NCBI GenBank assembly: GCA_963708625.1
Contig: CAVPSV010000004.1
Span: forward strand, 321,960 to 385,959
From: an uncultured Actinomycetota bacterium
GTDB lineage: Bacteria > Actinomycetota > Actinomycetes > Mycobacteriales > Jatrophihabitantaceae
Length of the DNA: 64,000 nucleotides
Direction of reading: 5' to 3'
The translations under genes were made by a program, and so were the position numbers. Of this stretch, positions 1 to 64,000 are shown piece by piece. The notes under the pieces were generated by a model. It had not been told where the DNA came from, searched no databases, and saw nothing but the letters and a program-made list of their open reading frames with translations. Numbering within the stretch: the stretch's first letter is position 1; each line of letters begins with the position of its first letter.

Positions 1-2
1 GC

Positions 3-1451
3 TACGTGCCGCAGGACGACCTGCTGCACACCACCCTCACCGTGCGCAAGGCGCTCGAGTTCGGTGCCCAACTGCGGTTCCCGCCGGACGTCACCGCGGC
101 CGAACGCACCGCCCGGGTCGACGAGGTGCTCAGCGAACTCGGCTTGACCCAGCACGCGAACACCCAGGTGGCCCGGCTGTCCGGCGGGCAGCGCAAGCGC
201 ACCAGCGTCGCCCTCGAACTGCTCACCAAACCGTCGCTGCTCTACCTGGACGAGCCGACATCCGGCCTCGACCCGGGCTTGGACAAGTCGGTGATGCAGT
301 CGCTGCGCACGCTCGCCGACGACGGCCGCACGGTCGTGGTGGTCACCCACAGCGTGGCCAATCTCGATGTCTGCGACTTCGTGCTGATGCTGGCGCCCGG
401 TGGGTACGTCGCCTATTTCGGACCGCCCGGCGGCGCCCTCGGCTACTTCGACAAGCCCGACTTCCCGGACGTGTTCCTCGCGTTGGAAGCGACGCCCGGC
501 GCGGAATGGGGTGAGAAATTCCGCTCGTCGAAGTTCCACAAGGCGCGGCCGGCGGACTCCTCCGCAGCGCGGGTGCCGGAGGAACTGCCCAACATCCGCC
601 AGCAGTCCGTGGCCAGGCAGCTGTCCACCCTGGTGCGGCGCTACGTGTCGGTGATCGCCTCGGACCGGTCCTATACCCGGCTGATGATCCTGTTCCCGTT
701 GCTGCTCGGGGTGATCCCCCGGGTCGTGCCGGCGAAGAACGGGTTGCGCGTGGTGGCCGCCCAGCCGAACACGGACGCGCCGACGGTGTTGCTGGTGCTG
801 ATCCTGTGCGCCTGCTTCATGGGCATGGCCAATTCGGTGCGCGAGATCGTCAAGGAACGCGCGATCTTCCGGCGCGAGCGTTCCATCGGCCTGTCGATGA
901 CCGCCTACCTGGGTTCCAAGATCGTGGTGTTGACCGTGATCACCGCGGTGCAGGCGCTGGTATTCACGTTGATCGGTGTGCTCGGCCGCACCCCGAGCAA
1001 GGGCGCGCTGATAAGTCCGGGCCTGGTGGAGGTCGCACTCGCGGTCATCGTCACCGCCGTGGTGTCGATGTTGCTCGGTCTGGTCATCTCCGCCCTCGTC
1101 GACAACGCGGACAAGACGATGCCACTGCTGGTGCTGATCACCATGGCCCAGCTGGTGCTCTCCGGTGGCCTGGTGCCGCTGGTCGGCAAGCCGGGCCTGG
1201 AGCAGGTGGCGTGGTTGGCACCGGCCCGCTGGGGCGGTGGCGCCGTCGGGTCGTCCATCGACCTGAACCGGGTCATCGAAGCCGGCAACAAGGCGGTCAA
1301 GGCCCCGCCGCACGACCCGATCTGGGACCACACCGCGTCGACCTACCTCACCGATCTCGGATATTGCCTCGTGGTCGGTGTCGTCTGCGCGGTGCTGTGC
1401 GCGGTGCTGCTGCGTCGCGGTGACCCCAAGCCCGGCCGGCGCCGCGCCTGA
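3..1451 (+). CDS. ABC transporter, fused ATP-binding domain + ABC-2 type permease (5' end outside window)
   Basis: ABC signature LSGGQRKRTSVA and Walker B LLYLDEPTSGLD, followed by ~6 hydrophobic helices (ABC-2 permease). The ORF is open to position 1. Confidence 0.8.
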   Translation, partial: YVPQDDLLHTTLTVRKALEFGAQLRFPPDVTAAERTARVDEVLSELGLTQHANTQVARLSGGQRKRTSVALELLTKPSLLYLDEPTSGLDPGLDKSVMQSLRTLADDGRTVVVVTHSVANLDVCDFVLMLAPGGYVAYFGPPGGALGYFDKPDFPDVFLALEATPGAEWGEKFRSSKFHKARPADSSAARVPEELPNIRQQSVARQLSTLVRRYVSVIASDRSYTRLMILFPLLLGVIPRVVPAKNGLRVVAAQPNTDAPTVLLVLILCACFMGMANSVREIVKERAIFRRERSIGLSMTAYLGSKIVVLTVITAVQALVFTLIGVLGRTPSKGALISPGLVEVALAVIVTAVVSMLLGLVISALVDNADKTMPLLVLITMAQLVLSGGLVPLVGKPGLEQVAWLAPARWGGGAVGSSIDLNRVIEAGNKAVKAPPHDPIWDHTASTYLTDLGYCLVVGVVCAVLCAVLLRRGDPKPGRRRA

Positions 1452-1486
1452 TTCCAACTGCAGACCGGACGCTGGGAGGGGTTTGG

Positions 1487-1975
1487 ATGCGACGTCGAAG
1501 AACACCGTGGTTCGCCGCGGGTGTGCTGGCGATGGCAGTGGTGGCCGGCTGCGCGTCCACCAAGGCTTCGGTCACCCAGGGCATCGGCACGGCGAACTCA
1601 CCGACGACCGGGAGCGCAACCGGCGCGTCATCGTCCGGCGTGCCGGTCCCAGCCACGACGCCCGCCACCGCACCGGCGTCGTCGGCCTCGAGCGACGCCG
1701 CGGCCGCAGCGTGCCTGAGCGCGGCGCAGGCCTTCGCCATCGTGATGCAGGCGGCCGGCCCCCAGATCGCGCTGGACAGCGAGCACGGATACGGCTGCCT
1801 CGACGGCTGGGCCTACGTGAACTACCACCACGTGCCCGAGGGCAACCACGCCACGAAGGCGCTGCAATACCTGCACGGAAGTTGGGTGATCGGCGACCGC
1901 GTGCTCGGCTGCGGCGACGGCACGCACCCGCCCGCGATGCCACCGGGGATCATGCAATACGGCTGCGCGAACTAG
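1487..1975 (+). CDS. secreted lipoprotein, function unknown
   Basis: N-terminus MRRRRTPWFAAGVLAMAVVAGCAS has a lipobox-like AGC. Thr/Ser/Ala-rich linker. GGA-rich RBS upstream. Confidence 0.5.
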   Translation: MRRRRTPWFAAGVLAMAVVAGCASTKASVTQGIGTANSPTTGSATGASSSGVPVPATTPATAPASSASSDAAAAACLSAAQAFAIVMQAAGPQIALDSEHGYGCLDGWAYVNYHHVPEGNHATKALQYLHGSWVIGDRVLGCGDGTHPPAMPPGIMQYGCAN

Positions 1976-2013
1976 ACGAGGGCGCGCGCTCGGCGCGTCA
2001 ATCGCCGGGCCGG

Positions 2014-2868
2014 CTAGGTCGTCAGCGTCGCCGCAACCTGGCGGGTAGGGGCGAGCCAGTCCAGCCACTCGTCCAGACCGTCGCCGCGGGTGGCGGAGAC
2101 CGGCAGGATCTGCGCGCGCCGGTTGACCAGACCCACGTCGTGCTCGAACCGGTCGGCGTCGAAGTCGACGTAGGGCAACAGGTCGATCTTGTTCAGACGA
2201 CCACGATCGAGGCCGCCGCGAAGATGTGCGGGTACTTCAGCGGCTTGTCCGCGCCCTCGGTCACCGACATGATCACGACTCGGGCGTCCTCGCCGAGGTC
2301 GAACAGCGCCGGGCACACCAGGTTGCCGACGTTCTCGATCAGCACCAGGCCGTCGTGCGGGTCGAGCCGGCGCAACGCCGGTCGCACCATCGTCGCGTCG
2401 AGGTGGCACCCGGACCCGGTGTTGACCTGCAGCACCGGCGCACCCGCGGCGGCGATCCGGTCGGCGTCGAACGTCGTCTCCTGATCGCCCTCGATGACGC
2501 GCACCGGCACCGAACCCGCGAGCGCGGTGATCGTGCGCTCCAGCAGCGTCGTCTTGCCCGAGCCGGGTGAACTCATCAGGTTGACGGCACGCACGCCGCG
2601 GCCCGCAACCAGGCTGCGGTTCTGCGCGGCGAGCTCGTCGTTCTTGGCGAGTATCCGGGTCTCGAGCGTCAGCGTCTCGGTGTCGCGGCTGTGCCGTGGG
2701 TGTGGCCGTCGGCGTGCGGCGTGAGTATGCGTGTGCGGCCGTCGTCGGCATGCGCGTGGGTGTGGCCGTCCGCATGTGCGTATGCGTGTGCCCGTCGGCA
2801 TGGCGTGTGCGTACCGGATCGACGATCCGGGCGCCGGCATCGTCGCCACAGCCGCACGTCGCGCACAT
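2014..2868 (-). pseudogene. hypB: hydrogenase nickel-incorporation GTPase HypB, reading frame broken at least twice (frameshifts or sequencing indels)
   Basis: N-terminus [10 protein letters not shown]...HADGHTHTH (frame of ORF 2014..2946). His-rich segment plus GTPase core [11 protein letters not shown]...KPLKYPHIF (ORF 2193..2849). C-terminus [13 protein letters not shown] (back in the first frame). A third frame (2669..2866) also reads His-rich [13 protein letters not shown]. Confidence 0.8.
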
Positions 2869-3203
2869 CAGCGACTCACCTCGACCGACAGAATGCGCAG
2901 TTCCTCGCCGGCCAGCACCCGGACGTCCGAGCTGCCGCACCCGCACAGCAGGATCGGGTCCTCGACGACGAACTCCTCACCGCAGGTGACGCAGTGCGCC
3001 CGCCCGGGTGGCTCGTCGATGACCAGCGTGGCGCCGTCCGCGGCGGTGTCGGCGGCCGCCAACTCGAAGCAGAACCGCAGCGCATCGGCGGACACGCCGG
3101 ACAGCCGCCCGACCTCGAGCCGGACCTCGCGCACGGTGCGCTCGCCGGTGCGCGCGGTGATCGTCTCGATGACGCTCTCCGCGATCGCCAACTCGTGCAC
3201 CCG
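2868..3203 (-). CDS. hypA: hydrogenase maturation nickel metallochaperone HypA
   Basis: V/MHELAIAESVIETI... with CxxC...CxxC zinc motif (CVTCGEEF...CGCGS). GTG start preceded by AAGGTGG. Its stop overlaps the hypB ATG (TGATG). Confidence 0.8.
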   Translation of the reverse strand, partial: RVHELAIAESVIETITARTGERTVREVRLEVGRLSGVSADALRFCFELAAADTAADGATLVIDEPPGRAHCVTCGEEFVVEDPILLCGCGSSDVRVLAGEELRILSVEVSR

Positions 3204-3385
3204 GCCACCACCTTCGCGCTGGATCTGGTCGTAGAACCTCACCATACGAGCGCGCACGCCTGGGTTGGAGAGCCGAAAAACCTCGATTCCGGGAATCACC
3301 GATTCTCTCCAAAACGGTCCGCCGATCGCGCGAACCGTTCTACGGTCAAGTGAACTCTCGGCTGTCGCGCGAAAGGCGATGCCCC

Positions 3386-4460
3386 ATGACGACCGCCACA
3401 GAAGCCCCTGTACTGCACGTTCTCTGGATCAACGCCGGGCTCAGCTGCGACGGCGACTCGGTCTCGCTGACCGCGGCGACCCAGCCCAGCATCGAGGAGA
3501 TCGTGCTCGGCGCGCTGCCGGGCCTGCCGAACATCCAGGTGCACTGGCCGCTCATCGACTTCGAGTGCGGTCCGGAGACCGGCGCCGACAACTTCATCGA
3601 GTGGTGGTGGAAGGCCGACCGCGGCGAACTCGAGCCGTTCGTCCTCGTCGTCGAGGGCTCGATCCCGAACGAGTCGATCAAGTCCGAGGGCTACTGGTGC
3701 GGCTTCGGCAACAACCCGCTCACCGGCCAGCCGGTGACGACCAGCGAATGGCTCGACCAGCTCGCGCCGAAGGCCACCGCCATCGTCGCGGTCGGCACCT
3801 GCGCCACCTACGGCGGCATCCACGCGATGGCCGGCAACCCGACCGGCGCGATGGGCGTGCCCGACTACCTCGGCTGGGACTGGAAGTCCAAGGCGGGCCT
3901 GCCCATCGTCTGCGTGCCCGGCTGCCCGATCCAGCCCGACAACCTGTCCGAGACGCTGCTCTACCTGCTCTACCAGGTCGCCGGCCAGGCGCCGATGATC
4001 CCGCTCGACGACCAGCTGCGCCCGCCCTGGCTGTTCGGCGCCACCGTGCACGAGGGCTGCGACCGCGGCGGCTACTACGAGCAGGGCGAGTTCGCCGACC
4101 GCGTACGGCCAGCCGACCTGCCTGGTGAAGCTCGGCTGCTGGGGACCGGTCGTCAAGTGCAACGTCACCAAACGCGGCTGGATGAACGGCATGGGCGGCT
4201 GCCCGAACGTCGGCGGCATCTGTATCGGCTGCACCATGCCCGGCTTCCCGGACAAGTTCATGCCGTTCATGGACGAGCCACCCGGCGGCAAGGTGTCGGC
4301 GACCGCGAGCGGCACCTACGGCAAGGTGATCCGGCGGCTGCGCAAGGTCACCGCTCGACACGCGTCGAACAAGGAACCGAAGTGGCGCCATCCGGGCCGC
4401 GAGCTGACCACCGGCTACACGCCACAGCAACTGGACTCCAGCAGGGGGAGCACACCGATG
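3386..4460 (+). pseudogene. hhyS: [NiFe]-hydrogenase small subunit, group 1h/5 type (no Tat signal), +1 frameshift near 4100; 3' end uncertain
   Basis: MTTATEAPVLHVLWINAGLSCDGDSV...GTCATYGG...CVPGCPIQPD...GGYYEQGEFA in frame 2. Continues in frame 0 as KLGCWGPVVKCNVTKRGWMNGMGGCPNVGGICIGCTMPGFPDKFMPF. Frame 0 stays open to 4649, implying a further unrecognised shift or stop. Confidence 0.8.
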
Positions 4461-4486
4461 ACCGACGTACAGGACCAGGCCCGAGC

Positions 4487-6269
4487 ATGGCGCAGCACGC
4501 CGACACCGACGTCGTGGAGATGGCGTGGGATCCGATCACCCGCATCGTCGGCAGCCTCGGCATCTACGCCAGCGTCGACTTCAAGCAGAAGATCGTGCGC
4601 GAGTGCCACAGCACGTCGTCGATCTTCCGCGGCTACAGCATCTTCATGAAGGGCAAGGATCCGCGCGACGCGCACTTCATCACCAGCCGCATCTGCGGCA
4701 TCTGCGGCGACAACCACGCCACCTGCTCGGTGTACGCGCAGAACATGGCCTACGGCGTCGCGCCGCCGCACCTCGGCGAATGGATCATCAACTGCGGCGA
4801 GGCCGCCGAGTACATGTTCGACCACAACATCTTCCAGGAGAACCTGGTCGGCGTGGACTACTGCGAACGGATGGTCCGCGAGACCAACCCGGGCGTGCTC
4901 GAACGCGCCAACAGCACCGAGGCGCCGCACGCCGGCGACCACGGCTACAAGACCATCGGCGACATCATGCGCTCGCTCAACCCGATCGAGGGCGACTTCT
5001 ACCGCGAGGCGCTGCAGGTCAGCCGCTACACGCGCGAGATGTTCTGCCTGATGGAGGGCCGCCACGTCCACCCGTCGACGCTCTACCCGGGCGGCGTCGG
5101 CACCGTCGCCGACCGTGCAGCTGTTCACCGACTACTACATCCGGCTGATGCGCTACATCGAGTTCCTGAAGAAGGTCGTGCCGCTGCACGACGACCTGTT
5201 CGACTTCTTCTACGAGGCGCTGCCCGGCTACGAGCACGTCGGCGAGCGGCGCATCCTGCTCGGCTGCTGGGGCAGCCTGAACGACCCGGCGGTCTGCGAC
5301 TTCAAGTACCAGAACATGACCAACTGGGGACGCGCGATGTTCGTCACCCCCGGCGTCGTCGTCGACGGCAAGCTCGTCACCAACGACCTCGTCGACATCA
5401 ACCTGGGCATGCGCATCCTGCTCGGTCACTCGTTCTACGACGACTGGGAGGGCTCGGGCAACGAGGTCTTCGTCGACCGCGACCCGCTCGGCAACCCGGT
5501 CGACATCCGGCACCCGTGGAACCAGCACACGCTGCCCCAGCCCGCAGAAGCGCGACTTCGACAAGCAAGTACAGCTGGACGATGTCGCCGCGCTGGTTCG
5601 ACGGCACCGACCACCTCGCGCTGGACACCGGCGGCGGCCCGCTCGCCCGGCTGTGGTCGACGGCGCTGTCCGGCCTGGTCGACATCGGCGGACTACGTGA
5701 AGGCAACCGGGCACAGCGTGCAAGTTCGAGCTGCCGCGCACGCGCGCTCAAGCCGGCGGCCAGCTACGAGTGGCAGATCCCGCAGTGGAGCAACGCGCTG
5801 GAGCGCAACCGGGCCCGCACCTACTTCCAGCTCTACGCCGCCGTGCGCCGCGCTGCACTTCGTCGAGATGGGACTGGCCGAGGTACGCGCCGGACGCACC
5901 GAGACGTGGACGCCGTTCACCGTCCCGGACGAGGCGATCGCGGTCGGCTTCACCGAGGCGGTGCGCGGCGTGCTCAGCCACCACATGGTGATCCGCGACG
6001 GCAAGATCGCGAACTACCACCCGTACCCGCCGACGCCGTGGAACGGCAGCGTGCGCGACTGCTACGGCACGCCCGGACCCTACGAGGACGCGGTGCAGAA
6101 CACGCCGATCTTCGAGGAGAACCCGCCGGAGCGGTTCAAGGGCATCGACATCATGCGGGCCGTGCGCAGCTTCGACCCGTGCCTGCCGTGCGGCGTGCAC
6201 ATGTACACCGGCAACGGCGGCAAGGTCGAGCAGGTCCACTCGCCGGCCGTCGCCGTCAAGCCGTACTGA
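4487..6269 (+). pseudogene. hhyL: [NiFe]-hydrogenase large subunit, group 1h/5 type, interrupted by about 5 single-nucleotide insertions
   Basis: L1 motif TSRICGICGDNHATCS and C-terminal L2 motif SFDPCLPCGVH. Conserved segments alternate between frames 2, 0 and 1 (shifts near 5107, 5545, 5709, 5731 and ~5850). Examples: PGGVGTVA|TVQLFTDYY, HPWNQHTLPQP|QKRDFDKQ, ATGHSV|KFELPRT|ALKPAASYEWQIPQW. Confidence 0.85.
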
Positions 6270-6270
6270 C

Positions 6271-6850
6271 ATGGACGGCCACGGACGTCCGAGCGAGCTG
6301 CCCGGCCCGCATCGAGGCGCTGCTGGACGAACTGAGCGCAACTCGGCGACCCGGCGGTCAGCGAGCGGGCCGAGGAACTCGTGGCCGCCGTCGTCACTCT
6401 GTACGGCGCCGGACTCGAACGCATCGTCGAGCTGCTCGGCGCAGCGAGCCGGACGGCGCCGAGCTGCTGCGCCGGCTGTGCCGGCGACGACCTGGTCGCG
6501 AACCTGCTGATGCTGCACGAGCTGCACCCCGACGACGTCGGACGCGCGGGTACAGGCCGCGCTGGACAAGGTCCGGCCGTACCTCGGCTCGCACGCCGGC
6601 GGCATCGAGTTTCTCGGCGTCGATGACGACGGCGTGGCGCAGCTGCGGCTGGAGGGCAGCTGCGACGGCTGCGCCGGCTCGACCGCGACCGTGCAGAACG
6701 CGGTCGAGCGGGCCGTGCTCGAGGCGGCCCCGGAAGTGGTCGAGCGTCGAGGTCGAGGGCATGGTCGAGCCGAAGCCGGCGACTGCCGGTCTGCTGCAGA
6801 TCCGGCATGCGCTGCCCGGACGGCGACTGGCTGAGGCGGTCGGCGCGTGA
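6271..6850 (+). pseudogene. NifU C-terminal-domain (Nfu-like) hydrogenase accessory protein, at least 4 frameshifts
   Basis: Segments RIEALLDEL / LGDPAVSERAEELVAAVVTLYGAGLERIVELLG / VQAALDKVRPYLGSHAGGIEFLGVDDDGVAQLRLEGSCDGCAGSTATVQNAVE / VEVEGMVEPKPATAGLLQI. These lie in three different frames. Confidence 0.55.
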
Positions 6851-6885
6851 CGCAGGCCGACCGACCCGTTCGGAGTCCTGCGCCG

Positions 6886-7506
6886 GGTGCTGCAGCCGCG
6901 CGAGCGGCCGCGGCCCGGCGAGGCGTGCGAGATGTGCGGCGAGCCGATCGCCGAGCCGCACAGCCACGTCGCGAGCCTCAGCGAGCGGCGGCTGCTGTGC
7001 ACCTGCCGCGCCTGCTACCTGCTGTTCACCGCCCAGGGCGCCGGCGCGCCGGCGGCTGCGCGCTGTGCCGGAGCGGGTCGTGCTGGCCAGCGACTTCACC
7101 TTCACCCAGGCGCAGTGGGACGACCTGGCGATTCCGGTCGATCTCGTGTTCCTGTTCCAGCAGAGCGACGTCGACGGACGTCGAGGCCCCGACGGCGCTC
7201 GTCGCCTGCTACCCGAGCCCGGCCGGCGCGACCGAGTCCGAGCTCGACCTCGTCGGCCTGGGCCGACATCGTCGCGGACAACCCGACCCTGGCCGACGTC
7301 GAGCCCGACGTCGAGGCGGTGCTGGTCCGCCGCAACGGCGAGCGGCGACTTCACCTGCCTCGTCGTGCCGATCGACGCCTGCTACGAACTCGTCGGCATC
7401 GTGCGCCAGTACTGGTCCGGCTTCCAGGGCGGCGCCGAGGTGTGGCAGCGCATCGACGACTTCTTCGCCCGGCTGCACACTCGAGCCCGCGGCCCGACGG
7501 GGCTGA
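6886..7506 (+). pseudogene. conserved Cys-rich hydrogenase-associated protein, frameshifted
   Basis: GEACEMCGEPIAEPHSHVASLSERRLLCTCRACYLLFT then RAVPERVVLASDFTFTQAQWDDLAIPVDLVFLFQQSDVD... then GDFTCLVVPIDACYELVGIVRQYWSGFQGGAEVWQRIDDFF. Each piece is in a different frame. Confidence 0.45.
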
Positions 7507-7507
7507 C

Positions 7508-9570
7508 ATGCCTGAGCTCGAGTTCGCCTGCACCGGCGCGCACCCGGACCATCGCGCGGCCGCGCCGACGATCTCGCTGCGCCTGCACATCACCGAAACG
7601 ACCGGCGACGACCGGTGCACGCGCTCGTCGCTGCGCACCCAGATCCGCATCGAACCGCGCAAGCGCCGCTACGACGACACCGAAGCCGAGGCGATGCGCG
7701 ACCTGTTCGGCGAGCGGGCACGGTGGGGCGACACGCTCAAGCCGCTTGCAGCTCGCCTTCGTCAACCAGGTGGTGCCGAGCTTCACCGGCGAGACCGACG
7801 ATCGACGTGGCGCTGCCGTGCAGCTACGACTTCGACGTCGCGGCGAACAAGTACCTCTACGCGCTCGACGACGGCGAGATGCCGCTGCTGCTGCTGTTCA
7901 GCGGCACCGTATTCACCGTCGGGCGCGAACGGCTTCTCGGTCGTAGCCGGTGCCCGTGGGACAAGGAGGCCACCTTCCGGCTGCCGGTCGGCGTCTGGAA
8001 GCAGACGATGCAGCTGCACTTCCCCGGCACGCGCCTGGCTGCGGCTGAGCGAGCGAGACCTTCGACGCGTTGCACCGCTACCGCACCGACCAGCAGCTGC
8101 GTCAGCTGGGACGACGCGATCGACCGGCTGCTGAAGGAGGCCGAGCGAGTGAGCGCGCACGCGTGCACGGCACTCGCGGCGCATGCGATCGCCGACACCG
8201 TGCTGTTCGAGGGCTACATGCTCTACCCGTATCGCGCCAACGATCCGAAGAACCGGGTGCGCTGGCAGTTCGGCGTGCTGGCGCCGCCCGCGTTCGCCGC
8301 CGCGCGACCCGTCCGAGCGCGTCGTTCCTGCAGGCCGACTGCCTGCTCGAGGGCGCGATGTCGAGCTCGAGCGTGCAGGTGCGGTTCCTGCACGTGCAGC
8401 GGCGCACGGTCGAGCGTCTCGACGGCGACGGGTTCCGCGACGTCGACTCCCTCGACGTCGGCGACGCCACCTACCTGCCGTGGGACGAGGCGGTCGTCAC
8501 GAATCCGAGACGACGTTCCGGCTCGCCGACCTCGACGCGGCCGAAGCAGACCACCGCGATCGCGCGCCGATGCCGCGGCCGAGATCGAGGCGCTGTCCGA
8601 CGCCGACGGAGCGATCGTCGGCCGGCTGGCCCGTGCGCGCACGCGCCGCTACCGGACGCGCTGTCGTGCGACGGCCGAGCCGCTGCCCGGTCCCTACGGC
8701 GTCCGGCGGCTGCGGCTGCGGCTGGAGAACACCACGCCATGGAGCCGAGCACTGGATCGGGTGCGCCGGACCGTCCCGACGCGCTGCGGCACGCCCTGGT
8801 CGCCGCGCACCTGCTGCTGTCGGCTGCGCGGCGGCGCGTTCATGTCGCTGATCGACCCGCCGGAATGGGCATCCGGCTACGCCGGCGGCCTGCGAGCAGA
8901 TCGGCGCCTTCCCGGTGCTGGCCGGGCCGGCCGGTGACGCGTCGATCTGTGCTCGCGTCGCCGATCATCCTGTACGACCACCCGAGGTCGCGCCGGAAAG
9001 CGCGTCGCAGTTCTGCGACGCGACCGAGATGGACGAGATGCTGACGCTGCGCACGCTGACGCTGACCGACGAGGAGAAGCGACTACGTGCGCGGCAGCGA
9101 CGCCCGCGGCGCGGCACTGGTCGACGAGGTCGACAACCTGCCGCCCGAGCTGATGGACCGCCTGCACGGCGCGATCCGCTCGATGACGCAGCGTGGCCCG
9201 GCCCGCGGCGGCGACGCCGGCGGCCGTTGCGCCGGACGAGACCCCGCCGTTCGCGAATGCTCCGTTCCTGAACGCGGAAGAGGACGCACGCTTCGACCCG
9301 GAGACCGACGTGGTCATGGTGCAGGGCGTGCCGCTGTCGAAGGGCGCGTCGGTGCGGCTGCGCCCGGGTACGCGGCGCACCGACGCGCAGGACATGTTCC
9401 TGGACGGCCGCAGCGCCACCGTCGAGGCCGTGCTGTTCGACGTCGACGGCGCTACCGCACCTCGCGGTCACGCTGGACGACCTGGTCGAGCTGTCCGAAC
9501 TGGGCTACAACCCGCACGGCCGCTTCCTGTACTTCGCGCCGGACGAGGTCGAGCCGATCGAAGGTGGACG
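7508..9570 (+). pseudogene. one or more conserved hydrogenase-cluster proteins of unknown function, heavily fragmented by frameshifts
   Basis: Frame-hopping conserved-looking segments: MPELEFACTGAHPDH...IRIEPRKRRYDDTEAEAMRDLFGERARWGDTLKPL; LPCSYDFDVAANKYLYALDDGEMPLLLLFSGTVF; RCPWDKEATFRLPVGVWKQTMQLHFPG; LFEGYMLYPYRANDPKNRVRWQFGVLAPP; TEMDEMLTLRTLTLTDEEKRL; ALVDEVDNLPPELMDRLHGAI; VAVTLDDLVELSELGYNPHGRFLYFAPDEVEPIEGG. Gene boundaries not resolvable by eye. Confidence 0.35.
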
Positions 9571-9571
9571 C

Positions 9572-10106
9572 ATGATGCGCATCCTGGTCGCCGGCCTCGG
9601 CAACATCTTCGAAGGCGACGACGGCTTCGGCGTCGAGGTCGTGCAGCGACTGCGCACAGCGGTCGTGGCCCGAGGGCGTCGAGGTGCGCGACTTCGGCAT
9701 CCGCGGCGTGCACCTGGCCTATCAACTGCTCGAGCCCTACGACCTCGTCGTCATCGTCGATGCGGTCGCGCGCGGCGAAGCGCCGGGCACCCTCTACGTC
9801 ATCGAGCACGGCCCGGACCATGACGCCGCCGAACCGGCCGACGACGCGGCGCTGATGGACGCACACGACCTGGCCCCGGACGGCGTGCTCGCGCTCGTCC
9901 CCCGCCTCGGTGGCACGCTGGGCCGCGTCGTCGTGATCGGGTGCGAGCCCGAATCGATCACGCCGGACATGGCGCTTTCACCGGCAGTCGCGGGTAGCGT
10001 CGACAAGGCGGCCCAACTCGTGACCGACCTCGTCACCGACCTCGTCACCGACTCGTCACCGACCTCGTCACCGACCTCGTCACCGACCTCGTCACCGACC
10101 TTGTGA
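9572..10106 (+). pseudogene. hupD: hydrogenase maturation endopeptidase (HupD/HyaD/HycI family), frameshift near 9655 and inside the C-terminal repeat
   Basis: MMRILVAGLGNIFEGDDGFGVEVVQRL then (other frame) VEVRDFGIRGVHLAYQLLEPYDLVVIVDAVARGEAPGTLYVIEHGP...VVVIGCEPE. The C-terminus runs into an (LVTD)n / (SSPT)n repeat. Confidence 0.7.
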
Positions 10107-10110
10107 CGGA
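10017..10110 (+). repeat. tandem 12-nt repeat (ctcgtcaccgac) x~7 with one 11-nt unit, at the 3' end of hupD
   Basis: Direct reading gives ctcgtgaccgacctcgtcaccgacctcgtcaccgaCTCGTCACCGAcctcgtcaccgacc.... It is translated LVTDLVTDLVTD then, after the short unit, SSPTSSPTSSPT. Confidence 0.8.
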
Positions 10111-10303
10111 CCCGACGACCAACATCGTGCAGAGCGCACGGCCGGGTGCCATGCCCGGCACCGAGATACGAGTGGGAGGCGGTTGACCATGGGTCGATTG
10201 CTGGCGTACCGGATGATGCTCGGTGCCGCGGCCAGGATGTCCGTGTCGTTCTCCGACATCCGCCGTTACTTCCGAATGCGCAAGATGTGAGGGTGAGCGC
10301 GTC

Positions 10304-10534
10304 ATGTGTCTAGGCATTCCCGGACGAATCGTCGAGGTCCTCGACGGCGGCGACGTCGCGCTCGTCGACGTCGCCGGTGTCGTGCGCGAGATCAACCTGG
10401 GCATCTTGGACGGGCCGTACGACCCTGGCTCCTACATCCTGATCCACAGCGGCTTCGCGCTGGAGCACATGTCGGCCGAGCAGGCCGCGGACGCGCTGCA
10501 GGTGTTCAGCGACGGATCGATGACCTCGGGCTGA
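10304..10534 (+). CDS. hypC: hydrogenase maturation factor HypC
   Basis: MCLGIPGRIVEVLDGGDVALVDVAGVVREINLGIL...YILIHSGFALEHM, 76 aa, intact. Confidence 0.85.
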   Translation: MCLGIPGRIVEVLDGGDVALVDVAGVVREINLGILDGPYDPGSYILIHSGFALEHMSAEQAADALQVFSDGSMTSG

Positions 10535-10901
10535 AACTCCGATCCGGCACGTCGGTGCCGAGGATCAGCGACGACGCCGCGCGCTCGGGCGCGATGGCTT
10601 CGGGCACCGGCTCGGCAGCTGATTCACGCCGGTGAGGCTTCAACGGCGTCGCCGCGTCGTCCGGCTCCCACCGGTGCGCGTCGTCGGTCAGTCCGAGCAG
10701 GTAGGTGACGGTGCAATCGAGCGCCGTGGCCAGCTCGGGCAGCTTCGCCACATCCAGTCCGGTGCCGTGTTCGAGACTCGACAGCGCGCGGTTGGTGGTG
10801 TGCAGCCCGCACCGCCCGAGCCGGGTCACCACCTGCTTCTGGGTCAGCCCGAGGTCGTCGCGCCGCTGCCGCAGCCGCTGCGTGATCAACAGATGGCGCA
10901 T
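10506..10901 (-). CDS. XRE-family helix-turn-helix transcriptional regulator
   Basis: MRHLLITQRLRQRRDDLGLTQKQVVTRLG...LSSLEHG is an HTH_3 motif. The 3' end overlaps hypC convergently. Confidence 0.55.
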   Translation of the reverse strand: MRHLLITQRLRQRRDDLGLTQKQVVTRLGRCGLHTTNRALSSLEHGTGLDVAKLPELATALDCTVTYLLGLTDDAHRWEPDDAATPLKPHRRESAAEPVPEAIAPERAASSLILGTDVPDRSFSPRSSIRR

Positions 10902-10927
10902 CGAGATATCGACGTCCGAGGCGATGG

Positions 10928-11218
10928 TCACGAGTCACGCTCCCGCGCTTGACTGAGCGACGACATCTCCGCCAGCGGATAGATGTCGTAGCGAGCGAAA
11001 TTGAAGATCGGTGCCCGGGCCAGCAGCCGTTCGAACTCCTCGTGCGAGTCCACGTCGTAGATCCAGGCGCCGCCGTGCGCGCCGACGATGTGATAGCGGG
11101 CGTCCACCTTGCCCTCTTCCTCGAGGGTGGAGCCGTACTGCGCCATCCGCCCTACCGCCTGGGCCATCTCCCGGGACAGCAGGTTGAGCTCCATCCGCCA
11201 CAACACCAGGAACTTCAT
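10928..11218 (-). CDS. muconolactone-isomerase-like small protein
   Basis: 96 aa, MKFLVLWRMELNLLSREMAQAVGRMAQYG..., ferredoxin-like alpha+beta pattern typical of the MLI family. Confidence 0.35.
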   Translation of the reverse strand: MKFLVLWRMELNLLSREMAQAVGRMAQYGSTLEEEGKVDARYHIVGAHGGAWIYDVDSHEEFERLLARAPIFNFARYDIYPLAEMSSLSQARERDS

Positions 11219-11955
11219 GACGCCAACCGTTCATTGGTCACGGCGAGCTGCCAGCCGGTGCACTCACGCAGCCGGTGCAGGTTCTCCTCACAGAGGCGTT
11301 CGCAGACGGAGTCCCAGTGCAACGCGAGCCAGTCGCCCTCGACCGGACTCGCGACGAAGCCGATACCGTCGATCGCGCGGCGAACTCGCTCGGGTTCGGG
11401 CTCGGCAAGGTGCAGTGCTCGTCCGTCCCAGCGCAGGCGTTGCGACGACACGACGACGTGGTCGCCGTCGGTGTCCACGACCTGGCCCCAGCGAATGCGG
11501 CAGTTGTCGAGGACGTGCAGGGCGTGGGCCGGTAGCTCGCCGAGCAGGCGCGTCCACGGGTAGACGCCGAAGACGTGGAACCCGTGCGTGGGCGCGGCCT
11601 CCGGCAGCAAGTCCGCAGTGAGATGCCCCCAGTAGCGCCCGGCCTCCGCGCCGATGCGGTCCAGCAGCTTCACCCCGAAGTCGGCGCGATCGACCGCATC
11701 GAGCAGCGGACCACCGGTCCAGTACGCGCGCATCACCCGCTCGTCGAGTGGATCGGCGACGCCGGCCATCTCGGCAAGCAACGCCGCATACGGCCACGCG
11801 CCGGAGAACCGGCGCGCGATCGCGTGCACATCGGCGTTCGTCTCGCCGGAAACGCCCAGATCGAACAGCGCCTGCGTCTCGGCCGGCCCGCAGTAGCCCA
11901 GCTCGTTCGGTGCATAGGCGTACCGAGCGAAAAGCACCAGTCCGGGCGCGGACAT
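11215..11955 (-). CDS. conserved hypothetical protein
   Basis: 246-aa intact ORF, 4-nt overlap with the upstream gene. No motif recognised. Confidence 0.45.
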   Translation of the reverse strand: MSAPGLVLFARYAYAPNELGYCGPAETQALFDLGVSGETNADVHAIARRFSGAWPYAALLAEMAGVADPLDERVMRAYWTGGPLLDAVDRADFGVKLLDRIGAEAGRYWGHLTADLLPEAAPTHGFHVFGVYPWTRLLGELPAHALHVLDNCRIRWGQVVDTDGDHVVVSSQRLRWDGRALHLAEPEPERVRRAIDGIGFVASPVEGDWLALHWDSVCERLCEENLHRLRECTGWQLAVTNERLAS

Positions 11956-11963
11956 GGTCTGGC

Positions 11964-13098
11964 TCAGGTCCGCGCTGACTGACCGACGAGTTCCGCCGTC
12001 TCACGATGCAGCCGGCCGAAGTTGTAGTACGCCGCGCAGGCGCCTTCGGGCGACACCATGCAGGTGCCGATCGGTGTCTCGGGCGTGCATGCGGTGCCGA
12101 ACACCTTGCACTCCCACGGCTTGATCACGCCCTTGAGCACCTCACCGCACTGGCACGCCTTCGGGTCGGCCACCCGGATGCCGGGCATCTCGTACCGCAA
12201 TTCGGCGTCGAACTCCGAGTACTTGTCGTTCAGCTTGAGCGCGCTCTGGCTGATGAATCCCAGACCCCGCCATTCGAAATGCGGACGCAGCTCGAACACC
12301 TCTGCCAGTAGCGCGATGGCCTGCGGATTGCCTTCATCGCGCACGACCCGGCTGTACTGGTTCTCGACCTCGCAGCGCCCCTCGCGAATCTGCGCCAGCA
12401 GCATGTGCACCGACTGCAGGATGTCGAGCGGTTCGAAGCCGGCCACCACGATCGGCTTCCCGTACACCTCGGGCACGAACCGGTACGGCCGGTTGCCCAC
12501 GACGGTCGAGACATGGCCAGGGCCGAGGAAGCCGGACAGGCGCAGGTCGGGCGAGTCGAGGATGGCCTTGATCGGCGGCACGATCGTGACGTGGTTGCAG
12601 AACACGGTGAAGTTCGTGACGCCGAGGTCCTTGGCGCGGACCAGCGTCACCGCGGTCGACGGCGCAGTCGTCTCGAAGCCGACCGCGAAGAACACGACCT
12701 GCTTGTCCGGGTTCTCGACCGCGATGCGCAGCGCGTCCAGCGGCGAGTACACGAAGCGGACGTCCGCGCCGCGCGCCTTCGCCTCGAGCAGGCTGCCCTT
12801 GCTGCCGGGTACGCGCATCATGTCGCCGAAGGAGGTGAAGATGACGTCGGGCCGTTCGGCCAGCCACATCGCGTCATCGACGCGGCCCATCGGGATCACG
12901 CAGACCGGGCAGCCCGGCCCGTGCACCAGCTCGATGTTGGGCGGCAGGATGTGCTCGATGCCGTGCCGGTAGATCGTGTGCGTGTGCCCCCCACACACCT
13001 CCATGAACTTGAACTCGTCGTCGCGCGGCCAGCTCCTTGATGGACGCTACCAGGGCACGGGCGGCAGCCGGATCGCGGAATTCGTCGACGAACTTCAT
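11964..13098 (-). pseudogene. hypD: hydrogenase maturation factor HypD, +1 frameshift near 13010-13040
   Basis: N-terminus MKFVDEFRDPAAARALVASIKEL (frame A). Then (frame B) MEVCGGHTHTIYRHG...GPGCPVCV...CNHVT, 346 aa reading to the stop. Confidence 0.8.
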
Positions 13099-13109
13099 AG
13101 TTTTGCTCC

Positions 13110-13393
13110 CTAGACGATCGCGGTGGAGTTGAACGCGGACAGTTCGTCGGTGTAGCTCTGACCCATCTGTTTCACGGCCTCGAGCGTGAGGTCGGCTTCG
13201 TGCTGATCGATCTTTGCCATTGCGAAGCCGACGTGCACGAGCACCCAATCGCCGGCGTATCAGGTTGTCCTTCGCCAGCAGGCGCACGCTGATCGTCCGC
13301 TTGATGCCGTTCACGTCCACCTTCGCCAGGTGGTTGTCGGCGTCGACGATCTCGACCACCTGGCCGGGAATCCCGAGACACATGTCAGGTCCT
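13110..13393 (-). pseudogene. hypC: second HypC-family maturation factor, single-nt insertion near 13210
   Basis: MCLGIPGQVVEIVDADNHLAKVDVNGIKRTISVRLLAKDNL then (other frame) [32 protein letters not shown]... Confidence 0.65.
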
Positions 13394-13411
13394 CTCCTCG
13401 TGCATCGACGT

Positions 13412-14520
13412 TCAGCAGATCCGCGGCAGCGGGTCACCGACGAGCATGTCGACGATCCGGCTGCCGCCGAACGGTGTGCGCAGGGCAACGATGCCCTCGG
13501 GTTCGGCGACGATCTCGCCGATGACAGCCGCGTTCTGGCCGAGCGGATGCGGCGCGCAACGCGGCGATCGCCGCCTGCGCCTCGTCCGGCGGTACGACCG
13601 CGACGAACTTGCCCTCGTTGGCGACGTACACCGGGTCGATGCCGAGCAGGTCGCACGCGCCCTGGACCATCGGCGCCACCGGGAGCAGCTCCTCGTCGAG
13701 GATGACCGCGACCGATGCGTCCTGGGCCAGCTCGTTGCAGATCGTGCCGAGTCCGCCGCGCGTCGGGTCGCGCATCCAGCGCGTGTTCGGGGCGGCGGCG
13801 AGCAACGCCTCGACCATCGTGTGCACCGCGGCCGTGTCCGACTCGATCTCCGCTTCGATGTCCAGGTCACCGCGGGCCATCATCACCGACATGCCGTGGT
13901 CGCCGAGCGTCCCGGACAGCACCACCCGGTCGCCCGGACGCACCAGGTGCGCACCCAGTTCCCGGCCGGCCGGCATCGACGCCGATGCCCGTGGTGGTGA
14001 TGTAGAGCCCGTCCGCGGCGCCCTTCGGCACGACCTTGGTGTCGCCGGTGACGAGCAGCACGCCGGCGTCGGCCGCGGCTGCGGCCATGTCGGCGACGAT
14101 CTCCTTGAGTTCGGCGATCGCGAATCCCTCGGCGATGACGAAGGCTGCGGACAGCCACTGCGGCTTCGCGCCGCTCACCGCCAGGTCGTTCACGGTGCCG
14201 TGCACGGCGAGCTGGCCGATCGAGCCGCCGGGGAACCGGCGTGGCGAGACCACGAACGAGTCGGTGCTGAACGCCAGCCGCTCACCGGAGGGCAGCGTGA
14301 GCAGCGCGCCGTCACCGAGCTGTTCCAGCTCGGGGTTGCGGAACGCTTCGAGGAACACCGCATCGACGAGAGCCGCGGACGACTTGCCGCCCGCGCCGTG
14401 CGCGAGCGTGATCACTTCATCGATCAGCCGGGGCCGCCGCTTGCGGAAGTTCTGGATCTTCTCCAGCACGCGGTCCTCACGCGAGACGACGTCCTCGACG
14501 GGAATGATCTGACCGGTCAT
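13412..14520 (-). pseudogene. hypE: hydrogenase maturation factor HypE, at least 2 frameshifts
   Basis: MTGQIIPVED...ITLAHGAGGKSS... (13867..14520 frame). MSVMMARGDLDIEAEIESDTAAVH...GGLGTICNELA (13434..13976 frame). AVIGEIVAEPEGIVALRTPFGGSRIVDMLVGDPLPRIC (13412..13870 frame). Confidence 0.8.
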
Positions 14521-15203
14521 GCTGCGCCTCCTACGGCGCTCGACGCCACGTCGTTCGCCGATGTAGCGAGCGCGCGCTGCGTCGCGGCCCAGAGTTGGTA
14601 GCCGAGCAGCGCCTGGCTCTCCTGGATGCGGTGGATGCTCTGCGAAGCGACCACGAAACAGTGATCCACCGCGTCCGATTCGGCCATTTCGCCGCCGCGG
14701 TAGCCGGCGAAGCCGATGGTCATCAGGCCGCGTCGATTCGCTTCCCGCAGCGCGTTCATCAGATCGGCGGAGTTGCCGCTCGTCGAAAACGCGACCGCGA
14801 TGTCGCGCCCAGAGGCGTGCGCGATGATCTGGCGGGAGAAGACCAGCTCGAAACCCACGTCGTTACCGAGCGCGGTGACCACTGCCTGATCGGCGGCCAG
14901 GTTCAGCGCGGGCAACGGGCGACCACTGACCGGCTGGGCGAACAGTGCGGCGAATGTCGCCGCGTCGGTAGAGCTGCCGCCGTTGCCGAAGACGTAGAGG
15001 CGACCGCCGTGGGCGAATCGATCGGCCATCTCGCTCGCGGCGGTCAGCACCCGTTCCGCGCACGCGGCCAGAGTGGCCTGTTGCAAACCGGCGCTCTCCC
15101 GCGCCTTCTCCCGGGCTGAGGCCGCCAGATCGGCGAGCAGCGACCCCGAATCGCGTTCGTCGCCGTCGATGAAGGGATAGAGAAAACCGGTCTGTTCGCT
15201 CAT
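14517..15203 (-). CDS. SIS-domain protein (GmhA/DiaA-like phosphosugar isomerase fold)
   Basis: RLYVFGNGGSSTDAATFAALF...AVAFSTSGNS. 228 aa from MSEQTGF. ATGA overlap with hypE. Confidence 0.7.
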   Translation of the reverse strand: MSEQTGFLYPFIDGDERDSGSLLADLAASAREKARESAGLQQATLAACAERVLTAASEMADRFAHGGRLYVFGNGGSSTDAATFAALFAQPVSGRPLPALNLAADQAVVTALGNDVGFELVFSRQIIAHASGRDIAVAFSTSGNSADLMNALREANRRGLMTIGFAGYRGGEMAESDAVDHCFVVASQSIHRIQESQALLGYQLWAATQRALATSANDVASSAVGGAA

Positions 15204-15965
15204 CGCGGCCCCCCGATCCGAGTCAGGGCCGAGCCGGCGTGCACCAGCAGCAGATCCCCTGGATCGACGTCGCCGATCAGTGTGGTGTCGACGTGTTCGT
15301 CGCCCTGCGCGGTGCGCACCAGCGCGGCGCCCAACGGTCCGTCGCGGCCCACGATCACTTCCGCCGGGACGACCTTCGTCGCTGCAGGTGATGCAGACCT
15401 CGTCGGTGCAGTCGGAGTCACGCTCGACGAGCAATCCGGGATGCTCGAAACACACGTGCGTCAGCTCCCACAGCAGGTGATACATCAGTACGAAGCGGCC
15501 GGTCGCGGGCGCCAGCGGGTTGGCGTCGTCGATCCACAGCACCTGGTCGGCCGCGCCGGCCGGCGGGCGTTCGCCCGAGCCGATCCAGACGCTCAGCGCC
15601 CCCCAGGCGGGCGTGCGGCGCATCAGGTCCTGCACCGCCCGGTCGCCGGCACCGGCCACTGCGATGACGATGTCGCCAGGACGGACCGAGACTCGCGCCT
15701 GAGCGACGACGTCCCCCGAGGTGAGCGCGAATGCCGGCAGCGCCCGTTTGCCCACGATGACGGGGTGGACGAACTCGACGGCCATGTGGTGCGCGTGTGG
15801 CTCCCACTGCGGCGCGACGCACCACATGGTGGCGCCGGCGTGATAGCGGCGTGCGAGCGAGAGCGCGGCCGCGGCCAGGTCCTCGGCCAGGCCACGGTCC
15901 AGGATGTCCGGGGTGATGCCGGAAGAGACGTCCAGCTCGGGCGTCGTTACGAAATCGACGGTCAC
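15200..15965 (-). pseudogene. hydrogenase-associated protein with C-terminal HupF/HypC-like domain, frameshift near 15420-15450
   Basis: The N-terminal ~190 aa (MTVDFVTTPELDV...HVCFEHPGLL...DEVCITCSDEG) read through into the SIS gene. The real C-terminus is in another frame (15200..15421): AEVIVGRDGPLGAALVRTAQGDEHVDTTLIGDVDPGDLLLVHAGSAL, with the stop just before the SIS start. Confidence 0.45.
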
Positions 15966-18360
15966 GGTGCTACCCCCTGTTGGCGTGCATAGCCGACGGC
16001 ACCGATCACGGCTTGGCCGAGCGCGAGACCCCCGTCGTTGGGCGGGACGAGGCGGTGGGTCAGGACTCGCAGGCCGCTGCCCTCGAGGCGTCGGCGGCAG
16101 AGGTCCAGCAGCAGGACGTTCTGGAAGACGCCGCCGGTCAGCCCGACCAAATCTTGATCATGTGAATCGCATACCCGGATCGCGACCGCGGTAACCGCGT
16201 CGGCAACGGCTACGTGGAACCAGTGCGCAAGCGTGGCCGTGTCCACGCCCGCACGCAGGCCCGCCACCAGGCCGCGAACGACCGGTGCGTAGTCCAGCCG
16301 TCCGTCCTCGATCGCGAACGCCCACGGCGGCACGGCGCTGGCCGGGTCCGCGACGGCCGGGTCCGCGCCGGCGGCTGCACTCGCAGCCAAGATCTCGAGT
16401 TCGATCGCGGCCTGCGCCTCGTAGCCGATTCGCTGGCGCACGCCGAGGATCGAGGCGACGGCGTCGAAGAGCCTGCCCATGCTCGAGCACGGCACCGTCG
16501 CACGCCCGGACGTCAGCTGCGACCGGACCGCGGCGAGTTCGCGCGGCTCGCAGGCGGCAACCGGCGCCACGTCGTCATCCCACGCGACATCGCTGGCGGC
16601 GAGGTAGGCCAGCGCGGCTCGACAGGGGTTGCGCACCGCCGCGTCCCCACCGGGCAGATCCACGGTGCGCAGGTGGCCGACCCGCTCGTAGCTGGTCACG
16701 TCCGCGGACACCTGCAGGAACTCGCCACCCCAGATGGTGCCGTCGTCCCCGTAGCCGGTGCCGTCGAACGCGACGCCCAGGGCCGATACCCCGAGCAGGT
16801 TGTGTTCGGCCAGCAGGGACACCACATGTGCGTGATGGTGCTGGACGAGTCGCAGCTGCGGCTCGCCCGGCCGACCGGTGTGGCGCTGCGCCCACTCGCG
16901 GGTCAGGTACGCGGGGTGCGCGTCCACCGCGACGATCTCGGGAGCGAGGCGGTGCAGCGTGGTCAGCTGATCCACCGCGCGCTCGAAGGCGCGCAGCGTG
17001 TCGAGGCTGCCCATGTCCCCGACGTGCGCCGAGCAGAACGCGTTCGTCGCGTCCACGAGGCAGAAGGTGTTCTTCAGCTCGCCACCGACGGCAAGCGTCG
17101 GGGGCAGCGCGTGGCCCAATGGCACCGGCAACGGCGCCAAGCCACGCGAGCGGCGGATCGGCAACTCGCGGCCATCGAAGACACGCACCACGCTGTCGTC
17201 GCACGGCACGTGAATGCCACGGTCGTGGGTGAGTACGGCGTCGGCGAGCGAGGGCAATCGCCGCTGCGCGTCGATGTCGTCGAAGCACAGCGGCTCGTCG
17301 CTGACGTTCGCACTCGTCAGCACGAGCATGCCGGCGCCGGTGCGCCGGCGTCGGGCACCGGCGCGAGCAACAGATGGTGGATCGGGCTGTAGGCGAGCAT
17401 CACCCCGAGCAGCGGGTTGCCCGGCGCCACACTGTCCGCGACCGGCGCGTCCGGCCGGCGGCGGAGCAGGACTATCGGCCGGGCGCGGCTGGTCAGCACC
17501 TGAGCTTCGGCCTCGTCGATGACAGCGAGGCGGTGCGCGGTGGGCAGGTCACGCACAAGCAGCGCGAACGGCTTCTGGTCGCGCGACTTCCGCTCCCGCA
17601 GTCGTGCCACCGCAGCCGGGTCGTCCGCGCGGCAGGCGAGGTGATACCCACCGATACCCTTGACGGCGACGATCTGCCCGTCGGCCAGCGCGTGCTGAGC
17701 GTGGGCCAACGCGGAGTCGCCGACGGCTGCCGTCGCGCCGTCGCGCTCGAAACGAAGTACCGGCCCGCAGTTCGGGCAGGCGACGGGCTGGGCATGGAAG
17801 CGGCGATCGGCCGGATTCGCGTACTCGCGCGCGCAGTCGGCACACATGGCAAAGTCCGCCATGGTTGTGGCGGGCCGGTCGTAGGGCAGATCGCGAATGA
17901 TCGTCAGCCGCGGTCCGCAATCCGTGCAGGTGATGAAGGGATGGCGGTAACGGCGGTCGGTCGGGTCGAACAACTCGGCGAGGCAGTTGTCGCAGGTGGC
18001 CACGTCGGGCGGGATGAGCGTTCGCGCGCCCTCGGCCGCACGGCTGGCGACGATGCGGAACCCGCTGTCTTCGACCAGCGGTAGCGGCGTGCTGGTGACG
18101 GAGATGACGAACGCCATCGGCGGCGCATCGATGCGAACTCGGCGCTCGAACTCCGCCAGTAGCCCGGCCGGACCCTGCACCTCAGCGAAGACGGCCTCCG
18201 CGTCGTTGCCGACGAAGCCGCTGAGGCCTAGTTCGGTGGCCAACCGGTGGACGAATGGGCGGAAACCGACGCCCTGGACGACACCGGTTATCGAAAGCCG
18301 CGCCCGTTCTCGCGCTGCAGCATCCGGGCGGAAGGCGAGCGAGCGGGCCGTCGCGGTCAT
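15962..18360 (-). pseudogene. hypF: carbamoyltransferase HypF, one frameshift near 17320
   Basis: N-terminal part (17317..18360 frame): acylphosphatase VQGVGFRPFV, Zn fingers CDNCLAELFDP...CTDCGPR and CADCAREY...CPNCGP. C-terminal part (15962..17329 frame): YrdC/Kae1-like region ...VFQNVLLL.... Confidence 0.85.
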
Positions 18361-18516
18361 GTCGGCCGTTGGGCGTTGTGGTCTTGCACCGCGTCCGTGT
18401 GTTTTACGGATTCGGTGATAGGGAGAATCCCGCCGGTGCGGCAAATAGCCACTCACCCAACATAGGTAGACCGATCGTTCTCTGTCTAGACTCAATTTCA
18501 GGATCAGGAGTGCAGA

Positions 18517-19155
18517 TTGGCCAGCCAGCCGGAGACGAATGCGAGCGATTCGTCCGCGCGAGAGCGAATCCTCGATACGGCCTACGACCTGTTCGCGCGC
18601 CGCGGTATTCGCGATGTCGGGGTCGATGAGATCGTCGAGCGCGCCGGCATTGCGCGGGCGACGCTGTACCGCCATTTCAAGTCGAAGGACGAACTCGTCC
18701 TGGCGTTCCTGAGGCGACGCGAAGAACGCTGGACGTTCGGTTCGGTCGAAGCCGAGGCGCGCCGACGCGGCAAGACTCCGGAGGGGCGGCTCCTGGCGAT
18801 CTTCGACGTCTTCGACGAGTGGTTTCACCGGGGCGACTTCGAAGCCTGCTCGTTCGTGAACGTGCTGTTCGAAATGCGTCCGAGCCACCCGCTCGGGCAG
18901 GCGAGCATCCAACACCTGGCGAACATCCGAGGCATGGTCGAGCGGCTGGCCACCGAAGCCGGGCTGGCCGACGTCACCGAGTTCAGCAGGTCGTGGCACA
19001 TCCTGATGAAGGGCTCGATCGTCGCTGCGACCGAAGGTGACCTCCGGGCCGCGCGTCGCGCGCAACAGATGGCGAAGACGCTGATCGCGAAACACGGCGG
19101 CCATCTCCCCGAGCAGCCCGCCCAGCTACCCGTAAGTACCGTGACGCATAGATGA
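18517..19155 (+). CDS. TetR-family transcriptional regulator, divergent from hypF
   Basis: ERILDTAYDLFARRGIRDVGVDEIVERAGIARATLYRHFKSKDELV is a TetR_N HTH. Confidence 0.8.
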   Translation: MASQPETNASDSSARERILDTAYDLFARRGIRDVGVDEIVERAGIARATLYRHFKSKDELVLAFLRRREERWTFGSVEAEARRRGKTPEGRLLAIFDVFDEWFHRGDFEACSFVNVLFEMRPSHPLGQASIQHLANIRGMVERLATEAGLADVTEFSRSWHILMKGSIVAATEGDLRAARRAQQMAKTLIAKHGGHLPEQPAQLPVSTVTHR

Positions 19156-19184
19156 GGTGAGCGTCGGCTATCTGAGGGAGCGAG

Positions 19185-19766
19185 ATGTTCGATCTGGAAC
19201 CTGCGACCCGCACTGTCGCCGATATCGTGGCCGGCGTCCGCGATGATCAACTCGGCGGACCGACGCCGTGTCCGGAGATGTCGGTCGGCGCGATCCTCGA
19301 TCACATGGGCGGATTCGCGCTGGCATTCACCGCGGCCGCGAACCACACCGAGCCACCTGGCGGCAGCAGGCCGCCGTCGCCCAGCGAGTCCGGGCTGCCC
19401 GATGATTGGCGCACGTCGATACCGGCCAGGCTCGCCGAACTGGCCGACGCCTGGCGCGACGAGGCCGCCTGGTCGGGCATGACGAAAGCCGGCGGCCAAG
19501 ACCTGCCCAGCGAGATCGCCGGCGTCATTGCGTTGGACGAAGTGGTCATGCACGGCTGGGACCTCGCCATCGCTACCGGCCAGCCATATGCCGTCGAGAC
19601 TGAGCTGCTGCACGCGGTGTTCGGTTTCGTGTACGGAGCCGCCGAGCAGAACCCGCAAGGAACGCCAGGTCTGTTCGGGCCGCCGATCTTCCTTCCGGAC
19701 GGCACGCCGCTGCTGGACCGCGTCGTCGGACTCGCCGGGCGCGACCCCAGCTGGACGCCCGCCTAA
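19185..19766 (+). CDS. DinB_2 / mycothiol-dependent maleylpyruvate isomerase N-terminal-domain family protein (TIGR03086-like)
   Basis: 193 aa with conserved His/Asp pattern MFDLEPATRTVADIVAGVRDDQLGGPTPCPEMSVGAILDHM... Confidence 0.55.
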   Translation: MFDLEPATRTVADIVAGVRDDQLGGPTPCPEMSVGAILDHMGGFALAFTAAANHTEPPGGSRPPSPSESGLPDDWRTSIPARLAELADAWRDEAAWSGMTKAGGQDLPSEIAGVIALDEVVMHGWDLAIATGQPYAVETELLHAVFGFVYGAAEQNPQGTPGLFGPPIFLPDGTPLLDRVVGLAGRDPSWTPA

Positions 19767-19828
19767 CCGACCGCGGCCCGAGGCTACGGGCTCGTCGTCA
19801 GGGCCGTCGGCATCGCCAGCAGAGGAAC

Positions 19829-20494
19829 TCAGTCGGACGGGATCATCGACCGCAGGCCGTCCACATCGTCGATGATGATCTGCCGCCGTCCCAGCGAGAT
19901 GACACCGCGGCTCACCAGTCGCTGCAGCACCTGATTCACCGTCGGCCGGGCCGCGCCGGTCATCATCGCCAGATCACCCTGCGACAGCGGGATCACCGCG
20001 GCGCCCGGTGTGCCGCCGTAGATGTCGGCCAGGGCGATCAGCCGCCGGTAGACGCGGCGGTCCACGCCGAAGTACAGCGCCTCCAGCAGCTGCCGACTCA
20101 GATCCTCCACGCGCTGGGCGAGTGCGGCGACCACCAGCCCGTCGATCTCCGGGTGCGAGTTGCGCAGCGTCGCGAAGGCCGTGCCGGCCAGCGCCAACGT
20201 CTGGCCGGGGGTCAATGCCGCGACGGTGGCGCTGCGCCGCGGCGTCTGACCCGACTGCAGCAGCGCGAGCTCACCGAAGAAGTCGCCGCCGGAGAGCACG
20301 TTGACGGTCAGCCGGTCACCGTTGGCCGCGGTGACGTGCACCGCGAACAGGCCACTGTCGATCAGGTGCATGCTGTCGGCGGGATCACCCTCGTGAAACA
20401 CCACCTCGCCGCGCGCGAACGTGCGCCGGCGTGCAGAGCTCAGCACCTCTTCGCGCGCCTGCGCCGGCAGCGTGTCCAGCAGCGGCCACTGCAT
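19829..20494 (-). CDS. Crp/Fnr-family cNMP-binding transcriptional regulator
   Basis: cNMP-binding fold (FFGELALL...RSATVAALT) plus C-terminal HTH (SQGDLAMMTGAARPTVNQVLQRL). Its ATG overlaps the stop of the upstream cyclase gene (TGATG). Confidence 0.75.
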   Translation of the reverse strand: MQWPLLDTLPAQAREEVLSSARRRTFARGEVVFHEGDPADSMHLIDSGLFAVHVTAANGDRLTVNVLSGGDFFGELALLQSGQTPRRSATVAALTPGQTLALAGTAFATLRNSHPEIDGLVVAALAQRVEDLSRQLLEALYFGVDRRVYRRLIALADIYGGTPGAAVIPLSQGDLAMMTGAARPTVNQVLQRLVSRGVISLGRRQIIIDDVDGLRSMIPSD

Positions 20495-23400
20495 CAGCGC
20501 ACCCACATCTGGTCGAAGAACACGCCGAGCACCGAGCTGCGGGTGTAGTTGTGCACCCTCGGCGAGAGGACGTCCACCCACGACGGCGTCACCAGGCCCA
20601 CCCACGCGGCCTGATCGATGAGTTGGCGGTCCAGCTGTGCCCAGGTGGCGGCAGCCGCGGCCGGTGAACTCGCCTGCTCCTGTTCGGCTCGTGCGGTGAG
20701 GGCGTCCAATGCCGGATCGCAGAACTCGCTGGGGTTCAGGCTTGCATCCGAATTCGGCACGAACCCCGAGCACTCGAACTGGGGCACGATGAAGTCCTCC
20801 GGATTGGGCGGTTCGGCGACCCAACCCGCAAAAGATGCCTGGACTTTGTTGGCGGAATTGCCGATGTAGCTGAAGTAGTCGTCCTTGGGGTAGACGACCA
20901 GCTTCGCTCGATACCCGAGCTGGTCAAGCGCGCCGACGACGTCCTGCATACCCGCCGCGGTCCTGGGTCCGGTGACAACATCCACGGCCATGCCTTTGGT
21001 GTGCGACTGGTCGACCAGGCGCTCGGCCGTCGGGAAGTCAGGCGCGGACCAGGCGCCGGCCGTGCCGGGCCGAAGCGTGTACGGGCAGTACGGGCGATAT
21101 CCCGGGAAGTTGGGCGGCAGCAGTTGGCAGGTCGGAATCGCCGGGGTGAACCAGTCGTCGGCCACCGCCTGCCGGTCGATCGCGTACGCAAGTGCGCGGC
21201 GTACCCGCACATCGTTGAACGGCGCGATCCGGGTGTTGAGCGCGACGCCGTGCGCCGCCTCGGTCGGGGTCAGGTACAGCCGCACGCCGAAGCGAGCTTG
21301 CAGTTGCGCCAGTGGCGCGGCGCCGCGCGCGTCGGCCCAGTCCGCCGATCCCGCCGCAACGCGGTTCACCGCGTCCTTGGTGTCCGCGCCGTTCGCGTCG
21401 ACGTTCCACGTGATCGAATCGGGATATCCCGCCGGCTGGGCGGCCGGGGACCACTCGTGGAAGGAGGGGTTGCGGCTAAGGACGATCTGTTTGCCGTCGT
21501 CTCGGGTGATCGCGTACGGCCCAGTTGCGGGGATGGGCTTGGCGCCCTGGTCAGCCAGCGGGGTCGCCGCGGGTGTGGCCACGGCGGCAGCCAGCAGATC
21601 CAGGAAGTCGCCGCTCGGCCGGTTCAGCGTTATCGCGACGGTGTCGGCGCCGGCGTCCGCGGTGACGCCCGAGATCGTGCACCGCTGCGTGGTACACGCC
21701 GAGGCGCCGACGATTTCCTGCGGCAGGCCGGGCAGGCCGCTGGCCACGATCCGCTCCAGCCCACGTTGCACGTCGGCGACGCTCACCACCGCCCCGGTCG
21801 ACCAGCGCACGCTGCCGCGCAGCTGAAATGTGTAGGTGCGGCCGCCGTTCGTCGGCTCGGGAATCGACGTCGCCAGGTCGGGCACCAACTCGCTGCCCTC
21901 CGCCCCATTCGCGTGGCGGAAGCCGACGAGTGCGTCGAAGCTGTCGTTGATCAGCCACAGCGTCCACGGGGTGCCGAAGTAGTCCGGGTCGACCGAACCA
22001 GGGTCCTGCCCGTCCACCGTGATCGATCCGCCGACGTGCCGCGCGGGGTCGATGGTGGTGGTGACCCACAGTCGCCCGCCTGAACTCACCAACGCGGTCG
22101 GAGTGGCTCCGGTGGGCACGGTGCGCACCGGGCGGCTGGACTTGGTGTCGAACTCCCTCAGCGATCGGGATCCCTCGCTGGCGACCCAGAGCGCAGTGCC
22201 GAGGACCGCGATCTTCGTCGGTTCCTCGGCCACCGGCACCGTCTCGGCCACCGAACCGGTGCCGACGTCGATGCGGGTCACGGTTGCGTCCAGATTGTTG
22301 GTCACCCAGGCGCTACTGCCGGAGACCGCGACATCGCGCGGGTCGTTGCCGACATGCACCGTCTGGGTCACCGTGCCGCTCGCCGGGTCGATCACGCTGA
22401 CCGTGTTCGAGGTGGCGTTCACGATCCAGACCGAGTGCGCGACCGCAATGCCGTCCGGGCCGTCGCCGACGCCGATGGTGGCCGTCACCGTGTCGTCGCC
22501 GGGATCGATGCGCGAGACGGTGCCGTCGGCGGTGTTGGTGACCCACACCGATCCGTCGCCCACCGCCAAGCCGGCCGGTGACGTACCGACGACGACGGTC
22601 TGGACCCCATACGTCGTGGGGTCGATGCGCGAGACGGTGCCGGAGCCACTGTTCGCCACCCACACCGAGTCGAAGCCGAAGGCCACTGCCGACGGTGCCT
22701 GGCCGACGCTCACCGTGTTCGTGACGCGTTTGCTCCCGGTGTCGATCCGGCTGATCGTGTTGGCGCCGGTATTGGCGGTCCAGATCGCGCCGGGCGCCGC
22801 GGCCGCTGCCGTGGGTGACAGGTCGACGCCGAGTTGAGCCACGATGTGGCCGTTCTTCGGGTCGATGACACCGACCGCATTCTCGGCCACGCGGTGCAGG
22901 TCGTGCGACGTTCCGGACGTCAGCACCAGTCCGACGGCGGTGCCGGCCACGGCAATGCCGACCGCGGCACCGATCGCGACTGCCCGGCGGCCGCGCCACC
23001 ACCGGGGTCGTCGGTCGCCGGTGCGAGGGAGCGGACGAGCGGCGGCGATGAGTGCGCTCATCTGTCGCGCCGGGTCGTGTCCGTCCGGCACGACCCGCAC
23101 CATGCGGACCGCGTCGCGCAGGCCCTTCACATCCACGGTGCCGCCCGCGACGTAGCGGATGCCGTCGATCGTGCGAGCCAGGTGCGTCACCTCGTGGCTG
23201 GCCAGCGTCTCGCCCGCCTTGGCCAGGCCGCACAACCGGGCCGCGAGGTTGAGCGCGCCGCCGCGGTATCCGTCCGCGCTGCGAACCGCCTCGCCGACGT
23301 CGACGCCGATACCGACAGTCAGCGGCAGGGAGGGATCAGTCACCGTTTCCGTGACGAACCGCTGTTGCAGCGCCACCGCGGCGCGCAGCGACAACCTGGG

Positions 23401-23676
23401 CGAGGCGAACACGCACATGGCCTCGTCGCCACGCAGTTCGAACACCGATCCGCTGAATTGCGCCACTACGTCGCGGACCATGTCGGCGAACCTGGCGGTG
23501 AGCCGGGCGGCCGCCTCGTCGCCGTTGTTCTGGGTGAATGTCGTGTAACCGCGGATATCGGCAAAGAGAAATGTCAGGAGTTCAGACGATTCCGCTCCCG
23601 GTTTCCCGGTTTCGGGTTCGTTCGGCGGGCCGTTGGCGGCGCCGTCCGGCGACATGGCGCCGAGTATGGACCACAT
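20494..23676 (-). CDS. class III adenylate/guanylate cyclase - TM - YVTN/NHL beta-propeller - family-5 solute-binding-protein domain fusion
   Basis: N-terminus LLTFLFADIRGYTTF...RGDEAMCVFASP (cyclase catalytic core). One TM helix (AVAIGAAVGIAVAGTAVGLVL). About 7 repeats of the type VSVGxxPxxxAxxxxxxWVxNxxxxTVSRID. C-terminal SBP_bac_5-like region (PGYRPYCPYTLRPG...). Confidence 0.75.
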   Translation of the reverse strand: MWSILGAMSPDGAANGPPNEPETGKPGAESSELLTFLFADIRGYTTFTQNNGDEAAARLTARFADMVRDVVAQFSGSVFELRGDEAMCVFASPRLSLRAAVALQQRFVTETVTDPSLPLTVGIGVDVGEAVRSADGYRGGALNLAARLCGLAKAGETLASHEVTHLARTIDGIRYVAGGTVDVKGLRDAVRMVRVVPDGHDPARQMSALIAAARPLPRTGDRRPRWWRGRRAVAIGAAVGIAVAGTAVGLVLTSGTSHDLHRVAENAVGVIDPKNGHIVAQLGVDLSPTAAAAAPGAIWTANTGANTISRIDTGSKRVTNTVSVGQAPSAVAFGFDSVWVANSGSGTVSRIDPTTYGVQTVVVGTSPAGLAVGDGSVWVTNTADGTVSRIDPGDDTVTATIGVGDGPDGIAVAHSVWIVNATSNTVSVIDPASGTVTQTVHVGNDPRDVAVSGSSAWVTNNLDATVTRIDVGTGSVAETVPVAEEPTKIAVLGTALWVASEGSRSLREFDTKSSRPVRTVPTGATPTALVSSGGRLWVTTTIDPARHVGGSITVDGQDPGSVDPDYFGTPWTLWLINDSFDALVGFRHANGAEGSELVPDLATSIPEPTNGGRTYTFQLRGSVRWSTGAVVSVADVQRGLERIVASGLPGLPQEIVGASACTTQRCTISGVTADAGADTVAITLNRPSGDFLDLLAAAVATPAATPLADQGAKPIPATGPYAITRDDGKQIVLSRNPSFHEWSPAAQPAGYPDSITWNVDANGADTKDAVNRVAAGSADWADARGAAPLAQLQARFGVRLYLTPTEAAHGVALNTRIAPFNDVRVRRALAYAIDRQAVADDWFTPAIPTCQLLPPNFPGYRPYCPYTLRPGTAGAWSAPDFPTAERLVDQSHTKGMAVDVVTGPRTAAGMQDVVGALDQLGYRAKLVVYPKDDYFSYIGNSANKVQASFAGWVAEPPNPEDFIVPQFECSGFVPNSDASLNPSEFCDPALDALTARAEQEQASSPAAAAATWAQLDRQLIDQAAWVGLVTPSWVDVLSPRVHNYTRSSVLGVFFDQMWVR

Positions 23677-23771
23677 TTCTCACGCGTGCCCGCCCGTGCC
23701 CGAGGACGTGGCCCGAGAAGGTGCCCGAGGACCGACGCGGCACGACGCTCAAACCGGACGTCCAGGCTCGA

Positions 23772-25214
23772 TCATTCTTTGGCGAGCAGGGCGAGTTCCT
23801 CGCGCAGCCATTGGATGAGCAGGTGCAGATCGGGCATCCGGTCCCGATCGGCGATCAGGCCGAAGTCCAGATGACCGCAATAGCTCATCACGGTGATGTT
23901 CAGTCCCATGCCGTCGGTGATCACCGAGATCGGATAGTTCGCGACCAATCGCGCGCCGGCCAGGTAGAGCGGCAGCTGCGGCCCGGGCACGTTGGAGATC
24001 ACCAGATTCCAGGGCGGGCGACCCGCGGCCGAGGTGGCCAGCGCGAACGTCGAACGTGCGGCCAGGGCGAATACCGCGGGCGGGATGAAATGGTTGGCGT
24101 CCTGCAACAGCTCCGCCGGCAGCGCGCGGTGGCGTTGCTTCATGTCGCCGAGCGCGTCGTGCGTCAGGCGCAACCGCTCGACCGGATCCGCTACCTGGGT
24201 GAACAGCGGCGTGGTCTGCAGCATGATCCGGTTGCCGTAGGTACCGGTCTGTTCTTCGGTGCGGACCGAGATCGGGATCTGTGCCACCAACGACTCGGCC
24301 GGCAGCGCGTCGTGTTCGATCAACCAGCGCCGCACCACACCCGCACACAGCGCGACGACGACGTCGTTCACGGTCGTCCCGTACCGATCCTTGACCGCCT
24401 TGACGTCGGCGAGGCTCAACTGCCCGAAGGCAACCTTGCGATGCCCCGAAACGCGGCCGGAGAACGGGGTGCGCGGCGCGGGCAGTCCCGGCAAGCTCTT
24501 GTGCCGCGGCTTGCGCAGCGCCACCTCCCGGGTGCGCTTGACCACCTGGCCGAACGTGCCGACGCCCGGCACCACCGCCAGCGAGCGCACCTCGGCCAGA
24601 TTCGGTAGCGCGGCCGGCGCCGAGCGGGCAAAGCGCACCGGGAACTTCAGTGCACCGACCACCCCGCGAACAAGCATCTCGCCGCTACCGGGCATGCGGT
24701 CGAAGCGAGATGACGGTTCCGGCACCTCGCGACCCTCGGGCGTCAGGTCCAGCAGCGAGGCCATGATCTCGGCCCCGGACAGACCGTCCACCACCGCGTG
24801 ATGGATCTTCGTCAGCACCGCGGCGTGGCCGTCCTCCAGACCCTGGATCAGGTACAGCTCCCACAACGGTCGCCGGCGATCAAGCGGCCGCGCGACGATG
24901 CGCGCCACCTGTTCGGCGAGCTGCGCCTCGTTGCCCGGGGCGGGCAGCGCGATCTCCCGCACGTGGAACTCCAGATCGAAGTCCGGGTCGTCCACCCAAT
25001 AGGGGTAGTCGAGATTCAACGGAACCTCGGCCAGCCGCCACCGCAACGGCGGGACCAGCGGCAACCGCTGTCCGATCAGCTCCTGCACCGCGGCCAGATC
25101 GAGACCACCCGGACGAGTGGACGGATCGAGAATGGCCAATCCACCGACATGCCCGTATTGCGAGGCAGTCTCCATGGCGAGAAATTGCGCATCGAGGCTG
25201 GTCAGCTGCCGCAT
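23772..25214 (-). CDS. wax ester synthase / diacylglycerol acyltransferase (WS/DGAT, Tgs family)
   Basis: Catalytic HHxxxDG motif (KIHHAVVDGLSG). N-terminus MRQLTSLDAQFLAMET. Confidence 0.8.
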   Translation of the reverse strand: MRQLTSLDAQFLAMETASQYGHVGGLAILDPSTRPGGLDLAAVQELIGQRLPLVPPLRWRLAEVPLNLDYPYWVDDPDFDLEFHVREIALPAPGNEAQLAEQVARIVARPLDRRRPLWELYLIQGLEDGHAAVLTKIHHAVVDGLSGAEIMASLLDLTPEGREVPEPSSRFDRMPGSGEMLVRGVVGALKFPVRFARSAPAALPNLAEVRSLAVVPGVGTFGQVVKRTREVALRKPRHKSLPGLPAPRTPFSGRVSGHRKVAFGQLSLADVKAVKDRYGTTVNDVVVALCAGVVRRWLIEHDALPAESLVAQIPISVRTEEQTGTYGNRIMLQTTPLFTQVADPVERLRLTHDALGDMKQRHRALPAELLQDANHFIPPAVFALAARSTFALATSAAGRPPWNLVISNVPGPQLPLYLAGARLVANYPISVITDGMGLNITVMSYCGHLDFGLIADRDRMPDLHLLIQWLREELALLAKE

Positions 25215-25384
25215 GCCGTCCACCGTGTCCCGCGACGCGCCATCTGTCCAGCGAGGGTGGTGGTGGGCTAGCACTCCTCCCGAACATGGGGCTGACTTCC
25301 TGGTGCCGGGCAATCAGCGCGAACAGACTGTGCGGATGGCGACGTCGCGCTCGGCGCACGCGCAGCTGCCGGCCGGGTGAGCCG

Positions 25385-27925
25385 ATGTCGCTGCGGTTCG
25401 GCTGGTACGGCCTGCGCGTCAACCTGCGCCGGCGCCTGGGCGGCTTGCTTGCCGTGGTCCTGCTCGTCGGACTGATCGGCGGCACCGCGATGGCCTCGAT
25501 CGCCGGCGCCCGGCGCACCCAGTCGTCATACCCCGAGTTCCTGCGCAGCACGAACCCGTCCGCCCTGGTGGTGTCGTCCTTCGGCGCCAACACGTCGCCG
25601 TCCTCGAGCAACGCCGCCAACACCGTGACCGAGCAGAGCATGGCGCGGCTGCCGGATGTCGCCTCGGTCCGCAGCGTGATCGCGTTCACCAGCCTGCCGC
25701 TGGACGCATCGGGCAAGCCGGACCCGACGAACGTCCCGATGCTCGCGGCTGCAGGCAGCTTCGACGGGCTGGCATTCACACAGGACCGGGTCGCGGTACG
25801 GCACGGACGATTACCGAACCTGGCTCGATCGGATGAGTTCGTTTCGACGGTCGACGGTGCGCACCTGCTCGGGATGCAGATCGGCCAGGTGAAGTCGTTC
25901 GGGGTGTATACGTCCGCGCAGGCAGTGCTGCCGGGGTTCGGCACGGCTCGTGTCGCGCCCTACTACACGATCACCGCGCGGCTGGTCGGCACCGTGGTGC
26001 TGAACAACCAGCTGATACAGGACGACATCGACCGCTATCCGGCGTTCCTGTTCTTCACGCCGGCGACGACGCGGCACCTGCTCGCGGCGGCGAATGCCAC
26101 GCTGTTCGGCCTGCAGTTGCGCCACGGCGATGCCGACGTGCCTGCGGTCGAGCAGGCGTTCGTACATTCCGTTCCCGCGGGTTCCACCTACGAGTTCCAC
26201 GAAACGGCGAGCATCGAGGCGCGGGTCGAACGGGCACTGCGACCGGAGAGCATCGCGCTCGGGGTCTTCGGCCTCATCGCCGGGGTGGCAGCCCTGGTCA
26301 TCGGCATCCTCGCCTTGTCGCGCCAGCTGCAACGTGACGACAACTCAGCCGCCGTGCTGCGCGCGCTCGGCGCGGGGCCGTGGCTGGGTGTCGCCGACCA
26401 GATGATCGGCCTGGTCGCGGCGATCGTACTCGGGGCGATCGCGGCGGGCGTCGTGGCCGTCGCGCTGTCCCCACTCGCCCCGGTCGGCCCGGTACGGCCC
26501 GTCTACCCCCACCCCGGTGCCTCGTTCGACGCCACGGTGATCGGCCTCGGCGTGCTGGTCGTGGTCGTCGTCCTGGGTGGTTCGCTGGCCTTCCTGGGCT
26601 GGCGTTCGACGCGGCGAGGAGCTGTCGATCCGAATCGCGGCGCTTCGGCACGGCCGTCCGGCATCGCGCGCGCCGCGACGGCGGCGGGGTTGCCGGCCTC
26701 GGTCTGCGTCGGCATCCGCTTCGCACTCGAGACCGGCACCGGCCGGGTCGCGGTACCGATGCGCTCGGCCGCGGTGGGCGCGGTCCTCGCCCTGGTCACC
26801 GTAGTCAGCACGCTGACGTTCGGCAGCTCGCTGCACACGCTGGTCTCCCGCCCGGCGCTCTACGGCTGGAACTGGAACTACGTGCTGAACGCATCACAGG
26901 CCGTTCCAGCGCAAACACTGAAGGCGCTCGGTACCGATCCGGACGTGCTCGCCTGGGGTGACGCCACCGAAGCCGAGATGCAGCTGGACGGGCACAACGT
27001 GCCGGCGCAGATCATGACGCTGCCCGCGGCCGTCACCCCACCGATTCTGACCGGGCACGCGCTGCAGGCCGGCAACCAGATAGTGCTCGGCGCCGCGACG
27101 CTGGCGGAGCTGCACAAGCGCGTCGGTGACGTAGTCACGCTGACCTACGGATCGCCGCAGAACGCACCGATCTACGTGCCGCCGACGCGACTGATCATTG
27201 CCGGGACGGCGGCGTTGCCGGCGATCGGCTACTCCAGCTTCATCGCTGATCACACCTCGATGGGAGTGGGCGCACTCGTCTCGGACGCGATCGAGCCTGC
27301 GGCGTTCATCAAGGCGACGACCAACCCCGATCCGCTATTGAACGGGCCGCAGTTCGCGATGGTGCAGCTGCGCCCGGGCGTCTCGGCCAAGGCCGGCCTG
27401 GCGGACCTGCAGCGCCTGTCCAATGCCGCGGACGCCGCCTTCGCCGCGGACCCGAACGCGGTCGGCAACACCGTGACGCCGCTCGGGGTGCAGCGGCCGG
27501 CCGAGATTGTGAACTATCGGTCCACCGGTAACACGCCGCTGCTGCTGGCAGCCGGCCTGGCCGGTGGTGCCACGCTCGCGCTCGGACTGACCATCGCATC
27601 GTCGGTACGTCGCCGCCGGCGCGATCTCGCGGTGCTGAAGGCGCTCGGTTTCACGCCGCGGCAGCTCGTCTCCGTCGTTGTCTGGCAGGCGATGGTGCCG
27701 GCACTCGTCGGCGTAGCCATCGGGGTTCCCGTCGGCATCGCCGCGGGCCGGCTGTTGTGGAATGCGTTCGCCCGGACGATCTTCGTCGTACCGGAGCCGA
27801 GCGTGCCGCTGCTCGGCGTCGTCATCGCGGCCGTCGCCTCGCTGGCGTTGGCCGCACTTGTCGCCGTTGTGCCCGGGCTGGTGGCCAGCCGGATCCCGAT
27901 CGCAGAGGCCCTGCGGGCCGAATGA
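25385..27925 (+). CDS. ABC transporter permease with two FtsX domains (MacB/DevC-like), no adjacent ATPase
   Basis: ~845 aa. N-terminal TM plus large extracytoplasmic domain plus FtsX 4-TM bundle, duplicated. C-terminal block LAVLKALGFTPRQL.... Confidence 0.7.
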   Translation: MSLRFGWYGLRVNLRRRLGGLLAVVLLVGLIGGTAMASIAGARRTQSSYPEFLRSTNPSALVVSSFGANTSPSSSNAANTVTEQSMARLPDVASVRSVIAFTSLPLDASGKPDPTNVPMLAAAGSFDGLAFTQDRVAVRHGRLPNLARSDEFVSTVDGAHLLGMQIGQVKSFGVYTSAQAVLPGFGTARVAPYYTITARLVGTVVLNNQLIQDDIDRYPAFLFFTPATTRHLLAAANATLFGLQLRHGDADVPAVEQAFVHSVPAGSTYEFHETASIEARVERALRPESIALGVFGLIAGVAALVIGILALSRQLQRDDNSAAVLRALGAGPWLGVADQMIGLVAAIVLGAIAAGVVAVALSPLAPVGPVRPVYPHPGASFDATVIGLGVLVVVVVLGGSLAFLGWRSTRRGAVDPNRGASARPSGIARAATAAGLPASVCVGIRFALETGTGRVAVPMRSAAVGAVLALVTVVSTLTFGSSLHTLVSRPALYGWNWNYVLNASQAVPAQTLKALGTDPDVLAWGDATEAEMQLDGHNVPAQIMTLPAAVTPPILTGHALQAGNQIVLGAATLAELHKRVGDVVTLTYGSPQNAPIYVPPTRLIIAGTAALPAIGYSSFIADHTSMGVGALVSDAIEPAAFIKATTNPDPLLNGPQFAMVQLRPGVSAKAGLADLQRLSNAADAAFAADPNAVGNTVTPLGVQRPAEIVNYRSTGNTPLLLAAGLAGGATLALGLTIASSVRRRRRDLAVLKALGFTPRQLVSVVVWQAMVPALVGVAIGVPVGIAAGRLLWNAFARTIFVVPEPSVPLLGVVIAAVASLALAALVAVVPGLVASRIPIAEALRAE

Positions 27926-27939
27926 CCGCCGGCGCGCCG

Positions 27940-28608
27940 TTAACCGCGCGCTGTTGCGACTCGGCTCGGGATCCGATCGTGGCGGGCCACGAACGCCTCG
28001 ACGTCGGGCGAGTCGATCTCGTCCCGGTGCCGTGCGATCTTCTCATCCGGCCAGTCCCACCAGGCGATCCGCAGCAGCGCCGCTCTGGTCGGCTCGTCGA
28101 AGCGGTACCTGATGTGCCGAATCGGATTGCCGCCGACGATCTCGAACGGCTCGACGTCGCGGGTCACCACCGCACGCGACGCGACGACGGCGCCGTGCCC
28201 GATGGTCACGCCGGAGAGCACCAGTGCCTCGAAACCGATGAGCACGTCGCTGCCGATCACGACCGGGCCGTTACTGCGCACCGACGACTGCGGAATCGCC
28301 AGCCGGCCGTCCGGGCGCAGATGCGCGTGCGCCACCCCAACCCATTCCGGGTGATGCATTCCGCCGTGCAGGATGGTGGCGGAGTGCGCGATCGCGCTGT
28401 ACCTGCCGACCGTGACGGGATCGCCGTCGTGGCGGTGGAACTGGATCAGCCGCACATCAGCGGTCGTCGTGTCGTCATGCAGGATCCGGCGGCGCGGGTC
28501 GCCGGGAAAGTTGGCCTCCGGCCCGAAGATCCAGCGTTGCACCCGGCGTCGAGCCGCGTCGCGCAGTCGCGCGCGAACTGAATGGCTGTGTATGCGTTCG
28601 GTTGCCAC
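27940..28608 (-). CDS. xenobiotic acetyltransferase (XAT, CatB/Vat-like hexapeptide-repeat)
   Basis: Left-handed beta-helix repeats (IGSDVLIGFEALVLSGVTIGHGAVVASRAVVTRDVEPFEIVGGNP) followed by the AWWDWPDEKI tail typical of CatB/Vat enzymes. Confidence 0.7.
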   Translation of the reverse strand: MATERIHSHSVRARLRDAARRRVQRWIFGPEANFPGDPRRRILHDDTTTADVRLIQFHRHDGDPVTVGRYSAIAHSATILHGGMHHPEWVGVAHAHLRPDGRLAIPQSSVRSNGPVVIGSDVLIGFEALVLSGVTIGHGAVVASRAVVTRDVEPFEIVGGNPIRHIRYRFDEPTRAALLRIAWWDWPDEKIARHRDEIDSPDVEAFVARHDRIPSRVATARG

Positions 28609-28693
28609 ACCGGGACGTTAACCGGACGTAGCTGAGCCCGGGCGCCGCGTCTCAGCAGTGTGCCAACCCGCCGCGCATCGCGGCTCGGACGGC

Positions 28694-28984
28694 TCAGGCC
28701 GTCCGTCGCCGGCCGCTGCTCATCCAGGCCAGCACGAACGCGATCAGCGCAACAACTGCGGCAGCAATGCCGTGCTTGGTGTGATGGTGCGTGCTCCCGG
28801 ACTGGTGGCCGGGGAAGAACGACGGCAGATGCCCAGCGGTCCGCGAGAAATACACGACTGCAATCACGGCAAGGACGACGCCGATGATCACCAGGAGCAG
28901 GGTCACCCAGACCGGCGCCAGACGGCGACCATTGCGAGCCATTCGGGCAGCGTATGGAGCCGCCCATGCCGTCGCACTCGACAC
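28694..28984 (-). CDS. small membrane protein (2 TM), unknown function
   Basis: Two hydrophobic helices flanking the His-rich loop HQSGSTHHHTKH. Confidence 0.35.
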   Translation of the reverse strand: MSSATAWAAPYAARMARNGRRLAPVWVTLLLVIIGVVLAVIAVVYFSRTAGHLPSFFPGHQSGSTHHHTKHGIAAAVVALIAFVLAWMSSGRRRTA

Positions 28985-29014
28985 CCAGCACCCACACAGG
29001 CACGCCGAGAGGAA

Positions 29015-29344
29015 CTATTCTGCGAGGCCGAGAAACACGATGAGCGCACGATCGAGCCTGATCAGATCGGCGTCCGGGAGCCGGCCGAGCTGATCCCGCA
29101 GATTCGCCCGCGGCATGGTGGTGATCTTGTCGACCATGATCATGCTGGGCTGCTCGATCCCGGTGGCGGGAGTGGGCTGCACCGAGATCCGAGTCAGCGG
29201 GGCCTCGACCGGATTCGTCGTGAGCGGGCAGACGGTGACCGACGTGGTGGCATCGAAGCGGTCATCCTGAACGATGACCACGGGCCTGGGCTTGCCGGTG
29301 TAGGCACCTCGCGCGGCGGCGACGCGAATATCGCCGCGGCTCAC
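29015..29344 (-). CDS. mazF: type II toxin, MazF/PemK family
   Basis: GKPRPVVIVQDDRF...VTVCPLTTN is MazF-like. 4-nt overlap with the upstream antitoxin gene. Confidence 0.65.
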   Translation of the reverse strand: MSRGDIRVAAARGAYTGKPRPVVIVQDDRFDATTSVTVCPLTTNPVEAPLTRISVQPTPATGIEQPSMIMVDKITTMPRANLRDQLGRLPDADLIRLDRALIVFLGLAE

Positions 29345-29565
29345 TCGGCCGAGGTCCCCTCATCGGACCAGTCGACGGAAATAGCGTCCACGAATTCCTG
29401 GTCGGCAGATTCGTACTCGCTGGCCGCAATTGCCGCCGACTGCCGGTGCGCCTCGGCCACAAATTCCGGCGCACGCACATCAGGCACCCAGATCTGGACC
29501 GGTCGCAGCCCCAACGCACGCAGCCGCTGCCGATGTTCTCGGACTCGTTCCCGCGTGGTCGCCAT
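29341..29565 (-). CDS. antitoxin partner of MazF (RHH/MazE-like)
   Basis: MATTRERVREHRQRLRALGLRPVQIWVPD. Position and overlap with mazF. The start could instead be at 29637. Confidence 0.5.
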   Translation of the reverse strand: MATTRERVREHRQRLRALGLRPVQIWVPDVRAPEFVAEAHRQSAAIAASEYESADQEFVDAISVDWSDEGTSAE

Positions 29566-29709
29566 ACACCCAATGTTACATGTAACGGAGGCCGGAGACA
29601 ACTGGCGTCGCAGCTCAAAGGGGGCGGACTGCTGCACCCGTCGTAATTATCAGCGGGTAGCGCTGTTGCGGCATTGTTAAGATGATCATTGGGCGCGTAG
29701 CGTTCAGGT

Positions 29710-30492
29710 ATGAAAACCCTGAGAGCCCCACGCGCCACATTGGTCGCGATCATTTCAGTATTCGGGCTCGTGATCAGCCTGCTGGCCGGCGGTGGCCTGG
29801 CCGGGGCCAACGTGCCGGGACCACCGGTGATCACCAACGTTCAGGCACCGACGGTGCAGTCCGTCGACCCGGGTCAGGTTGCGACGTTCCAGGCCATCGC
29901 CGACGAAACCGGCGTCGACCTCTCCGCTCCGCACGGCGTGAGTTGGCAGGTCTCCGCCGACCGAGGCACCACCTGGACGAACGTGGCCCCGTCCGCCGGT
30001 ACCGTCACCGACTGCGCCCCCGGCACGAACGAGCTGTGCTCGCAGTTCTCGTTCACGGCCACCCTGCCGGAGAACCAAACGATCTATCGCGTCCTCTGGG
30101 CGTTCTACCTGTGCCAGCCCACCTGCCATCTGCTGACACACGCCTCCCAGGCCGCCGTGCTGCTCGTGGGCACCGGCGAGCGAACCGTGGCGGTCACGAA
30201 GAACCCGTCCGATGCGACCGTGGCGCCTGGACAGTCCGCGCGATTCTCAGCCGCCGCCACCGGCAATCCCGCGCCGGTGGTGCAGTGGTACCAGCTGCCA
30301 CTCGGGTCCGACCAGTTGGCTGCCGTCACGCTGCCGACCGGCCGGTCGACGACACTGGTCGTGCCCGCCGCGAACGCGGTGAACGGCACCCGTTACGAGG
30401 CGTACTTCCTCAACTGGCTCGGCCTCGGCACGCCATATCAGTCGCCGTCAACCGCCACCACCACGCTTGCGACCCTGACGGTCACGGGCTGA
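29710..30492 (+). CDS. secreted protein with two Ig-like domains
   Basis: Signal peptide MKTLRAPRATLVAIISVFGLVISLLAGGGLAGA. Repeated beta-rich modules (VQWYQLP...). Confidence 0.45.
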   Translation: MKTLRAPRATLVAIISVFGLVISLLAGGGLAGANVPGPPVITNVQAPTVQSVDPGQVATFQAIADETGVDLSAPHGVSWQVSADRGTTWTNVAPSAGTVTDCAPGTNELCSQFSFTATLPENQTIYRVLWAFYLCQPTCHLLTHASQAAVLLVGTGERTVAVTKNPSDATVAPGQSARFSAAATGNPAPVVQWYQLPLGSDQLAAVTLPTGRSTTLVVPAANAVNGTRYEAYFLNWLGLGTPYQSPSTATTTLATLTVTG

Positions 30493-30665
30493 CGGGAACA
30501 TCCGGATCGGCGGCAGGTCTCGACCAGCGGCGCGTGGGTGTCGATGGTGCGGGTGATCACACCCGAGCCCGCGCACGTCAACAAACGCGGGGGTCGGCGC
30601 GGACGTTCCTGAGAACGGACCCGTCGCGACACACAACGGTCATCTGTCCGGGTGACCGTGGAGGC

Positions 30666-30830
30666 ATGAAGAAAGAACAACGACCCGTCGACCCGTCCCG
30701 CCACGATCTGTACCTCGCCAAGATCAACGATCTGATCGAGAACGGGCAGGAGTCCCTGATCTGGGTTCTCGTCGACGAATTCGACGAGCTTCACCGCGCC
30801 GCGCCGGTCACGACCAGCAAGGCCGCCTGA
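30666..30830 (+). CDS. small hypothetical protein (54 aa)
   Basis: GGAGG RBS 4 nt upstream of the ATG. MKKEQRPVDPSRHDLYLAKINDLIENGQESLIWVLVDEFDELHR. Confidence 0.3.
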   Translation: MKKEQRPVDPSRHDLYLAKINDLIENGQESLIWVLVDEFDELHRAAPVTTSKAA

Positions 30831-31063
30831 CACTCCGGCCCCGCCCCCATCGCCGGCCCCGCTCCGGCAATCGACCTGGCATGCGGTGCGCGCAGCATGC
30901 CCGCGCGGCGCTGCGCACACGGACACGCACACGCACACGCCCGGCGACCGCTCGGGTCGGCGGTGGGGCCATGTGCCGCCCGCCCGCAGAGGGCTAAGTT
31001 CGGTGAATGTGCGGGCTCGGATGATCTTGCTTGACCTAGGGAGCCGGTCCTCGGCGGGTTCTG

Positions 31064-31318
31064 ATGGGTAGGCCGGAGGACTCGCCGGTCGGGCTCGCCG
31101 GCAGGATCGTGACGGCCACGCGCGGCGCGGCCGGCCCCGGCGAGGTGCAGCTTCGCATTCGCGGTGGCACCGAGATCTTCATCGCGCGCAGCAAGGATCC
31201 GTTGCCGGTCGGCGCTGCCGTCATCGTCCTGGACACGCTTGGTCCGCGGACCGTCGTCGTGTTTCCGTGGGCTGACCCAGTGGACAGCATCCTCGATCTC
31301 ACCGATCCCCCAGCCTGA
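31064..31318 (+). CDS. NfeD-like short protein (OB-fold partner of flotillin)
   Basis: GRIVTATRGAAGPGEVQLRIRGGTEIFIARS...VIVLDTLGPRTVVV. Immediately upstream of the SPFH/flotillin gene. Confidence 0.55.
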   Translation: MGRPEDSPVGLAGRIVTATRGAAGPGEVQLRIRGGTEIFIARSKDPLPVGAAVIVLDTLGPRTVVVFPWADPVDSILDLTDPPA

Positions 31319-31331
31319 AGGAGACATTGCC

Positions 31332-32669
31332 ATGTTCGGATATCACGTACCTGCGCCGGACGAGGCGATGCTCATTTCCGGAGGTGGCGCGCGCGGCGAG
31401 GCGCCATTTCGGGTGGTCACCGGTCGCGGCGCCTACGTCGCGCCGGTGTTCCGCAAGGTCCGGTTCATCACGCTGTCGATGTCGGAGTCCGAGGTCGAGG
31501 AGACGTGCGTGACCAAGCAGGGCATCGCGCTGCAGGTCAAGGCGGTCATCGCGTTCAAGGTGGGCAACGACATCGAGTCGATCGTCAACGCCGCGCAGCG
31601 GTTCCTGTCCGACCAGTCCCAGATGTCGGTGCTGACCGGACGAATCTTCTCCGGGCACCTGCGCTCGATCATCGGCTCGATGACGGTCGAAGAGATCGTC
31701 ACCGAGCGGCAGAAATTGGCCACCGAGGTCCTCGACGGCTCCAAGGACGAGATGGCCAAGATCGGTCTCACGGTCGATGCACTGCAGATCCAATCCATCG
31801 ACGACATGGGCCTGGGCTACATCGCTGCGATGGCCGCGCCGCACAACGCGGCAATCCAGCGCGCCGCGAAAGTGGCGCTGTCCCAAGCCGATCAAGCGGC
31901 GGCCGAGGCACAGCAGGCATCGTTGCGCGCCCAGGCCGAATACATCCGGCAGACCGAAGTCGTGCAGGCTCAATACGCGGCCGACGTCGAGGCTGCGAAG
32001 TCCGCTGCGGCGGCGACGGCGGCCGCTGCGGCTCAGGAATCGGCCCGCAATCAGGCCAACTACGAGGCCGAGACGTCAGTGACCCGGTCCAAGGCGGCTC
32101 AGGTCTCGGCGGAGGCTCAGCAAGAGTCCGACCGCAATCAGGCGGACTTCGCGCGGCAGACGGCCGTCGCGAAGGCCCAGTTCGCCGCCGAAACCCAAGC
32201 CGCGCAGGCGAAGGCGGACCAGGCCGGCCCGTTGGCGCACGCGGTCGCTCAGCAGCAGGTGATCGACGCACAGACGGCGCTCGCCCAGCAGCAGGCCGAA
32301 CTCGCGCGGCAGACGCTGGTCTCGACGGTGGTGCGACCGGCCGAGGCCGACGCGCAGAAGGTCAAGATCCTTGCCGCGGCCGACGCCGAGCGGACCAAGA
32401 TCCTCGCCGAGGCGGCCCAGTCGCACAACCGGGTCGCGCTGGACCAGCAGATCATCACGCAGCTGCCACTCATCGTGGAGAAGGCTGCGCTAGGCCTGGC
32501 CGGAGCCAACCTCACCGTGCTGAACGGATCCGAGGGGATGACCGAGGTCGTCTCGTCGCTGGTCGGCCAAGGCTTGGCCATCCTGGAGTCCGTCAAGCGT
32601 GGCGTGGGCAACTCCGTCGAACTCGAGGGCGAAAGGTCGCCGCGAACGCCGCGCCGCACCGAGCCGTAG
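31332..32669 (+). CDS. flotillin-like SPFH (band 7) domain protein
   Basis: SPFH domain (VTKQGIALQVKAVIAFKV...) then long Ala/Gln/Glu-rich coiled-coil flotillin repeats. Confidence 0.8.
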   Translation: MFGYHVPAPDEAMLISGGGARGEAPFRVVTGRGAYVAPVFRKVRFITLSMSESEVEETCVTKQGIALQVKAVIAFKVGNDIESIVNAAQRFLSDQSQMSVLTGRIFSGHLRSIIGSMTVEEIVTERQKLATEVLDGSKDEMAKIGLTVDALQIQSIDDMGLGYIAAMAAPHNAAIQRAAKVALSQADQAAAEAQQASLRAQAEYIRQTEVVQAQYAADVEAAKSAAAATAAAAAQESARNQANYEAETSVTRSKAAQVSAEAQQESDRNQADFARQTAVAKAQFAAETQAAQAKADQAGPLAHAVAQQQVIDAQTALAQQQAELARQTLVSTVVRPAEADAQKVKILAAADAERTKILAEAAQSHNRVALDQQIITQLPLIVEKAALGLAGANLTVLNGSEGMTEVVSSLVGQGLAILESVKRGVGNSVELEGERSPRTPRRTEP

Positions 32670-32715
32670 TCACCGAGCCGTAGTCACCGCCGTCACGAGC
32701 AGATAGCCGCACAGG

Positions 32716-33216
32716 TCAGGCGCGGACTGCGTCGATCGCCTTCTTCAAGGCACTCGGCTGCAGCGGGCTGTGCGGCGCCTTCTTCTTCGCCTCGAGCAGG
32801 TCCGCGCCGAGTTCTTGCAACTGCTTGCGACCGAGGCCGGCACGAACCTTCGGGAACCACTCCGTCTCTTCTTCCTCGATGTGGTGACGCACGTTCTCGA
32901 TGAGGACGGTTGTCTTGGCGTTGAAGCGCTCGTTGTCCGGGGACATAGCGTGCAACTCCAGGCACAGCACGTCGGCGACATGGTGCTCCTCATATGACTC
33001 GAGCACGTCGTCCTCGACCTCTGGCAGCAGCTCGCGCACGCGCGGGTACATCACTTCGTTCTCGATGTAGGTGTGCACCGTCAGCAGCTCGATGATCTTG
33101 TCGACGATGCGGCCCTTCGTCGCGTGCGCGCCGTCGCCCGCGGCCTCGAATTCGCGGAACAGTCGCTGTACCTCCCGGTGGTCGCCCTTGAGCAGAACGA
33201 TTGCATCCGTGGACAT
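32716..33216 (-). CDS. hemerythrin HHE cation-binding domain protein
   Basis: H...HxxxE pattern (LLKGDHREV...HTYIENEVMYP...EEHHVADV...HHIEEEETEWFP). Confidence 0.7.
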   Translation of the reverse strand: MSTDAIVLLKGDHREVQRLFREFEAAGDGAHATKGRIVDKIIELLTVHTYIENEVMYPRVRELLPEVEDDVLESYEEHHVADVLCLELHAMSPDNERFNAKTTVLIENVRHHIEEEETEWFPKVRAGLGRKQLQELGADLLEAKKKAPHSPLQPSALKKAIDAVRA

Positions 33217-33407
33217 ATCTACCTCCGATGATGTCGTGCCTCGGTCGTGTCGGTCTCAGTCCGCGATGTCTGCACGCGCGGCAAGAACTCCCGGTAGACG
33301 AGTTCCCGTCCGCCGGTCGGCGCTAACACGCACGGCCCGCCACGTTTGCCCGGAGGTCAGCCCGGGTACTCGGTCCGGGTGACCCCATCTGCTGAAGGTG
33401 ACCCGGC

Positions 33408-34100
33408 ATGCCAACCGCGGTGACCCGGATTCCCGACGACCTGCGCGCCGTGCTGTTCGACGTCGACGGCACGCTCGTCGACAGCACCGCCGCGCACGCG
33501 CTGTGCTGGCACGAGGCGCTGCGCGCGTACGGGCACACCGTGCCGACCGCGAAGACGCACCGCGCCGTCGGCATGGGATCCCAGCGGCTGCTCGACTCGG
33601 TCTTGGCCGACGCCGAGGACCGCTCCCACGATGACGAGATCATCGAGGCGCACCGCGTGCTCTACCGCCTGTTCTGGGAGCGCCTCGCCCCGCTGCCCGG
33701 TGCCGTCGACCTCCTTCGCGCCTGCCACGACAACGGCCGGCGCGTGGTCTTGGCCTCCTCAGCAGCCGCCGACGAGCTGGCGATGCTGCGCCGGGTGCTC
33801 GACGCGGACCACCTGATCGATGCCGCGACGGACTCCTCCGACGTCGAGGCAACCAAGCCCGCGTCCGATCTGGTGGAGGTGGCGCTGTCGCGGGCGGGCG
33901 TCCGGGCCGAGCAGGCGCTGTTCGTCGGCGATGCCGTGTGGGACGGCCTGGCAGCCAGTGGCGCCGGCGTGGCGTTCGTGGGGGTTGCCTGTGGTGCGGT
34001 CAACGCGGACGAACTGCGCAAGGCCGGAGCGGTTGAGGTGGTCGCCACCCCGGGCGAGCTGGTGCCGATCCTGCAGTGGGCGGGGGGGCGGCGCGCATAG
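33408..34100 (+). CDS. HAD-superfamily hydrolase (beta-phosphoglucomutase-like subfamily)
   Basis: Motif I LFDVDGTLVDS, motif II SSAA, motif IV GDAVWDG. Confidence 0.75.
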   Translation: MPTAVTRIPDDLRAVLFDVDGTLVDSTAAHALCWHEALRAYGHTVPTAKTHRAVGMGSQRLLDSVLADAEDRSHDDEIIEAHRVLYRLFWERLAPLPGAVDLLRACHDNGRRVVLASSAAADELAMLRRVLDADHLIDAATDSSDVEATKPASDLVEVALSRAGVRAEQALFVGDAVWDGLAASGAGVAFVGVACGAVNADELRKAGAVEVVATPGELVPILQWAGGRRA

Positions 34101-34142
34101 GTCCCCCGCTTAACGATCACCCGCCGCGGGTAGGTCTGAGCC

Positions 34143-34376
34143 ATGACCACTTGGGGCGGGTACCGACGTCGCGCGGCACCAGGGCTGCTCAGTGCGGTGC
34201 TCGTGATCTGGCTGATCATCGGGGTTGTCGCCACCGCCCAGCGACACTACTTCTCCGGTTCGAATGAGACCTGCGCGAAGGCCGGCACCATCGCCGTGAC
34301 GATCCTCGCCGGCCCGCTGAACTATGTGGGCGTCAACCCGAAGATCACCTGCCACATCCCGCAGCCGAGCAAGTAG
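34143..34376 (+). CDS. small membrane protein
   Basis: 77 aa, one TM (LLSAVLVIWLIIGVVATA). Confidence 0.3.
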   Translation: MTTWGGYRRRAAPGLLSAVLVIWLIIGVVATAQRHYFSGSNETCAKAGTIAVTILAGPLNYVGVNPKITCHIPQPSK

Positions 34377-34484
34377 CGACCTGCTTCGCCCGTCGACGTT
34401 TACCGTGCGCGCTCGGCGGGCACATACGGGCTGTGACGGTCATGCAGTGGACCCGCCGCCAAGCGAGCGGGAAAGGAGTAACTG

Positions 34485-34709
34485 ATGCCGGGACGATCAG
34501 CGAACGTGAAGAATGAGAAGCAGTACGAAGCTCTCAAGGACAAGGGCATGTCCAAGCAGCGCGCCGCCCGCATCGCCAACTCACCGAGCGCCTCGAGCAA
34601 CGGCGGCAAGCGCAGCGGATCCGGCAGCAACGCCAATCAGGGCGGCACAACGGCGCAACACAAGGCGGCCGGGCGCAAGGGTGGCAAAGCCGCTGCGCGC
34701 AACTCCTGA
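34485..34709 (+). CDS. small basic Gly/Lys-rich protein (stress-protein-like)
   Basis: GGA-rich RBS. MPGRSANVKNEKQYEALKDKGMSKQRAARIA...GRKGGKAAARNS. Confidence 0.35.
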   Translation: MPGRSANVKNEKQYEALKDKGMSKQRAARIANSPSASSNGGKRSGSGSNANQGGTTAQHKAAGRKGGKAAARNS

Positions 34710-34732
34710 CGCGCGTTTACCCGGGCTGTCCA

Positions 34733-34944
34733 TGAAGCGCGGCGAGCACCCACAGCGAACGCCGTTCTACGGCGCGTTGCTGATGATCGCGGGGATGCTG
34801 ATCGGTGTCGCGGTCACTGCATGGTCGCATCCGGCCGCCGCCGTGCGGGCGACGTTTTTGGTGTTCGCATTGATCGTGGCGATCATCGGCTTCGGCATGA
34901 CGATGCGGGACAACTCGCGATTTCGTCGCCGCGACGGCAGCTAA
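34733..34944 (+). CDS. small membrane protein (2 TM)
   Basis: MKRGEHPQRTPFYGALLMIAGMLIGVAVTAWS...FLVFALIVAIIGFGMT. Confidence 0.3.
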
Positions 34945-34953
34945 CCGCGCACG

Positions 34954-35613
34954 TTACGCATCCGTGACGGCAGCGAGATCGCGAACGAGACCGTCGTAAA
35001 CCTCGCGGCGCTTGGCGCCCGCCCGCAGGACCGCGGAGGGGTGGATGGTCGCGAACGCGGCGCGGGCCGGTGCCGCTCGCTGCGCCAGGGGTCCTTCGCG
35101 CGGCGGCCATGGCAGGGGTTGCCCCCGGTGCGAAGTGAGGGTGAATGCGGGCCCGAACAGCGCGGCCGTTGCCACCGCACCGAGCGCGACGAGCAGGTCC
35201 GGGCGGACGATGTCGAGTTCCGCGGCGAGCCACGGACGGCACGCGTTGATGTGCCGAGCGGCGGGCTTGTCGTGGATCCGCCGCTTGCCGCGTTCGGCAG
35301 GTTTCCAGCGGAAGTGCTTCACGGCGTTGGTCAGATAGACCTCTGCCCGGTCGATGCCGGCATCGCTCAGCGCCGAGTCCAGCAGCCTGCCCGCCGGACC
35401 GACGAAGGGCTCGCCGCGCCGGTCTTCAACGTCACCGGGCTGTTCGCCGACGAGCATGATCCGCGCAGTGCGCGGCCCGGCGCCGAAGACGGTCTGGGTG
35501 GCAGACGCGAACAGCTCGCAGCCCTGGCAGTCGGCGGCAGCGGCGGCCAGCGAGCGCAGGCTATGCGTGCGCGGAACGAACTCCTCGGCGCCGCCCGCAG
35601 ATTTCACATCCAA
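34954..35613 (-). CDS. udgX: family-4 uracil-DNA glycosylase superfamily protein of the UdgX type
   Basis: 4Fe-4S Cys pattern (CQGCEL...), motif A GEQPG, and the UdgX-specific insertion HFRWKPAERGKRRIHDKP (KRRIH loop). Confidence 0.65.
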   Translation of the reverse strand: MDVKSAGGAEEFVPRTHSLRSLAAAAADCQGCELFASATQTVFGAGPRTARIMLVGEQPGDVEDRRGEPFVGPAGRLLDSALSDAGIDRAEVYLTNAVKHFRWKPAERGKRRIHDKPAARHINACRPWLAAELDIVRPDLLVALGAVATAALFGPAFTLTSHRGQPLPWPPREGPLAQRAAPARAAFATIHPSAVLRAGAKRREVYDGLVRDLAAVTDA

Positions 35614-35736
35614 CTGATCCCCGCCCCGCGTTGAGAACTAACGACGCTCCCAGGCGATCGAGTTCGCACCGTGGCGGCTCGCCACCATGTACCTCTTTCG
35701 CGCGTCCTGACTGCGAGCATCGCATCGCTGGCCGTT

Positions 35737-35770
35737 GCGCCTAGCCGCGCCTAGCCGCGCCTAGCCGCGC
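35737..35770. repeat. 10-bp tandem repeat (ctagccgcgc) x3 spanning the GCS2 stop codon
   Basis: gcgc ctagccgcgc ctagccgcgc ctagccgcgc acgg, read directly. Each unit carries CTAG (a TAG stop on both strands). Confidence 0.7.
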
Positions 35771-36933
35771 ACGGTGAGTGCATCCAGAACCGCGTCGAAA
35801 CCCCCGGTCCGGTGGGCGGCGCGCTGCTCGTCCGCGCCCGTCCCGCGCTCGCGTAGCCGGCGCAATTCGTGCCGGACCCGCTCGACGTCGCCACTGCCGG
35901 CGAGGGAGTCTGCGACGTGGCTGAGCAACGTCTCGACGCACTCCCACGCCGGCCGCAACTGAGGCCGCTGAGCCGGCTGGTCGGCAACGTCCACCAACTT
36001 GCCGGCCATCCCCCAACGCGCGGCGCGCCAAGCGCTGGCCCGCAGAGCTTCGATGCGTTCAGCCGACCGGGACACACCGTCGCGCCACGCACGTGCTGCC
36101 GTGTCGACGAGCGCGCGGCCCAGCGCAGCGATCAAGATTGCGGTGCCCACATCGTGGTTCACGTCGGCGACCCGCAGTTCCACCGTCGGATAGTTGGCCG
36201 AGAGGCGAATGTCGAAGTAGAGCATCCCGTCATCCAGCGCGGCACCGGTGTCGAGCAGCGCCTGCTGTGTTCGGCGATAGGTGTCCAGGTCACCGAACGG
36301 CGCGGTCGGCCCGGCGGTCGGCCACTGCCCCCACAACACGCTGCGGTAGCTCGCGTAGTCGGTGTCCTCGCCGTGGTGAAACGGCGAGTTGGCGCTCAAC
36401 GCGGTGAGCAACGGCAGCCAGCGCTGCACCCGATCGATGACCGCAACGCCCTCCTCGGGCGAGTCGACCGAAACGTGGACGTGCATGCCACACGTCAGCT
36501 GCTGACGCGCAACGAGACCGAAGGCCTCCGTCATCCGCCGGTAGCGCTGATCGGCGGTGGTGGCCGGATGCCGCGCGCTCGGATGGGTGCCGCTCGCGAT
36601 CAGCCGTGCGCCGGTGTCCGCCGCGGCGGTGACGAACTCGCGACGTAGCCGTCGCAGGTCTGCCTCCAGCGCGTCGAGGTCGGACGCCGGCGACGAGCCG
36701 AGTTCGGCTTGGGCCTGCTTCAACTCGTGCTCGAACTGTCCGTCCGGGTCGCGTCCGGCCGCATCCCGAACCACCTCGTCGCCGTCGTCGGCAAGCTCGC
36801 CCCGGCCGCGAACGAGCAGAAACTCCTCCTCGACGCCGACAGTGCGGCCGTCCCACCGGTTTGGGGAATGTTTTGGCCGTATAGGGGCCACAACCTTCCC
36901 CAAACCGGTGATTGGTTCATCGCGCTCGCTCAT
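35761..36933 (-). CDS. carboxylate-amine ligase, glutamate-cysteine ligase family 2 (YbdK/GCS2)
   Basis: VGVEEEFLLV N-terminal motif and overall GCS2 architecture, 390 aa. Confidence 0.8.
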   Translation of the reverse strand: MSERDEPITGLGKVVAPIRPKHSPNRWDGRTVGVEEEFLLVRGRGELADDGDEVVRDAAGRDPDGQFEHELKQAQAELGSSPASDLDALEADLRRLRREFVTAAADTGARLIASGTHPSARHPATTADQRYRRMTEAFGLVARQQLTCGMHVHVSVDSPEEGVAVIDRVQRWLPLLTALSANSPFHHGEDTDYASYRSVLWGQWPTAGPTAPFGDLDTYRRTQQALLDTGAALDDGMLYFDIRLSANYPTVELRVADVNHDVGTAILIAALGRALVDTAARAWRDGVSRSAERIEALRASAWRAARWGMAGKLVDVADQPAQRPQLRPAWECVETLLSHVADSLAGSGDVERVRHELRRLRERGTGADEQRAAHRTGGFDAVLDALTVRG

Positions 36934-36950
36934 CAGGTGTTCACCGGCCG

Positions 36951-37533
36951 CTAGTCGACGATGCCTTCGCGCTGGGCGACCGAGCCCGGCACTGTGGTCC
37001 AGACATCCATCAGGAAATCGTCCTCGACGTGCCGCGCCAACCGATACATGCCGACACCAAGCGCGGCATGGACCACGTCCGCGGACTGCGGATAGTCCGG
37101 TGCGCTATGGCGCCAATGACATGCCACGACGACCGCGTCGCGCCGAAGCAGTCCGTGCACCGCCGACCGCAACGCGTCGAGGTCGGCAACGTAGTAGCCG
37201 ACCTCGGACAGCACGACGAGATCGAAGGTCCCGGGCGGCAGGTCGTCCGGTAGCGATCCCTCGCACACCGTGACGCCCGGAAAGTCGGCCGCGTGTTGTC
37301 GAGTGAGCTCAACGGCCCGCGGCACCACGTCCATGGCGAGCACCTCGTCGCAGCGCTCGGCAAGCTGCCGGGTGACCAGACCGAGGGCGCAGCCCGGCTC
37401 GAAGGCCCGCTCGAACCGCTCCCGCGGCAGGGCCGCCATCAGCAGCGCGAGCTTGCGCCGCTCGTAGAACCCCCGCGCCAGACCCCACGGATCGTCGCTG
37501 GCGGCATAGAGATCGTCGAAGTAGCCGGGTCGC
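36951..37533 (-). CDS. class I SAM-dependent methyltransferase (NodS-like)
   Basis: GTG start overlapping the stop of the PIG-L gene (cTGAccGTG). Motif I EPGCALGLVTRQL. 194 aa. Confidence 0.6.
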
Positions 37534-37537
37534 ACGG

Positions 37538-38308
37538 TCAGGTCCCGGCCGGAGTGATGACCAAGAAGCACTCGAAATCGCGGGCGAAATAGGCCAGCGA
37601 GTCCGGGCCGACGACCGCCTCGTCGCCAGCATCCGCGGACAGCGGCTGGATCTGGCTCGGAAAGCACGCGATCGCCGCCTGTTTCCGTTCGCGCCGTTCG
37701 GCGCCTAGCGTCAATCGGCGGGTAGCCGCGGCCTCGGGATCGAGTTCGGCGAGTTCCTGGCGCGCGGCCCAGTGCCAGGCCCAGATCGGAAACTCCAGCA
37801 GCTCGATGCCAGGCTCCGCGGCGACGACAGCCCGTGCGGCCCGCGCACATGCCTCGTGATCGGGATGACGATCGTGTGCCCACGGCGCGAGCAGCACCGT
37901 GTCGCCCGAGCAAGCCCGCCGCAGGGCCGTGCACAGTTCGCCGGCGTGTGCCGCGAGCTCGCCGTCGGGCAAGCCGAGGAACTCCAGCGTGGCCTGGGGC
38001 GCCAGCGTGGCCATCGCGTCGGCGACCTCGTTCTTGCGTAGCGCGGCCAGGCGAGCAGGCGAATGCGTGCGCGATCGCGGATGCGATCCCGCTCCGTCGC
38101 TGGCCACGATGACGTGCACGTCCAGGCCGGTGTCGGCGGCGAGCCCGATCAGGCCGGCAGCGCCGAGTGTCTCGTCGTCGGGGTGGGCCGACAACACAAC
38201 CAGCCGCGTCCCGGTGAGCGTCTCCAGTTCAGGAGCCGCTCGCAGCCACGCGCACTCCTGCCAGGCCCGCTCACTGGTACCCGGCAGCTGGCCGTCGAAC
38301 GTGCTCAC
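37538..38308 (-). CDS. PIG-L/LmbE-family N-acetylglucosaminyl deacetylase
   Basis: VVLSAHPDDETLGAAG...HRDHEA is the zinc-binding pattern of the MshB/BshB family. Confidence 0.75.
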   Translation of the reverse strand: MSTFDGQLPGTSERAWQECAWLRAAPELETLTGTRLVVLSAHPDDETLGAAGLIGLAADTGLDVHVIVASDGAGSHPRSRTHSPARLAALRKNEVADAMATLAPQATLEFLGLPDGELAAHAGELCTALRRACSGDTVLLAPWAHDRHPDHEACARAARAVVAAEPGIELLEFPIWAWHWAARQELAELDPEAAATRRLTLGAERRERKQAAIACFPSQIQPLSADAGDEAVVGPDSLAYFARDFECFLVITPAGT

Positions 38309-39292
38309 GCCTCAGCAGCCAACAGGCGTGCGCCGAGCGCGGCCAGGTCTCGCTCGGCGTGATGCTGCCGGACGTAGAGCTCGAGATCGGCGACCCGCCG
38401 CACGTGCACCGGGTCGAAGCCCAGCGGCCTGGGCCCGAGTGCATGTGCGACGTGCCGCAGCGTCAGCTCCACCGCGTCGGCAACCACGGCGCGCACCCGC
38501 AGGGCCAGTAGTGCAGCGTCGGATACATCCGCGGCATCGATCGCGGTTGCCGCCGCGGCCAGTACGGTTCGCGCCCCGTGCAGGGCAGCGTCGACGGCGC
38601 CGAGGTGCATCTCGCCCAGGCTGCCGCCACGGCTGCCACCGGCCACCCCGTCGCGCAGCGTGGCGGCCAGTCCCGCTGCTCCGCCCAGCCAGCACGCCGC
38701 AACGCCGAGACCACCCCAGGCGAAACCCGGACGGATGAGGTACCACTCGGGCGCACCGACCGGCGTCGCAGCCACCGCGTCGAAGTGGACGGGCACGGTC
38801 GCGACGGTGCGCAGCCCGCGGGCCACCCATGCCTGAGTCGCCTCCGCATGCACCCCGCCTGCACGCAGATCCACCGCGAACAGGCGGCGGCCGTTCTCGG
38901 CGCGAGCGGTCACCAGGCCGTGATCCAGCGACCCGCCGAGCGAGCACCAGGGCTTGGTGCCGGTCACCGTCCAACCCTGCTCGGACTCCTTCGCCTCGAG
39001 TTGCACATCGGGCGCCTCCGCGGCGAAGACGCCCCAACTGCCGGGTTTCGGGTCGAGACCGGCCTCGGCAAGGATGGCGAGCGCGTCGGCGTGGGCTTCG
39101 AGCACCCGCGCCACAGTCAGGTCCACTTCGGCGACGGCAGCCAACAGCGACCAGCGCAGCGCGGTTCGGCCGCGCCCCGGTTCGGGCAGCCGATGACCGA
39201 ACTCGACGGCGACATCGATCGCGGCGACGGCGTCGTCGCTGGCACCGCGCGCGGCGGACAGCAGCGACTCGGCCCACTCCACGATCGCCATG
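38305..39292 (-). CDS. acyl-CoA dehydrogenase-like protein (short form)
   Basis: MAIVEWAESLL...GWTVTGTKPWCSLGGSLDHGLVTA...; ACAD middle and C-terminal domains. ATGA overlap with the PIG-L gene. Starts 2 nt after the Rieske stop. Confidence 0.55.
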
Positions 39293-39293
39293 C

Positions 39294-40195
39294 CTAGACC
39301 GGGTTCGATCGCAGTGCACGCGCCTCTTCGGGGCGGCGCACCTGGACCCGCTCGCCGACGATGCGGGCTTCGAAGCTTGGCTGTGGCCGGGTGGCCGGAC
39401 CGCGCACCACGACGCCGGTGCTGAGATCGAAGATGCTGTGGTGCCACGGGCAGACGATGCAGTCGTTCTGGAGCTCGGCCGTCGTGCAGCGGCCCACCGC
39501 GGTGGGTGCAGCGATCGGCCAGCGCGACCAGCCCGGTCTCCAGACGCACGACCAGCACCGCGGTTTCCCCAGCCGCGCCGTGCAACCGGGCGCCCACCGC
39601 GGCCACCTCCGATGCCGTGCCGATGTCGGCCCACTCGGCATCCATGTGCTGGAACGCGGTGGTGTCGACGCCGACCCCGAGGGCGTAGGTGAGATGGCCG
39701 CCCAGCCACCCTCCGACGGAAAGGACGCCCGAACCGAGCAGGGCCAGCGCTACCCCGCGCGCATGACGTCCCCGACCGCGCGCCGACCAGCTACCGGCAT
39801 AGCATCCGATCGCGGTCGCGTTCGTCAGCCGCATGAACGAGTCCGACACGGCGCTCGGCGCCGCCGGTGTCGAGCCAATCGGACCAGCCGGTGACTGCCG
39901 TCGGTGCCGCGGTCAGCAGTCCGAATCCCACCAGCCGGCGGGCACTGCGCCGTGCTGCTCGGCCACCCACGATGTCGAGCAGACCCGCCGAGGCCCACGC
40001 ACCCATCGGTACCGCCACGATCGCCGGGTGTACCGCGTGGCCGATCGGCGTGCCGGAGGCGAGATCGCGCGCGCGCCCGGTGCGCACGCTGTCGGGCACC
40101 ACGGCGGCGATCCGGTCGGCGATCGCATCGAGGAACGACGCGCGTTCGATCGCGTGCGTGATGCGGTCAGCGCGGCGTGGTCTACGGTGCGGCAC
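39294..40195 (-). pseudogene. membrane-anchored (DUF2231-like) Rieske [2Fe-2S] protein, 2 frameshifts
   Basis: TM/DUF2231 part in frame of 39791..40195. Box I CTHRGGPLHDG in frame of 38305..39849. Box II CPWHHSIFDLSTG in frame of 39294..39641. Confidence 0.55.
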
Positions 40196-40291
40196 GCTCG
40201 ACTCCTACCCGCGGCGGCCCGGGCTCACACAATGCGGCCCGGCGGTGCGCAGGCGTCGGGGCCGCTGCCGCGTACGGCGTCGTGGCGGCGG

Positions 40292-41080
40292 TCAGCCCTC
40301 GCTGGTCGCGGCCTGTCCGTACTCGACGCGGGTCGCGATGTCGCGCAGGTGGCCGGCGAAGCCGATCGAGGTTCGGCCGGCGCGGCGCGCCGAGGTACAC
40401 ACCGCAACATCCATTGCCCACGTCACGGGGATACCGGCCGCCTGCGCGCGCCGGATGAGATCGACGTCTTCCTCGTGCGGTACGGCTCGGAACCCGTCCA
40501 GGGCCAGATAGGTGTCGGCGCGAATGCCGAGGTTCGCGCCGTGGATGTGGCCGTGGCCGTCCCCGGCCAGGCCGGCCTCGTACTGCTGCCGGTACACGTC
40601 CTCGACGGCCGGTTGCCAGCACGTCCAGTCCTGCACGTCGACGGTGCCGGCGACGATCACGGCGCCGGCTCGAGCGTGCGCGGTGTGGCCGGCGATCCAG
40701 TTGGTCGGGACGAGCGAGTCGGCATCGGTGGTGGCGATCCAGATCGAGGCCGGGTCCACTGGATCCACCGCGCCGAACTCGTCAAGCAGGTGCTGGACGC
40801 CTTCTCGGCGGGCGCCGCCGACCGTGGCGGCAGCAGAGGTCATGCACCGCGAGGGCAGCGAAAGGCTGTCGAGCATGCCCGCGACAACCGCCTCGGACTC
40901 GTCGGTGCAGCTGTCCAGGACCACAACCGTGAGCACGGGAAGCGTCGCGGAGGCGACGGCCGCCGAGAGCGCGCGCAAGCAGCCGGGAAGTGCCAACTCC
41001 TCGTTGCGGGCCGGGACCACGATCCCCACCCGCTCGATGTCCACGCGCGCCGCAGTCATCTCCGCAGGCTCACTCACCAT
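40292..41080 (-). CDS. family-2 glycosyltransferase
   Basis: GIVVPARNEE...VVVLDSCTDES...TTDADS is a GT-A fold DxD region. Confidence 0.6.
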   Translation of the reverse strand: MVSEPAEMTAARVDIERVGIVVPARNEELALPGCLRALSAAVASATLPVLTVVVLDSCTDESEAVVAGMLDSLSLPSRCMTSAAATVGGARREGVQHLLDEFGAVDPVDPASIWIATTDADSLVPTNWIAGHTAHARAGAVIVAGTVDVQDWTCWQPAVEDVYRQQYEAGLAGDGHGHIHGANLGIRADTYLALDGFRAVPHEEDVDLIRRAQAAGIPVTWAMDVAVCTSARRAGRTSIGFAGHLRDIATRVEYGQAATSEG

Positions 41081-41083
41081 GGA

Positions 41084-41335
41084 TCACTGCTCGGCTGCCA
41101 CGCAATGCGCGAGGCTGCTCGGCCGCATGAGTTCCACCCGCCCGTTCGCAAACTGAACCTCGACCTCGCCGGCGGGCGAGATGCCGGCCACCTCGCCGCG
41201 AGTCCCGCGCGCAACCCGAGGCCGGAACAGGCCGACCGCGTAGAGCGCAACGACACAATCGCCGACGCTGAAGGCATCGGGCCGGGGTTCGACGTCGGGC
41301 ATCACGAGCAATATGTGCCCGTAGGTGTCGTCCAA
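41084..41335 (-). CDS. small hypothetical protein (83 aa)
   Basis: ORF only. 4-nt spacing to the GT2 gene. Confidence 0.25.
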   Translation of the reverse strand: MDDTYGHILLVMPDVEPRPDAFSVGDCVVALYAVGLFRPRVARGTRGEVAGISPAGEVEVQFANGRVELMRPSSLAHCVAAEQ

Positions 41336-41419
41336 CTATCCATCGGGGAACGGATGATCGGTTTCCGTGCCGCAACGGGCGGGCAGGGCGGCGGGATCAG
41401 CAGCCGCCCCGGGCCAGGA

Positions 41420-42427
41420 TCAGTCGTAGTGCCGCTCGGTGTTCACCCATTGATCAATGAGCTCCCACTGGCGCTCGAGCCAGGTGCGGATGGCTTGCTC
41501 CTCGCGCGGAACGTCTGCCGCGGGGTGCAGCCACACCCGGATTCGCATGGGTCGAAGGTGCAGCGGCAGCGCTCGCCAGATCTGCCCGGGGTTCACCAGC
41601 CTGTCCAGTCCCGCGTGCGCGACGACGAGCACATCGGTGTCGTTGCGCGCGGACAACGCTGCCACCGTGCCGCCGGGCCGGGGTGGCAGCACGTTGGTGC
41701 GAGCGCGGACGCGATCTGCTTCTCGCCGGCGGCCGGCTCGCAGTAGCCGCACCACGGACCGGCGGTGCCGGCGCGGGGTCCAGTTGCCGCCTTCGGGGAA
41801 GAGCAAGAGGGCGTCGCTCGGCTCCAATTGGCGGCACAGTTCGGCGACGGCCGCGGCGCGGTCCTCGCCCGCGCCCGACGTCGAGGGCAGGAATTCGCAG
41901 TCGAGGCGGGTCAGCACGACGTCCAAGCCGGGGTCCCATTGCAACGCCTGCTTGAGGATGACCCGCGGGTTGCGGTCCAACCGGGTCGTCAGCAGGTGGA
42001 CGAGGGTGAACGAGTCGCCCGGTCCGGCATGGCGGGCCAGCACCACCAGTGGTCGGTCGTGCTGGGCCAGCGGTTGGCTGCCGACGAACTGCACGTCGTA
42101 GCCGAGCAGCGCGTGCGCGGCAGCCAGTAGTCGGGTCAGGGTACGAGCCAGCAGGGCGGAATGCCGCTCCCGCCACTGCAGCTCGTCGCGATCAGCGTTG
42201 GGATAGCGCAGCCACAGCCAGGTGCAGCCGAGCAGCAACCGTAGATCCAGGTACAGGTACACAGCGCCCAGCAGCGCGACGCGCAGCACGCGGCGCCTTC
42301 GGGTGAACGGCGCGAGCACCGCAGCTACCAGCGCCGTCGCGAGGAGCAGCAGGCCGAGCGCGATCGCCAGCGGGATCCAGAGTGGGTCAATGGCCAGGCG
42401 GCGGATCGCTCGGGGCGGCACCTTCAC
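41420..42427 (-). CDS. PlsC-family lysophospholipid acyltransferase with N-terminal TM segments
   Basis: HxxxxD motif (LARHAGPGDS) and downstream PEGG-like region (LFPEGGNWTP). Confidence 0.6.
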   Translation of the reverse strand: MKVPPRAIRRLAIDPLWIPLAIALGLLLLATALVAAVLAPFTRRRRVLRVALLGAVYLYLDLRLLLGCTWLWLRYPNADRDELQWRERHSALLARTLTRLLAAAHALLGYDVQFVGSQPLAQHDRPLVVLARHAGPGDSFTLVHLLTTRLDRNPRVILKQALQWDPGLDVVLTRLDCEFLPSTSGAGEDRAAAVAELCRQLEPSDALLLFPEGGNWTPRRHRRSVVRLLRAGRRREADRVRARTNVLPPRPGGTVAALSARNDTDVLVVAHAGLDRLVNPGQIWRALPLHLRPMRIRVWLHPAADVPREEQAIRTWLERQWELIDQWVNTERHYD

Positions 42428-43262
42428 CTAGCTGTCGACCGTCTCGACGCCATCCAGGTAGCGCATGGAAGCCCGGTAGGCGGCGTCGATCCGTGCGGTC
42501 ACCCCGCGGGTGCTTCGGTAGCGCACATTGACCGACGGTGTCGCGCCACCGCCGGTCGGCAACACGTGCACCTCGACACCGGCGGGCAACCGGCTCATCT
42601 CTTCCACGAACCGGTGCCGGCGCGCGATCTCGAATGCCACCAGGGCAACCTCCCACGGCCACCTCGGCGGGCGCAGCGGCTGTTCGATCCGACCCACGTG
42701 CAGGACGAAGATCCGCTCTGCGCCCAACTCGACGGCTCGCCCGACCGGGATGGAGTGCACCAGCCCGCCGTCGAAGAAGTGTTCTTCCCCCACTCGCTGC
42801 GGCCGGAAACAGGCCAGGCACCGCACAGGAAGCAACGACGGCATCCGCGAGCGAGCCCTCGCTGAACCAATGTGCAGCGGAACGCTCGATGCTCGCGGCC
42901 ACGCATTCGAAATGGATCGGGAGCTCCTCGAACCGTTGCACCGGCAATCGCTGCCGAATCAATTGCCGCAACGGCTCGGCCGACTGCAGGTGCGTGCGAT
43001 GCCTGGCCAGCCGGGCAGCTTGGGACATGACCGAGTCGGCGAAGACGCCCGCTTCGGAGAACGAGGACCACAATTCACGAAGCACCTGCACCGACGCGGT
43101 GGACAGGCCCGTTGCGATCATTGCTCCGTTGACCGCGCCGACGCTCGCGCCGACCACCAGATCCGGACGAACGTCGCGCTCGGCCAACGCCGCCAACATG
43201 CCCACCTGCGCCGAACCGAGAACGCCGCCGCCACCGAGCACCAGGGCGGTTCGGCGAGCCAT
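42428..43262 (-). pseudogene. patatin-like phospholipase, frameshift near 42850
   Basis: GGGVLGSAQVGML...GASVGAVNGA (Gly-rich region and GxSxG Ser) in the 42387..43262 frame. C-terminal DGG motif region EHFFDGGLVHSIPV in the 42428..42844 frame. Confidence 0.7.
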
Positions 43263-43354
43263 CCTCGCAGGATATCGACGCGGTGCCCGCGGGGTAGCCG
43301 ATCGCTGACCCGCACCGTTTGACCCGGCGCCCGGTGGGTAAGCCGTTTGGCATG

Positions 43355-43915
43355 GGCAATGAACTCAACGGAAAGAAGATCGCGTTTCTGGTCGCGAACG
43401 AGGGCGTCGAAGAGGTGGAACTCACCTCGCCATGGGATGCCGTGCAGCGCGCCGGCGGTGAGCCGGTCCTGATAGCTCCGAAGACCGGCGACGTGCAGAC
43501 GTTCAACCACCTGGACAAGAGCGACGTCTATCAAGCCACCGTGCAAACCGGCGAACTCGACGTGGCGGCCTACGACGGTGTGGTCCTGCCGGGTGGCGTC
43601 GCCAATCCCGACCAGCTACGCACCGACGACGCCGCGGTGTCATTCCTGCGGCAGTGGACGCGGGCCGGCAAGCCGATCGCCGCGATCTGCCACGGACCGT
43701 GGACGCTCGTCGAGGCAGATGCCGTCCGAGGCAAGACCTTGACCAGCTGGCCGAGCCTGAAGACCGACATCCGCAACGCCGGTGGTGAGTGGGTGGACGA
43801 GCAGGTGTCTCGCTGCGAGGCCGGCGACTACACCCTCATCACCAGCCGCAAACCCGATGATCTCGAGGAATTCGACAAGGCGCTCGTGGATCTGTTCGGG
43901 CGCCGCGTCGACTAG
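43355..43915 (+). CDS. DJ-1/PfpI-family protein
   Basis: KIAFLVANEGVEEVEL...AICHGPW (nucleophile Cys elbow). Confidence 0.75.
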   Translation, partial: GNELNGKKIAFLVANEGVEEVELTSPWDAVQRAGGEPVLIAPKTGDVQTFNHLDKSDVYQATVQTGELDVAAYDGVVLPGGVANPDQLRTDDAAVSFLRQWTRAGKPIAAICHGPWTLVEADAVRGKTLTSWPSLKTDIRNAGGEWVDEQVSRCEAGDYTLITSRKPDDLEEFDKALVDLFGRRVD

Positions 43916-45512
43916 TAGCGGTTCAGCCAGCGATCCAACGGTCGCCGGCCATCCGGGTCGTACATCGTTCGGTACAGCGGCGTCGCCCAGGCACGAGTTC
44001 GTGCTGGCAGGTGCGCCGATGGCAGCGGTCGTAGTTGCCCGGCCGGACGCGGACTCGTGCCCTCCCCCGCCGCCCAGCGCTCGAGTCGTTCGGCGGCGTC
44101 GGCGAATGCGGTGAATGTCGTCTCCGGATCCGCCAGGTCGATCTCGTCCTGCTCGGACAGGCCCAAGTGTTCGCGCGCGAGCGCGACGCGCAGATCTCGG
44201 GCGTACGCCCGCGGCTCGTCCGCGTCCGAGCTTCCTCCGCTGTGCGCACCGGCAGGGGTGTGGTCCCAGATCGAGGCGGTGAGTTCGGAGTCGTGCGTCC
44301 AGGAGCGTCGATTGAAGTTGTCCGATCCGGTGGTGGCCCACACGTCGTCGATGACGCACACCTTGGCGTGCACGTAGATCGGCGTGCCGGCTCGGTTCTC
44401 GATGCCGTACACACCCACCCGGCCTGGCGCAGCGGCGAGGATCGAGGCCAGCGCGGCCGCGCGACCGACGAGGTTCGGCGGCATCGCGACCTTGCCGTCC
44501 TGATCGGGGTGCAGCGGCAAGACGGCGATCATCCGGAGTTCGGACTGTTTGCGCAAGGCATCGGCGATGCACGTCGCGACCTCACGTGACCACAGGTACT
44601 GGTCCTCGATGTAGATCAGCCGGCGCGCTTGCCGCATCGCCTTGACGTAGCCACGCGCCACGCTTCGCTCCCCACGTGGCGCGAACTGGTACCCACCCAG
44701 CCGCGGCGGATACGTGCGTAGCAGCTGCACCGAATGCGAGCCGCTGGCAGTCGGTGCCGGTGCCCGGGGCGGCAGCGGCGCTCGCGCGTCGTCGTCGGAA
44801 CGAAGGCGATCGGCCAGGATGTGCAACGGGTTGCGCGTGAGGGGTTGGGGGTCGCTCCATCGTTCGCGGAACACGGTTTCGACGGCCGCGACAGCGGGCC
44901 CCTGGATCGCGAGCTGCACGTCGTGCCAGGGTGGCCGCGGTCCGTACACCGCTGCCATCGGCTGGGCCTGCGGGTCGCCGTGGTGGTCGGCGTCGTCGCG
45001 GCGGCTGTGGCACAGGTCGATGCCGCCGAGGAACGCCACGTCGAGCGCCGGCCGCCTGGATGGCGCACGACGACGAACTTCTGATGATGCGAGCCACCGA
45101 CGCGCACCCGCATGTCGAGGACGCAGTGCCCGCCGGCGGCGTTGATCTCCTCGTCCAGGTGCCGGTTTTCCTTCGCCGAGAACTGGAACCGATCGAGATG
45201 TGATCGCCAGACCAAGCCGTACACGCCGACGCCCCGCGCAGCGGCGCGGCACAGCAGCGGCGCTATCTGGGAGTCGCTGTCGCTGGTGAGTTGCTCGTCG
45301 GGATCGCCGCGCCAGTCAGCGAACATGATCGTGTCGCCGGAGCGGGTTCGGGTGATCGTCTCGGCGAGTTCAGCGAAGTACACCGAGCCGTGGATGAGTG
45401 GACGGACGTGGTTGCCGTCGCTCCACGCGGTACCGGGTGCGGCGTCGTCGTCGAGCACGGTCGCGGGGTTTCCCCGCTCGGCTCGACTGAGCATCCAGTC
45501 CTGTATCGGCAT
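43912..45512 (-). pseudogene. phospholipase D / cardiolipin-synthase-like protein with two HKD motifs, frameshift near 45050
   Basis: HKD-1 HHQKFVVV in the 44616..45512 frame. HKD-2 HAKVCVIDDVWATTGSDNFNRRS in the 43912..45252 frame. Confidence 0.75.
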
Positions 45513-45604
45513 CCCTTCTGCCTACAGGGGGCACACACGGCTGACAATGAGACCGCGAGCTTTACCGCCGTTTGACGCGCCGATCGGCGGGGTAGGTCAC
45601 ACCC

Positions 45605-46423
45605 GTGACGACCCTCGCGGCCTCTACCCGCCGGGCGGCGCGCGGTCCGCTGGTCGCGTCCGCAGCGCACCTGGGCCTGGCCACGCGCGGCGTGCTGTAC
45701 CTGGTGATCGCGTGGCTGGCCGGCAGCATCGCGCTGGGTCACACCCGGCAGCAGGCGAATCAGAAGGGGGCCATCGCCACGCTCGCCGGGCATCGGGGTG
45801 GCTCGGTCACCCTGTGGATTCTCGGGCTTGGCCTGGCCGCATACTCCTTCTGGCGGCTGACCGAGGCGGTCGTCGGCACGGCCGCCGAGGGACGAAAGCT
45901 CGGACCACGAGTGCAATCCTTGGTGCGCGCGCTCAGCTACGCCGCGTTTGCGGTCATCGCGTTCCAGTTCGTGTTGGGCGCGCACGGGCAGGGTCAGGAT
46001 CAGCAGCAGCAGTCCGCGACGGCCCGATTGATCAGGCACCCGTCGGGTCGGCTGCTCGTCGGCGCGATCGGGGTCGTCGTCGTCGCGATCGGGCTGTGGA
46101 TGATCGCCGACGGGTTGCGCAAGCGGTTCGTCCGCGAGTTACGGGTGCAGGAACTGCCGCGAAGCACGCGAGAGCTCGTGATAGTCCTCGGCGTAGTCGG
46201 CAATACCGCGCGAGGCGCAGTCTTCGCGCTGGCCGGCTGGCTCGCGCTCGACGCCGCGATGACCAGCCACCCCGACAAGTCCGCAGGCCTGGACGGAGCT
46301 TTGCGCACGCTCGCGAACCGTCCGTACGGGCCACTACTGCTGCTCGCGGTCGCAGCGGGTCTGTTCGCGTTCGGGCTGTACGGGCTGGCGGCTGCGCGGT
46401 GGGCCAAGGTCCAGCCACGCTGA
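45605..46423 (+). CDS. DUF1206-family membrane protein
   Basis: Repeated Trp-containing TM modules (GVLYLVIAWLAG...LWILGLGLAAYSFWRL...). Confidence 0.55.
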   Translation: MTTLAASTRRAARGPLVASAAHLGLATRGVLYLVIAWLAGSIALGHTRQQANQKGAIATLAGHRGGSVTLWILGLGLAAYSFWRLTEAVVGTAAEGRKLGPRVQSLVRALSYAAFAVIAFQFVLGAHGQGQDQQQQSATARLIRHPSGRLLVGAIGVVVVAIGLWMIADGLRKRFVRELRVQELPRSTRELVIVLGVVGNTARGAVFALAGWLALDAAMTSHPDKSAGLDGALRTLANRPYGPLLLLAVAAGLFAFGLYGLAAARWAKVQPR

Positions 46424-46480
46424 TCACGCCGCGAGCGAACGACCGGTGACATCGCGGCGGGCCACTGGGACGCTCGCGGG

Positions 46481-47158
46481 GTGAAGCCGACCTTGGTGCT
46501 GATCCCTAGTCCGCTACTGGGACCCGCGACCTGGGAGCCGGTAGCGGGCGCATTGGCACGGCTCGGGCAGTCGGTGCGGGTGCCGGGCCTGGCGGGCGTA
46601 TCGCGTGCTGCGCCGCCGTATTGGCCGGCCGGCGTTGACGCGATCGCGCGTTCGGTCGGGAACGAGCCGGCCGTTCTCGTTCCGCACAGCAACTCCGGGC
46701 TGTATATGCCCGCCGTGGTGGACGCGCTCGGCGACCGGATCCGTGGCGTGGTCTTCGTCGACGCTGCTTTGCCAGGCGCGGGTTACTACGCGCAGCGGGA
46801 TTTCTTGAATACGTTGGCAGACGCGGACGGGCGGCTGCCGGTGTGGACGTCGTGGTGGGACCAGTCCGACGTCGCCGAGCTCTTTCCGAACGCTCAGGTG
46901 CAGGCCCGGGTGCAGGCCGAGCAGGCGCGGATGCCACTTGCCTACTACGACCACCTGCCGCCCGCTCCGGATCCGTGGCACGGGCCGCCGTGCGGGTTCA
47001 TCTGGTTCGCCGAACCGTACGATTCCGGCGCCGAACAGGCGTCTGCGCACGGCTGGCCCACCAAGCAGGTTCCGGGCAGGCATTTGCACATGCTCCTCGA
47101 CCCGGCGGCGGTGGCCGCAGCCGTAGTCGAGATGGCCGGCCTGCTGAGCCGCGGCTGA
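46481..47158 (+). CDS. alpha/beta hydrolase
   Basis: Nucleophile elbow HSNSG, ~225 aa. Confidence 0.55.
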   Translation: MKPTLVLIPSPLLGPATWEPVAGALARLGQSVRVPGLAGVSRAAPPYWPAGVDAIARSVGNEPAVLVPHSNSGLYMPAVVDALGDRIRGVVFVDAALPGAGYYAQRDFLNTLADADGRLPVWTSWWDQSDVAELFPNAQVQARVQAEQARMPLAYYDHLPPAPDPWHGPPCGFIWFAEPYDSGAEQASAHGWPTKQVPGRHLHMLLDPAAVAAAVVEMAGLLSRG

Positions 47159-47276
47159 TGATCGCCGGTGTTGACAGGGGCGGTCCGGCTGACTTAGATA
47201 CGTGGCTGCAGAGATCGCAACATCACGCTTTGCCCAGTAAGTGATTCGTCCGAGGCTCGACCATCGTCGGAGGATG

Positions 47277-47486
47277 ACCATGAGCATGGCTGTATCGACC
47301 TCGCGCGTGCCATGTCCGGCATGTGGCGCCAGCGCCACCCTGACTGTGCGTACAGCCTTCGGCACCGGCAATGAGTCCAGCTCGATGTCGCTGGCTTGTG
47401 ACAATGGCTGCCAGCCCGATGATGGCGAACTCGCCGCGCATTTTCCTGGTCCGCAGACGCTGGTCGAGGCTATGGAACCGGAGTGA
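47277..47486 (+). CDS. small Cys-containing hypothetical protein
   Basis: GGAGG RBS. CPACG...CDNGC pattern. Candidate TTGACA-N17-TTAGAT promoter at 47171-47199. Confidence 0.25.
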   Translation, partial: TMSMAVSTSRVPCPACGASATLTVRTAFGTGNESSSMSLACDNGCQPDDGELAAHFPGPQTLVEAMEPE

Positions 47487-47501
47487 CGTTATAGCGCCAG
47501 A

Positions 47502-47927
47502 TCAACGGAGACTGCAGGGCAATTCGGTCGTGTAACTCGGGTCGCACTGCAGGTGGGCCCACACCGTGGTGCGCTTGTCGGGCTCACGCGTCACCCCCCA
47601 CGAGGTCGTCAGGACTTCGACGATCTGCAGCCCGCGACCACTCGTTTCGTGCGCATCCGGCCGCCGCGGGATCGGCCAGCCGTTGGCGTCGTCGGTGACG
47701 GCGACTTCGATCCGATCGTGATGAAGCTCCAGCACCAACTCGACCGCGTGAGCTCCGGCGCGGACCGCGTTCGCAACCAGTTCGTCGGCCACCAGCGCGG
47801 TGTCCTCGACCAATTCGGTAGGGGGGAGAGTAATCGCGTCGCGAATTACCTCAGTTGCGGCGTAGCGCGCCGCCCGCACCGTGGCTGCATCGACGCCCGC
47901 GAAGCGGCGCAACGCACGTTGACACAT
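47502..47927 (-). CDS. anti-sigma regulatory factor (RsbW-like Ser/Thr kinase, HATPase_c)
   Basis: ELVANAVRAG...DDANGWP is an N-box/G-box-like GHKL fold, 141 aa. Confidence 0.65.
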   Translation of the reverse strand: MCQRALRRFAGVDAATVRAARYAATEVIRDAITLPPTELVEDTALVADELVANAVRAGAHAVELVLELHHDRIEVAVTDDANGWPIPRRPDAHETSGRGLQIVEVLTTSWGVTREPDKRTTVWAHLQCDPSYTTELPCSLR

Positions 47928-48127
47928 ATGTGCACCACCCGACGATGTCGAAACCGACCAAATCCGTCATTCTCACCATCAGCTATACCCGCTGACCTGC
48001 CGTGCCACACCCCACCGGAGATCAAGTTCCGAACAACCGGATGGCCGCCGGGCTGCTCGCCCTCGAGCCAACCGGCAGGCAGGGTCTAGCTCACCGTTGA
48101 GCCGTTCGAAGGAGCAGAATCGACGAC

Positions 48128-48448
48128 ATGGCCGAGCAACCGACCAAAGCCGAACTAGCCGCACGGATCGATGAACTCAATCAGGCGGCCATCGTCGATC
48201 ACGAGATCATCGCCCATCTTGAGCAGGAAGGCGTGATCGACCGCGACAAGATCGCCAACATGGAGGTGGCGCTCGTGACATGCCGCCGAATCGGTGCCGC
48301 GATGGGCATTCTCATGGCGTCGATGAAGCTGACCGAAGATGCCGCGTTCGATCTGCTGCGGGTCACCAGTCAGCACACCCACCGCAAGCTGCGCGAGATC
48401 GCTGAGAGTGTGGTCCTCACCGGGACGGTCGAACCGCCGCCAGGCTGA
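48128..48448 (+). CDS. ANTAR-domain RNA-binding regulator
   Basis: IIAHLEQEGVIDRDKIANMEVALVTCRRIGAAMGILMASMKLTEDAAFDLLRVTSQHTHRKLREIAE matches the ANTAR consensus. Confidence 0.65.
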   Translation: MAEQPTKAELAARIDELNQAAIVDHEIIAHLEQEGVIDRDKIANMEVALVTCRRIGAAMGILMASMKLTEDAAFDLLRVTSQHTHRKLREIAESVVLTGTVEPPPG

Positions 48449-48525
48449 ATTTCTTGCGACGACGACGCACCGCGTCACCCGCACCCGGCCAGCGGGGCGA
48501 TGCCTTCGACGATCTAGGCGGATGG

Positions 48526-48867
48526 CTACGCGATGCGTTCGTTATCGCTCGGGGTGATATCGAACTCGCCCAGCAGGCCCGTTATCGCAATGACCTTCCG
48601 GACCCGCGGATGGACCGCGCGCAGTTCTACCCGCTGCCCCTGGCGTGCCGCGGCGTTGCGGATCTCGATCAACGCGCCCAGCCCGGTCGAGTCCATGAAC
48701 TGCACGTCTGTCAGGTCGATGACGAGGCGGCGGCCGTTGTCGAGGGATTCCATCGCGAGTCGACCCACCGCGGCCAGGTCGTCGGCGTGTTCGATGTCGA
48801 TGTCACCCGACACCGCGACCACGCACGCCGCAGCGTCGCCATTCAGTTCGATTGCAAAGCCAGACAT
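48526..48867 (-). CDS. STAS-domain anti-sigma-factor antagonist
   Basis: VIDLTDVQFMDSTGLGALI with the phosphorylatable Ser in the DST motif. Confidence 0.75.
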   Translation of the reverse strand: MSGFAIELNGDAAACVVAVSGDIDIEHADDLAAVGRLAMESLDNGRRLVIDLTDVQFMDSTGLGALIEIRNAAARQGQRVELRAVHPRVRKVIAITGLLGEFDITPSDNERIA

Positions 48868-49007
48868 TGTTCGTGCCCCCGTTGCACCTGCCGGCCCTGG
48901 CTACCGGTTGAGCCGAGCGGAAGCATACGTCCGCTTGAACAAAATGCAACCGAGCCGCGGGGCTGTTCGCTAGTGGCTCCCTATTGGCCCGGATACCGAG
49001 TGGCGAG

Positions 49008-49051
49008 TTGACATGCACATGACCTACGTGCTTACGCACATGACCTATGTA
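49008..49051 (+). promoter_or_regulatory. TTGACA -35-like hexamer followed by two direct repeats CACATGACCTA(C/T)GT(G/A) spaced 21 bp, overlapping the deoR start
   Basis: ttgacatgCACATGACCTACGTGcttacgCACATGACCTATGTAcg, read directly. Candidate DeoR operator/promoter. Confidence 0.35.
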
Positions 49052-49820
49052 CGATCAAGACATGGAGGCTGTCGAGCGGGTGAGCCGGCTGGTGGACGCA
49101 TTGCGGCGCGACGGCCGCGTCGAGGTGGCGACGGCGGCGGTTGAGTTCGGCGCCGCCGAGATGACCATCCGCCGCGACCTCGATCAGCTGGTGGCGCGCG
49201 GTGTGGCGCGTCGCGTGCGCGGCGGGGCGATCAACCTGCTGATGCGCGGCGAGGAGCTGCCTTTCGCGATGCGGGAACTCGACGCGGTGGATGCCAAGCG
49301 GCGGATCGCCCGCGTCGTCGCCGATCTGATCGACGACGGCGAGGCGGTCGGCCTGGACAGCGGAACGACGATGGTGGCGGTGGCGGGTGCGATCGCGGCC
49401 AAACGGGTCACGGTAATGCCGCTGTCGTTACACGCCGCCAGCGCGCTGGCTGCCGGAACGGGAGTCCAGTTGATCATGCCGGGCGGGGCATGCCGGCCCG
49501 GCGAGCTAGCGATGGTGGGCCCACTGGCCCTGGCCAGCATCGCCGCGGTCCGGTTCGACACGGTGGTCATCGGCTGCTGCGGGGTATCCGCCGAGGGACA
49601 CGTGCTGGCTCATGATCTCGGCGATGCCGCGGTGAAGCAGGCGCTGCTCGCTTCGGCCAATCGCAGCGTGCTCGCGCTCGACGGAGCCAAGTTCGGCCGG
49701 GGGGCGCTGGCCGTCGTGCAAGAGGTTTCGACGTTCGATGTCGTTGTCACCGACGACGCCGCGCCGGAGAACGTGCTCGCCCGGCTGCGCGCCGACGGTG
49801 TCGAGGTGCACCGTGCCTGA
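49047..49820 (+). CDS. DeoR-family transcriptional regulator
   Basis: N-terminal HTH (VEVATAAVEFGAAEMTIRRDLDQL) plus C-terminal sugar-phosphate-binding DeoR_C domain. Confidence 0.8.
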   Translation: MYDQDMEAVERVSRLVDALRRDGRVEVATAAVEFGAAEMTIRRDLDQLVARGVARRVRGGAINLLMRGEELPFAMRELDAVDAKRRIARVVADLIDDGEAVGLDSGTTMVAVAGAIAAKRVTVMPLSLHAASALAAGTGVQLIMPGGACRPGELAMVGPLALASIAAVRFDTVVIGCCGVSAEGHVLAHDLGDAAVKQALLASANRSVLALDGAKFGRGALAVVQEVSTFDVVVTDDAAPENVLARLRADGVEVHRA

Positions 49821-49835
49821 GTCAATCGTTTCGTC

Positions 49836-51104
49836 GTGACTCCCGAGGCGACGGCACCTAACGGGATGACACCCGACGCGACGGGCGGCCCACCCTCGTC
49901 GGCGTCGTCACGGCGGCCCTGGCCGCGCATCGCGGTGACCAGCGTGTTCGCGGTGCACGGTCTGTTGTTCGCGTCGTGGACCGCGCACATCCCACACGTG
50001 AAAGCGCGACTCGGCCTGACCGACGGGACGCTCGGCTACGCCCTGCTCGGCGCCCCGATCGGGTCGATCTGCGCGATGCTCGTGGCGGCCTACCTGCTGC
50101 CGCGGGTGGGCAGCCGGCGCGTTGTGCAGATCGCGCTGGTCGGGTACTGCGCCGCCGGGCCGCTGGTCGGGCTCACCGGGAGTCTGGTCGCGTTGATGGG
50201 TGCGTTGTTCGTGTGGGGAGCATTCCAAGGCGCGCTCGACGTAGCCATGAACACGCAGGCGATTGCGGTGGAACGTACCGCTCGCCAGTTGTTGATGTCC
50301 GGGCTGCACGGCACGTGGAGCATCGGCTCGTTCGTCGGCGCGGGTATCGGCGCGGTCGCCGTCGGCGTCGGTATCTCGCTTACCCCCCAACTTCTCGTGC
50401 TCGGCACACTGGCCCTGCTGGCTGCCGGGATGCTGACCACCCGGATGCTGCCCGACGTGGTGGCGCGGCCCGACGCAAACAGCCACGGCCCGCGCAGCGC
50501 CGACCGGAAACCGGCTGGGCCATCGCGGTGGTCGGGCGGAATGGTGCTCCTCGGCGCGATCGCGTTCGCGTGCATGCTGTGCGAAGGTGCCGCTGCCGAC
50601 TGGGCCTCGGTCTATCTGGCCGGGCCACTGCATGCCGCCGGCATTGAGTCCGGCCTCGGCTATGCGTCGTTCGCCTTGGCCATGGTGGCCGTGCGGCTCT
50701 CGGGCAACCGGCTGCTGGCCCGCTACCGGCCGGACCGCCTGCTACCTGCCCTCGCCGCCCTGGCGACAGTGGGCTTCGCTACCGGGTTGCTGATCGGAAA
50801 ACCCGTCGCAGCGATCATTGGATTCGCATTCCTGGGCGCCGGGGTCGCCTCGGTCGTGCCGGCGGTGTTCAGCGCCGCCGGTCGGATCCCCGGGCTGCAC
50901 CCGGGCACCGCCGTCGCCACAGCCTCGGCCTTCGGGTGGTCGGGATTCGTCTGCGGGCCACCGCTGATCGGGCGCCTGGCATCCATATCCTCGCTGTCCA
51001 CCGCGCTGTTCGTGCTGCCCGCACTCACCGCGTTCATCGTCGCGGGCACATCGATCGCACGCGCGCTCAAACCCGAGCCGACCTCTGCTCCGGTCAGGGT
51101 GTGA
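49836..51104 (+). CDS. MFS transporter
   Basis: 12 predicted TM helices, 422 aa, 16 nt downstream of deoR. Confidence 0.75.
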   Translation: MTPEATAPNGMTPDATGGPPSSASSRRPWPRIAVTSVFAVHGLLFASWTAHIPHVKARLGLTDGTLGYALLGAPIGSICAMLVAAYLLPRVGSRRVVQIALVGYCAAGPLVGLTGSLVALMGALFVWGAFQGALDVAMNTQAIAVERTARQLLMSGLHGTWSIGSFVGAGIGAVAVGVGISLTPQLLVLGTLALLAAGMLTTRMLPDVVARPDANSHGPRSADRKPAGPSRWSGGMVLLGAIAFACMLCEGAAADWASVYLAGPLHAAGIESGLGYASFALAMVAVRLSGNRLLARYRPDRLLPALAALATVGFATGLLIGKPVAAIIGFAFLGAGVASVVPAVFSAAGRIPGLHPGTAVATASAFGWSGFVCGPPLIGRLASISSLSTALFVLPALTAFIVAGTSIARALKPEPTSAPVRV

Positions 51105-51356
51105 GGTCCGGGAACAGGGCGATTGCCTGCAGCGCCGCCGCGATGTCGCGTGCAGACCTGGCTAGGCACTTCCCGCCGCGGGAGTCGATCGGCTGATCGG
51201 CTCCGGGTGACAACGCAGAACGGTGTGGCGATCGAGGCTGCCCCGGAAGCCGTCGGCGCGACCCGGCGGGCGCCGGTTTGGCGGTGGCGCGTGGCCCGTC
51301 GGCGATTCGAGGCCCGGCGGAGGCAACCTGGCCGGATAGGAGTACGACCTACAGTC

Positions 51357-52046
51357 ATGCAACGACTACGTGTCGCCGCGATCGTCGCCGGTCTCGGCCT
51401 GACCGGGGCAGTGGCCTGCAGTGCCGGATCCACGCCGGCCGCCCGCGGTTCCGTGTCGCCGCCGTCGGCCACGAGTCATGCGTTGAGCGGTTCGCACCCG
51501 GGCGCGACGGCCTCGGCCACCGGCACGAGCACTTCCGCGAACCCGATCGCGAACCCCATCGCGGACCCGGGCGCGGCCACCACGACGCCGAGCGCGGCGA
51601 CGCTCGTCAGCTATGTCCGCACCGGCCGCGCCGTTTCCGGCGCCGGCTATCGGGTGGGGGCGTCCGCGCCGGGCCAGCCCATGATCGCGACTCCGGGCGT
51701 CGACGAGTTCACGACACCGAGCGGCAACATCTCCTGCGGGATCCTCGGTTCCGGCGTCCAGGTCACGTGCTCGGTAAAGGACTACTCCTTTGCGACACCG
51801 GCCCGGCCGGCGAACTGCCAGCTCAACTACGCGCCGGGATGGGTGAGCCTCGACTCGTCCGGCGTGACCCGTTCGCTGTGCCTGGGCGGGCCGCCGTTCG
51901 CACCGATCAGCCGCACGCTGTCCTACGGATCGACACTGTCCGAGGGCCAGCTGTCCTGCCGAAGTGAGGCGGCGTTCCTGGCCTGCGCCGACACCGGCAC
52001 CGGCCACGGCTTCGTCGTCAACCGCACCGCGTTGACGACGTACTGA
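51357..52046 (+). CDS. lipoprotein, unknown function
   Basis: MQRLRVAAIVAGLGLTGAVACSAG lipobox. Ser/Thr/Pro/Ala linker then a Cys-containing globular domain. Confidence 0.45.
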   Translation: MQRLRVAAIVAGLGLTGAVACSAGSTPAARGSVSPPSATSHALSGSHPGATASATGTSTSANPIANPIADPGAATTTPSAATLVSYVRTGRAVSGAGYRVGASAPGQPMIATPGVDEFTTPSGNISCGILGSGVQVTCSVKDYSFATPARPANCQLNYAPGWVSLDSSGVTRSLCLGGPPFAPISRTLSYGSTLSEGQLSCRSEAAFLACADTGTGHGFVVNRTALTTY

Positions 52047-52060
52047 CGAAGCCGTGTGCG

Positions 52061-52804
52061 TCAATCCTTCGTGCCGGGCCAGCTCCTGCGCGTGATCAGT
52101 CCGCGGTCGACCAGATCCAGGAACGCGTTGATCAGCGTTTCCTGAGCGGCAGGCGCTTCGCCGGCCAACGGACCGAGAAGTAGCCCCGACAGGCCGTGTA
52201 CGGCGGCCCACGCGTTGGTGGCGGCGATGTCGCGGTCCGCTTCGTCCAAGACCCCCGCGTCGAGCATGCCATCGAGTGCCTTGCCGAGAATTTCGTACGG
52301 ACCAAGACCTGAGTCGCCGACACCCCGCGGTCCATCAGCCTTGTCAGCGGCATTGCCGGCCCCGCGAGGCGGCGCATCGCCGACCTGCGCGGCCCCCTTG
52401 CGCGGCGCGAACGCAGTGGCGAACAGCCCAGGTTCGGCTAGCGCGAAGTGGATGTAACCACGTCCCACCGCGTCCAGCCTCGCGATGGCGTCGGACCCCG
52501 CCTGCCCGGTGGGCTGGCATTTCGCCAGCTCAGCTTCCATCGAGCGTGCCAACGCGGACAGGGCGTCGGCGGCCACCGCCTGGACCAGATCGGGTAGCGA
52601 GCCAAAATGCCGGTACGCCGCGTTCGCCGAGACGCCGACTCGCCGGGCCGCTTCGCGCAGCACGATTGCGGCCGGTCCGCCCTCACGGGCGAGCTCGATG
52701 CCCGCCTGCACCAGGGCGTGACGCAGGTTGCCGTGGTGATACGGCCCGAGCCGACTCGCGTCCGATGTCGTCACGACACGCAATGTTGACAGCGTGAACT
52801 TCAT
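52061..52804 (-). CDS. TetR-family transcriptional regulator
   Basis: GNLRHALVQAGIELAREGGPAAIVLREAARRVGVSANAAYRHFGS is a TetR_N HTH. Divergent from mmpL. Confidence 0.8.
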   Translation of the reverse strand: MKFTLSTLRVVTTSDASRLGPYHHGNLRHALVQAGIELAREGGPAAIVLREAARRVGVSANAAYRHFGSLPDLVQAVAADALSALARSMEAELAKCQPTGQAGSDAIARLDAVGRGYIHFALAEPGLFATAFAPRKGAAQVGDAPPRGAGNAADKADGPRGVGDSGLGPYEILGKALDGMLDAGVLDEADRDIAATNAWAAVHGLSGLLLGPLAGEAPAAQETLINAFLDLVDRGLITRRSWPGTKD

Positions 52805-52828
52805 GTGGCAAGTTCACGCTGTCAACAT
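52783..52828. promoter_or_regulatory. perfect 19-bp inverted repeat (ATGTTGACAGCGTGAACTT-N8-AAGTTCACGCTGTCAACAT), candidate TetR operator
   Basis: Read directly from the sequence. Overlaps the tetR start codon and lies 18 nt upstream of the mmpL GTG/RBS. Confidence 0.6.
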
Positions 52829-52846
52829 CGAGCGAGGGAGTTCGCC

Positions 52847-54994
52847 GTGTTCTACCGCCTCGGTCTCAAGATCTTCGCCCGAGCACGGCTGGTACTGACG
52901 CTGGGCGTTCTCGCACTTGTCGTCGCGGCCGCTCTGGGCATCGGCGCGTTCGGAAGATTGCTCAGCGGCGGGTTCGACGACCCGTCCTCCTCGTCGAGCC
53001 AGGCGAAGGTGCTGTTGGACCACAAGTTCGGCGGCGACCCAGACCTGATCTTCCTCGTCCAGGCTCGCGACGGCAGCGTCGACAGCCCTGCGGTCCGCAT
53101 GGCCGGCCAGCAGCTGACCAGCAGGTTGAGCGCCGACGACAGATTGCGCGGCGTCACCTCGTACTGGGCGAACGGGTCACCCGGACTGCGATCGCGCGAC
53201 GGGAGCGACGCACTGATTCTGGCCAACGTCCTCGGCGACGAGCAGACCGCCGACAAGAACTCCACCGGCCTGCTGAAGGACTACGCCCACCTCGACAACG
53301 CTGCGGTGACCGTGCGCATCGGTGGCGAGCAGGGCACCGATATCGGCACCCAGGTCGGCAAGGACCTCGCCGTCGCCGAGAGCATCGCCGTGCCCATCAC
53401 CGTGCTCCTGATGATCATCGTGTTCGGCAGCCTGGTCGCGTCCCTGCTGCCGTTGGCAATCGGCGTGCTCGCGATCCTCGCCACCTTCGCGACTCTTGAT
53501 CTGCTCACCCATGTCACCAACGTCAGCATCTTCGCCATCAACCTGGCCACCGGTCTCGGTCTCGGCCTCGGGATGGACTACGCCCTGCTGATGGTCAGCC
53601 GCTTCCGGGAAGAACTGGCCAAGGGAATACCCGTTCGCGACGCGGTGGCGCGCACGATGTCCACCGCCGGGCGCACCATCGCGTTCTCAGCGCTCGCCGT
53701 CGCCGCCGCCTTGTCCGCGATGCTGGTGTTCCCGGTGTACTTCCTCAAGTCGTTCGCCTATGCCGGCGTCAGCGTCACCATCTTCTCGGCGGCCAGCGCA
53801 CTGCTGGTCCTGCCGGCGTTGCTCGGGGTGCTCGGCGGACGGGTCAACTCCGGGCGCGTTCGCGGGATACGCCCGATGCGTAGCGTCGAAGCGCCATTCT
53901 GGGGCAAGCTGGCCGCCGCCGTGATGCGCCGCCCCGTCGTGGCTGCGCTGCCGGTGGTCGCGGTGCTGCTCTTTCTGGCGACGCCGCTGCTGTCGGTCAC
54001 GTTCGGCACCCCGGACGAGCGGGTGCTGCCCACCAACGCAGCGAGCCACCGGGTCGGGGATGTCCTGCGCACCGACTTCGCCACTACCCCGGACGTGATT
54101 GACGTACTGATCACCCCCGCCCTCGCACAGCCGGAGCTGGACAGCTACACCCAGCAACTAGGCCGGCTCAGCGGTGTGCAACGAACGACCGTGAGCGTCG
54201 GCAACGGTCCGGCCGGGCAGCCGGTTACACAACGAGTGAGCCTGAGCACCGGACTGGACTCCGCCTCCGGCGCGGCGCAACACCTGGTGCGGCAGGTGCG
54301 CGCGGTGCCGGTGCCTGCCGGAACCACAGCGCTCGTCGGCGGCGCCACGGCGACCCTCGTCGACGCGAAGCACGCGATCAGCTCGCACCTGCTGTTGGCC
54401 GGCGGGCTGATCGTGGCGACCACGTTCATCCTGCTGTTCCTGTTCACCGGCAGCATCCTGCAACCGCTGCGCGCGCTGCTCGGCAACGCGCTCACCCTCG
54501 GCGCGACGCTCGGCACCATGGTGTGGATCTTCCAGGACGGGCACTTCTCCTCCGTCCTGGGCTTCACGCCACGGCCTACCGACACCGCGATGCCGGTGCT
54601 GTTGTTCTGCATCGCGTTCGGGCTCTCGATGGACTACGAGCTGTTCGTCATCAGCCGGATCAAGGAACTGCACGATTCCGGCGAGCCCAACGCGCAGTCC
54701 GTCACGGCCGGCCTGGCGCGCACCGGACGTATCGTCTCGACGCTCGCCGCGCTGCTCTCGGTCGGTTTCTTCGCCTTCGGGACCAGCCACGTCAGCTTCA
54801 TCCAATTGTTCGGGCTGGGTACCGGGCTGGCGATCCTCATCGACGCCACGCTGGTGCGCGGCGTCCTGGTCCCCGCTTTCATGCGCGCGTTCGGCGAGCG
54901 GAGTTGGTACGCGCCACCGCTCATGCGCCGGATCCACGACCGAATCGGCGTCAACGAGGCGCCGTCCGACGCACGACGCCTGGTCCATGCCTGA
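52847..54994 (+). CDS. mmpL: MmpL-family (RND superfamily) membrane transporter
   Basis: Two 6-TM bundles each followed by periplasmic loops. MMPL signature blocks (GMDYALLMVSRFREE, GLSMDYELFVISRIKE). GTG start with GAGGGAG RBS (an alternative GTG lies at 52805). Confidence 0.8.
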   Translation: MFYRLGLKIFARARLVLTLGVLALVVAAALGIGAFGRLLSGGFDDPSSSSSQAKVLLDHKFGGDPDLIFLVQARDGSVDSPAVRMAGQQLTSRLSADDRLRGVTSYWANGSPGLRSRDGSDALILANVLGDEQTADKNSTGLLKDYAHLDNAAVTVRIGGEQGTDIGTQVGKDLAVAESIAVPITVLLMIIVFGSLVASLLPLAIGVLAILATFATLDLLTHVTNVSIFAINLATGLGLGLGMDYALLMVSRFREELAKGIPVRDAVARTMSTAGRTIAFSALAVAAALSAMLVFPVYFLKSFAYAGVSVTIFSAASALLVLPALLGVLGGRVNSGRVRGIRPMRSVEAPFWGKLAAAVMRRPVVAALPVVAVLLFLATPLLSVTFGTPDERVLPTNAASHRVGDVLRTDFATTPDVIDVLITPALAQPELDSYTQQLGRLSGVQRTTVSVGNGPAGQPVTQRVSLSTGLDSASGAAQHLVRQVRAVPVPAGTTALVGGATATLVDAKHAISSHLLLAGGLIVATTFILLFLFTGSILQPLRALLGNALTLGATLGTMVWIFQDGHFSSVLGFTPRPTDTAMPVLLFCIAFGLSMDYELFVISRIKELHDSGEPNAQSVTAGLARTGRIVSTLAALLSVGFFAFGTSHVSFIQLFGLGTGLAILIDATLVRGVLVPAFMRAFGERSWYAPPLMRRIHDRIGVNEAPSDARRLVHA

Positions 54995-55033
54995 CGCACG
55001 GCCCGACCCACCCGCTGACCAGGAGCTGCCGAC

Positions 55034-56947
55034 ATGACCTACCGCGAAACCAACCTGATCGACACGATCGAGCGACTGTCCGGGATGGACCTCGACACCC
55101 TGACCCAAGCTCAACGAGACCAGTTCGACCAGTTCCACAGCGGCGGCAGCGAGGCCGTCGACCGGCTGCTGCCGAGCCTGCACGCGGCGGCGGGCCTGAC
55201 CGTGCTCGACGTCGGCTCAGGGTTCGGCGGACCGGCACGCCAGATCGCCCGCAGTGCCGGCTGCACCGTTGTCGGCATCGACATCACCGCCGCCTACGTC
55301 GACGCCGCCCGGGCGCTGACCCGCGCCGCCGGCCTCGACGGGCAGGTCAGCTTTACCTGCACCGACATCGCAGCGCTCGAAAGCTTCGACTTCGATGCCG
55401 CGTACACCATGCACGTCCAGATGAACGTCGAGGACAAGAAGAGCTTCTTCGGCGAGATCGCCCGACGGCTGCGGCCGGGTGCGCACTTCGCCACCTTCGA
55501 GGTCTGCCGCACCGGTGCGAGCCGACCGAGCCTTCCCCTACCGTGGTCACTCGACGGCTCGGACAGTCACCTCGCCACCGCGCAGGAGCTGTGCGACACG
55601 ATCACGTCGAGTGGTTTCGAGCTGCTGGAATGGGTGGACGAGACGGCGTGGGTCGTGGATTGGTTTGCGGGGGTAGCCGAGCGTACGGCGTTGGCCGCCA
55701 GCTCAGCGATCCTGCCGGCGCTGCTCGACGACGGACCAGGGCGCATGATGAACTTCGCCGTGGCCCTCAACGCCGGCGTGGTCGTCGATTCAGCGCGGCT
55801 CGTTCATCCGGCGCGCAACACCGAGGCATCCGTAATGGTCGACGCGAATGATCGGACGCCAGCGACACGCGGCACCGAGGCTGCCGGGCTGGCCACGCGA
55901 ACTGCGTCAAGCCTGGCCGTCTCGGACGAATTCGATGCCGACGGCCTATACCTCGACACCGCGACCATGGGACTGCCGCCGCGCCGTACCGTCGACGCAC
56001 TGCACACGACCCTCGATCGCTGGCAACGCGGGCTCAGCAGCGCTACCGACTTCGACGAGGCGGTGAACCGATCGCGCGCCAGCTATGCGGCATTGGTGGG
56101 CATCGATCCCGCCGCCGTCGCGATCGGGCCGCAGGTAAGCGTCTTCAGCGGCCAGATCGCAGCATCACTTCCCGCCGGTGCCGAAGTGATCACTGCCTGC
56201 AATGAGTTCACCAGCGTGACGTTCCCGTTCTGGGCCCGCGGTTTGAACGTGCGAGAGGTCCCGCTGCTCGGTATCGCCGACGCACTGACCGAGCGGACCG
56301 CCATGGTCGTGGTCTCCGCGGTGCAGTCGGCCGACGGCACAGTGCTCGACCTCGACGCCGTGCTCGGCGCCGCCGCTCGGACGAGGACCAAGGTGTTGCT
56401 GGATACCACCCAAGCGGTCGGCTGGCTGCCGGTCGACGCGTCGCTAGTCGACTACACGGTCTGCGGCGGCTACAAGTTCCTCCTCGCACCTCGGGGCACG
56501 GCGTTTCTGACGGTACGTCCGGACCTGTTCGCCGAGACACCCGCTGGCAACGCCAACTGGTATGCCGGCGAACAACCATGGGACTCGATCTACGGCGGAC
56601 CGCTTCGGCTGGCCACCAACGCGCGGCGCTTCGACATCTCACCGGCCTGGCATTCGTGGGTTGGGCAAGCCGCCAGCCTGGACCTACTCACCGAGGTGGG
56701 CACGTCCACCTTGCACCGGCACGCGTTGAGGCTGGCCAACGGTTTCCGGCACGCGATGGGCCTCGCGGCCGGCAACAGCGCGATCGTGAGTGTCGAGGTC
56801 GTGGGCGATGTAGACGCCACCCTGCGCGCGACACATCTTCGAGCGGCCTCCCGCAACGGCAGACTCCGCCTTGCCTTCCACCTCAACAACACCGATAACG
56901 ACCTCGACCACGCGGTGGCGGCGCTGCGGGAGCACGTAGTGCGGTGA
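55034..56947 (+). CDS. fusion protein: class I SAM-dependent methyltransferase (N) + class V PLP-dependent aminotransferase/C-S lyase-like domain (C)
   Basis: MTase motif I VLDVGSGFGGPARQIA (residues ~60-280). C-terminal ~350 aa with class-V fold features and candidate PLP-Lys in TVCGGYKFLLAPRGTAFL. Confidence 0.6.
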   Translation: MTYRETNLIDTIERLSGMDLDTLTQAQRDQFDQFHSGGSEAVDRLLPSLHAAAGLTVLDVGSGFGGPARQIARSAGCTVVGIDITAAYVDAARALTRAAGLDGQVSFTCTDIAALESFDFDAAYTMHVQMNVEDKKSFFGEIARRLRPGAHFATFEVCRTGASRPSLPLPWSLDGSDSHLATAQELCDTITSSGFELLEWVDETAWVVDWFAGVAERTALAASSAILPALLDDGPGRMMNFAVALNAGVVVDSARLVHPARNTEASVMVDANDRTPATRGTEAAGLATRTASSLAVSDEFDADGLYLDTATMGLPPRRTVDALHTTLDRWQRGLSSATDFDEAVNRSRASYAALVGIDPAAVAIGPQVSVFSGQIAASLPAGAEVITACNEFTSVTFPFWARGLNVREVPLLGIADALTERTAMVVVSAVQSADGTVLDLDAVLGAAARTRTKVLLDTTQAVGWLPVDASLVDYTVCGGYKFLLAPRGTAFLTVRPDLFAETPAGNANWYAGEQPWDSIYGGPLRLATNARRFDISPAWHSWVGQAASLDLLTEVGTSTLHRHALRLANGFRHAMGLAAGNSAIVSVEVVGDVDATLRATHLRAASRNGRLRLAFHLNNTDNDLDHAVAALREHVVR

Positions 56948-57139
56948 ACGGCCATCGGCCAGGCGACGTCTGCTGTGGACGAGTAGCGCATGGGCGTCGA
57001 ACACGCAGCCGCAGCGAGGTTCCCCGCCCTCACCAGTCAGACGCGCCAGCGTGCCGGCGGGGAGCGCTTGCGGGTCGTACTTTGCGGTGCGACACCGAGG
57101 TCGGCAACTCTGTAGCCCGCGGGTTCGGCCCGCGCCTGG

Positions 57140-57364
57140 TCAAGACTTCTTTGTGGAGCGCTTCTTGCCGATGCTGGGGAATCGCTTCTTCACCGCGGCC
57201 CTAACCTTCTTCTGCTCGGCGGGCGTGCCGTTCTGGGCGACCCGCGCCAGTGCGTTGCGGGCGTGCGCCTTGTCCGGGATCGGATACTTGCGCTTGCCGG
57301 GCAGCGCGAACGATTTCTTGCTCAGCTTCTTACGTTCCTTCGTCCCACTGAGGTCCTTAGCCAT
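57140..57364 (-). CDS. small Lys-rich basic protein
   Basis: 74 aa, MAKDLSGTKERKKLSKKSFALPGKRKYPIPDKAHARNALAR.... Confidence 0.35.
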   Translation of the reverse strand: MAKDLSGTKERKKLSKKSFALPGKRKYPIPDKAHARNALARVAQNGTPAEQKKVRAAVKKRFPSIGKKRSTKKS

Positions 57365-57569
57365 GGACGAAGTGTTCCCACGCGGACCGCGCGATCACGC
57401 GAATTCGGTGCCGTTGTCAGCCATCACGGCGGATCGGTCTACTTCCACACCGACTGACCGACCAGCTTCTCGCCCACGCGCGCGCCCGAACTCGGGTGGC
57501 CGCAGTCCCGGTACGCCCCTAGTCTGCATTCGTCGTCGCCTCGACTGCGAACGCCGATGAGGAGGACTC

Positions 57570-58496
57570 ATGCCGCCGATCCTTCGTGGACGTAGATCCC
57601 GACTGCGAGGTCAGCTGCTGGTGACCGCGCTGGCGACGGCAGCCGTTGTTGCGGGTGGTCTCGTCGTGGCGAAGGGTGCCACGGCTGCGGGGCCGTTGAA
57701 TTACGTCGCGATGGGCGACTCGTACAGCACGGTCGGCAAGCTCACCTCGGTGGCCCATGGTTCGCCGCCAGAATGTGGCCGCGACACCGACAGTTACCCC
57801 TTCGTCGTCGCCCACGCACTCGGCGCATCACTGACCGACGTTGCCTGCGGCGGTGCGGTGTCAGCGAGTCTGACCGGCTCGCAATACCCGGGGGTACCGC
57901 CTCAATTGGCCGCTCTCAGCCCGTCGACGGACATTGTGACGATCACTATCGGTGGCAACGACAACAGCAAGAATCCGTCCGACCCGAACTCCGCCGATGG
58001 CTTCTTGGCCCAGTTCATCCTCAAGTGCGGAGCCGCCGACCTGGCACATCTGTGGACCGGAACCCCCTGCAAGAACATGTACCAGGCGCAATTGCAGACG
58101 TTGCTCGCCGCCGAGAAGCCGATCATCGACGCAGATTTCACTGAAATCGACGCCGCCGCACCGAACGCGGCCCTCTTCGTCATCGGCTACGCCGACATCC
58201 TGCCGCAGACGGGCGCCTGCTTCCCGACGATCCCGCTGTCAGTCGGTGACACGGCGTTCATGAACGGCATCGAGGTACAGATCAATCAGCTCGCCGCAGC
58301 CGCGGCGGCGGCCCACCACGCCACCTTCGTCGACGCCTACACACTCTCGATCGGGCACGACGCCTGCCAGCCCGAACGCAACCGCTGGGTCGAACCACTG
58401 ATCCCTGGCACCGACGCCGCTCCGGTCCACCCGAACGCGAAGGGCCAGCGTGCAATCGGGACATTCGTCGCGGCCACCATCGCCGCTCAACTGTGA
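57570..58496 (+). CDS. secreted SGNH/GDSL hydrolase (lipase/esterase)
   Basis: Signal peptide. Block I AMGDSYST (GDS-x). Later G and DxxH blocks (...DACQPERNRWVEPLIPGTDAAPVHPN). Confidence 0.75.
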   Translation: MPPILRGRRSRLRGQLLVTALATAAVVAGGLVVAKGATAAGPLNYVAMGDSYSTVGKLTSVAHGSPPECGRDTDSYPFVVAHALGASLTDVACGGAVSASLTGSQYPGVPPQLAALSPSTDIVTITIGGNDNSKNPSDPNSADGFLAQFILKCGAADLAHLWTGTPCKNMYQAQLQTLLAAEKPIIDADFTEIDAAAPNAALFVIGYADILPQTGACFPTIPLSVGDTAFMNGIEVQINQLAAAAAAAHHATFVDAYTLSIGHDACQPERNRWVEPLIPGTDAAPVHPNAKGQRAIGTFVAATIAAQL

Positions 58497-58609
58497 CACG
58501 TCCAGGACATCGCCTGGCTGAGCGTCAGTACGACGTCGGACCGTAGGTTCGCCGCCTCTGCTGTGCGATAGCGATCGGGTCCGCGTTGCATCGGGTCCGA
58601 CGACCAGGT

Positions 58610-59335
58610 TCAGTTTGCACAGTCGCGGCGGTTGCCGGTTTTGGTGCTGACGTGCCCGGCCGCGGTGATGAACGCCGACATGCATTCCCCATGGCTGGGC
58701 ACGTCCAGGCGGATGAAGAGGGTGCCGTTGTTGGTGCCGTGGTCCAGGCCGGCAGGCCCCGTCTCGACCGTAACCGGCGGACCGAATGCGGCCCTCACTT
58801 GCTGGTCAACTGTGCCGGCATCGGTGGTGTGATCGGCCACCAGGCGCCGGAGGATGCCAGCCAGCTTGGCCGCCGCCGCTGGGTCGAAGTCGGGTTCAGG
58901 TACGGGCTGGGTCAGTGTGACGACGTGATCGGTGCAGGGCACGTCGGCCGGCGTCTGATCGCTCATCTCGTGCCGAAACGTGTACGCGTAGCACTTGGTT
59001 GCCGAGCCGCCGCCGAACTCGCTGGGATCCTCGACGGTGATCCGGAGCACGACCTTGCCGTCGTAGGTGGTGCCCTCGACCTCGAGAGCGTCAATCGTGT
59101 CGTCAACGCCCGTGCCCACGACAAGGTAGGCAGCGTCGTTGGTCGATCGTTCCCAGTTGTCGCGGATCATGACAGTGCCCGCGACGGTGGCGTGCTGGTC
59201 GGCGGACTTCTCCGCAGAGGTTTCGGTCAGCCATCCAGTGGTGCCGCAGGCTGTGATCGGAATGGCGAGGAGGGAGAGGAGCACGAGCCCTCGCCTGCGC
59301 CCCGTGCGACGTGATGAAGATGTCCGCATGCTCAT
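58610..59335 (-). CDS. lipoprotein, unknown function
   Basis: LVLLSLLAIPITACGT lipobox. The start could instead be at 59371. Confidence 0.45.
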   Translation of the reverse strand: MSMRTSSSRRTGRRRGLVLLSLLAIPITACGTTGWLTETSAEKSADQHATVAGTVMIRDNWERSTNDAAYLVVGTGVDDTIDALEVEGTTYDGKVVLRITVEDPSEFGGGSATKCYAYTFRHEMSDQTPADVPCTDHVVTLTQPVPEPDFDPAAAAKLAGILRRLVADHTTDAGTVDQQVRAAFGPPVTVETGPAGLDHGTNNGTLFIRLDVPSHGECMSAFITAAGHVSTKTGNRRDCAN

Positions 59336-59417
59336 GCGCCCATGGTCGGGCGCGGGCGAGGTCGACGTCATGAGTACATGTGCTCAATCCGGTCGACGAC
59401 GTCGCAGCGATTCGCCT

Positions 59418-60072
59418 TTACTCGCTCATGCCCGTCTCGATCGCCCATCTGGTGAGTTCGACCTTGTTGTGAAGTTGAAGCTTTCGCAGCGTGTTCTGGA
59501 CGTGGTTCTGGACTGTGCGGTGTGAGACGACCAACCGATCGGCAACCTGCCTCGCGGTGAGCCCCTTCGCGACCAACCTCAAGATCTCCGTCTCGCGTTC
59601 GGTCAGGAGCGGGGCGTTGCTCGGTGGTCTCGGACAGCATTCGCTGGTACTCGCCCAGGACGAGCGCGGCGAGACCGGGCGAGAAGATCGCCTCCCCCTC
59701 GGCGGTGCGGCGAACTGCGTCTACCAGCCCGTCGGCCGGCGTGGACTTCACTAAGTAACCGCGCGCCCCCGCCTGCGCCGCGGCGAGGACATCGCTGTCC
59801 TCGCCGGACGAGGACAACATCAACACTCGGACTGATGGATCGGCTCGCACAATGTGAGCGGTCGCATCGACTCCGGTCATCGCGTGCAGTTGTAGATCCA
59901 TGAGAACCACGTCAGGACGGACAGCGGGTGCAACGCGTACTGCGGTCTCGCCGTCTCCGATGCATGCGACCACCTCGAACCCGGCGGCGGTCAGATCTCG
60001 TTCGACCGCCGCGCGCCAGATCGGGTGGTCGTCAACAATCATCACTCGTGTCCGCGCGGCGCCGGCCATCAC
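59418..60072 (-). pseudogene. NarL/FixJ-family response regulator, +1 frameshift in a C4 run near 59640
   Basis: Receiver domain VMIVDDHPIWRAAV...VVLMDLQL in the ORF frame. The LuxR HTH (LTERETEILRLVAKGLTARQVADRLVVSHRTVQNHVQNTLRKLQLHNKVELTRWAIETGMSE) is in the neighbouring frame. Confidence 0.75.
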
Positions 60073-61247
60073 CGCGCACCGGCAGATTCCGGGTAAGGAA
60101 CGATGATCTCCACCTCGGTACCCTCGCCAGGTACCGAGCTGAATCGGACACGACCGCCTAGTTCGGCGACTCGTCCGCAGATCGAATTCGCTACTCCTAG
60201 ACGCCCCTCGGCGAGTGCATCATCGATGCGCCCTGCGGCCATTCCGACCCCGTCGTCGCGCACCGTCACGGCAAACTCGACGCCGAGATCTTCGAGGAAC
60301 ACCCACGCACGGGCTGAATCACCGGCGTGCTGTTCGACGTTGCGTAGCGCTGCCTGAACCGCGCTGAGGACTTCGCTGGATTCGTGTGACGGCAGGTGGA
60401 TCGACGTTCCAGCCACCGACACGACGACACGGGAGGACCGAAGTGTCGCCAGTTCCGCCGCGAGATTGCGCAAGCCCGTTGGCGCGGCGACGATGGCCTG
60501 ACTCGTGATCAGCGCACGCAGGGCAGCTTCTTGTGCGGCGGCATCCCGCGCCAATTCGGCCCACTCGCCACCCGCCGCGATTCCGCGGCGATGAACGAGT
60601 CCGAGGGTTTGCAATACCCCGTCGTGAATCGACCGCGATAGCCGTTCGCGCTCGGCCAGCTTGGCGGTCTCGGCCGCGATGTGGCTACGTTCCTGCTCTA
60701 CGCGCACCGTGACCGTGGCAAGGTAGCCGCCGATGACGCCGACGATGATGACCAACAGGCCGTTCAGTAACGTCCGGCCGTCATATCCATCGCGAACGAC
60801 GACGTTCGCGATGAACTGAAGGACACCGGCAGCTCCGCCGGCCGCGGCGCCAAGGACCAATCCCATTTCTATCGCCGGGCCGGCCGCCCAGATAGAGGTC
60901 AGTGTGGGCATGCCGCCGTGAAGCTGACTAGGACGTTGCGCCAGCCTTGTGAGCAGAGTCAGGACGATGCAGATCAGGACGTCCGCCGATACCAAGATCA
61001 GCCGGTTCGCCCGGCCCTGTGCGACAACCACGGCCACGGCCGCGGTCACGGCCACCATCGCTGCGCCGACGCCGAAGGCCACCGCGGGCTTGGCATAAAG
61101 ATCGTGCCACCGCATGATGAGGTACAGGCTGAGCAACAGGGCGGCGACCCGGAATCCGACCGCGGCTCGCCACAGCGTCAGCAGAACGCCGGTGACTGGC
61201 GCCGGTGGCGAGGCCATGATCCGCACGCTAGTCGGGCACCGGCGCAT
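60069..61247 (-). CDS. sensor histidine kinase (HisKA_3 + HATPase_c), partner of the adjacent response regulator
   Basis: 4-5 N-terminal TM helices. H-box ERERLSRSIHDGVLQTL. ATPase blocks (...VRDDGVGM...GRLGVANSICGRV...). ATGA overlap with the regulator gene. Confidence 0.75.
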   Translation of the reverse strand: MRRCPTSVRIMASPPAPVTGVLLTLWRAAVGFRVAALLLSLYLIMRWHDLYAKPAVAFGVGAAMVAVTAAVAVVVAQGRANRLILVSADVLICIVLTLLTRLAQRPSQLHGGMPTLTSIWAAGPAIEMGLVLGAAAGGAAGVLQFIANVVVRDGYDGRTLLNGLLVIIVGVIGGYLATVTVRVEQERSHIAAETAKLAERERLSRSIHDGVLQTLGLVHRRGIAAGGEWAELARDAAAQEAALRALITSQAIVAAPTGLRNLAAELATLRSSRVVVSVAGTSIHLPSHESSEVLSAVQAALRNVEQHAGDSARAWVFLEDLGVEFAVTVRDDGVGMAAGRIDDALAEGRLGVANSICGRVAELGGRVRFSSVPGEGTEVEIIVPYPESAGAR

Positions 61248-61573
61248 TCGCGATGAGGGAGTGAAGGCCCTTCGGGGAGATCCATGTCAATCGGCCGCTC
61301 ACCAGAAGCGCGGCTGTCCGGGGATCGACGCCAGGTCGTTGAGCAGCAGGGTGCGTTCCTCGTCCTCCTGAATGTCTTCGGCCGCGGTCAGCGCCTGCTC
61401 GGTGTATGCACGGGGGCCGTCGCGATCACCGCCGACCGCCCTGGCCCGTGCCAGAGCTTCGAACGCGAACGCTCGGTCCCAATCAGGCCGCTGCGCCGCA
61501 CGGCAACGCGGTTGCGATATCTGCGTCCCACGCGGTCGATTGGCCCACGCCTCGCGCGCGGGGTCAACCGCGA

Positions 61574-63049
61574 TCAGACGAGTGCCGGGTCGCGTCCGTT
61601 TGTCGCCGGTGTGCATCGGGGGGCGATGACGTCGAGCGAACTGACGGCGGCCGAACTGGCGTAGTCCGAACTGACATCCACGGCAGCGACGTCGGCCGCA
61701 ACAATGTCCGCGGCAGTGACGTCGGCACGGATGACGTCGGCGGTGGTGTCGTGGGCGTGGTTGCGTTGTGGTGTGTGGGTGGGGTCGAGCCAGCTGGGCG
61801 CGGTCCAGTGCGGTATTCCGTCGAGCATGGCGCAGCTCCAGCCGAGGGTGGGGTGTTCGCGGTGGTGGTAGCCGCAGAGCAGGGTGCCGTTGTCGATGGT
61901 GGTTGGTCCGCCGTCTGCCCAGTCGATGATGTGGTGGGCCTGGCACCAGGCGGGTGGCGCGGTGCAGCCGGGGAAGCTGCAGCCTTGGTCGCGGCTGATC
62001 ATGGCTAGGCGTTGGCCAGGGGTGAATAGGCGTTGGGTGTGGCCGTAGGCCTCGATGCGTTTGGTGCGTGCGAGTAGGACCGGGATCAGCTGCGCGTCGC
62101 CGGCCAGCCGCAGTGCTTCGGAGGTCGGGATCAGCGCGCCGTGCCCGGTCGTGGCGACGCCGCGGCCGCGCCTGAGGTCCTCGTCGGTGATGGTGAGCAG
62201 GATGGTGGTGGTGATTCCGCCGCACGCGGGCAATTCGTCGCTGCGCAGCAGGGTGAGCATGGCGTCGTGCAGGCCGTCGTGGCGTCGCTGTGCGGCGGTG
62301 CGCGAATCTGGCTGAGGAACGCCGCTCGCACCGTCGCCGTCGCCGGGGCGCGCGGGTTTGGGCCGGGCGAGTGTGTCGAGCACGGTGAGCAGTGCTTCCG
62401 CGCACAGCGGCGCCAGTTCCGCCTCCAGGTGTGCCGAGCCGTCCGGGCGCTGGGTGAGGGTCAGGTGCCGGCGGCGTTTGCGGTCCTCGATCTCGGTGAG
62501 GGTGCCGTCCGGATCGAGGGTGTCGCTGATGCGCCGGGCCAGCAGCGCCAGCTGCGCCGGGTTGCACCGCCGCGCTTCCGACACCAGGAACGTCTCGACC
62601 GAACGATCGTGCTCAGCCTGCACCGCACACGGCAATGCATCGACGGTGCGGACGATCACCGTGGCGTGCCGACCGGAAATCTCGCCCGCCGACATCGCCT
62701 GCGCCACCGTGGGGAACACCGGCTCACGCGGCTGCCCCGTCAACGCCCGCCGCGGGCCGAGGTTGGCCGCCGCGCGAATACGCGAGGCCGCGTCGCGGGG
62801 ATGCAGCCGCAACACCTGCGTCAACAGGGCAGCGGTCGATGCACAGGCGCGTTGACCCGCCAACCCCCGTGCGTGCACTTCCGCAACAATCGCAGCGTCG
62901 AGCGCCGCCAACCGGGCCTTCGCCGCTTCCATATCGCGCAACATGTCCAGCAGCGCGTCATCGCCGGCCGTGCCCAGGGACAACCCAGCCAGCACATCGA
63001 CCGCAACGCGCAGCCCAGCGCCGGGCACGCGCCGGCGGAGCCGCACCAT
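61574..63049 (-). CDS. DUF222 + HNH endonuclease domain protein (REP13E12-family-like)
   Basis: C-terminal HNH: CSFPGCTAPPAWCQAHHIIDWADGGPTTIDNGTLLCGYHHREH. N-terminal DUF222-like region. Confidence 0.75.
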   Translation of the reverse strand: MVRLRRRVPGAGLRVAVDVLAGLSLGTAGDDALLDMLRDMEAAKARLAALDAAIVAEVHARGLAGQRACASTAALLTQVLRLHPRDAASRIRAAANLGPRRALTGQPREPVFPTVAQAMSAGEISGRHATVIVRTVDALPCAVQAEHDRSVETFLVSEARRCNPAQLALLARRISDTLDPDGTLTEIEDRKRRRHLTLTQRPDGSAHLEAELAPLCAEALLTVLDTLARPKPARPGDGDGASGVPQPDSRTAAQRRHDGLHDAMLTLLRSDELPACGGITTTILLTITDEDLRRGRGVATTGHGALIPTSEALRLAGDAQLIPVLLARTKRIEAYGHTQRLFTPGQRLAMISRDQGCSFPGCTAPPAWCQAHHIIDWADGGPTTIDNGTLLCGYHHREHPTLGWSCAMLDGIPHWTAPSWLDPTHTPQRNHAHDTTADVIRADVTAADIVAADVAAVDVSSDYASSAAVSSLDVIAPRCTPATNGRDPALV

Positions 63050-63221
63050 TCAGGTCCTGATCGAACATACGTACTAATATATCATACGAATCCACGACGG
63101 CGATAGCCGAGGAGTTCCTGCGGGCGTTGCCGCACGTCTGCCCGAGGACGCCGAGGAGGTCCGGGAGCGGACCCGGGCACCCGGCCGGAGAAAGTTCGCG
63201 CTGCGCGGGCCGTCCCGGGCA

Positions 63222-63968
63222 TCAGCGGGATTGGGGATGCAGAGACTCGGAACGAGCCCGGGCGGATGCCGCGCCGAGGGCGGTGAGCAACTGCTGGGCT
63301 TCCTCGGCGTCGCGGTCGCTGGCCTTGGCATGCCATCCGCGCCCGGCAACGTCGACGTGCACGGTGGCCAACCGGAGCAGGCGCTGAACCGGGCCCTGCG
63401 ACCACCGCACGCTCTGCACCTTGTGCAGTGGGATCAACACAGTGCGTCGTTGCAGGCGACCGGTCGTGGCGGCAACGTGGGTGTCACTGTGCCAAACGCC
63501 AAGGGATCGATAGGACAACGGAGCTTTGATCATGGCTCGTCGAGGTGGGCGAGTTAGGGCGGGGGTTGCCGTGGCCGACGGCAGCACCCACGTCACCACC
63601 AACGCGATGTCAGCCGCGTACCCGACCGGCACCAAAGCGCGGCTCAACAGTGAGCTGTCAGACTCCGAACCACGGCGGCCCGATCGCCGTTGTCGCGCCA
63701 CATCGACCTCAACGCGGAACCACCCGAGAGTTCGCCACAACAGCGGTTGACTCCACCGCACGGCCTGCACGCGTCCCGGCGGGATGGTCTGGGCTCGCGT
63801 CTGCACCAAGCCCGCATGCAGCCGTAGTCCGTCGCCGGCCTGCCCGACTCGAAACCCGTACTCGGCGACGATCCGCCGGACCACGGTCGTCAGCAGCACG
63901 ATCGCTGTCGGAATCAGCGTTGCGCCCAGAGCCCCCGCAGCGTGTCCTGAACCAATCGCTGCCGTCAC
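63222..63968 (-). CDS. bacterial PH-domain (DUF304/YdbT-like) membrane protein, possibly continuing beyond the window
   Basis: Two bPH_2-like modules (...RVQAVRWSQPLLWRTLGWFRVEVDVA... / ...KVQSVRWSQGPVQRLLRLATVHVDVAG). Confidence 0.45.
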   Translation of the reverse strand: MTAAIGSGHAAGALGATLIPTAIVLLTTVVRRIVAEYGFRVGQAGDGLRLHAGLVQTRAQTIPPGRVQAVRWSQPLLWRTLGWFRVEVDVARQRRSGRRGSESDSSLLSRALVPVGYAADIALVVTWVLPSATATPALTRPPRRAMIKAPLSYRSLGVWHSDTHVAATTGRLQRRTVLIPLHKVQSVRWSQGPVQRLLRLATVHVDVAGRGWHAKASDRDAEEAQQLLTALGAASARARSESLHPQSR

Positions 63969-64000
63969 CCCGAACGCAACGCCGACGATTGCGATAAGGC

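Follow-up and report, generated by a model that had tools for sequence, protein, structure and literature searches.

Group 1h/5 [NiFe]-hydrogenases are marked by two signature motifs, L1 and L2, and by a small subunit that carries no twin-arginine signal peptide (PMC5364354). R. eutropha AH (PDB 5AA5) is available as a solved structure, and in Mycobacterium and Streptomyces the hhySL and hyp genes lie in a shared neighbourhood that comprises genes for NifU, DUF5947 and DUF6084 together with hupD and hypABCDEF. The DNA analysed here is a stretch of 64,000 nucleotides from an uncultured Actinomycetota bacterium (hereafter the window), in which the same neighbourhood is found between 2.0 and 18.4 kb. 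The proposal of the first-pass annotation that this locus is a complete group 1h/5 cluster is supported by the motifs, the alignment with 5AA5 and the gene context. L1 (TSRICGICGDNH) is matched exactly in HhyL at ~4682-4717, both in the three-frame reading and in the corrected frames, and L2 (SFDPCLPCGVH) is matched exactly near the HhyL C-terminus at ~6170-6205, i.e. the motifs are still readable within the fragments, as had been claimed. The corrected HhyL aligns end-to-end with the R. eutropha protein, which has the same L1 and L2 motifs: chain C of 5AA5 (HofG) was the top match among the solved structures (1070 bits, query residues 2-569), with the runners-up at ~150 bits. The N-terminus of HhyS (MTTATEAPVLHVLWINAGLSCDGDS) contains no RRxF motif and the protein is without a twin-arginine signal. 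High-affinity oxidation of atmospheric H2 would be the activity predicted from membership of the group. The locus differs from the described group 1h/5 loci in its deposited reading frames only, the corrected proteins being ordinary members of the group.

Frame switches were located by three-frame reading and by a GC3 frame analysis, and a frameshift-aware protein-to-DNA aligner, written for this analysis, was run against the intact orthologues from two relatives (L001 and L006). Thirteen genes were found by three-frame reading and the aligner to be distributed over several frames, in agreement with the number given beforehand. The locus is composed as follows:

2050-2868, minus strand: hypB, with MCxxCGC start, in 2-3 frames (1 to 3 frameshifts); His-rich stretch at 2690-2800
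2871-3215, minus strand: hypA, intact
3385-4460, plus strand: hhyS, small subunit, 1 net frameshift
4457-6269, plus strand: hhyL, large subunit, 7 frameshifts plus 2 at the true N-terminus (4474, 4485)
6270-6850, plus strand: NifU-like gene, 7 frameshifts (6300-6826)
6847-7505, plus strand: DUF5947 gene, 4 net frameshifts (7050, 7175, 7256, 7342)
7508-8148, plus strand: DUF6084 gene, 9 frameshifts, their density being the highest within the hot zone (see below)
8145-9575, plus strand: conserved accessory ORF of 467 aa without a Pfam family, 13 net frameshifts
9572-10186, plus strand: hupD, maturation protease, +1 insertion at 9652 and a base missing from a tandem repeat
10189-10290: DUF6893 ORF of 33 aa, in the nearly clean island (see below)
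10304-10534, plus strand: hypC, intact
10506-10931, minus strand: HTH gene, intact
10928-11218, minus strand: MIase gene, intact
11215-11955, minus strand: DUF6390 gene, intact
11964-13098, minus strand: hypD, one +1 insertion (13027)
13113-13398, minus strand: second hypC, a single +1 insertion at 13257 that leaves both the G and the T allele in place
13415-14523, minus strand: hypE, two +1 insertions, 13550 (alleles C and G) and 13977 (alleles T and C)
14520-15212, minus strand: SIS-domain gene, intact
15212-15977, minus strand: HypC-domain gene (~255 aa), one +1 insertion (15368)
15969-18366, minus strand: hypF, one frame change at ~17330, deletion-type or ambiguous, the surrounding stretch being variable

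In hhyS, which has 1 net frameshift, nucleotide alignment showed five +1 insertions (4096, 4352, 4362, 4366, 4432). The +1 insertions of hhyL are at 4474, 4485, 5107, 5540, 5565, 5694, 5720, 5741 and 5842, hypB contains a robust +2 event at 2196 with the alleles 'AG' and 'AC' side by side, and a 12-nt tandem repeat (10017-10112), of which the third unit is short of one C (~10052), codes for the C-terminal (LVTD)n tail of HupD. Junctions proposed earlier at 4100, 5107, 5545, ~5850 and ~13030 match the insertions at 4096, 5107, 5540, 5842 and 13027, the counterparts of 5709 and 5731 are 5694, 5720 and 5741, and ~13210 is probably 13257. The accompanying view that every junction reconstructed by eye is a +1 insertion does not hold for 17320, the hypF frame change.

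Compared with its closest intact relatives, the locus of 2.0-18.4 kb contains ~75 indels, and the +1 insertions among them (~60) are concentrated in 4,096-9,652 (~11 per kb). Against L001 alone we counted 69 indel events across 4680-13218, well above the earlier tally, among which are 53 insertions (24 C, 21 G, 6 A and 2 T) and 8 deletions of one nucleotide, a ratio of ~7:1. A homopolymer is extended by just 7 of the 53 insertions (13%), against the ~50% that random bases would give. Of the 24 inserted C, 20 precede a G, and of the 21 inserted G, 13 precede a C; the insertions fall between codon positions 2 and 3, 3 and 1, and 1 and 2 in 21, 18 and 12 cases, which is compatible with both a uniform and a SNP-site expectation. 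Once the extra bases are removed, each gene is full length and encodes a protein 81-99% identical to that of L001; no stop is present in the ~1,800 codons of the corrected frames, as the first reading of the sequence had suggested.

The clustering of the frameshifts is real, and it is finer-grained than initially described, with two zones followed by a third (13.0-17.3 kb) that holds ~1 frameshift per 0.7 kb:

4096-9652: hot zone, ~60 single-base insertions, 88-96% identity to the intact metagenome contigs L001 and L112
9653-13026: nearly clean island, with the rest of hupD, the DUF6893 ORF, hypC, the HTH, MIase and DUF6390 genes and most of hypD

The identity to the relatives is thus a mosaic. 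It amounts to 99.2-100% at 10.0-12.5 kb for both L001 and L112, and 24 of the 25 differing codons in the hypC-hypD block are synonymous; the sole indel of the island is the C missing from the hupD repeat. The density of indels rises with the local divergence from L001 and L112, and no such insertions are present where the identity is 99.2-100%. Further downstream, the region of 19.1-38.3 kb is indeed clean, all tested ORFs having full-length Pfam domains. Elsewhere in the window two frameshifts were found:

39294-39849, minus strand: gene with a Rieske domain, profile positions 2-55 in one frame and 54-87 in another, junction at ~39,475
59421-60219, minus strand: NarL/LuxR-type response regulator, split between two frames into receiver and GerE domains, junction at ~59.62-59.71 kb

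The receiver domain of the latter is in the frame of ORF 59371-60219 and its GerE domain in that of ORF 59421-59720. Frame changes suggested by a GC-content HMM at 42.83 kb (patatin) and 45.06 kb (PLD) obtained no confirmation from Pfam, and an aligner 'frameshift' at 18492 was rejected, being located in non-coding DNA upstream of a TetR gene.

The identity of the inserted bases is the most informative property of the insertions. In 43 of the 44 non-homopolymer 1-nt insertions (98%) the inserted base corresponds to an allele of intact relatives at the homologous position immediately next to it, and for 86% of the cases that base was found in at least three of 16 relatives (mean 6.8 relatives). 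Random controls reached 58% for any relative and 37% for at least three (mean 2.7), the values rose to 64% and 43% (mean 3.0) when the controls were matched for dinucleotide, codon junction and inserted base, and none of 2,000 shuffles attained the observed values. For instance, each of the two sites at 4362-4366 (GACAC[GC]GT[CG]AAC) combines the allele of L112 with that of L109, and 7609-7615 in the DUF6084 gene (GGCGA[CG]AC[CG]GTG) likewise consists of doubled alleles; further examples are at 6539, 2196, 13257, 13550 and 13977. A doubled allele was not demonstrated for the events at 15368 (A), 17330, 39,475 and ~59.65 kb.

The same signature is present in a second genome. The aligner detected no frameshifts in ~17 close short-read contigs, 6 in L113 (ENA contig_8483) and 25 in L034 (OY969101.1, MFD04212), which is a Nanopore-only MAG built with Flye plus Medaka (PMC12313526), the MFD pipeline consisting of Flye and one Medaka round without short-read polishing (PMC12313526). 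Relative to its closest short-read relative (L086), L034 has 36 insertions and 7 deletions, and all 30 of its non-homopolymer insertions are doubled alleles. The window and L034 have 4 frameshift sites in common where ~2 are expected, a difference that is not significant, and a fixed sequence-context error is therefore unsupported. With HhyL alone considered in 48 loci, it was broken in only 2 of 18 MFD loci versus 1 of 30 others, again without a significant difference. Nanopore MAGs do not show the artefact in general, and it needs more than the platform.

Because 43 of 44 inserted bases are adjacent-site alleles of relatives, we infer that the consensus holds both alleles of strain-polymorphic sites, and we put the probability that the frameshifts represent a mixed-strain long-read consensus error, and not gene decay, at roughly 85%. 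The underlying data would be a long-read metagenome assembly, most likely Nanopore-only, in which reads of at least two co-occurring close strains that share the conserved hydrogenase locus may have been piled together. Where the strains differ, mostly at C/G wobble positions of GC3-rich genes, some step of the software would have retained both alleles in tandem (XY for X or Y), each doubled site yielding a +1 insertion. The strains would be identical at 9.7-13.0 kb, leaving a clean consensus there, and the flanking genome would be mapped mostly by reads of one strain, leaving it nearly clean. Given such a doubled-allele consensus error, the real hhy and hyp genes of the organism are therefore most likely intact. 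Several observations speak against a mixture of strains: the few MFD loci with a broken HhyL, the four events for which no doubled allele was demonstrated, the failure of the searches to return an insertion-free contig with the window's own hot-zone haplotype (see below), and the window-specific substitutions, which are flat over the codon positions (28, 29, 25) and could also mean relaxed selection. This flat pattern is confined to the hot zone, and 32 of 82 window-specific substitutions are no more than 10 nt away from an indel.

In diploid organisms, a haploid consensus of two collapsed haplotypes yields spurious indels at variant sites. The 'haplotypes' proposed here differ from these in that they would be co-occurring bacterial strains of a soil metagenome, with an effect limited to a locus whose conservation lets reads be recruited across strains. 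Indels at strain-polymorphic sites with the alleles in tandem were found in the window and in L034 alike. The window also resembles the genes broken by long-read indels that are revealed by the IDEEL test (Sereika et al. 2022, PMC9262707), in that consensus indels fragment the gene calls and are not seen in short-read assemblies of relatives.

Unpolished random insertion errors of the CLR type in one patch of the contig, with no mixture of strains, are an improbable source of the frameshifts. Such noise would account for indels that are insertion-biased and clustered, for the substitutions that are flat over the codon positions and for the few frameshifts elsewhere in the window, and the missing C of the hupD repeat is a classic homopolymer/repeat error. 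It predicts, however, that about half of the insertions extend a homopolymer, instead of 13%, and a match to the adjacent-site natural allele in 58-64% of cases, instead of 98%; moreover, the density of indels tracks the divergence between related strains and is not that of a uniform patch. Classic long-read errors concern homopolymer length and depend on coverage (PMC9262707), whereas the insertions in the window shun homopolymers and sit at strain-polymorphic sites: neither a concentration in homopolymers nor inserted bases unrelated to natural variation were found. The initial suggestion of a locally low-quality assembly was thus right in kind, but its attribution to low coverage or raw CLR-type noise is not supported.

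Genuine and recent pseudogenisation of the atmospheric-H2 hydrogenase by real frameshift mutations, the other initial suggestion, is not borne out and appears very unlikely. It is true that the frameshifts exist in the deposited record, that they affect 13 genes of one functional unit, and that the lineage-specific substitutions lack a third-position bias. Bacterial mutation spectra are nevertheless far less indel-rich than what the orthologue alignment, proposed in the first-pass annotation for weighing indels against substitutions and stops, has yielded: ~60 indels against ~80 unselected substitutions and no stops, which is not the pattern of a pseudogene. Bacterial pseudogenes are reportedly deletion-biased (Mira et al. 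2001), whereas insertions here outnumber deletions by 53 to 8 and there is not a single multi-base or larger deletion; the deletion bias, multi-base events and association with homopolymers or repeats of natural pseudogene indels are not what is seen. Nor did we find the stops and flat substitutions of relaxed selection over the whole inactivated unit, since the hypC-hypD block, which would be equally dispensable, is almost identical to that of intact relatives with all or nearly all differences synonymous. In the pseudogene-rich loci of Mycobacterium leprae, the decay is roughly uniform over the unit and comes with stops, deletions and an elevated dN. The window shares with these loci the multiple frameshifts per gene in one functional unit, but it shows none of these other features. 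Above all, real mutations are disfavoured because the identity of the inserted bases is non-random, and next to this because of the indel spectrum, the corrected frames and the clean island; the same signature also occurs in the unrelated MAG L034. An even smaller chance is left for the extra bases being real in another way, namely that diverged hhy alleles underwent a recombination-associated process which placed both of them in tandem at mismatched sites and inactivated the locus, as would have happened independently in the L034 lineage. Programmed recoding or correction at the RNA level (ribosomal frameshifting, transcriptional slippage or deletion editing) would agree with the perfectly conserved corrected frames but is practically negligible, as neither a slippery motif nor a homopolymer context is common to the sixty sites, the same proteins are encoded by frameshift-free genes in close relatives, and no bacterial system of such kind is known.

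Read literally, the record would imply the very recent loss of atmospheric-H2 scavenging in a soil actinobacterium, and with a mixed-strain consensus behind the frameshifts that conclusion would be wrong. In microdiverse soils, long-read-only MAGs may contain dense and local spurious frameshifts where a locus is conserved among co-occurring strains. Such artefacts would be recognisable by non-homopolymer +1 insertions in which the base is the alternative allele of the neighbouring site, a signature that could serve as a read-free test to separate them from real pseudogenes. The parent record of the window is an NCBI/ENA contig of 1,911,136 bp in which the frameshifts are present as deposited, and mis-called fused ORFs have already entered the public protein databases, an example being the window's own (P0061). 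A protein search with three concatenated proteins yielded long fused ORFs only, none from a close relative, and it brought up P0061 and the broken ENA contig L113. As to its nearest kin, the closest amino-acid identity was 83% in the metagenome_contigs scan and ~80% in the genome_contigs scan, and a search with the corrected DUF6084 protein returned no relative above 83%; an insertion-free contig with the window's own hot-zone haplotype was not found in these contig scans and the DUF6084 search, the best relatives being 92-94% identical at the nucleotide level.

The window has a G+C content of ~69%. Its 2.0-18.4 kb stretch is occupied by a complete group 1h/5 [NiFe]-hydrogenase cluster, arranged as follows:

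Left part of the cluster, - strand: hypB, hypA
After hypB/hypA, + strand: hhyS, hhyL, NifU-like gene, DUF5947, DUF6084, conserved 467-aa ORF, hupD, 33-aa DUF6893 ORF, hypC
Right part of the cluster, - strand: HTH regulator, MIase-like gene, DUF6390, hypD, second hypC, hypE, SIS-domain gene, HypC-domain gene, hypF

The nearest genomes to this locus are those of Jatrophihabitantaceae and other Actinomycetota MAGs, and in related contigs the gene order of the cluster is identical and every gene is intact. The large subunit HhyL of the window has both signature motifs of group 1h/5 (see PMC5364354), i.e. TSRICGICGDNH and SFDPCLPCGVH, and after correction it aligns end-to-end with the actinobacterial-type hydrogenase 5AA5 of R. 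eutropha (1070 bits).

The first-pass annotation had described many of these genes as being read in several frames, and this was confirmed. In three-frame translation the conserved protein jumps between frames, the GC3 phase changes at matching places, and our own protein-to-DNA aligner, which permits frameshifts and for which intact orthologues were taken from the JGI metagenome contig L001 (reached via the window's intact HypC) and the syntenic MAG locus L006, finds 13 genes of the locus broken and 6 intact, with no stop codons in the corrected frames. The frameshifts thus exist, but their number had been put too low: a nucleotide comparison with L001 alone (window 4680-13218) yields 394 mismatches and 69 indel events; in 53 of the latter the window has one base more (C 24, G 21, A 6, T 2), and in 8 it has one base less. 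The related contig L112 carries the comparison further to the left, where it reveals more insertions, at 4096, 4352, 4362, 4366, 4432, 4474 and 4485.

The indels are unevenly placed within the locus. About 60 insertions fall within 4,096-9,652 (the hot zone), the sole indel in 9,653-13,026 is a C missing from the third unit of the repeat in the hupD tail, and ~7 events lie between 13.0 and 17.3 kb. This distribution is paralleled by the identity to L001 and L112, which runs at 88-96% in the hot zone from hhyL to hupD, rises to 99.2-100% over 10.0-12.5 kb and is ~97% further on; such mosaic identity to one metagenome population would reflect either a two-strain chimeric consensus or genuine recombination inside the locus. 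The hupD tail itself, (LVTD)n, is encoded by a 12-nt tandem repeat, CTCGTCACCGAC (8.1 copies, window 10017-10112), which differs in copy number from L001 and is shifted out of frame by the missing C; HupD of the relatives L109 and L106 is shorter (172 aa) and lacks this tail.

Outside the locus, the neighbouring DNA had been called clean, which holds for 19-38 kb, where all ORFs tested have full-length Pfam domains, but not for ~39,475 and ~59.65 kb, where two further genes are broken:

39294-39849, - strand: Rieske [2Fe-2S] domain gene, domain divided over two frames, junction ~39,475
59371-60219, - strand: NarL/LuxR-type response regulator, receiver and GerE HTH domains in different frames, junction ~59.62-59.71 kb

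The window therefore has a low frameshift background plus one extreme hot zone. The ORF downstream of the Rieske gene (38305-39290) matches only part of an acyl-CoA dehydrogenase middle domain and has an unstable GC3 phase, and the histidine kinase adjoining the response regulator (60072-61286) appears intact. In 39766-42958 (- strand) five successive ORFs, including a glycosyltransferase, an 83-aa ORF, an acyltransferase and a 176-aa ORF, share one reading frame, and in two pairs just one stop codon lies between the neighbours (41084-41086 and 42428-42430). The patatin gene upstream switches GC3 phase near 42,834. These features may be coincidence or may point to additional errors.

The inserted bases follow a pattern. 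Of the 24 inserted Cs, 20 stand before a G, and of the 21 inserted Gs, 13 stand before a C. Local alignments reveal the reason: the window holds both natural alleles of polymorphic sites in tandem, as at the following sites:

6539: window GTCG, relatives GTG or GTC
7609-7615: window GGCGA[CG]AC[CG]GTG, doubled alleles
4362-4366: window GACAC[GC]GT[CG]AAC, L112 allele plus L109 allele at both sites
2196: dinucleotide alleles AG and AC both in the window
13257, 13550, 13977: likewise both alleles in tandem

For 43 of the 44 non-homopolymer insertions the inserted base is found at the directly adjacent homologous site in one or more of 16 intact relatives, and for 86% in at least three (mean 6.8 relatives). 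Random positions gave 58%, 37% and 2.7, and controls chosen to have the same flanking dinucleotide, codon junction and inserted base gave 64%, 43% and 3.0; the observed values were equalled in 0 of 2,000 shuffles. A two-haplotype consensus predicts such allele-matched insertions, whereas real insertions or random noise do not.

The frameshifts are thus most likely caused by a mixed-strain consensus, and the feature is most likely not biological. The sample, we infer, would hold an L001/L112-like strain together with one or more others, identical to it across hypC to hypD and 5-12% divergent across hhyS to hupD, and the conserved locus would recruit reads from both. At variant sites, the software step presumably responsible (alignment or polishing) would score the substitution as an extra base in the reads of one set and as a missing base in those of the other, and the consensus path would retain both bases. 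The C/G bias of the inserted bases would follow from the high GC3, under which variants are mostly C/G transversions.

Recent inactivation of the hydrogenase, as had been proposed, would make the frameshifts genuine mutational decay, and we reject it. The corrected proteins are full length, free of stops and 81-99% identical to those of L001. Loss of the enzyme would leave the genes from hypC to hypD equally dispensable, yet this block has hardly any changes and the few present are synonymous. The spectrum of 53 insertions to 8 deletions includes no longer deletions, only 7 of the 53 insertions extend a homopolymer where about half would be expected if random, and real insertion mutations do not predict a base that is the neighbouring site's allele. 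When substitutions were polarised with two outgroups, those unique to L001 favoured the third codon position (21, 18 and 85 at positions 1, 2 and 3), the pattern that functional divergence should give, and those unique to the window were flat (28, 29 and 25), confined to the hot zone and in 32 of 82 cases within 10 nt of an indel; this flatness is no less consistent with consensus noise than with relaxed selection. The other suggestion, an assembly problem, was right in kind, but random CLR-type read noise or low coverage is unlikely to be the cause; random noise does not predict the allele match.

With the same aligner, no frameshifts were found in ~17 close short-read contigs and MAGs, and 25 and 6 were found in two long-read assemblies of the locus:

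L034 (OY969101.1, MFD04212.bin.c.6), ~8000-10340: false-frameshift cluster
L113 (ENA ERZ25039516 contig_8483), 7000-11387: false-frameshift cluster, broken stretch at a contig end

Set against L086, the short-read relative closest to it, L034 has 36 single-base insertions and 7 deletions, the insertions clustering from the NifU-like gene to the 467-aa ORF as in the window, and 30 of its 30 non-homopolymer insertions are doubled alleles. The signature, replicated in this way, is of diagnostic value for recognising false pseudogenes in MAGs from long reads. The MFD genomes rest on Nanopore data alone, with Flye as the assembler and a single round of Medaka polishing (PMC12313526); the window's source assembly probably comes from the same platform. 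HhyL is broken in just 2 of 18 MFD loci, so the artefact is not universal among them, as would fit if it needs close strains that occur together. Gene-breaking Nanopore indels have been documented as homopolymer-related (PMC9262707), and the pattern in the window is of a different kind.

In both L034 and L113 the clusters hit the NifU-like gene, DUF5947, DUF6084, the 467-aa ORF and hhyL, as in the window. The aligner also reported 2 frameshifts in HhyL of a short-read isolate, Pseudonocardia nigra DSM 104088 (L052, NODE_19), which may be real, compensating or an alignment artefact. A mis-called 400-aa ORF of the window that crosses several frames is present in the protein database (P0061). Several ENA contigs encode 400-aa proteins joining DUF5947 and DUF6084 (among the long matches P0028-P0035), which may be natural fusions or artefacts; P0028 is an apparent in-frame DUF5947/DUF6084 fusion and P0032 a clear frameshifted NifU/DUF5947 read-through.

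Follow-up and report, generated by a model that had tools for sequence, protein, structure and literature searches.

In reductive evolution, for example in Mycobacterium leprae, the pseudogenes of a functional gene cluster each carry several frameshifts. The decay of bacterial pseudogenes is deletion-biased. Frameshifted gene calls also occur in otherwise high-quality metagenome-assembled genomes (MAGs), and the residual errors typical of nanopore consensus sequences are homopolymer indels (Sereika et al. 2022, PMC9262707). Another kind of artefact was described in a long-read assembly of Trypanosoma brucei, where collapsed alleles led to misalignment and to INDEL errors truncating ORFs; nearby allelic variants shifted the alignment between the alleles, and phasing restored full-length genes (Cosentino, Brink and Siegel 2021, PMC8445201). 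As for the genes considered here, the large subunits of group 1h/5 [NiFe]-hydrogenases typically carry the motifs TSRICGICGDNH (L1) and SFDPCLPCGVH (L2), and a criterion of this group is a partner small subunit lacking a twin-arginine signal peptide (PMC5364354).

The window, that is, the whole analysed stretch of 64,000 nucleotides, contains a locus of this type in which the large subunit gene hhyL is frameshifted at several points. Judging from the sequence, these frameshifts are very probably consensus errors caused by collapsed alleles, rather than marks of a biological pseudogene.

The hydrogenase operon

The small subunit gene hhyS is located directly upstream of hhyL, and its stop codon overlaps the hhyL ATG. 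The genes of the operon and of its surroundings are as follows.

2017..3299, minus strand: hypB (split at ~2196) and intact hypA, divergent from hhyS
3386..4461, plus strand: hhyS, small subunit, with frame-breaking extra bases at ~4099 and ~4435 and an in-frame 3-nt extra at 4356
4458..6269, plus strand: hhyL, group 1h/5 [NiFe]-hydrogenase large subunit (frameshift-aware alignment, multiple alignment, PF00374, 5AA5_C)
~6271-6850, plus strand: NifU-like gene, in the operon
~6847-7505, plus strand: DUF5947 gene, in the operon
~7508-8151, plus strand: DUF6084 gene, in the operon
~8148-9577, plus strand: gene of a 467-aa protein, in the operon
~9572-10106, plus strand: HycI/HupD-type protease gene, in the operon
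10050..12500: clean block with a DUF6893 small ORF, hypC, an HTH gene, a muconolactone-isomerase-like gene, a DUF6390 gene and the 3' part of hypD
12500..19104, minus strand: N-terminus of hypD, hypC, hypE, SIS-domain gene, HypC-like gene, hypF

The resulting order is hypB-hypA, then hhyS-hhyL-NifU-DUF5947-DUF6084-467aa-protease-DUF6893-hypC, and after this hypC, HTH-MIase-DUF6390-hypD-hypC-hypE-SIS-HypC-like-hypF. The intact loci L081 and L084-L089 share this order.

The window fragment 3401-10033 was aligned by MAFFT with nine independently assembled intact loci (ten sequences in total). Nine bases of hhyL are private to the window in this alignment; the gene from which they have been removed is referred to below as corrected. 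The preliminary description placed its product in group 5 (now 1h), and this assignment is well supported by several features of the sequence. Both Ni-Fe ligand motifs are intact, as had been claimed:

4682..4717, plus strand: L1 motif TSRICGICGDNH, exact match
6168..6200, plus strand: L2 motif SFDPCLPCGVH, exact match

The N-terminus of HhyS (MTTATEAPVLHVLW...; it begins MTTATEAPVLHVLWINAG) has no RR motif and no twin-arginine signal. HhyL matches the Pfam family PF00374 (NiFeSe_Hases) with 199.9 bits. The best PDB match is 5AA5 chain C, HofG of the actinobacterial-type hydrogenase of Ralstonia eutropha (E = 0), where residues 2-569 of corrected HhyL align without a break to residues 13-579 of the chain; the next-best matches are to hydrogenases of other groups (E ~1e-41). 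Corrected HhyL shares with group 1h/5 large subunits such as HofG an alignment without breaks, the L1 and L2 motifs and the PF00374 domain. A search of NCBIfam found no model specific to group 1h, and every match was under its cut-off, so the assignment to the group is based on the two motifs together with the PDB and Pfam matches.

Corrected HhyL has 95% identity over 100% of the length to homologues of 600 amino acids. The closest relatives are metagenomic and MAG proteins from Pseudonocardiales and Actinomycetota. Among 5.8 billion proteins, no intact sequence had more than 95% amino acid identity to it.

Frame breaks in hhyL

The preliminary description reported a frameshifted [NiFe]-hydrogenase large subunit gene in this region, and the pieces that it quoted are read in the three-frame translation. 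In the latter (positions 4487-6300), the frame encoding the large subunit steps by +1 base seven times. It was also proposed that deletion of five single bases would restore the gene. Restoration by deletion is indeed possible, but five bases are not enough, as the frame is broken by eight events, seven single extra bases and one 2-base extra. As assembled, hhyL has 1812 nt; without the nine private bases it has 1803 nt, that is, 600 codons and a stop. Even the shorter ORF of 591 aa, which starts at ATG 4487 and has its stop at 6267-6269, requires seven single-base removals.

The native start of hhyL is the ATG at 4458, preceded at a distance of 7 nt by the ribosome-binding site GGGGGAG. All close HhyL homologues start with MTD..., nine residues upstream of the methionine encoded by ATG 4487. 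The 2-base extra at 4475-4476 shifts the frame behind the native start, and therefore the ORF seems to start at ATG 4487. Hence the corrected protein is 600 aa long, and not ~590 aa as was suggested.

A custom frameshift-aware protein-to-DNA alignment with five intact HhyL homologues as references placed the single extra bases at ~5111, 5541-47, 5563-69, 5693, 5709-27, 5743 and 5843. All eight events are listed below, with the pairs of alleles that their letters combine; all are on the plus strand.

4475..4476: 2-base extra after the native ATG (alignments, corrected translation)
5109..5111: extra base 1, GTCGCCGACC; union of alleles of the GTC-GCC-ACC and GTG-CCG-ACC type
5540..5547: extra base 2, CAGC; union of the CAC (His) and CAG (Gln) alleles
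5563..5569 (~5565): extra base 3, AAGCAAG; CAG and AAG alleles giving CAAG
5693..5694: extra base 4, CTAC; union of the CAC (His) and TAC/TAT (Tyr) alleles
5720..5727: extra base 5, GTGCAAG; union of the ...CAG and ...AAG alleles (giving CAAG)
5741..5743 (~5742): extra base 6, ACGCGCG
5841..5846 (~5844): extra base 7, GCCGCCGTGCGCC; variable A/C/V codon, GCC and GCG giving GCCG

Three of the five junctions initially proposed, gccGaccgtg, cccGcag and gtgCgccgcg, are found at 5109-5111, 5540-5547 and 5843-5846, respectively. The other two, gtgCaag and acgCgcg, exist as well, but at ~5720-5724 and ~5742-5743, about 12 nt away from the positions given for them (5709 and 5731). Two junctions were missed. 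The one at ~5565 joins ...QKRDFD(K/N) to KYSWTMSPRW, and the one at ~5694 joins ...LVDIGG to (H/Y)VKATGHSV. Corrected HhyL aligns continuously across every junction, with uniform identity, both to the 600-aa homologues and to 5AA5_C, as had been expected of a restored gene. Thus hhyL as assembled differs from its group 1h/5 relatives by nine extra bases in eight places, whereas the corrected gene shows no such difference.

Frame breaks in other genes

Breaks were seen in every operon gene, both by tblastn and by the frameshift-aware alignment. In the alignment of ten loci, the fragment 3401-10033 has 50 private insertions (41 of 1 nt, eight of 2 nt and one of 3 nt) and four private deletions, each of 1 nt. 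The nine other loci have almost no private indels. In the seven operon genes (3.4-10.0 kb) there are 53 frame-breaking events, 49 insertions and four deletions; the five genes downstream of hhyL (6271..10106) account for 44 private indels of a length not divisible by three. In the more distant Microflora Danica loci, counts of private indels are obscured by alignment noise in the variable genes; the only clear case is L008, a Microflora Danica MAG, whose hhyS is broken by three private single-base insertions.

Further splits were identified with a reference-free coding-frame HMM and Pfam. The CobW/HypB domain of hypB is truncated, covering 150 of the 180 positions of the model. The region 12500..19104 contains five further private single-base insertions, at 13027, 13256, 13550, 13977 and 15369. 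By gene, the splits fall into the N-terminus of hypD (13027), hypC (13256), hypE (13550 and 13977) and hypF (~17335). The damage thus goes beyond hhyL, to all seven operon genes and to hypB, hypC, hypD, hypE and hypF. Far from the operon, a response regulator gene (REC and GerE parts) is split at ~59620, and a DUF2231-Rieske gene at ~39853 and ~39503. Most other genes at 17-64 kb cover their Pfam models in full.

One could imagine that the frameshifts are bypassed during expression, by programmed ribosomal frameshifting or by transcriptional slippage. The perfect conservation of the corrected frame is the sole point that fits this, and the possibility is extremely remote. Eight shifts would be needed for hhyL and 53 for the operon as a whole; no slippery motif or homopolymer is common to the sites; and in all nine related loci the same proteins are read from one continuous frame.

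The distribution of the breaks does resemble that expected from genuine pseudogenisation, that is, from a lineage that has lost the oxidation of atmospheric hydrogen and whose hhy and hyp genes decay by real frameshifts. They cluster in hypB, hhyS, hhyL, the five accessory genes, hypC, hypD, hypE and hypF, and the three genes at 10.5-12.0 kb that do not belong to the hyp set are unbroken; the few other split genes of the window would also be seen in a pseudogene-rich genome. On the other hand, the spectrum is the opposite of the deletion bias of natural decay, with 49 insertions against four deletions.

Selection on the corrected genes

Relaxed selection was sought in the corrected genes as stop codons, changes in conserved columns and the distribution of substitutions over codon positions, and was not found. 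The seven corrected operon genes, 6.7 kb in total, contain no in-frame stops, and this includes the five genes downstream of hhyL. Corrected HhyL does not depart from the consensus at any of the 383 columns with a conservation of at least 98% among 119 homologues. It has two singleton residues, in the same range as the intact controls. The accumulation of eight frameshifts by ordinary mutation would be accompanied by dozens of substitutions, of which many would affect conserved columns. Thus the corrected genes look fully selected.

This is difficult to reconcile with gene decay. Near-invariant columns are unchanged despite eight frameshifts, and most substitutions relative to the related contig L081 affect third codon positions. 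The window does share with the pseudogenes of the M. leprae type the presence of several frameshifts per gene throughout a cluster. However, it has no stops and no relaxed substitution, its indels are biased towards insertions, and these occur only at polymorphic sites. Pseudogenisation therefore seems highly improbable.

Origin of the extra bases

In 38 of the 41 single-base insertions (93%), the inserted base is one that natural sequences have as an alternative allele in the alignment column next to it. If the insertions are placed at random (2000 trials), the expected count is 10.6 ± 2.8, with a maximum of 21. Random insertions into real alleles, followed by realignment, produced counts of 10/36, 10/39 and 7/35 (~25%). 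Inspection by eye leads to the same result: every extra base looks like two SNP alleles kept side by side.

Among the inserted bases, C (31) and G (24) prevail over A (5) and T (4), and an identical base is seldom adjacent. Only eight of the 41 single-base insertions (20%) adjoin an identical base, as compared to 21.9 ± 3.0 under random placement and 16/36, 20/39 and 16/35 for the random insertions into real alleles after realignment. The indel spectrum of natural mutation, with its deletion bias and homopolymer slippage, was sought among the private indels and was not found. Both observations again contradict pseudogenisation, as slippage would have placed the insertions in homopolymers, and as in almost all single-base insertions the added base is the other allele of a polymorphic site next to it.

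To our knowledge, no mutational process adds the base of the other allele at polymorphic sites. Single-nucleotide additions of the NHEJ type, transcription-associated mutagenesis and programmed frameshifting were considered, and none of them predicts the insertion of alternative alleles at such sites. On the contrary, such insertions are exactly what is produced when a consensus is derived from mixed diverged templates. Mixing of templates thus presumably lies behind the extra bases.

The frameshifts could also be random sequencing or consensus indel errors, without mixed alleles, in a part of low coverage within a long-read or older assembly. Frameshifting indels are known in long-read consensus sequences (PMC9262707), and the sporadic split genes elsewhere in the window, the response regulator gene at ~59620 and the Rieske gene at ~39503, would be explained in this way. 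However, random error predicts that about 25% of the insertions are compatible with the union of two alleles and about 50% are adjacent to a homopolymer, whereas 93% and 20%, respectively, were observed.

Comparison with an intact contig

The metagenomic contig L081 (JGI) encodes a DUF6390 protein identical to that of the window. Its genes for HypD (377 aa), HypC, the protease, the 467-aa protein and the DUF6084, DUF5947 and NifU proteins are intact, and so is hhyL up to the end of the contig, which cuts it off. At 10.0-12.5 kb, three short, independent contigs, L081 and the Logan contigs L082 and L083, have 99.6% identity to the window, with no indels. In contrast, the region 4680-10040 has 4-12% mismatches to L081, as well as 72 insertions and 11 deletions. 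The identity jumps to ~100% at ~10,040, and the indels stop at the same point: they are dense in the blocks that are 4-12% diverged from L081, and there are none at 10.05-12.5 kb.

The mismatches to L081 are found at the third codon position in 58% of cases, and about half of them are synonymous. Such mismatches indicate true allelic divergence from L081 and not random error. An alternation of stretches identical to L081 with diverged ones was considered and rejected, as the differences are evenly spaced. Thus the window represents either an allele that differs throughout or a mixture at the level of single sites, rather than a patchwork of long blocks. The coincidence of the indels with the diverged blocks, and their abrupt end where the identity to L081 returns to 99.6%, provide the second argument against random error, which we consider a very unlikely source of the frameshifts.

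The lesions of the window were sought in L081, which comes from the same population, and are absent there. As the operon allele of L081 is ~6-7% different, this contig demonstrates an intact operon in the same population, and not the intactness of the exact allele of the window.

A likely scenario

Collapsed alleles are thus suggested by two groups of observations. Firstly, the extra bases are private to the window, and they repeat the alternative allele of the polymorphic sites at which they occur. Secondly, the affected blocks are those diverged from L081, and the corrected genes look selected. The source of the contig is probably a long-read metagenome assembly (MAG). The ORFs of the window, among them the broken hhyL piece of 384 aa (5115-6269), are recorded in NCBI and ENA on one contig of 1,911,136 bp, which agrees with the pattern of the Microflora Danica MAGs and their very long contigs; an identical protein is also annotated in a MAG of Jatrophihabitantaceae. 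The locus would have been present in at least two diverged copies, whose reads were collapsed into a single contig, the merging having occurred presumably during assembly or polishing. The copies may have come from co-occurring strains or, less likely, from paralogues, and would differ by several per cent. At some of the differing sites the consensus would have kept both bases, resulting in an extra base outside homopolymers and thus in a frame break.

This is similar to the situation in T. brucei, as in the window, too, the extra bases mark variant sites and match the other allele. However, in T. brucei these were two alleles of a diploid eukaryote, whereas here they are presumed to come from co-occurring strains or paralogues. 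The nanopore homopolymer indels similarly produce frameshifts in the called genes of MAGs that are otherwise of high quality. They differ from the errors of the window, where only 8/41 touch an identical base, insertions dominate and the diverged blocks alone are affected. The extra bases outside homopolymers are thus a less common kind of artefact than the typical nanopore errors.

Implications

Since the frameshifts are probable consensus errors, the apparent restorable pseudogene is best explained as something other than a biological feature. Taken at face value, the window would imply the loss of atmospheric hydrogen oxidation in a soil actinobacterium, with pseudogene calls for about 15 genes. 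The main value of the case is the caution that it suggests against accepting such calls. It also provides a diagnostic of the artefact that does not require reads: private, insertion-biased bases outside homopolymers that repeat the alternative allele of the adjacent site, in genes that are otherwise perfectly conserved.

The DNA likely encodes a normal hhySL operon with maturation genes, for a group 1h/5 uptake [NiFe]-hydrogenase predicted to have high affinity. The host would be an actinobacterium similar to Jatrophihabitantaceae, in which the frameshifts are most likely absent and the hydrogenase operon is almost certainly intact. If the extra bases were real after all, for which we see very little chance, a strain of Jatrophihabitantaceae would have inactivated its entire high-affinity hydrogenase system very recently, by a novel mutational process that only inserts bases, at differences between recombining alleles. 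A milder reading is more plausible, namely that nearly identical co-existing strains, with a divergence of 0.4% in the flanking region, appear to carry alleles of the hhy operon that are ~6-8% apart. If this is true, the hhy operon would be a hotspot of allele exchange.

Frameshifts outside the hydrogenase cluster and in another genome

At a location distant from the hydrogenase cluster, a gene encoding a NarL/LuxR-type response regulator (59421-60072, minus strand) is split by a frameshift. Its two domains are encoded as follows.

59620-60072, minus strand: receiver domain, in its own frame
59421-59619, minus strand: GerE HTH domain, in a frame different from that of the receiver domain

The DUF2231-Rieske gene (39297-40204, minus strand) has two apparent breaks. 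Three frames are involved: one matches DUF2231 (model positions 1-78 of 139), another Rieske positions 2-55 and a third Rieske positions 54-87. The coding-frame HMM indicates possible extra frame changes at about 42818 in a patatin-like gene (42387-43262, minus strand) and at about 45050 in a PLD-like gene (43912-45512, minus strand); Pfam is indecisive on both.

The same kind of damage as in the window is present in a different MAG. The hhyS gene of the Microflora Danica MAG MFD02840.bin.1.91 (locus L008) carries three private insertions of one base each, at 9228, 9454 and 9600, which break it up into four ORFs.

Comparison with a contig of the same population

Similarity between the window and L081, a JGI metagenome contig of the same population, changes abruptly at 10040 and at about 12500. 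It is 88-96% across 4680-10040 and 99.6-100% across 10050-12500, and drops again past 12500. These switches may reflect either exchange of hhy/hyp alleles among otherwise near-identical strains, or chimeric assembly, of the window or of L081.

The window contains an 11-nt tandem duplication at 10041-10051, CTCGTCACCGA, that is absent from L081. The duplication, whose length is not a multiple of three, falls in the part of the HycI-type protease gene that encodes its repeat-rich C-terminal tail (…TDLVTDLVTDSSPTSSPTSSPTSSPT). This could be true repeat variation or a further assembly error.

Other genes of the window

An intact ORF of 1060 amino acids (20494-23676, minus strand) has an unusual domain architecture, in which an adenylate/guanylate cyclase domain and a family-5 solute-binding domain occur together with beta-propeller repeats (YNCE/DUF6923-like).

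A gene of the actinobacterial type encoding DUF222 and an HNH endonuclease was found at 61574-63049 (minus strand). Since a second member of its 90% cluster (P0154, 390 amino acids) resides on the same 1.9-Mb source contig, the DUF222-HNH element is probably repeated within the genome.

Follow-up and report, generated by a model that had tools for sequence, protein, structure and literature searches.

An uncultured soil actinobacterium encodes a two-gene signalling unit, in which a membrane receptor cyclase is followed by a messenger-binding regulator of the Crp type. We propose that the pair is a two-gene operon that would act as a one-step transmembrane signalling pathway, and we put the probability of this reading at roughly 0.55. 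Its product would be cGMP, alone or mixed with cAMP, rather than the cAMP of the adenylate cyclase suggested by a first-pass annotation of the same DNA. All coordinates refer to the window, that is, the whole 64,000-nt stretch of DNA analysed.

Gene structure and a putative leaderless promoter

The receptor-type class III nucleotidyl cyclase gene is the longest ORF at the locus (20494..23676, minus strand) and, as first described, spans 1060 aa. Its TGA stop (20496-20494) shares one nucleotide with the ATG of the following gene (20494-20492), and the junction, ...GTGCGC TGATG CAG..., bears out the stop/start overlap reported earlier (20492..20496, minus strand). The second gene (19829..20494, minus strand) encodes a Crp-family cNMP-binding transcription factor of 221 aa. 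A longer, 331-aa ORF starting at TTG over-extends this gene: orthologues conserve the N-terminus MQWPLL(D/E)(T/S)LP of the 221-aa protein. Flanking the pair are a WS/DGAT gene, a DinB-like gene and, on the other strand, an FtsX permease gene. At least one gene in the window, hypF, is frameshifted, showing that assembly errors or pseudogenes are present there.

Translation of the cyclase probably begins at the second ATG (M8, 23655..23653), which would give a protein of 1053 aa. Seven nucleotides 5′ of this ATG lies a −10-like hexamer, CATACT (23663..23668, minus strand), the putative promoter of a leaderless transcript. CATACT is found exactly 6 nt before an in-frame ATG in each of the five genomic orthologous loci linked to Crp (L001, L002, L003, L005 and L014), at the same distance in L027 and L060, and at 7 nt in L033; CATAAT replaces it at the same position in L016, L026, L046 and L056. 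Apart from this hexamer, the upstream regions of the compared loci could not be aligned, and their comparison revealed no conserved operator upstream of the operon. From the conservation of CATACT 6-7 nt ahead of the second ATG, we suggest that the transcript is leaderless and that translation starts at 23655; the cyclase-Crp operon is probably transcribed as a leaderless mRNA.

Architecture of the receptor

The N-terminal position of the class III cyclase catalytic domain (residues 29-197; 23086..23592, minus strand) was recognized correctly at first pass. Guanylate_cyc (PF00211) matches residues 29-190 with 26.0 bits, a weak score that nonetheless exceeds the cut-off of 21.9, and the closest solved relative, Ma1120, matches residues 32-197 (73 bits; E 1e-18 to 3e-19). 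The domain is followed by a single transmembrane (TM) helix (residues about 232-254; 22915..22983, minus strand), where Kyte-Doolittle hydropathy reaches its maximum of 2.23, every other segment being at or below 1.6. An Arg-rich stretch, RTGDRRPRWWRGRR, immediately precedes the helix. The flanking K/R residues (8 on the N-terminal side, 2 on the C-terminal side) give an N-in/C-out orientation; hydropathy and charge therefore agree with the topology proposed earlier, with the cyclase in the cytoplasm and the propeller and solute-binding protein (SBP) domain outside. The AF2 model of the receptor (pLDDT 89.2, pTM 0.75) is disordered only at residues 1-28 and 217-257, the low confidence of the latter indicating a flexible linker; apart from this linker, no HAMP or coiled-coil transducer was seen in the modelled receptor.

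Outside the membrane, a YVTN-type beta-propeller occupies residues about 262-542 (22051..22893, minus strand; TIGR02276, PF21783 and PF21959). TIGR02276 matches the YVTN/YNCE repeats in five stretches (111 bits), and DSSP assigns 28 strands to this region of the AF2 model, in seven groups of four, in keeping with the roughly seven YVTN/NHL-type blades first estimated. The remainder of the protein is a family-5 (cluster C) SBP domain (residues about 548-1060; 20497..22035, minus strand). What had been called an SBP-like domain is full-size: SBP_bac_5 (PF00496) matches residues 596-971 with 154.6 bits over profile positions 1-365 of 368, and Foldseek aligns the fold with those of the peptide binders OppA2 (2wop), MppA, DppA and YliB at TM scores of about 0.8, 1uqw being among the matches. 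With phmmer, the entire domain matches 8upi (8e-29) and OppA2 (1e-26). It contains six family-invariant cysteines (C661, C666, C850, C864, C969 and C986), and an acidic residue, E955, stands at the GW-x-x-D position, which is D in 24 of 52 family members. The domain would bind an extracellular small molecule, probably of peptide- or amino-acid-like character.

One ectodomain, several outputs

The same full-length architecture is encoded at no fewer than 549 genomic loci, all from uncultured soil Actinomycetota, which supplies the orthologous fusions that the first-pass annotation had proposed to look for. Of the 120 best homologues, about 100, with lengths of 1030-1090 aa, span 97-100% of the query. 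These independent homologues, with the genomic loci, effectively refute the notion that loss of a stop codon or faulty assembly has joined a cyclase gene to a gene for a secreted propeller-SBP protein here, a notion for which the frameshifted hypF in the same window might be cited. The TM helix, moreover, falls exactly between the output half and the ectodomain half in all output types, and AF2 is confident over both halves.

Nor is the fusion a rarity. A large actinobacterial receptor family carries the same propeller and SBP5 ectodomain, always behind one TM helix, on SARP wHTH+BTAD domains, on Ser/Thr kinases (for example P0093 of Pedococcus bigeumensis) and on two other cyclase subtypes. 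SARP, Ser/Thr kinase and cyclase outputs are, as far as is known, all dimerisation-activated, and the attachment of one ectodomain through one TM helix to such varied outputs points to ligand-controlled dimerisation. The statement that no propeller + SBP5 cyclase had been characterised held up, in that our literature search found no paper describing this architecture.

NCBI and JGI name such proteins 'ABC transporter substrate-binding protein' or 'peptide/nickel transport system SBP', and both the strong SBP_bac_5 match and the fold would suit a membrane-tethered transporter component whose N-terminal domain is incidental. We consider this very unlikely. Opp/Dpp-type permease or ATPase genes, which would be encoded near a transporter SBP, are absent as conserved neighbours from 80 loci and absent from the window flanks, and the 80 loci of the wider family share no other conserved neighbour. 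Furthermore, the cyclase domain is the best-conserved portion of the receptor in the family alignment, with all catalytic residues invariant, and the ectodomain is also joined to the other signalling outputs.

Pairing with a Crp gene is limited to one clade, its base included, in which 7 of 11 close relatives have the regulator, always adjacent and in non-syntenic contexts; the other four, and most of the wider family, have no Crp neighbour. In the window and in five genomic loci the two genes overlap or are separated by at most 4 nt (TGATG in L002 and L003, GTGA in L014, gaps of 2 nt in L001 and 4 nt in L005), and in L163 the distance is 38 nt. The flanks of the Crp-linked loci are not syntenic. 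The self-contained cyclase-Crp module envisaged at first pass occurs only within this clade and does not extend to the wider family.

Cyclase specificity and the Crp-like regulator

The cyclase retains the metal-binding residues Asp40 and Asp84 together with Asn143, Arg147 and Lys184, all of which are invariant in a 52-sequence alignment, and its domain is modelled with pLDDT >90. The catalytic machinery is intact, and activity as a dimer is predicted. The top structure match is not wild-type Ma1120 but 5d0g, its K101E/D157G/A167Y mutant. In the alignment to Ma1120 and this mutant, E80 falls at K101 and G136 at D157, so that Glu80/Gly136 specify the purine here, whereas adenylate cyclases read adenine N1/N6 with Lys and Asp. 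By sequence this is a guanylate cyclase pair: in guanylate cyclases Glu replaces the Lys and Cys, Ser, Thr, His, Ala or Gly the Asp, and Cya2 has E-G (PMC4215837). Glu/Gly is present in all cyclase-type homologues, and in all 80 genomic loci wherever the site is readable. Its invariance in a family diverged to about 40% identity argues for selection on the pair, and the original call of an adenylate cyclase is not sustained, since Lys/Asp is replaced in every parsable family member.

The pair alone, however, is no proof of GTP selectivity. In Ma1120, K101E cost the enzyme 92% of its adenylate cyclase (AC) activity at pH 7.5, and guanylate cyclase (GC) activity rose about 4-fold; K101E/D157G was the best GC of the double mutants yet still preferred ATP (kcat/Km 1.92 (ATP) vs. 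0.29 × 10^6; PMC4215837). These residues favor guanylate or dual specificity over adenylate-only activity.

The partner protein was correctly assigned to the Crp/Fnr cNMP-binding regulators. It has a cNMP domain (cNMP_binding PF00027, residues 24-113, 76.5 bits; 20156..20425, minus strand) and a wHTH (HTH_Crp_2 PF13545, residues 147-216, 58.5 bits; 19847..20056, minus strand); among proteins of solved structure, Mtb cAMP-Crp comes nearest (E 2e-21). Its phosphate-binding cassette, FGELALL...RRSA, is canonical, with the R-S of cAMP-binding CAP, which is replaced by RT in L005 and L014. The 221 residues of the regulator include no Cys and therefore no Fnr-type N-terminal Cys cluster for [4Fe-4S]. 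The base-contact motif is L-S, as opposed to T-S, T-T or T-N, and the recognition helix reads RPTVNQ in all six Crp orthologues, in place of the CAP-type R-E-x-x-x-R/K. No CAP-like site (TGTGA-N6-TCACA) was found near the operon, and such sites are fewer in the window than expected by chance.

A minority reading that nevertheless carries real weight is that of a sensor adenylate cyclase making only cAMP, next to an ordinary cAMP-Crp. cAMP signalling is pervasive in Actinomycetota, where, to our knowledge, cGMP signalling is not established, and the mycobacterial enzymes Rv0386 (Q/N) and Rv1900c (N/D) are active ACs despite non-canonical pairs. The CAP-like FGEL...RS cassette and the proximity to Mtb cAMP-Crp fit this reading, as does the ATP preference of Ma1120 K101E/D157G (PMC4215837). 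Against it stand the Glu for Lys, which is the defining GC substitution and had so marked an effect as K101E in Ma1120, the retention of E/G down to about 40% identity, and the L-S motif of the regulator.

Weak PADLOC matches (the cyclase domain to PycC, 39.6 bits; the Crp protein to Pycsar effector cNMP domains, about 44 bits) and a match to the uridylate cyclase 8jsz (E 0.028) could instead suggest a Pycsar-related pyrimidine cyclase, making cCMP or cUMP, with the cNMP-binding protein as its effector. We regard this as highly improbable. These matches come from the homology of class III and cNMP domains in general, and Ma1120 scores far better; the partner is a transcription factor of the wHTH type rather than a TIR or TM effector; and a cNMP-binding neighbour is lacking in most of the family. 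We also know of no Pycsar system with a large extracytoplasmic sensor.

A proposed one-step pathway

In the two-gene pathway that we favor, the receptor would be of type II, with a cytoplasmic cyclase, a TM helix bearing a flexible, Arg-rich juxtamembrane linker, and the propeller and a complete SBP5 domain outside. An extracellular ligand would bind the SBP5 domain, possibly with the help of the propeller, and binding would alter self-association of the ectodomain. Class III cyclases have two active sites, formed only across the dimer interface, so that altered self-association would switch catalysis on or off. With catalysis intact and Glu/Gly in place of Lys/Asp, the expected product is cGMP or a mixture of cGMP and cAMP, not cAMP alone. 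The messenger would then be sensed by the Crp-like regulator, which is coupled translationally to the cyclase and whose non-canonical base-contact motif and recognition helix lead us to expect a private regulon and an operator unlike TGTGA-N6-TCACA.

Relation to known systems

The M. avium protein Ma1120, orthologous to the Rv1120c pseudogene (4wp9, 5d15, 5d0g), is likewise a short class III domain with the metal Asps, Arg and Lys. However, this AC is soluble, bears K101/D157 and has A164 for Asn, whereas the present cyclase has E80/G136, Asn143, a TM helix and an ectodomain; the engineered EGY mutant matches it better than wild type does. Cya2, a guanylate cyclase of Synechocystis PCC 6803 (2w01; homology at E 8e-9), has the E-G pair in common (PMC4215837). 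In contrast, its GC-boosting Tyr corresponds to Ala146 here, the equivalent positions being assigned through the Ma1120 alignment, and its domain context and phylum differ.

A precedent for the operon is gcyB-gcyC-cgrA of Rhodospirillum centenum, which likewise combines cyclase genes, in that case for guanylate cyclases, with a dedicated Crp-family receptor, a Crp homologue activated by cGMP (PMC10187061). That system is alphaproteobacterial, and no propeller/SBP ectodomain is described in the review (PMC10187061). CgrA carries an RT motif and binds a CAP-like site, whereas the present regulator has RS (RT only in the two orthologues noted above) and RPTVNQ as its recognition helix.

Tentatively, and with the odds against it, the E/G propeller-SBP5 cyclases may be true receptor guanylate cyclases, and the pair may run from ligand to cGMP to a dedicated Crp-type cGMP receptor. 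Actinomycetota would thereby gain their first cGMP signalling pathway, which would belong to a larger, as yet undescribed actinobacterial receptor class in which one ectodomain serves cyclase, SARP and kinase outputs. The pathway would also be a bacterial parallel, arisen by convergence and with inverted topology, to the eukaryotic receptor guanylyl cyclases. In natriuretic-peptide receptor guanylyl cyclases, and likewise in the receptor-type adenylate cyclases of trypanosomes (GRESAG4.1), an extracellular PBP-like domain is joined through one TM helix to a class III cyclase that acts as a dimer inside the cell, and the GRESAG4.1 catalytic domain (1fx2) weakly matches the cyclase domain studied here. 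Their ectodomain, however, is N-terminal, with a type-I PBP (LivJ/ANF-receptor) fold and no propeller, whereas here the orientation is opposite and the binding domain is a cluster-C SBP5; the two are certainly of independent origin.

The topology itself is that of M. tuberculosis PknD, whose cytoplasmic output lies at the N-terminus and is linked by one TM helix to an extracellular NHL propeller, and which is activated by dimerisation; PknD differs in its 6-bladed propeller, its kinase output and its lack of an SBP domain. The SBP5 relatives OppA2 (S. clavuligerus), DppA, MppA and 8upi, for all their likeness in sequence (E 1e-26 to 8e-29) and fold, are free or lipid-anchored ABC components, whereas here the domain forms the C-terminus of a receptor without transporter genes nearby. 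Use of an extracytoplasmic SBP as a signalling sensor has an actinobacterial precedent in GlnH-GlnX-PknG of mycobacteria and corynebacteria (PMC6069109, PMC9769921). That pathway divides the roles of SBP, membrane transducer and kinase among three proteins, and its SBP is of another family.

Architecture of the receptor cyclase and its Crp partner

The receptor cyclase gene (longest ORF 20494..23676, minus strand, 1060 aa) and the Crp gene (19829..20494, minus strand, 221 aa) meet in the sequence GCGC-TGATG-CAG, in which the TGA of the former (20496-20494) overlaps the ATG of the latter (20494-20492), exactly where the first-pass annotation had placed a TGATG overlap (20492-20496). A longer Crp ORF with a TTG start (331 aa, 19829..20824, minus strand) shares 330 nt with the 3′ end of the cyclase gene; it is an over-extension, as the conserved N-terminus MQWPLL sets the start at ATG 20494.

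Each domain named in that annotation was recovered with Pfam and NCBIfam profiles: Guanylate_cyc at residues 29-190 (a weak match, 26.0 bits vs. a cut-off of 21.9), YVTN/YNCE propeller repeats (TIGR02276, 111 bits) and SBP_bac_5 at residues 596-971 (154.6 bits) in the cyclase ORF, and cNMP_binding (76.5 bits) and HTH_Crp_2 (58.5 bits) in the regulator. The sole hydrophobic segment (residues 232-254) is flanked by eight Lys/Arg on its N-terminal side and two on its C-terminal side, so the cyclase is predicted to be cytoplasmic and the propeller and SBP to lie outside, in agreement with the topology first proposed (cyclase inside, one TM helix, sensor outside). The AlphaFold2 model, which draws on 52 homologues, is confident (pLDDT 89.2, pTM 0.75) and has 28 propeller strands arranged in seven four-stranded blades, matching the earlier estimate of about seven; disorder is limited to residues 1-28 and the juxtamembrane/TM stretch 217-257.

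That the ORF might be two genes fused by a lost stop, the alternative raised at the outset, is ruled out by about 100 homologues of 1030-1090 aa that cover it at 97-100%, and by the presence of relatives at no fewer than 549 loci in a scan of species-representative genomes. The best 80 of these loci all come from metagenome-assembled genomes (MAGs), among them bins assigned to Jatrophihabitans, Gaiellales, Thermoleophilia, Solirubrobacterales and Acidimicrobiia, with one bin labelled Chloroflexota; close relatives include Jatrophihabitans-like MAGs. On the contig that encodes the homologue P0019 (locus L162), three short genes in a row (FGGY_N, FGGY_C, FGGY_C; 6687..8187) were called in place of one FGGY-family sugar kinase; this points to frameshifts in that assembly and illustrates how common indel errors are in such metagenomic sources.

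Public databases name the family ‘ABC transporter substrate-binding protein’, ‘YVTN family beta-propeller protein’ or ‘hypothetical protein’, and one JGI entry mentions a class 3 adenylate cyclase. Because the proteins are annotated by their SBP or YVTN parts and the cyclase domain is often missed, the family is invisible to surveys of cyclic-nucleotide signalling. By membership, the gene pair belongs to the class III cyclases, the SBP5 fold family, the YVTN propeller proteins and, for the regulator, the Crp superfamily. By analogy, the cyclase functionally resembles a receptor cyclase: the receptor guanylyl cyclases of eukaryotes and the receptor adenylate cyclases of trypanosomes are likewise built from an ectodomain resembling a binding protein, a single TM helix and a class III cyclase, although their orientation is the opposite and the binding-protein fold differs. 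PknD of M. tuberculosis has the same topology and a propeller, but no SBP. Our literature search found no published description of this receptor cyclase architecture.

Nucleotide specificity of the catalytic domain

Among solved structures the nearest is Ma1120, a minimal cyclase from M. avium (E = 1e-18), and the top-scoring chain is 5d0g, an engineered Ma1120 mutant (K101E/D157G/A167Y). In the pairwise alignment, E80 and G136 fall at the base-specifying positions K101 and D157 of Ma1120, R147 at the transition-state Arg (R168), N143 at A164, the position of the canonical transition-state Asn that Ma1120 lacks, and A146 at A167, where the bacterial guanylate cyclase Cya2 has Tyr. D40, D84, N143, R147 and K184 are invariant across the family alignment, as are E80 and G136. 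Among the best 80 genomic loci, Glu and Gly occupy every readable site (64 of 64 with a strict pattern; relaxed patterns confirmed the other 16, in three of which a truncation or frameshift has removed the first site). On these residues, the catalytic domain is predicted to be competent but not adenine-type. The label ‘adenylate’ given in the first-pass annotation is not supported: a test for the adenine pair of adenylate cyclases was negative, its place being taken by E80/G136.

Guanylate cyclases carry Glu at the position of the adenylate cyclase Lys, with a variable second position (C, S, T, H, A or G), and the E-G pair itself is present in Cya2 (PMC4215837). In Ma1120, K101E lowered adenylate cyclase activity by 92% at pH 7.5 and raised guanylate cyclase activity about 4-fold; K101E/D157G was the best guanylate cyclase among the double mutants and still preferred ATP (kcat/Km 1.92 vs. 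0.29 × 10^6; PMC4215837). Guanylate or dual specificity, as read from the pair, is a better prediction than adenylate specificity. The hundreds of receptor cyclases with this E/G pair would offer a directly testable entry to cGMP signalling in Gram-positive bacteria. They occur in abundant but uncultured soil Actinomycetota, and one clade has its own Crp-type receptor. To our knowledge, characterised examples of bacterial guanylate cyclases and cGMP receptors are very few.

Pairing of the cyclase with Crp

Among the best 80 loci, an orthologous Crp (60-67% identity) lies directly downstream only in the five closest cyclases (46-61%), at L001, L002, L003, L005 and L014. These junctions are as tight as that in the window, with TGATG in L002 and L003, GTGA in L014, and gaps of 2 nt in L001 and 4 nt in L005. 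A sixth Crp-linked case (protein P0011, locus L163) has a 38-nt gap. In a neighbour-joining tree, Crp-linked members are spread throughout one clade and at its base, so the ancestor of that clade seems to have had the pairing already, with losses or paralogues arising later. Synteny comparison did not find the window's flanking genes at related loci, which argues that cyclase and Crp move together as a cassette. As a gene arrangement, the first-pass annotation's self-contained cyclase-Crp module holds in the window, the five genomic loci and P0011/L163; it does not extend to the wider family or to the close relatives P0007, P0019, P0040 and L004, which are encoded without Crp.

The best 80 loci showed no conserved neighbour in the rest of the cyclase family. 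The sole recurrent neighbour, at 17 of the 80 and within three genes, is a large protein that begins with a class III cyclase domain (TFVFTDVEGST...DTQGDSFF) and continues into an ATPase/TPR-like region; it keeps no fixed position or strand, and its presence probably reflects how many copies of its family these genomes contain, not a functional link. A reciprocal metagenome search with Crp returned only relatives of 42-52% identity on short contigs (L081-L089), none of them near this cyclase.

Ligand and DNA recognition by the Crp partner

The nearest solved relative of the regulator is M. tuberculosis Crp (E = 2e-21). The FGEL...R-S cassette is kept (R-T in two orthologues), and L-S stands at the position of T127-S128 in CAP. 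An Fnr-type sensor is ruled out, as the protein has no Cys. Substitutions of CAP T127 may alter cGMP responsiveness. T127L/I, however, is described only among CRP* alleles in the literature we found, and one TT motif serves both cAMP and cGMP in Clr (PMC10127613), so a preference for cAMP or cGMP is not readable from this sequence. In R. centenum, cyclase genes share an operon, gcyB-gcyC-cgrA, with the gene of a cGMP-activated Crp homologue (PMC10187061), a precedent for such a pairing. That the cyclase makes cGMP and, jointly, that its partner is a cGMP-specific Crp is a tentative reading, to which we assign a probability of roughly 30%.

The recognition helix reads R-P-T-V-N-Q in all six Crp orthologues vs. 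R-E-T-V-G-R in CAP, and by this comparison the Crp partner would not read DNA as CAP does. TGTGA-N6-TCACA with up to two mismatches occurs at four sites in the 64-kb window, below chance expectation and never near the operon; nor is any inverted repeat upstream of the operon common to three or more of the six Crp-linked loci. A consensus sigma-70 scan gave no match, and no terminator was convincing.

The ectodomain as a reusable, putative sensor

The C-terminal domain is a complete cluster-C SBP, with Foldseek TM scores of about 0.8 to OppA2, MppA, DppA and YliB and end-to-end phmmer alignments to 8upi (8e-29) and actinobacterial OppA2 (1e-26). Its six invariant Cys would fit extracytoplasmic disulfides. 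8upi, OppA2 and GbpA have Asp in a GW-x-x-D motif, which we take to be the residue that binds the peptide α-amino group in DppA and OppA. Glu955 stands at this position here, and Asp in 24 of the 52 family members, which hints weakly at a ligand bearing an amino group.

Searched alone against 1.84 billion cluster representatives, the ectodomain (residues 258-1060) matched 2256 at E ≤ 1e-30. We classified the N-terminal regions of the best 150, which were SARP-type (wHTH + BTAD) in 62, class III cyclase in 46, Ser/Thr kinase in four and SARP plus cyclase in one; 29 had a short N-terminus (many probably truncated gene calls) and eight another, mostly a second cyclase subtype or fragments. Three cyclase subtypes occur among the fusions, the E/G pair only in the subtype studied here, and one TM helix separates output domain from ectodomain in each fusion type checked. 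A triple fusion, P0161 (1293 aa), carries SARP (2-252) and class III cyclase (274-412) ahead of the TM helix and propeller-SBP5 ectodomain, and is one receptor with two different outputs. Three E/G-type receptor cyclases (P0075, P0076 and P0092; 1363-1365 aa) continue for about 300 residues past the SBP with further YVTN-like repeats (TVSRVD, VSRLDP), probably a second propeller.

As far as we know, SARP, kinase and cyclase outputs are all switched by dimerisation, and in the AlphaFold2 model the cyclase is joined to the membrane by nothing more than a flexible, Arg-rich linker. The most economical mechanism would thus be ligand-controlled self-association of the ectodomain, which would switch the output. 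The module appears to be a widespread, uncharacterised sensor with three kinds of output (cyclic nucleotide, phosphorylation on Ser/Thr, and transcription controlled directly by SARP-type domains); once its ligand is identified, many receptors would be explained together.

Start site, promoter and flanking genes

A WS/DGAT wax-ester synthase/acyltransferase gene (23772..25313, minus strand) ends 96 nt before the longest-ORF ATG (23676), followed upstream by a divergent FtsX-type permease gene (25286..27925, plus strand, 879 aa). Neither is conserved beside related cyclases; the 5′ ends of their longest ORFs overlap by 28 nt. Elsewhere in the window, hypF (hydrogenase maturation carbamoyltransferase; 15962..19104, minus strand) is split into two overlapping ORFs with a break near 17317-17345. 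The break interrupts its Sua5/YrdC domain between profile positions 114 and 120, and the frame changes inside the GC-rich GCCGGCGCACCGGCGCCGGC, just 5′ of the conserved MLVLTSANVSDEP. The split is either a frameshift error or a pseudogene, so such errors or pseudogenes do occur in the window.

The hexamer CATACT (23668..23663, minus strand) precedes the second in-frame ATG (23655) by 7 nt. It is found exactly 6 nt before the ATG in all five genomic Crp-linked loci, whose upstream regions are otherwise unrelated, and as CATACT or CATAAT at the same spacing in a few more distant loci. In mycobacterial leaderless transcripts, the −10 hexamer lies at −12 to −7 relative to the start codon. Because the spacing of CATACT fits this geometry, we propose that the receptor cyclase starts at M8 (1053 aa) and that the cyclase-crp pair may be transcribed from a separate promoter and not depend on the WS/DGAT gene.

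Two core copies of a 12-nt direct repeat, GTCCTCGGGCAC, lie 25 nt apart (23693..23704 and 23718..23729, minus strand), some 41 and 66 nt ahead of the proposed start ATG 23655. The repeat is not conserved in front of the orthologous operons. Degenerate copies lie between and after the two, and the core CTCGGGCAC occurs four times in the window vs. 1.9 expected by chance.

Follow-up and report, generated by a model that had tools for sequence, protein, structure and literature searches.

The DNA analysed here is a stretch of 64,000 nucleotides (the window) with a GC content of 68.8%. The original prediction had placed a UdgX-type uracil-DNA-binding protein at 34954-35613 and given no strand. The ORF list returned exactly these coordinates and put the reading frame on the minus strand. 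The two sequence elements that had been quoted, GEQPG (here as VGEQPGD) and the insertion HFRWKPAERGKRRIHDKP, were both found letter for letter in the 219-residue translation. The features of the gene, called udgX below, are listed here with residue numbers of the window protein; Msm marks the numbering of UdgX from Mycobacterium smegmatis (MsmUdgX, MSMEG_0265), and codons were re-read by hand.

34954-35613, minus: udgX coding sequence, 219 codons plus a TAA stop, TTG start (ORF list, TIGR03914, matches to PDB chains, dN/dS)
35614-35696, minus: putative own promoter and 5' leader of udgX, 83 bp, which stays with udgX in contig L084 though the upstream gene differs there
35518-35529, minus: C29-x-x-C32, first two predicted [4Fe-4S] ligand positions, aligned to Msm C24/C27
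35434-35448, minus: motif A, G56-E-Q-P-G60 (GGC GAA CAG CCC GGT, GEQPG), aligned to Msm 51-55
35314-35316, minus: H100 in NAVKH, predicted His replacing the third Fe-S Cys of family 4, aligned to Msm H95
35272-35286, minus: R-loop signature K110-R-R-I-H114 (AAG CGG CGG ATC CAC, KRRIH), in gapless alignment to Msm K105RRIH109
35239-35241, minus: C125 in ACRPW, fourth predicted Fe-S ligand position, aligned to Msm C120
35044-35121, minus: 26-residue loop QPLPWPPREGPLAQRAAPARAAFATI from the HRG strand to motif B, seen as a gap in the global alignment to MsmUdgX
35023-35043, minus: motif B, H191-P-S-A-V-L-R197 (CAC CCC TCC GCG GTC CTG CGG, HPSAVLR), DNA-intercalation and substrate-binding loop, fitting the consensus HPS(S/A)(L/V)(L/V)R

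The frame had GC contents of 0.76, 0.56 and 0.82 at the three codon positions (GC1/GC2/GC3), as is typical for a real gene in such a GC-rich window. We accepted the start at 35613 because a relative with 88% identity (P0003) has an ATG at the position homologous to the TTG, because the JGI gene caller picked the same TTG in a near-identical contig and because the frame stays open for just eight codons further upstream. Nei-Gojobori comparisons gave a dN/dS of 0.14 against L084 (dS 0.23), of 0.25 against L082 (dS 0.27) and of 0.20 against L001 (dS 1.03). With ratios of 0.14-0.25 against three relatives, udgX is clearly under purifying selection and selectively maintained. A pseudogene or relic was ruled out by the intact frame together with these ratios. 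A profile built from alignment A1 found no second UDG-like ORF in the 64-kb window. An exact-sequence lookup returned no database record for the window protein; the nearest record, P0001, was identical over 218 aligned codons and had one Gly fewer. Over 8.7 kb, contig L081 (JGI metagenome 3300036815) was 99.5% identical to the window and had its genes in the same order. Compared with this contig, codons 7-8 of udgX contain a 3-bp GGC indel (35589-35591; Gly-Gly versus Gly) in the disordered N-terminal tail. A short repeat with a 10-bp period lies at 35526-35552, where the N-terminal coding sequence is rich in Ala.

On the same strand, upstream of udgX, lie genes for a GCS2-type carboxylate-amine ligase (35761-36933), a NodS-type methyltransferase and a PIG-L deacetylase, as well as an ORF with acyl-CoA-dehydrogenase-like and Rieske domains. 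Downstream and convergent are genes for a 70-aa membrane protein (34732-34944), a DUF7218 protein (34485-34709), a 77-aa ORF, a HAD hydrolase and a hemerythrin. When the ten neighbouring proteins were compared by tblastn with 80 related loci, no conserved partner of udgX was found, and the window neighbours were shared just with the four close relatives L001, L010, L022 and L038. In the region from 20 to 44 kb, a scan of the main ORFs turned up no radical-SAM gene; the rest of the window was covered by sampling. PADLOC gave no match for UdgX and seven other nearby proteins, and a PHROG scan produced one weak match (2e-7), to a family of unknown function.

Since L084, a contig from the same metagenome as L081, has a divergent DJ-1 gene directly upstream and yet retains the 83 bp in front of udgX, we infer that udgX constitutes an independent transcription unit. 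Neither a sigma-70-like promoter nor an intrinsic terminator was detected in 34300-36100, where the sigma-70 consensus may not suit the organism.

The same contig departs from the window in a further respect: it joins position 43459, inside the DJ-1/PfpI gene, to position 35696 and lacks the intervening 7.76-kb block (window 35697-43458, compared with L084:758-1937). Identity to the window shifts from 97% to 90.6% at this junction, and either a genuine indel or recombination event or a chimeric assembly could account for it. The Pfam-scanned ORFs of the missing block encode the GCS2 ligase, the NodS methyltransferase, PIG-L, an acyl-CoA-dehydrogenase-like/Rieske protein, a GT2 glycosyltransferase and an acyltransferase. 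The related strains L082, L083 and L084 also vary in the small genes that follow udgX (34465-34954). The gene for the 70-aa membrane protein is missing from L084 and present in L082 and L083, which carry a DUF1360 gene at the place of the window's DUF7218 gene. Across the GCS2 stop codon, at 35737-35770, runs a perfect 10-bp tandem repeat, GCGCCTAGCC, in 3.4 copies, each unit of which holds a TAG on the minus strand. Its copy number is polymorphic between near-identical strains, since the 99.5% identical L081 has one extra copy, and one variant base.

The minus-strand genes at 35761-42427 form a cluster for a GCS2 ligase, a NodS-like methyltransferase, a PIG-L deacetylase, an acyl-CoA-dehydrogenase-like protein, a Rieske/DUF2231 protein, a GT2 glycosyltransferase and an acyltransferase, and could serve to synthesise or modify a glycolipid or thiol-type metabolite. 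Part of this gene order recurs in Jatrophihabitans MAGs (L010, L022). The window comes from an uncultured, soil-type actinobacterium, and partial synteny points to the Jatrophihabitans-like actinobacteria. In L081, a patatin gene comes after the corresponding cluster, and the window ORF at 38305-39912 is called there as two genes. Otherwise the window resembles an ordinary actinobacterial chromosome, with a [NiFe]-hydrogenase large-subunit C-terminus (5052-6269), the maturation genes HypD (11964-13046) and HypF (15962-17548), WS/DGAT, an MMPL transporter gene (52790-54994) and an ORF with DUF222 and HNH endonuclease domains (61574-63049). Such DUF222-HNH ORFs are typical of actinobacterial repeat-family genes. 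The MMPL gene adjoins an ORF in which a SAM-methyltransferase domain is fused to a class-V aminotransferase domain (55019-56947). On the minus strand we further noted an unusual 1061-aa ORF (20494-23679) combining an N-terminal adenylate/guanylate cyclase, beta-propeller repeats (YNCE, DUF6923) and a family-5 solute-binding protein domain, and a gene for a MazF/PemK-type toxin (29015-29359; E = 6e-22), which had no PADLOC match. Scans of the whole window (1-64000) for tRNA genes and for Rfam families at gathering score came back empty and so did not help to place the organism.

The product of udgX matched the Pfam UDG profile (PF03167) over its full length (E = 3e-33). The top one of three NCBIfam matches was TIGR03914, "UdgX family uracil-DNA binding protein", with 238.4 bits (E = 7e-71, residues 14-216) and a curated trusted cutoff of 189.95 bits; the archaeal type-4 equivalog stayed below its cutoff (118.7 versus 250 bits). 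In a phmmer search of the PDB, the best 24 distinct sequences were all M. smegmatis UdgX or point mutants of it (E = 6e-63 to 2e-60), and the classical family-4 UDGs (1UI0, 1L9G, 1VK2, 4ZBX) followed at 5e-27 or worse. The matches to the Pfam and NCBIfam models and to the solved UdgX chains lie far beyond chance. An AlphaFold2 model computed from an alignment of 36 sequences reached a mean pLDDT of 86.3 and a pTM of 0.86, with moderate confidence in the loop region (block means 74-79). Foldseek placed this model next to MsmUdgX, which made up all of the top 30 PDB matches (TM 0.78-0.89, E 1e-24 to 1e-20); family-4 UDGs ranked after these entries at an E-value of about 1e-12. Global alignment to MsmUdgX gave 55% identity, and KRRIH paired with residues 105-109 of MSMEG_0265 without a gap. 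Given this gapless alignment and a predicted fold closest to UdgX structures, the signature is neither absent nor misplaced. The proposed UdgX-type identity was thus borne out by a TIGR03914 score above cutoff, the complete set of UdgX motifs and the nearest fold. Judged from sequence and model, the window protein belongs almost certainly to the UdgX family.

UdgX was defined by Aroli et al. 2023 through motif A (51-GEQPG-55), the R-loop (105-KRRIH-109) and motif B (178-HPS(S/A)(L/V)(L/V)R-184) (PMC10359453). Its Q53 stands where family 4 has A or G, the enzymes of that family having GE(A/G)PG and Pro/Asn at the positions of R107 and H109 (PMC10359453). After uracil excision, H109, activated by E52 as its partner in a catalytic dyad, bonds to the sugar C1'; replacement of H109 by S, G, A, Q, C or K turns the protein into a turnover glycosylase (PMC10359453). 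Q53 serves as loop anchor and R184 as backbone binder, and relatives from M. smegmatis, M. avium, Rhodococcus imtechensis and Bradyrhizobium diazoefficiens have been characterised (PMC10359453). Sang et al. 2015 reported that the UdgX-DNA complex withstands SDS, heat and urea, that the protein has a 415 nm Fe-S signature with one Fe-S Cys replaced by His, and that cells need RecA when UdgX complexes build up (PMC4787834).

All of these positions could be traced in the window protein. MsmUdgX residues C24/C27 correspond to C29/C32, E52-Q53-P54-G55 to E57-Q58-P59-G60, D56 to D61, D59 to D64, N91 to N96, K94/H95 to K99/H100, K105-R-R-I-H109 to K110-R-R-I-H114, C120 to C125, H178-P-S to H191-P-S and R184 to R197, and every mapped residue was identical. 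The residues reported as functional (E57, Q58, N96, R112, H114, H191 and R197) were therefore all kept, E57 being the equivalent of the catalytic-dyad partner and Q58 that of the UdgX-specific residue (PMC10359453). The predicted ligands C29, C32, H100 and C125 reproduce the Cys/Cys/His/Cys pattern of UdgX, and H100 would, by alignment, be the specific site of the published Cys-to-His replacement. The window protein and MsmUdgX were compared with 80 genome loci. Throughout these 82 sequences, the four Fe-S positions, G56, E57, G60, D64, N96, K99, R111, H114, H191-P-S and R197 were invariant (82/82). Q58 was kept in 81 of the 82; the first Lys of KRRIH was variable (57/82).

MsmUdgX is likewise a standalone single-domain protein (PDB 6AJO, 6AIL, 6IO9, 6IOD, 8IIE and others), of about 209 aa compared with 219 aa in the window. 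Motif A and KRRIH are identical in both, motif B is of the same type, the Cys/Cys/His/Cys pattern is the same and so is the predicted fold (TM 0.83-0.89). The window protein differs by an N-terminal tail that is five residues longer, by Asp115 directly after the catalytic His, where MsmUdgX has Lys110 in the part of the loop near its anchor Q53, and by a longer loop in front of motif B with a conserved Trp-Pro-Pro. The gene neighbourhood, too, is different and non-conserved. The pre-motif-B loop counts 26 residues in the window protein versus 18 in MsmUdgX, and its length ranges from 14 to 41 residues across the family. A 26-residue loop with the conserved Trp is usual in the clade (103 of 114 close clusters, 42 of 75 genome loci), and the subclade that carries it is abundant in soil actinobacterial metagenomes. 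The long loop is a trait of this clade on a variable surface element, no peculiarity of the window gene.

A conventional family-4 UDG of the UdgA type would excise uracil with turnover in ordinary base-excision repair, without crosslinking. The window protein did pass the family-4 subfamily model TIGR00758 (133.5 bits, cutoff 125.3), and it shares with the family-4 enzymes of Thermus thermophilus (1UI0), Thermotoga maritima (1L9G/1VK2) and Sulfolobus tokodaii (4ZBX) the UDG alpha/beta fold, the Fe-S cluster scaffold with its ligand positions and motif B, at about 30% identity. These enzymes, however, have no KRRIH insertion, carry A or G for the Gln of motif A and use four Cys ligands; they are true turnover enzymes, whereas the window protein is a predicted crosslinker. 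In place of GE(A/G)PG with Pro/Asn at Msm 107/109, it has GEQPG with Q58 and, in the R-loop, R112 and H114. The UdgX model scored 105 bits above the family-4 model, and the fold match to UdgX was better by about 12 orders of magnitude in E-value. A UdgA-type enzyme at this locus is highly improbable on these grounds. Another reading would see in the gene a component of a two-domain or radical-SAM-linked putative DNA repair system. Among the best 150 cluster representatives, 33 were at least 400 aa long with the UdgX-like domain at the C-terminus, and about 39 N-terminal positions of the TIGR03914 profile were left unmatched by the window protein. In the homologues of some 450-530 aa, the C-terminal domain shares 47-59% identity with the window protein and mostly has an x-R-[IL]-H signature, but the first Arg of KRRIH is often replaced (KQRIH, KLRLH and similar) and an N-terminal domain is fused that the window protein does not have. 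Such a domain would not fit into the mere eight open codons that precede the start. As neither a radical-SAM family among the main ORFs at 20-44 kb nor a neighbour conserved over the 80 related loci speaks for a system of this kind, we consider this reading hardly credible.

The protein might also have kept the UdgX fold and diverged in activity, acting on another lesion or DNA context or binding without crosslinking, as a consequence of the Trp-Pro-Pro loop and the Lys-to-Asp change. The eight additional loop residues relative to MsmUdgX and the invariance of W169, P170, P171 and G174 among the close relatives of alignment A1 could hint in this direction. The pocket and the catalytic residues, however, are all unchanged, the model superposes on UdgX with a TM of up to 0.89, and the variation in loop length suggests a surface element tolerant to change. 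We therefore regard a diverged activity as very unlikely. Equally unlikely are two broader proposals: that the long-loop clade would have an altered substrate range or DNA-context preference, or that standalone UdgX in such bacteria would serve outside repair, sensing or trapping uracil-rich foreign DNA or the damage done by deaminase toxins.

The reading that we prefer is that the gene very probably encodes a standalone UdgX orthologue, a [4Fe-4S] offshoot of family 4 that would crosslink via His114. Its chemistry and its cellular role we infer by homology with M. smegmatis UdgX. A uracil would be flipped out of single- or double-stranded DNA into the protein pocket and its N-glycosidic bond cleaved. 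His114 of K110RRIH114, the predicted nucleophile, would then be activated by Glu57 of motif A and attack C1' of the abasic sugar in place of water. The protein would stay covalently and irreversibly bound to the abasic site, so that each molecule would act in one event. Gln58 would serve as the anchor of the loop, Arg197 together with motif B would grip the DNA backbone, and the iron-sulfur cluster would be held by Cys29, Cys32, His100 and Cys125. Since all residues found important by mutagenesis are unchanged, we would expect with high confidence that the purified protein crosslinks to uracil-DNA through His114. Clearing the resulting DNA-protein crosslink would require repair of the recombination or SOS type, as has been suggested for mycobacteria. 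A tentative cellular role put forward in the literature is the marking of uracils for RecA-dependent processing, and the gene neighbourhood in the window offers no further hint.

The distribution of the family has been called "sporadic" (PMC10776899), and the original prediction went further in describing UdgX homologues as phylogenetically restricted. A genome scan confirmed relatives in at least 467 species genomes. The hosts among the genome matches listed included Mycobacterium, Micromonosporaceae, Frankiales, Pseudonocardiales and Kribbella and, in addition, Pirellulaceae and Phycisphaerales (Planctomycetota) and Dormibacterota; the best species-representative match among those listed was an Actinomycetota MAG with 73% identity. 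In a collection clustered at 90% identity, at least 8000 clusters matched. The best 120 of them were all at least 62% identical, and 119 of these 120 carried GEQPG together with RRxH. An exhaustive search of 1.84 billion representatives (50% identity) returned 888 clusters at E <= 1e-30, and 12,887 at E <= 1e-10, a number that presumably includes ordinary family-4 UDGs. With at least 467 species genomes and 888 clusters, the family is patchy or sporadic but large, and "phylogenetically restricted" was an overstatement.

With every sequence hallmark of UdgX in place, udgX is a routine new member of its family and no discovery. Close relatives in NCBI are already named "UdgX family uracil-DNA binding protein", and current annotation pipelines would name the gene automatically, which leaves it little discovery value. 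UdgX is in use as a reagent for genome uracil mapping and covalent DNA-protein coupling. As a divergent, naturally selected orthologue with a long loop, the window protein could be a useful reagent variant, of modest practical value. For the family as a whole, the data presented here correct the idea of a phylogenetically narrow UdgX.
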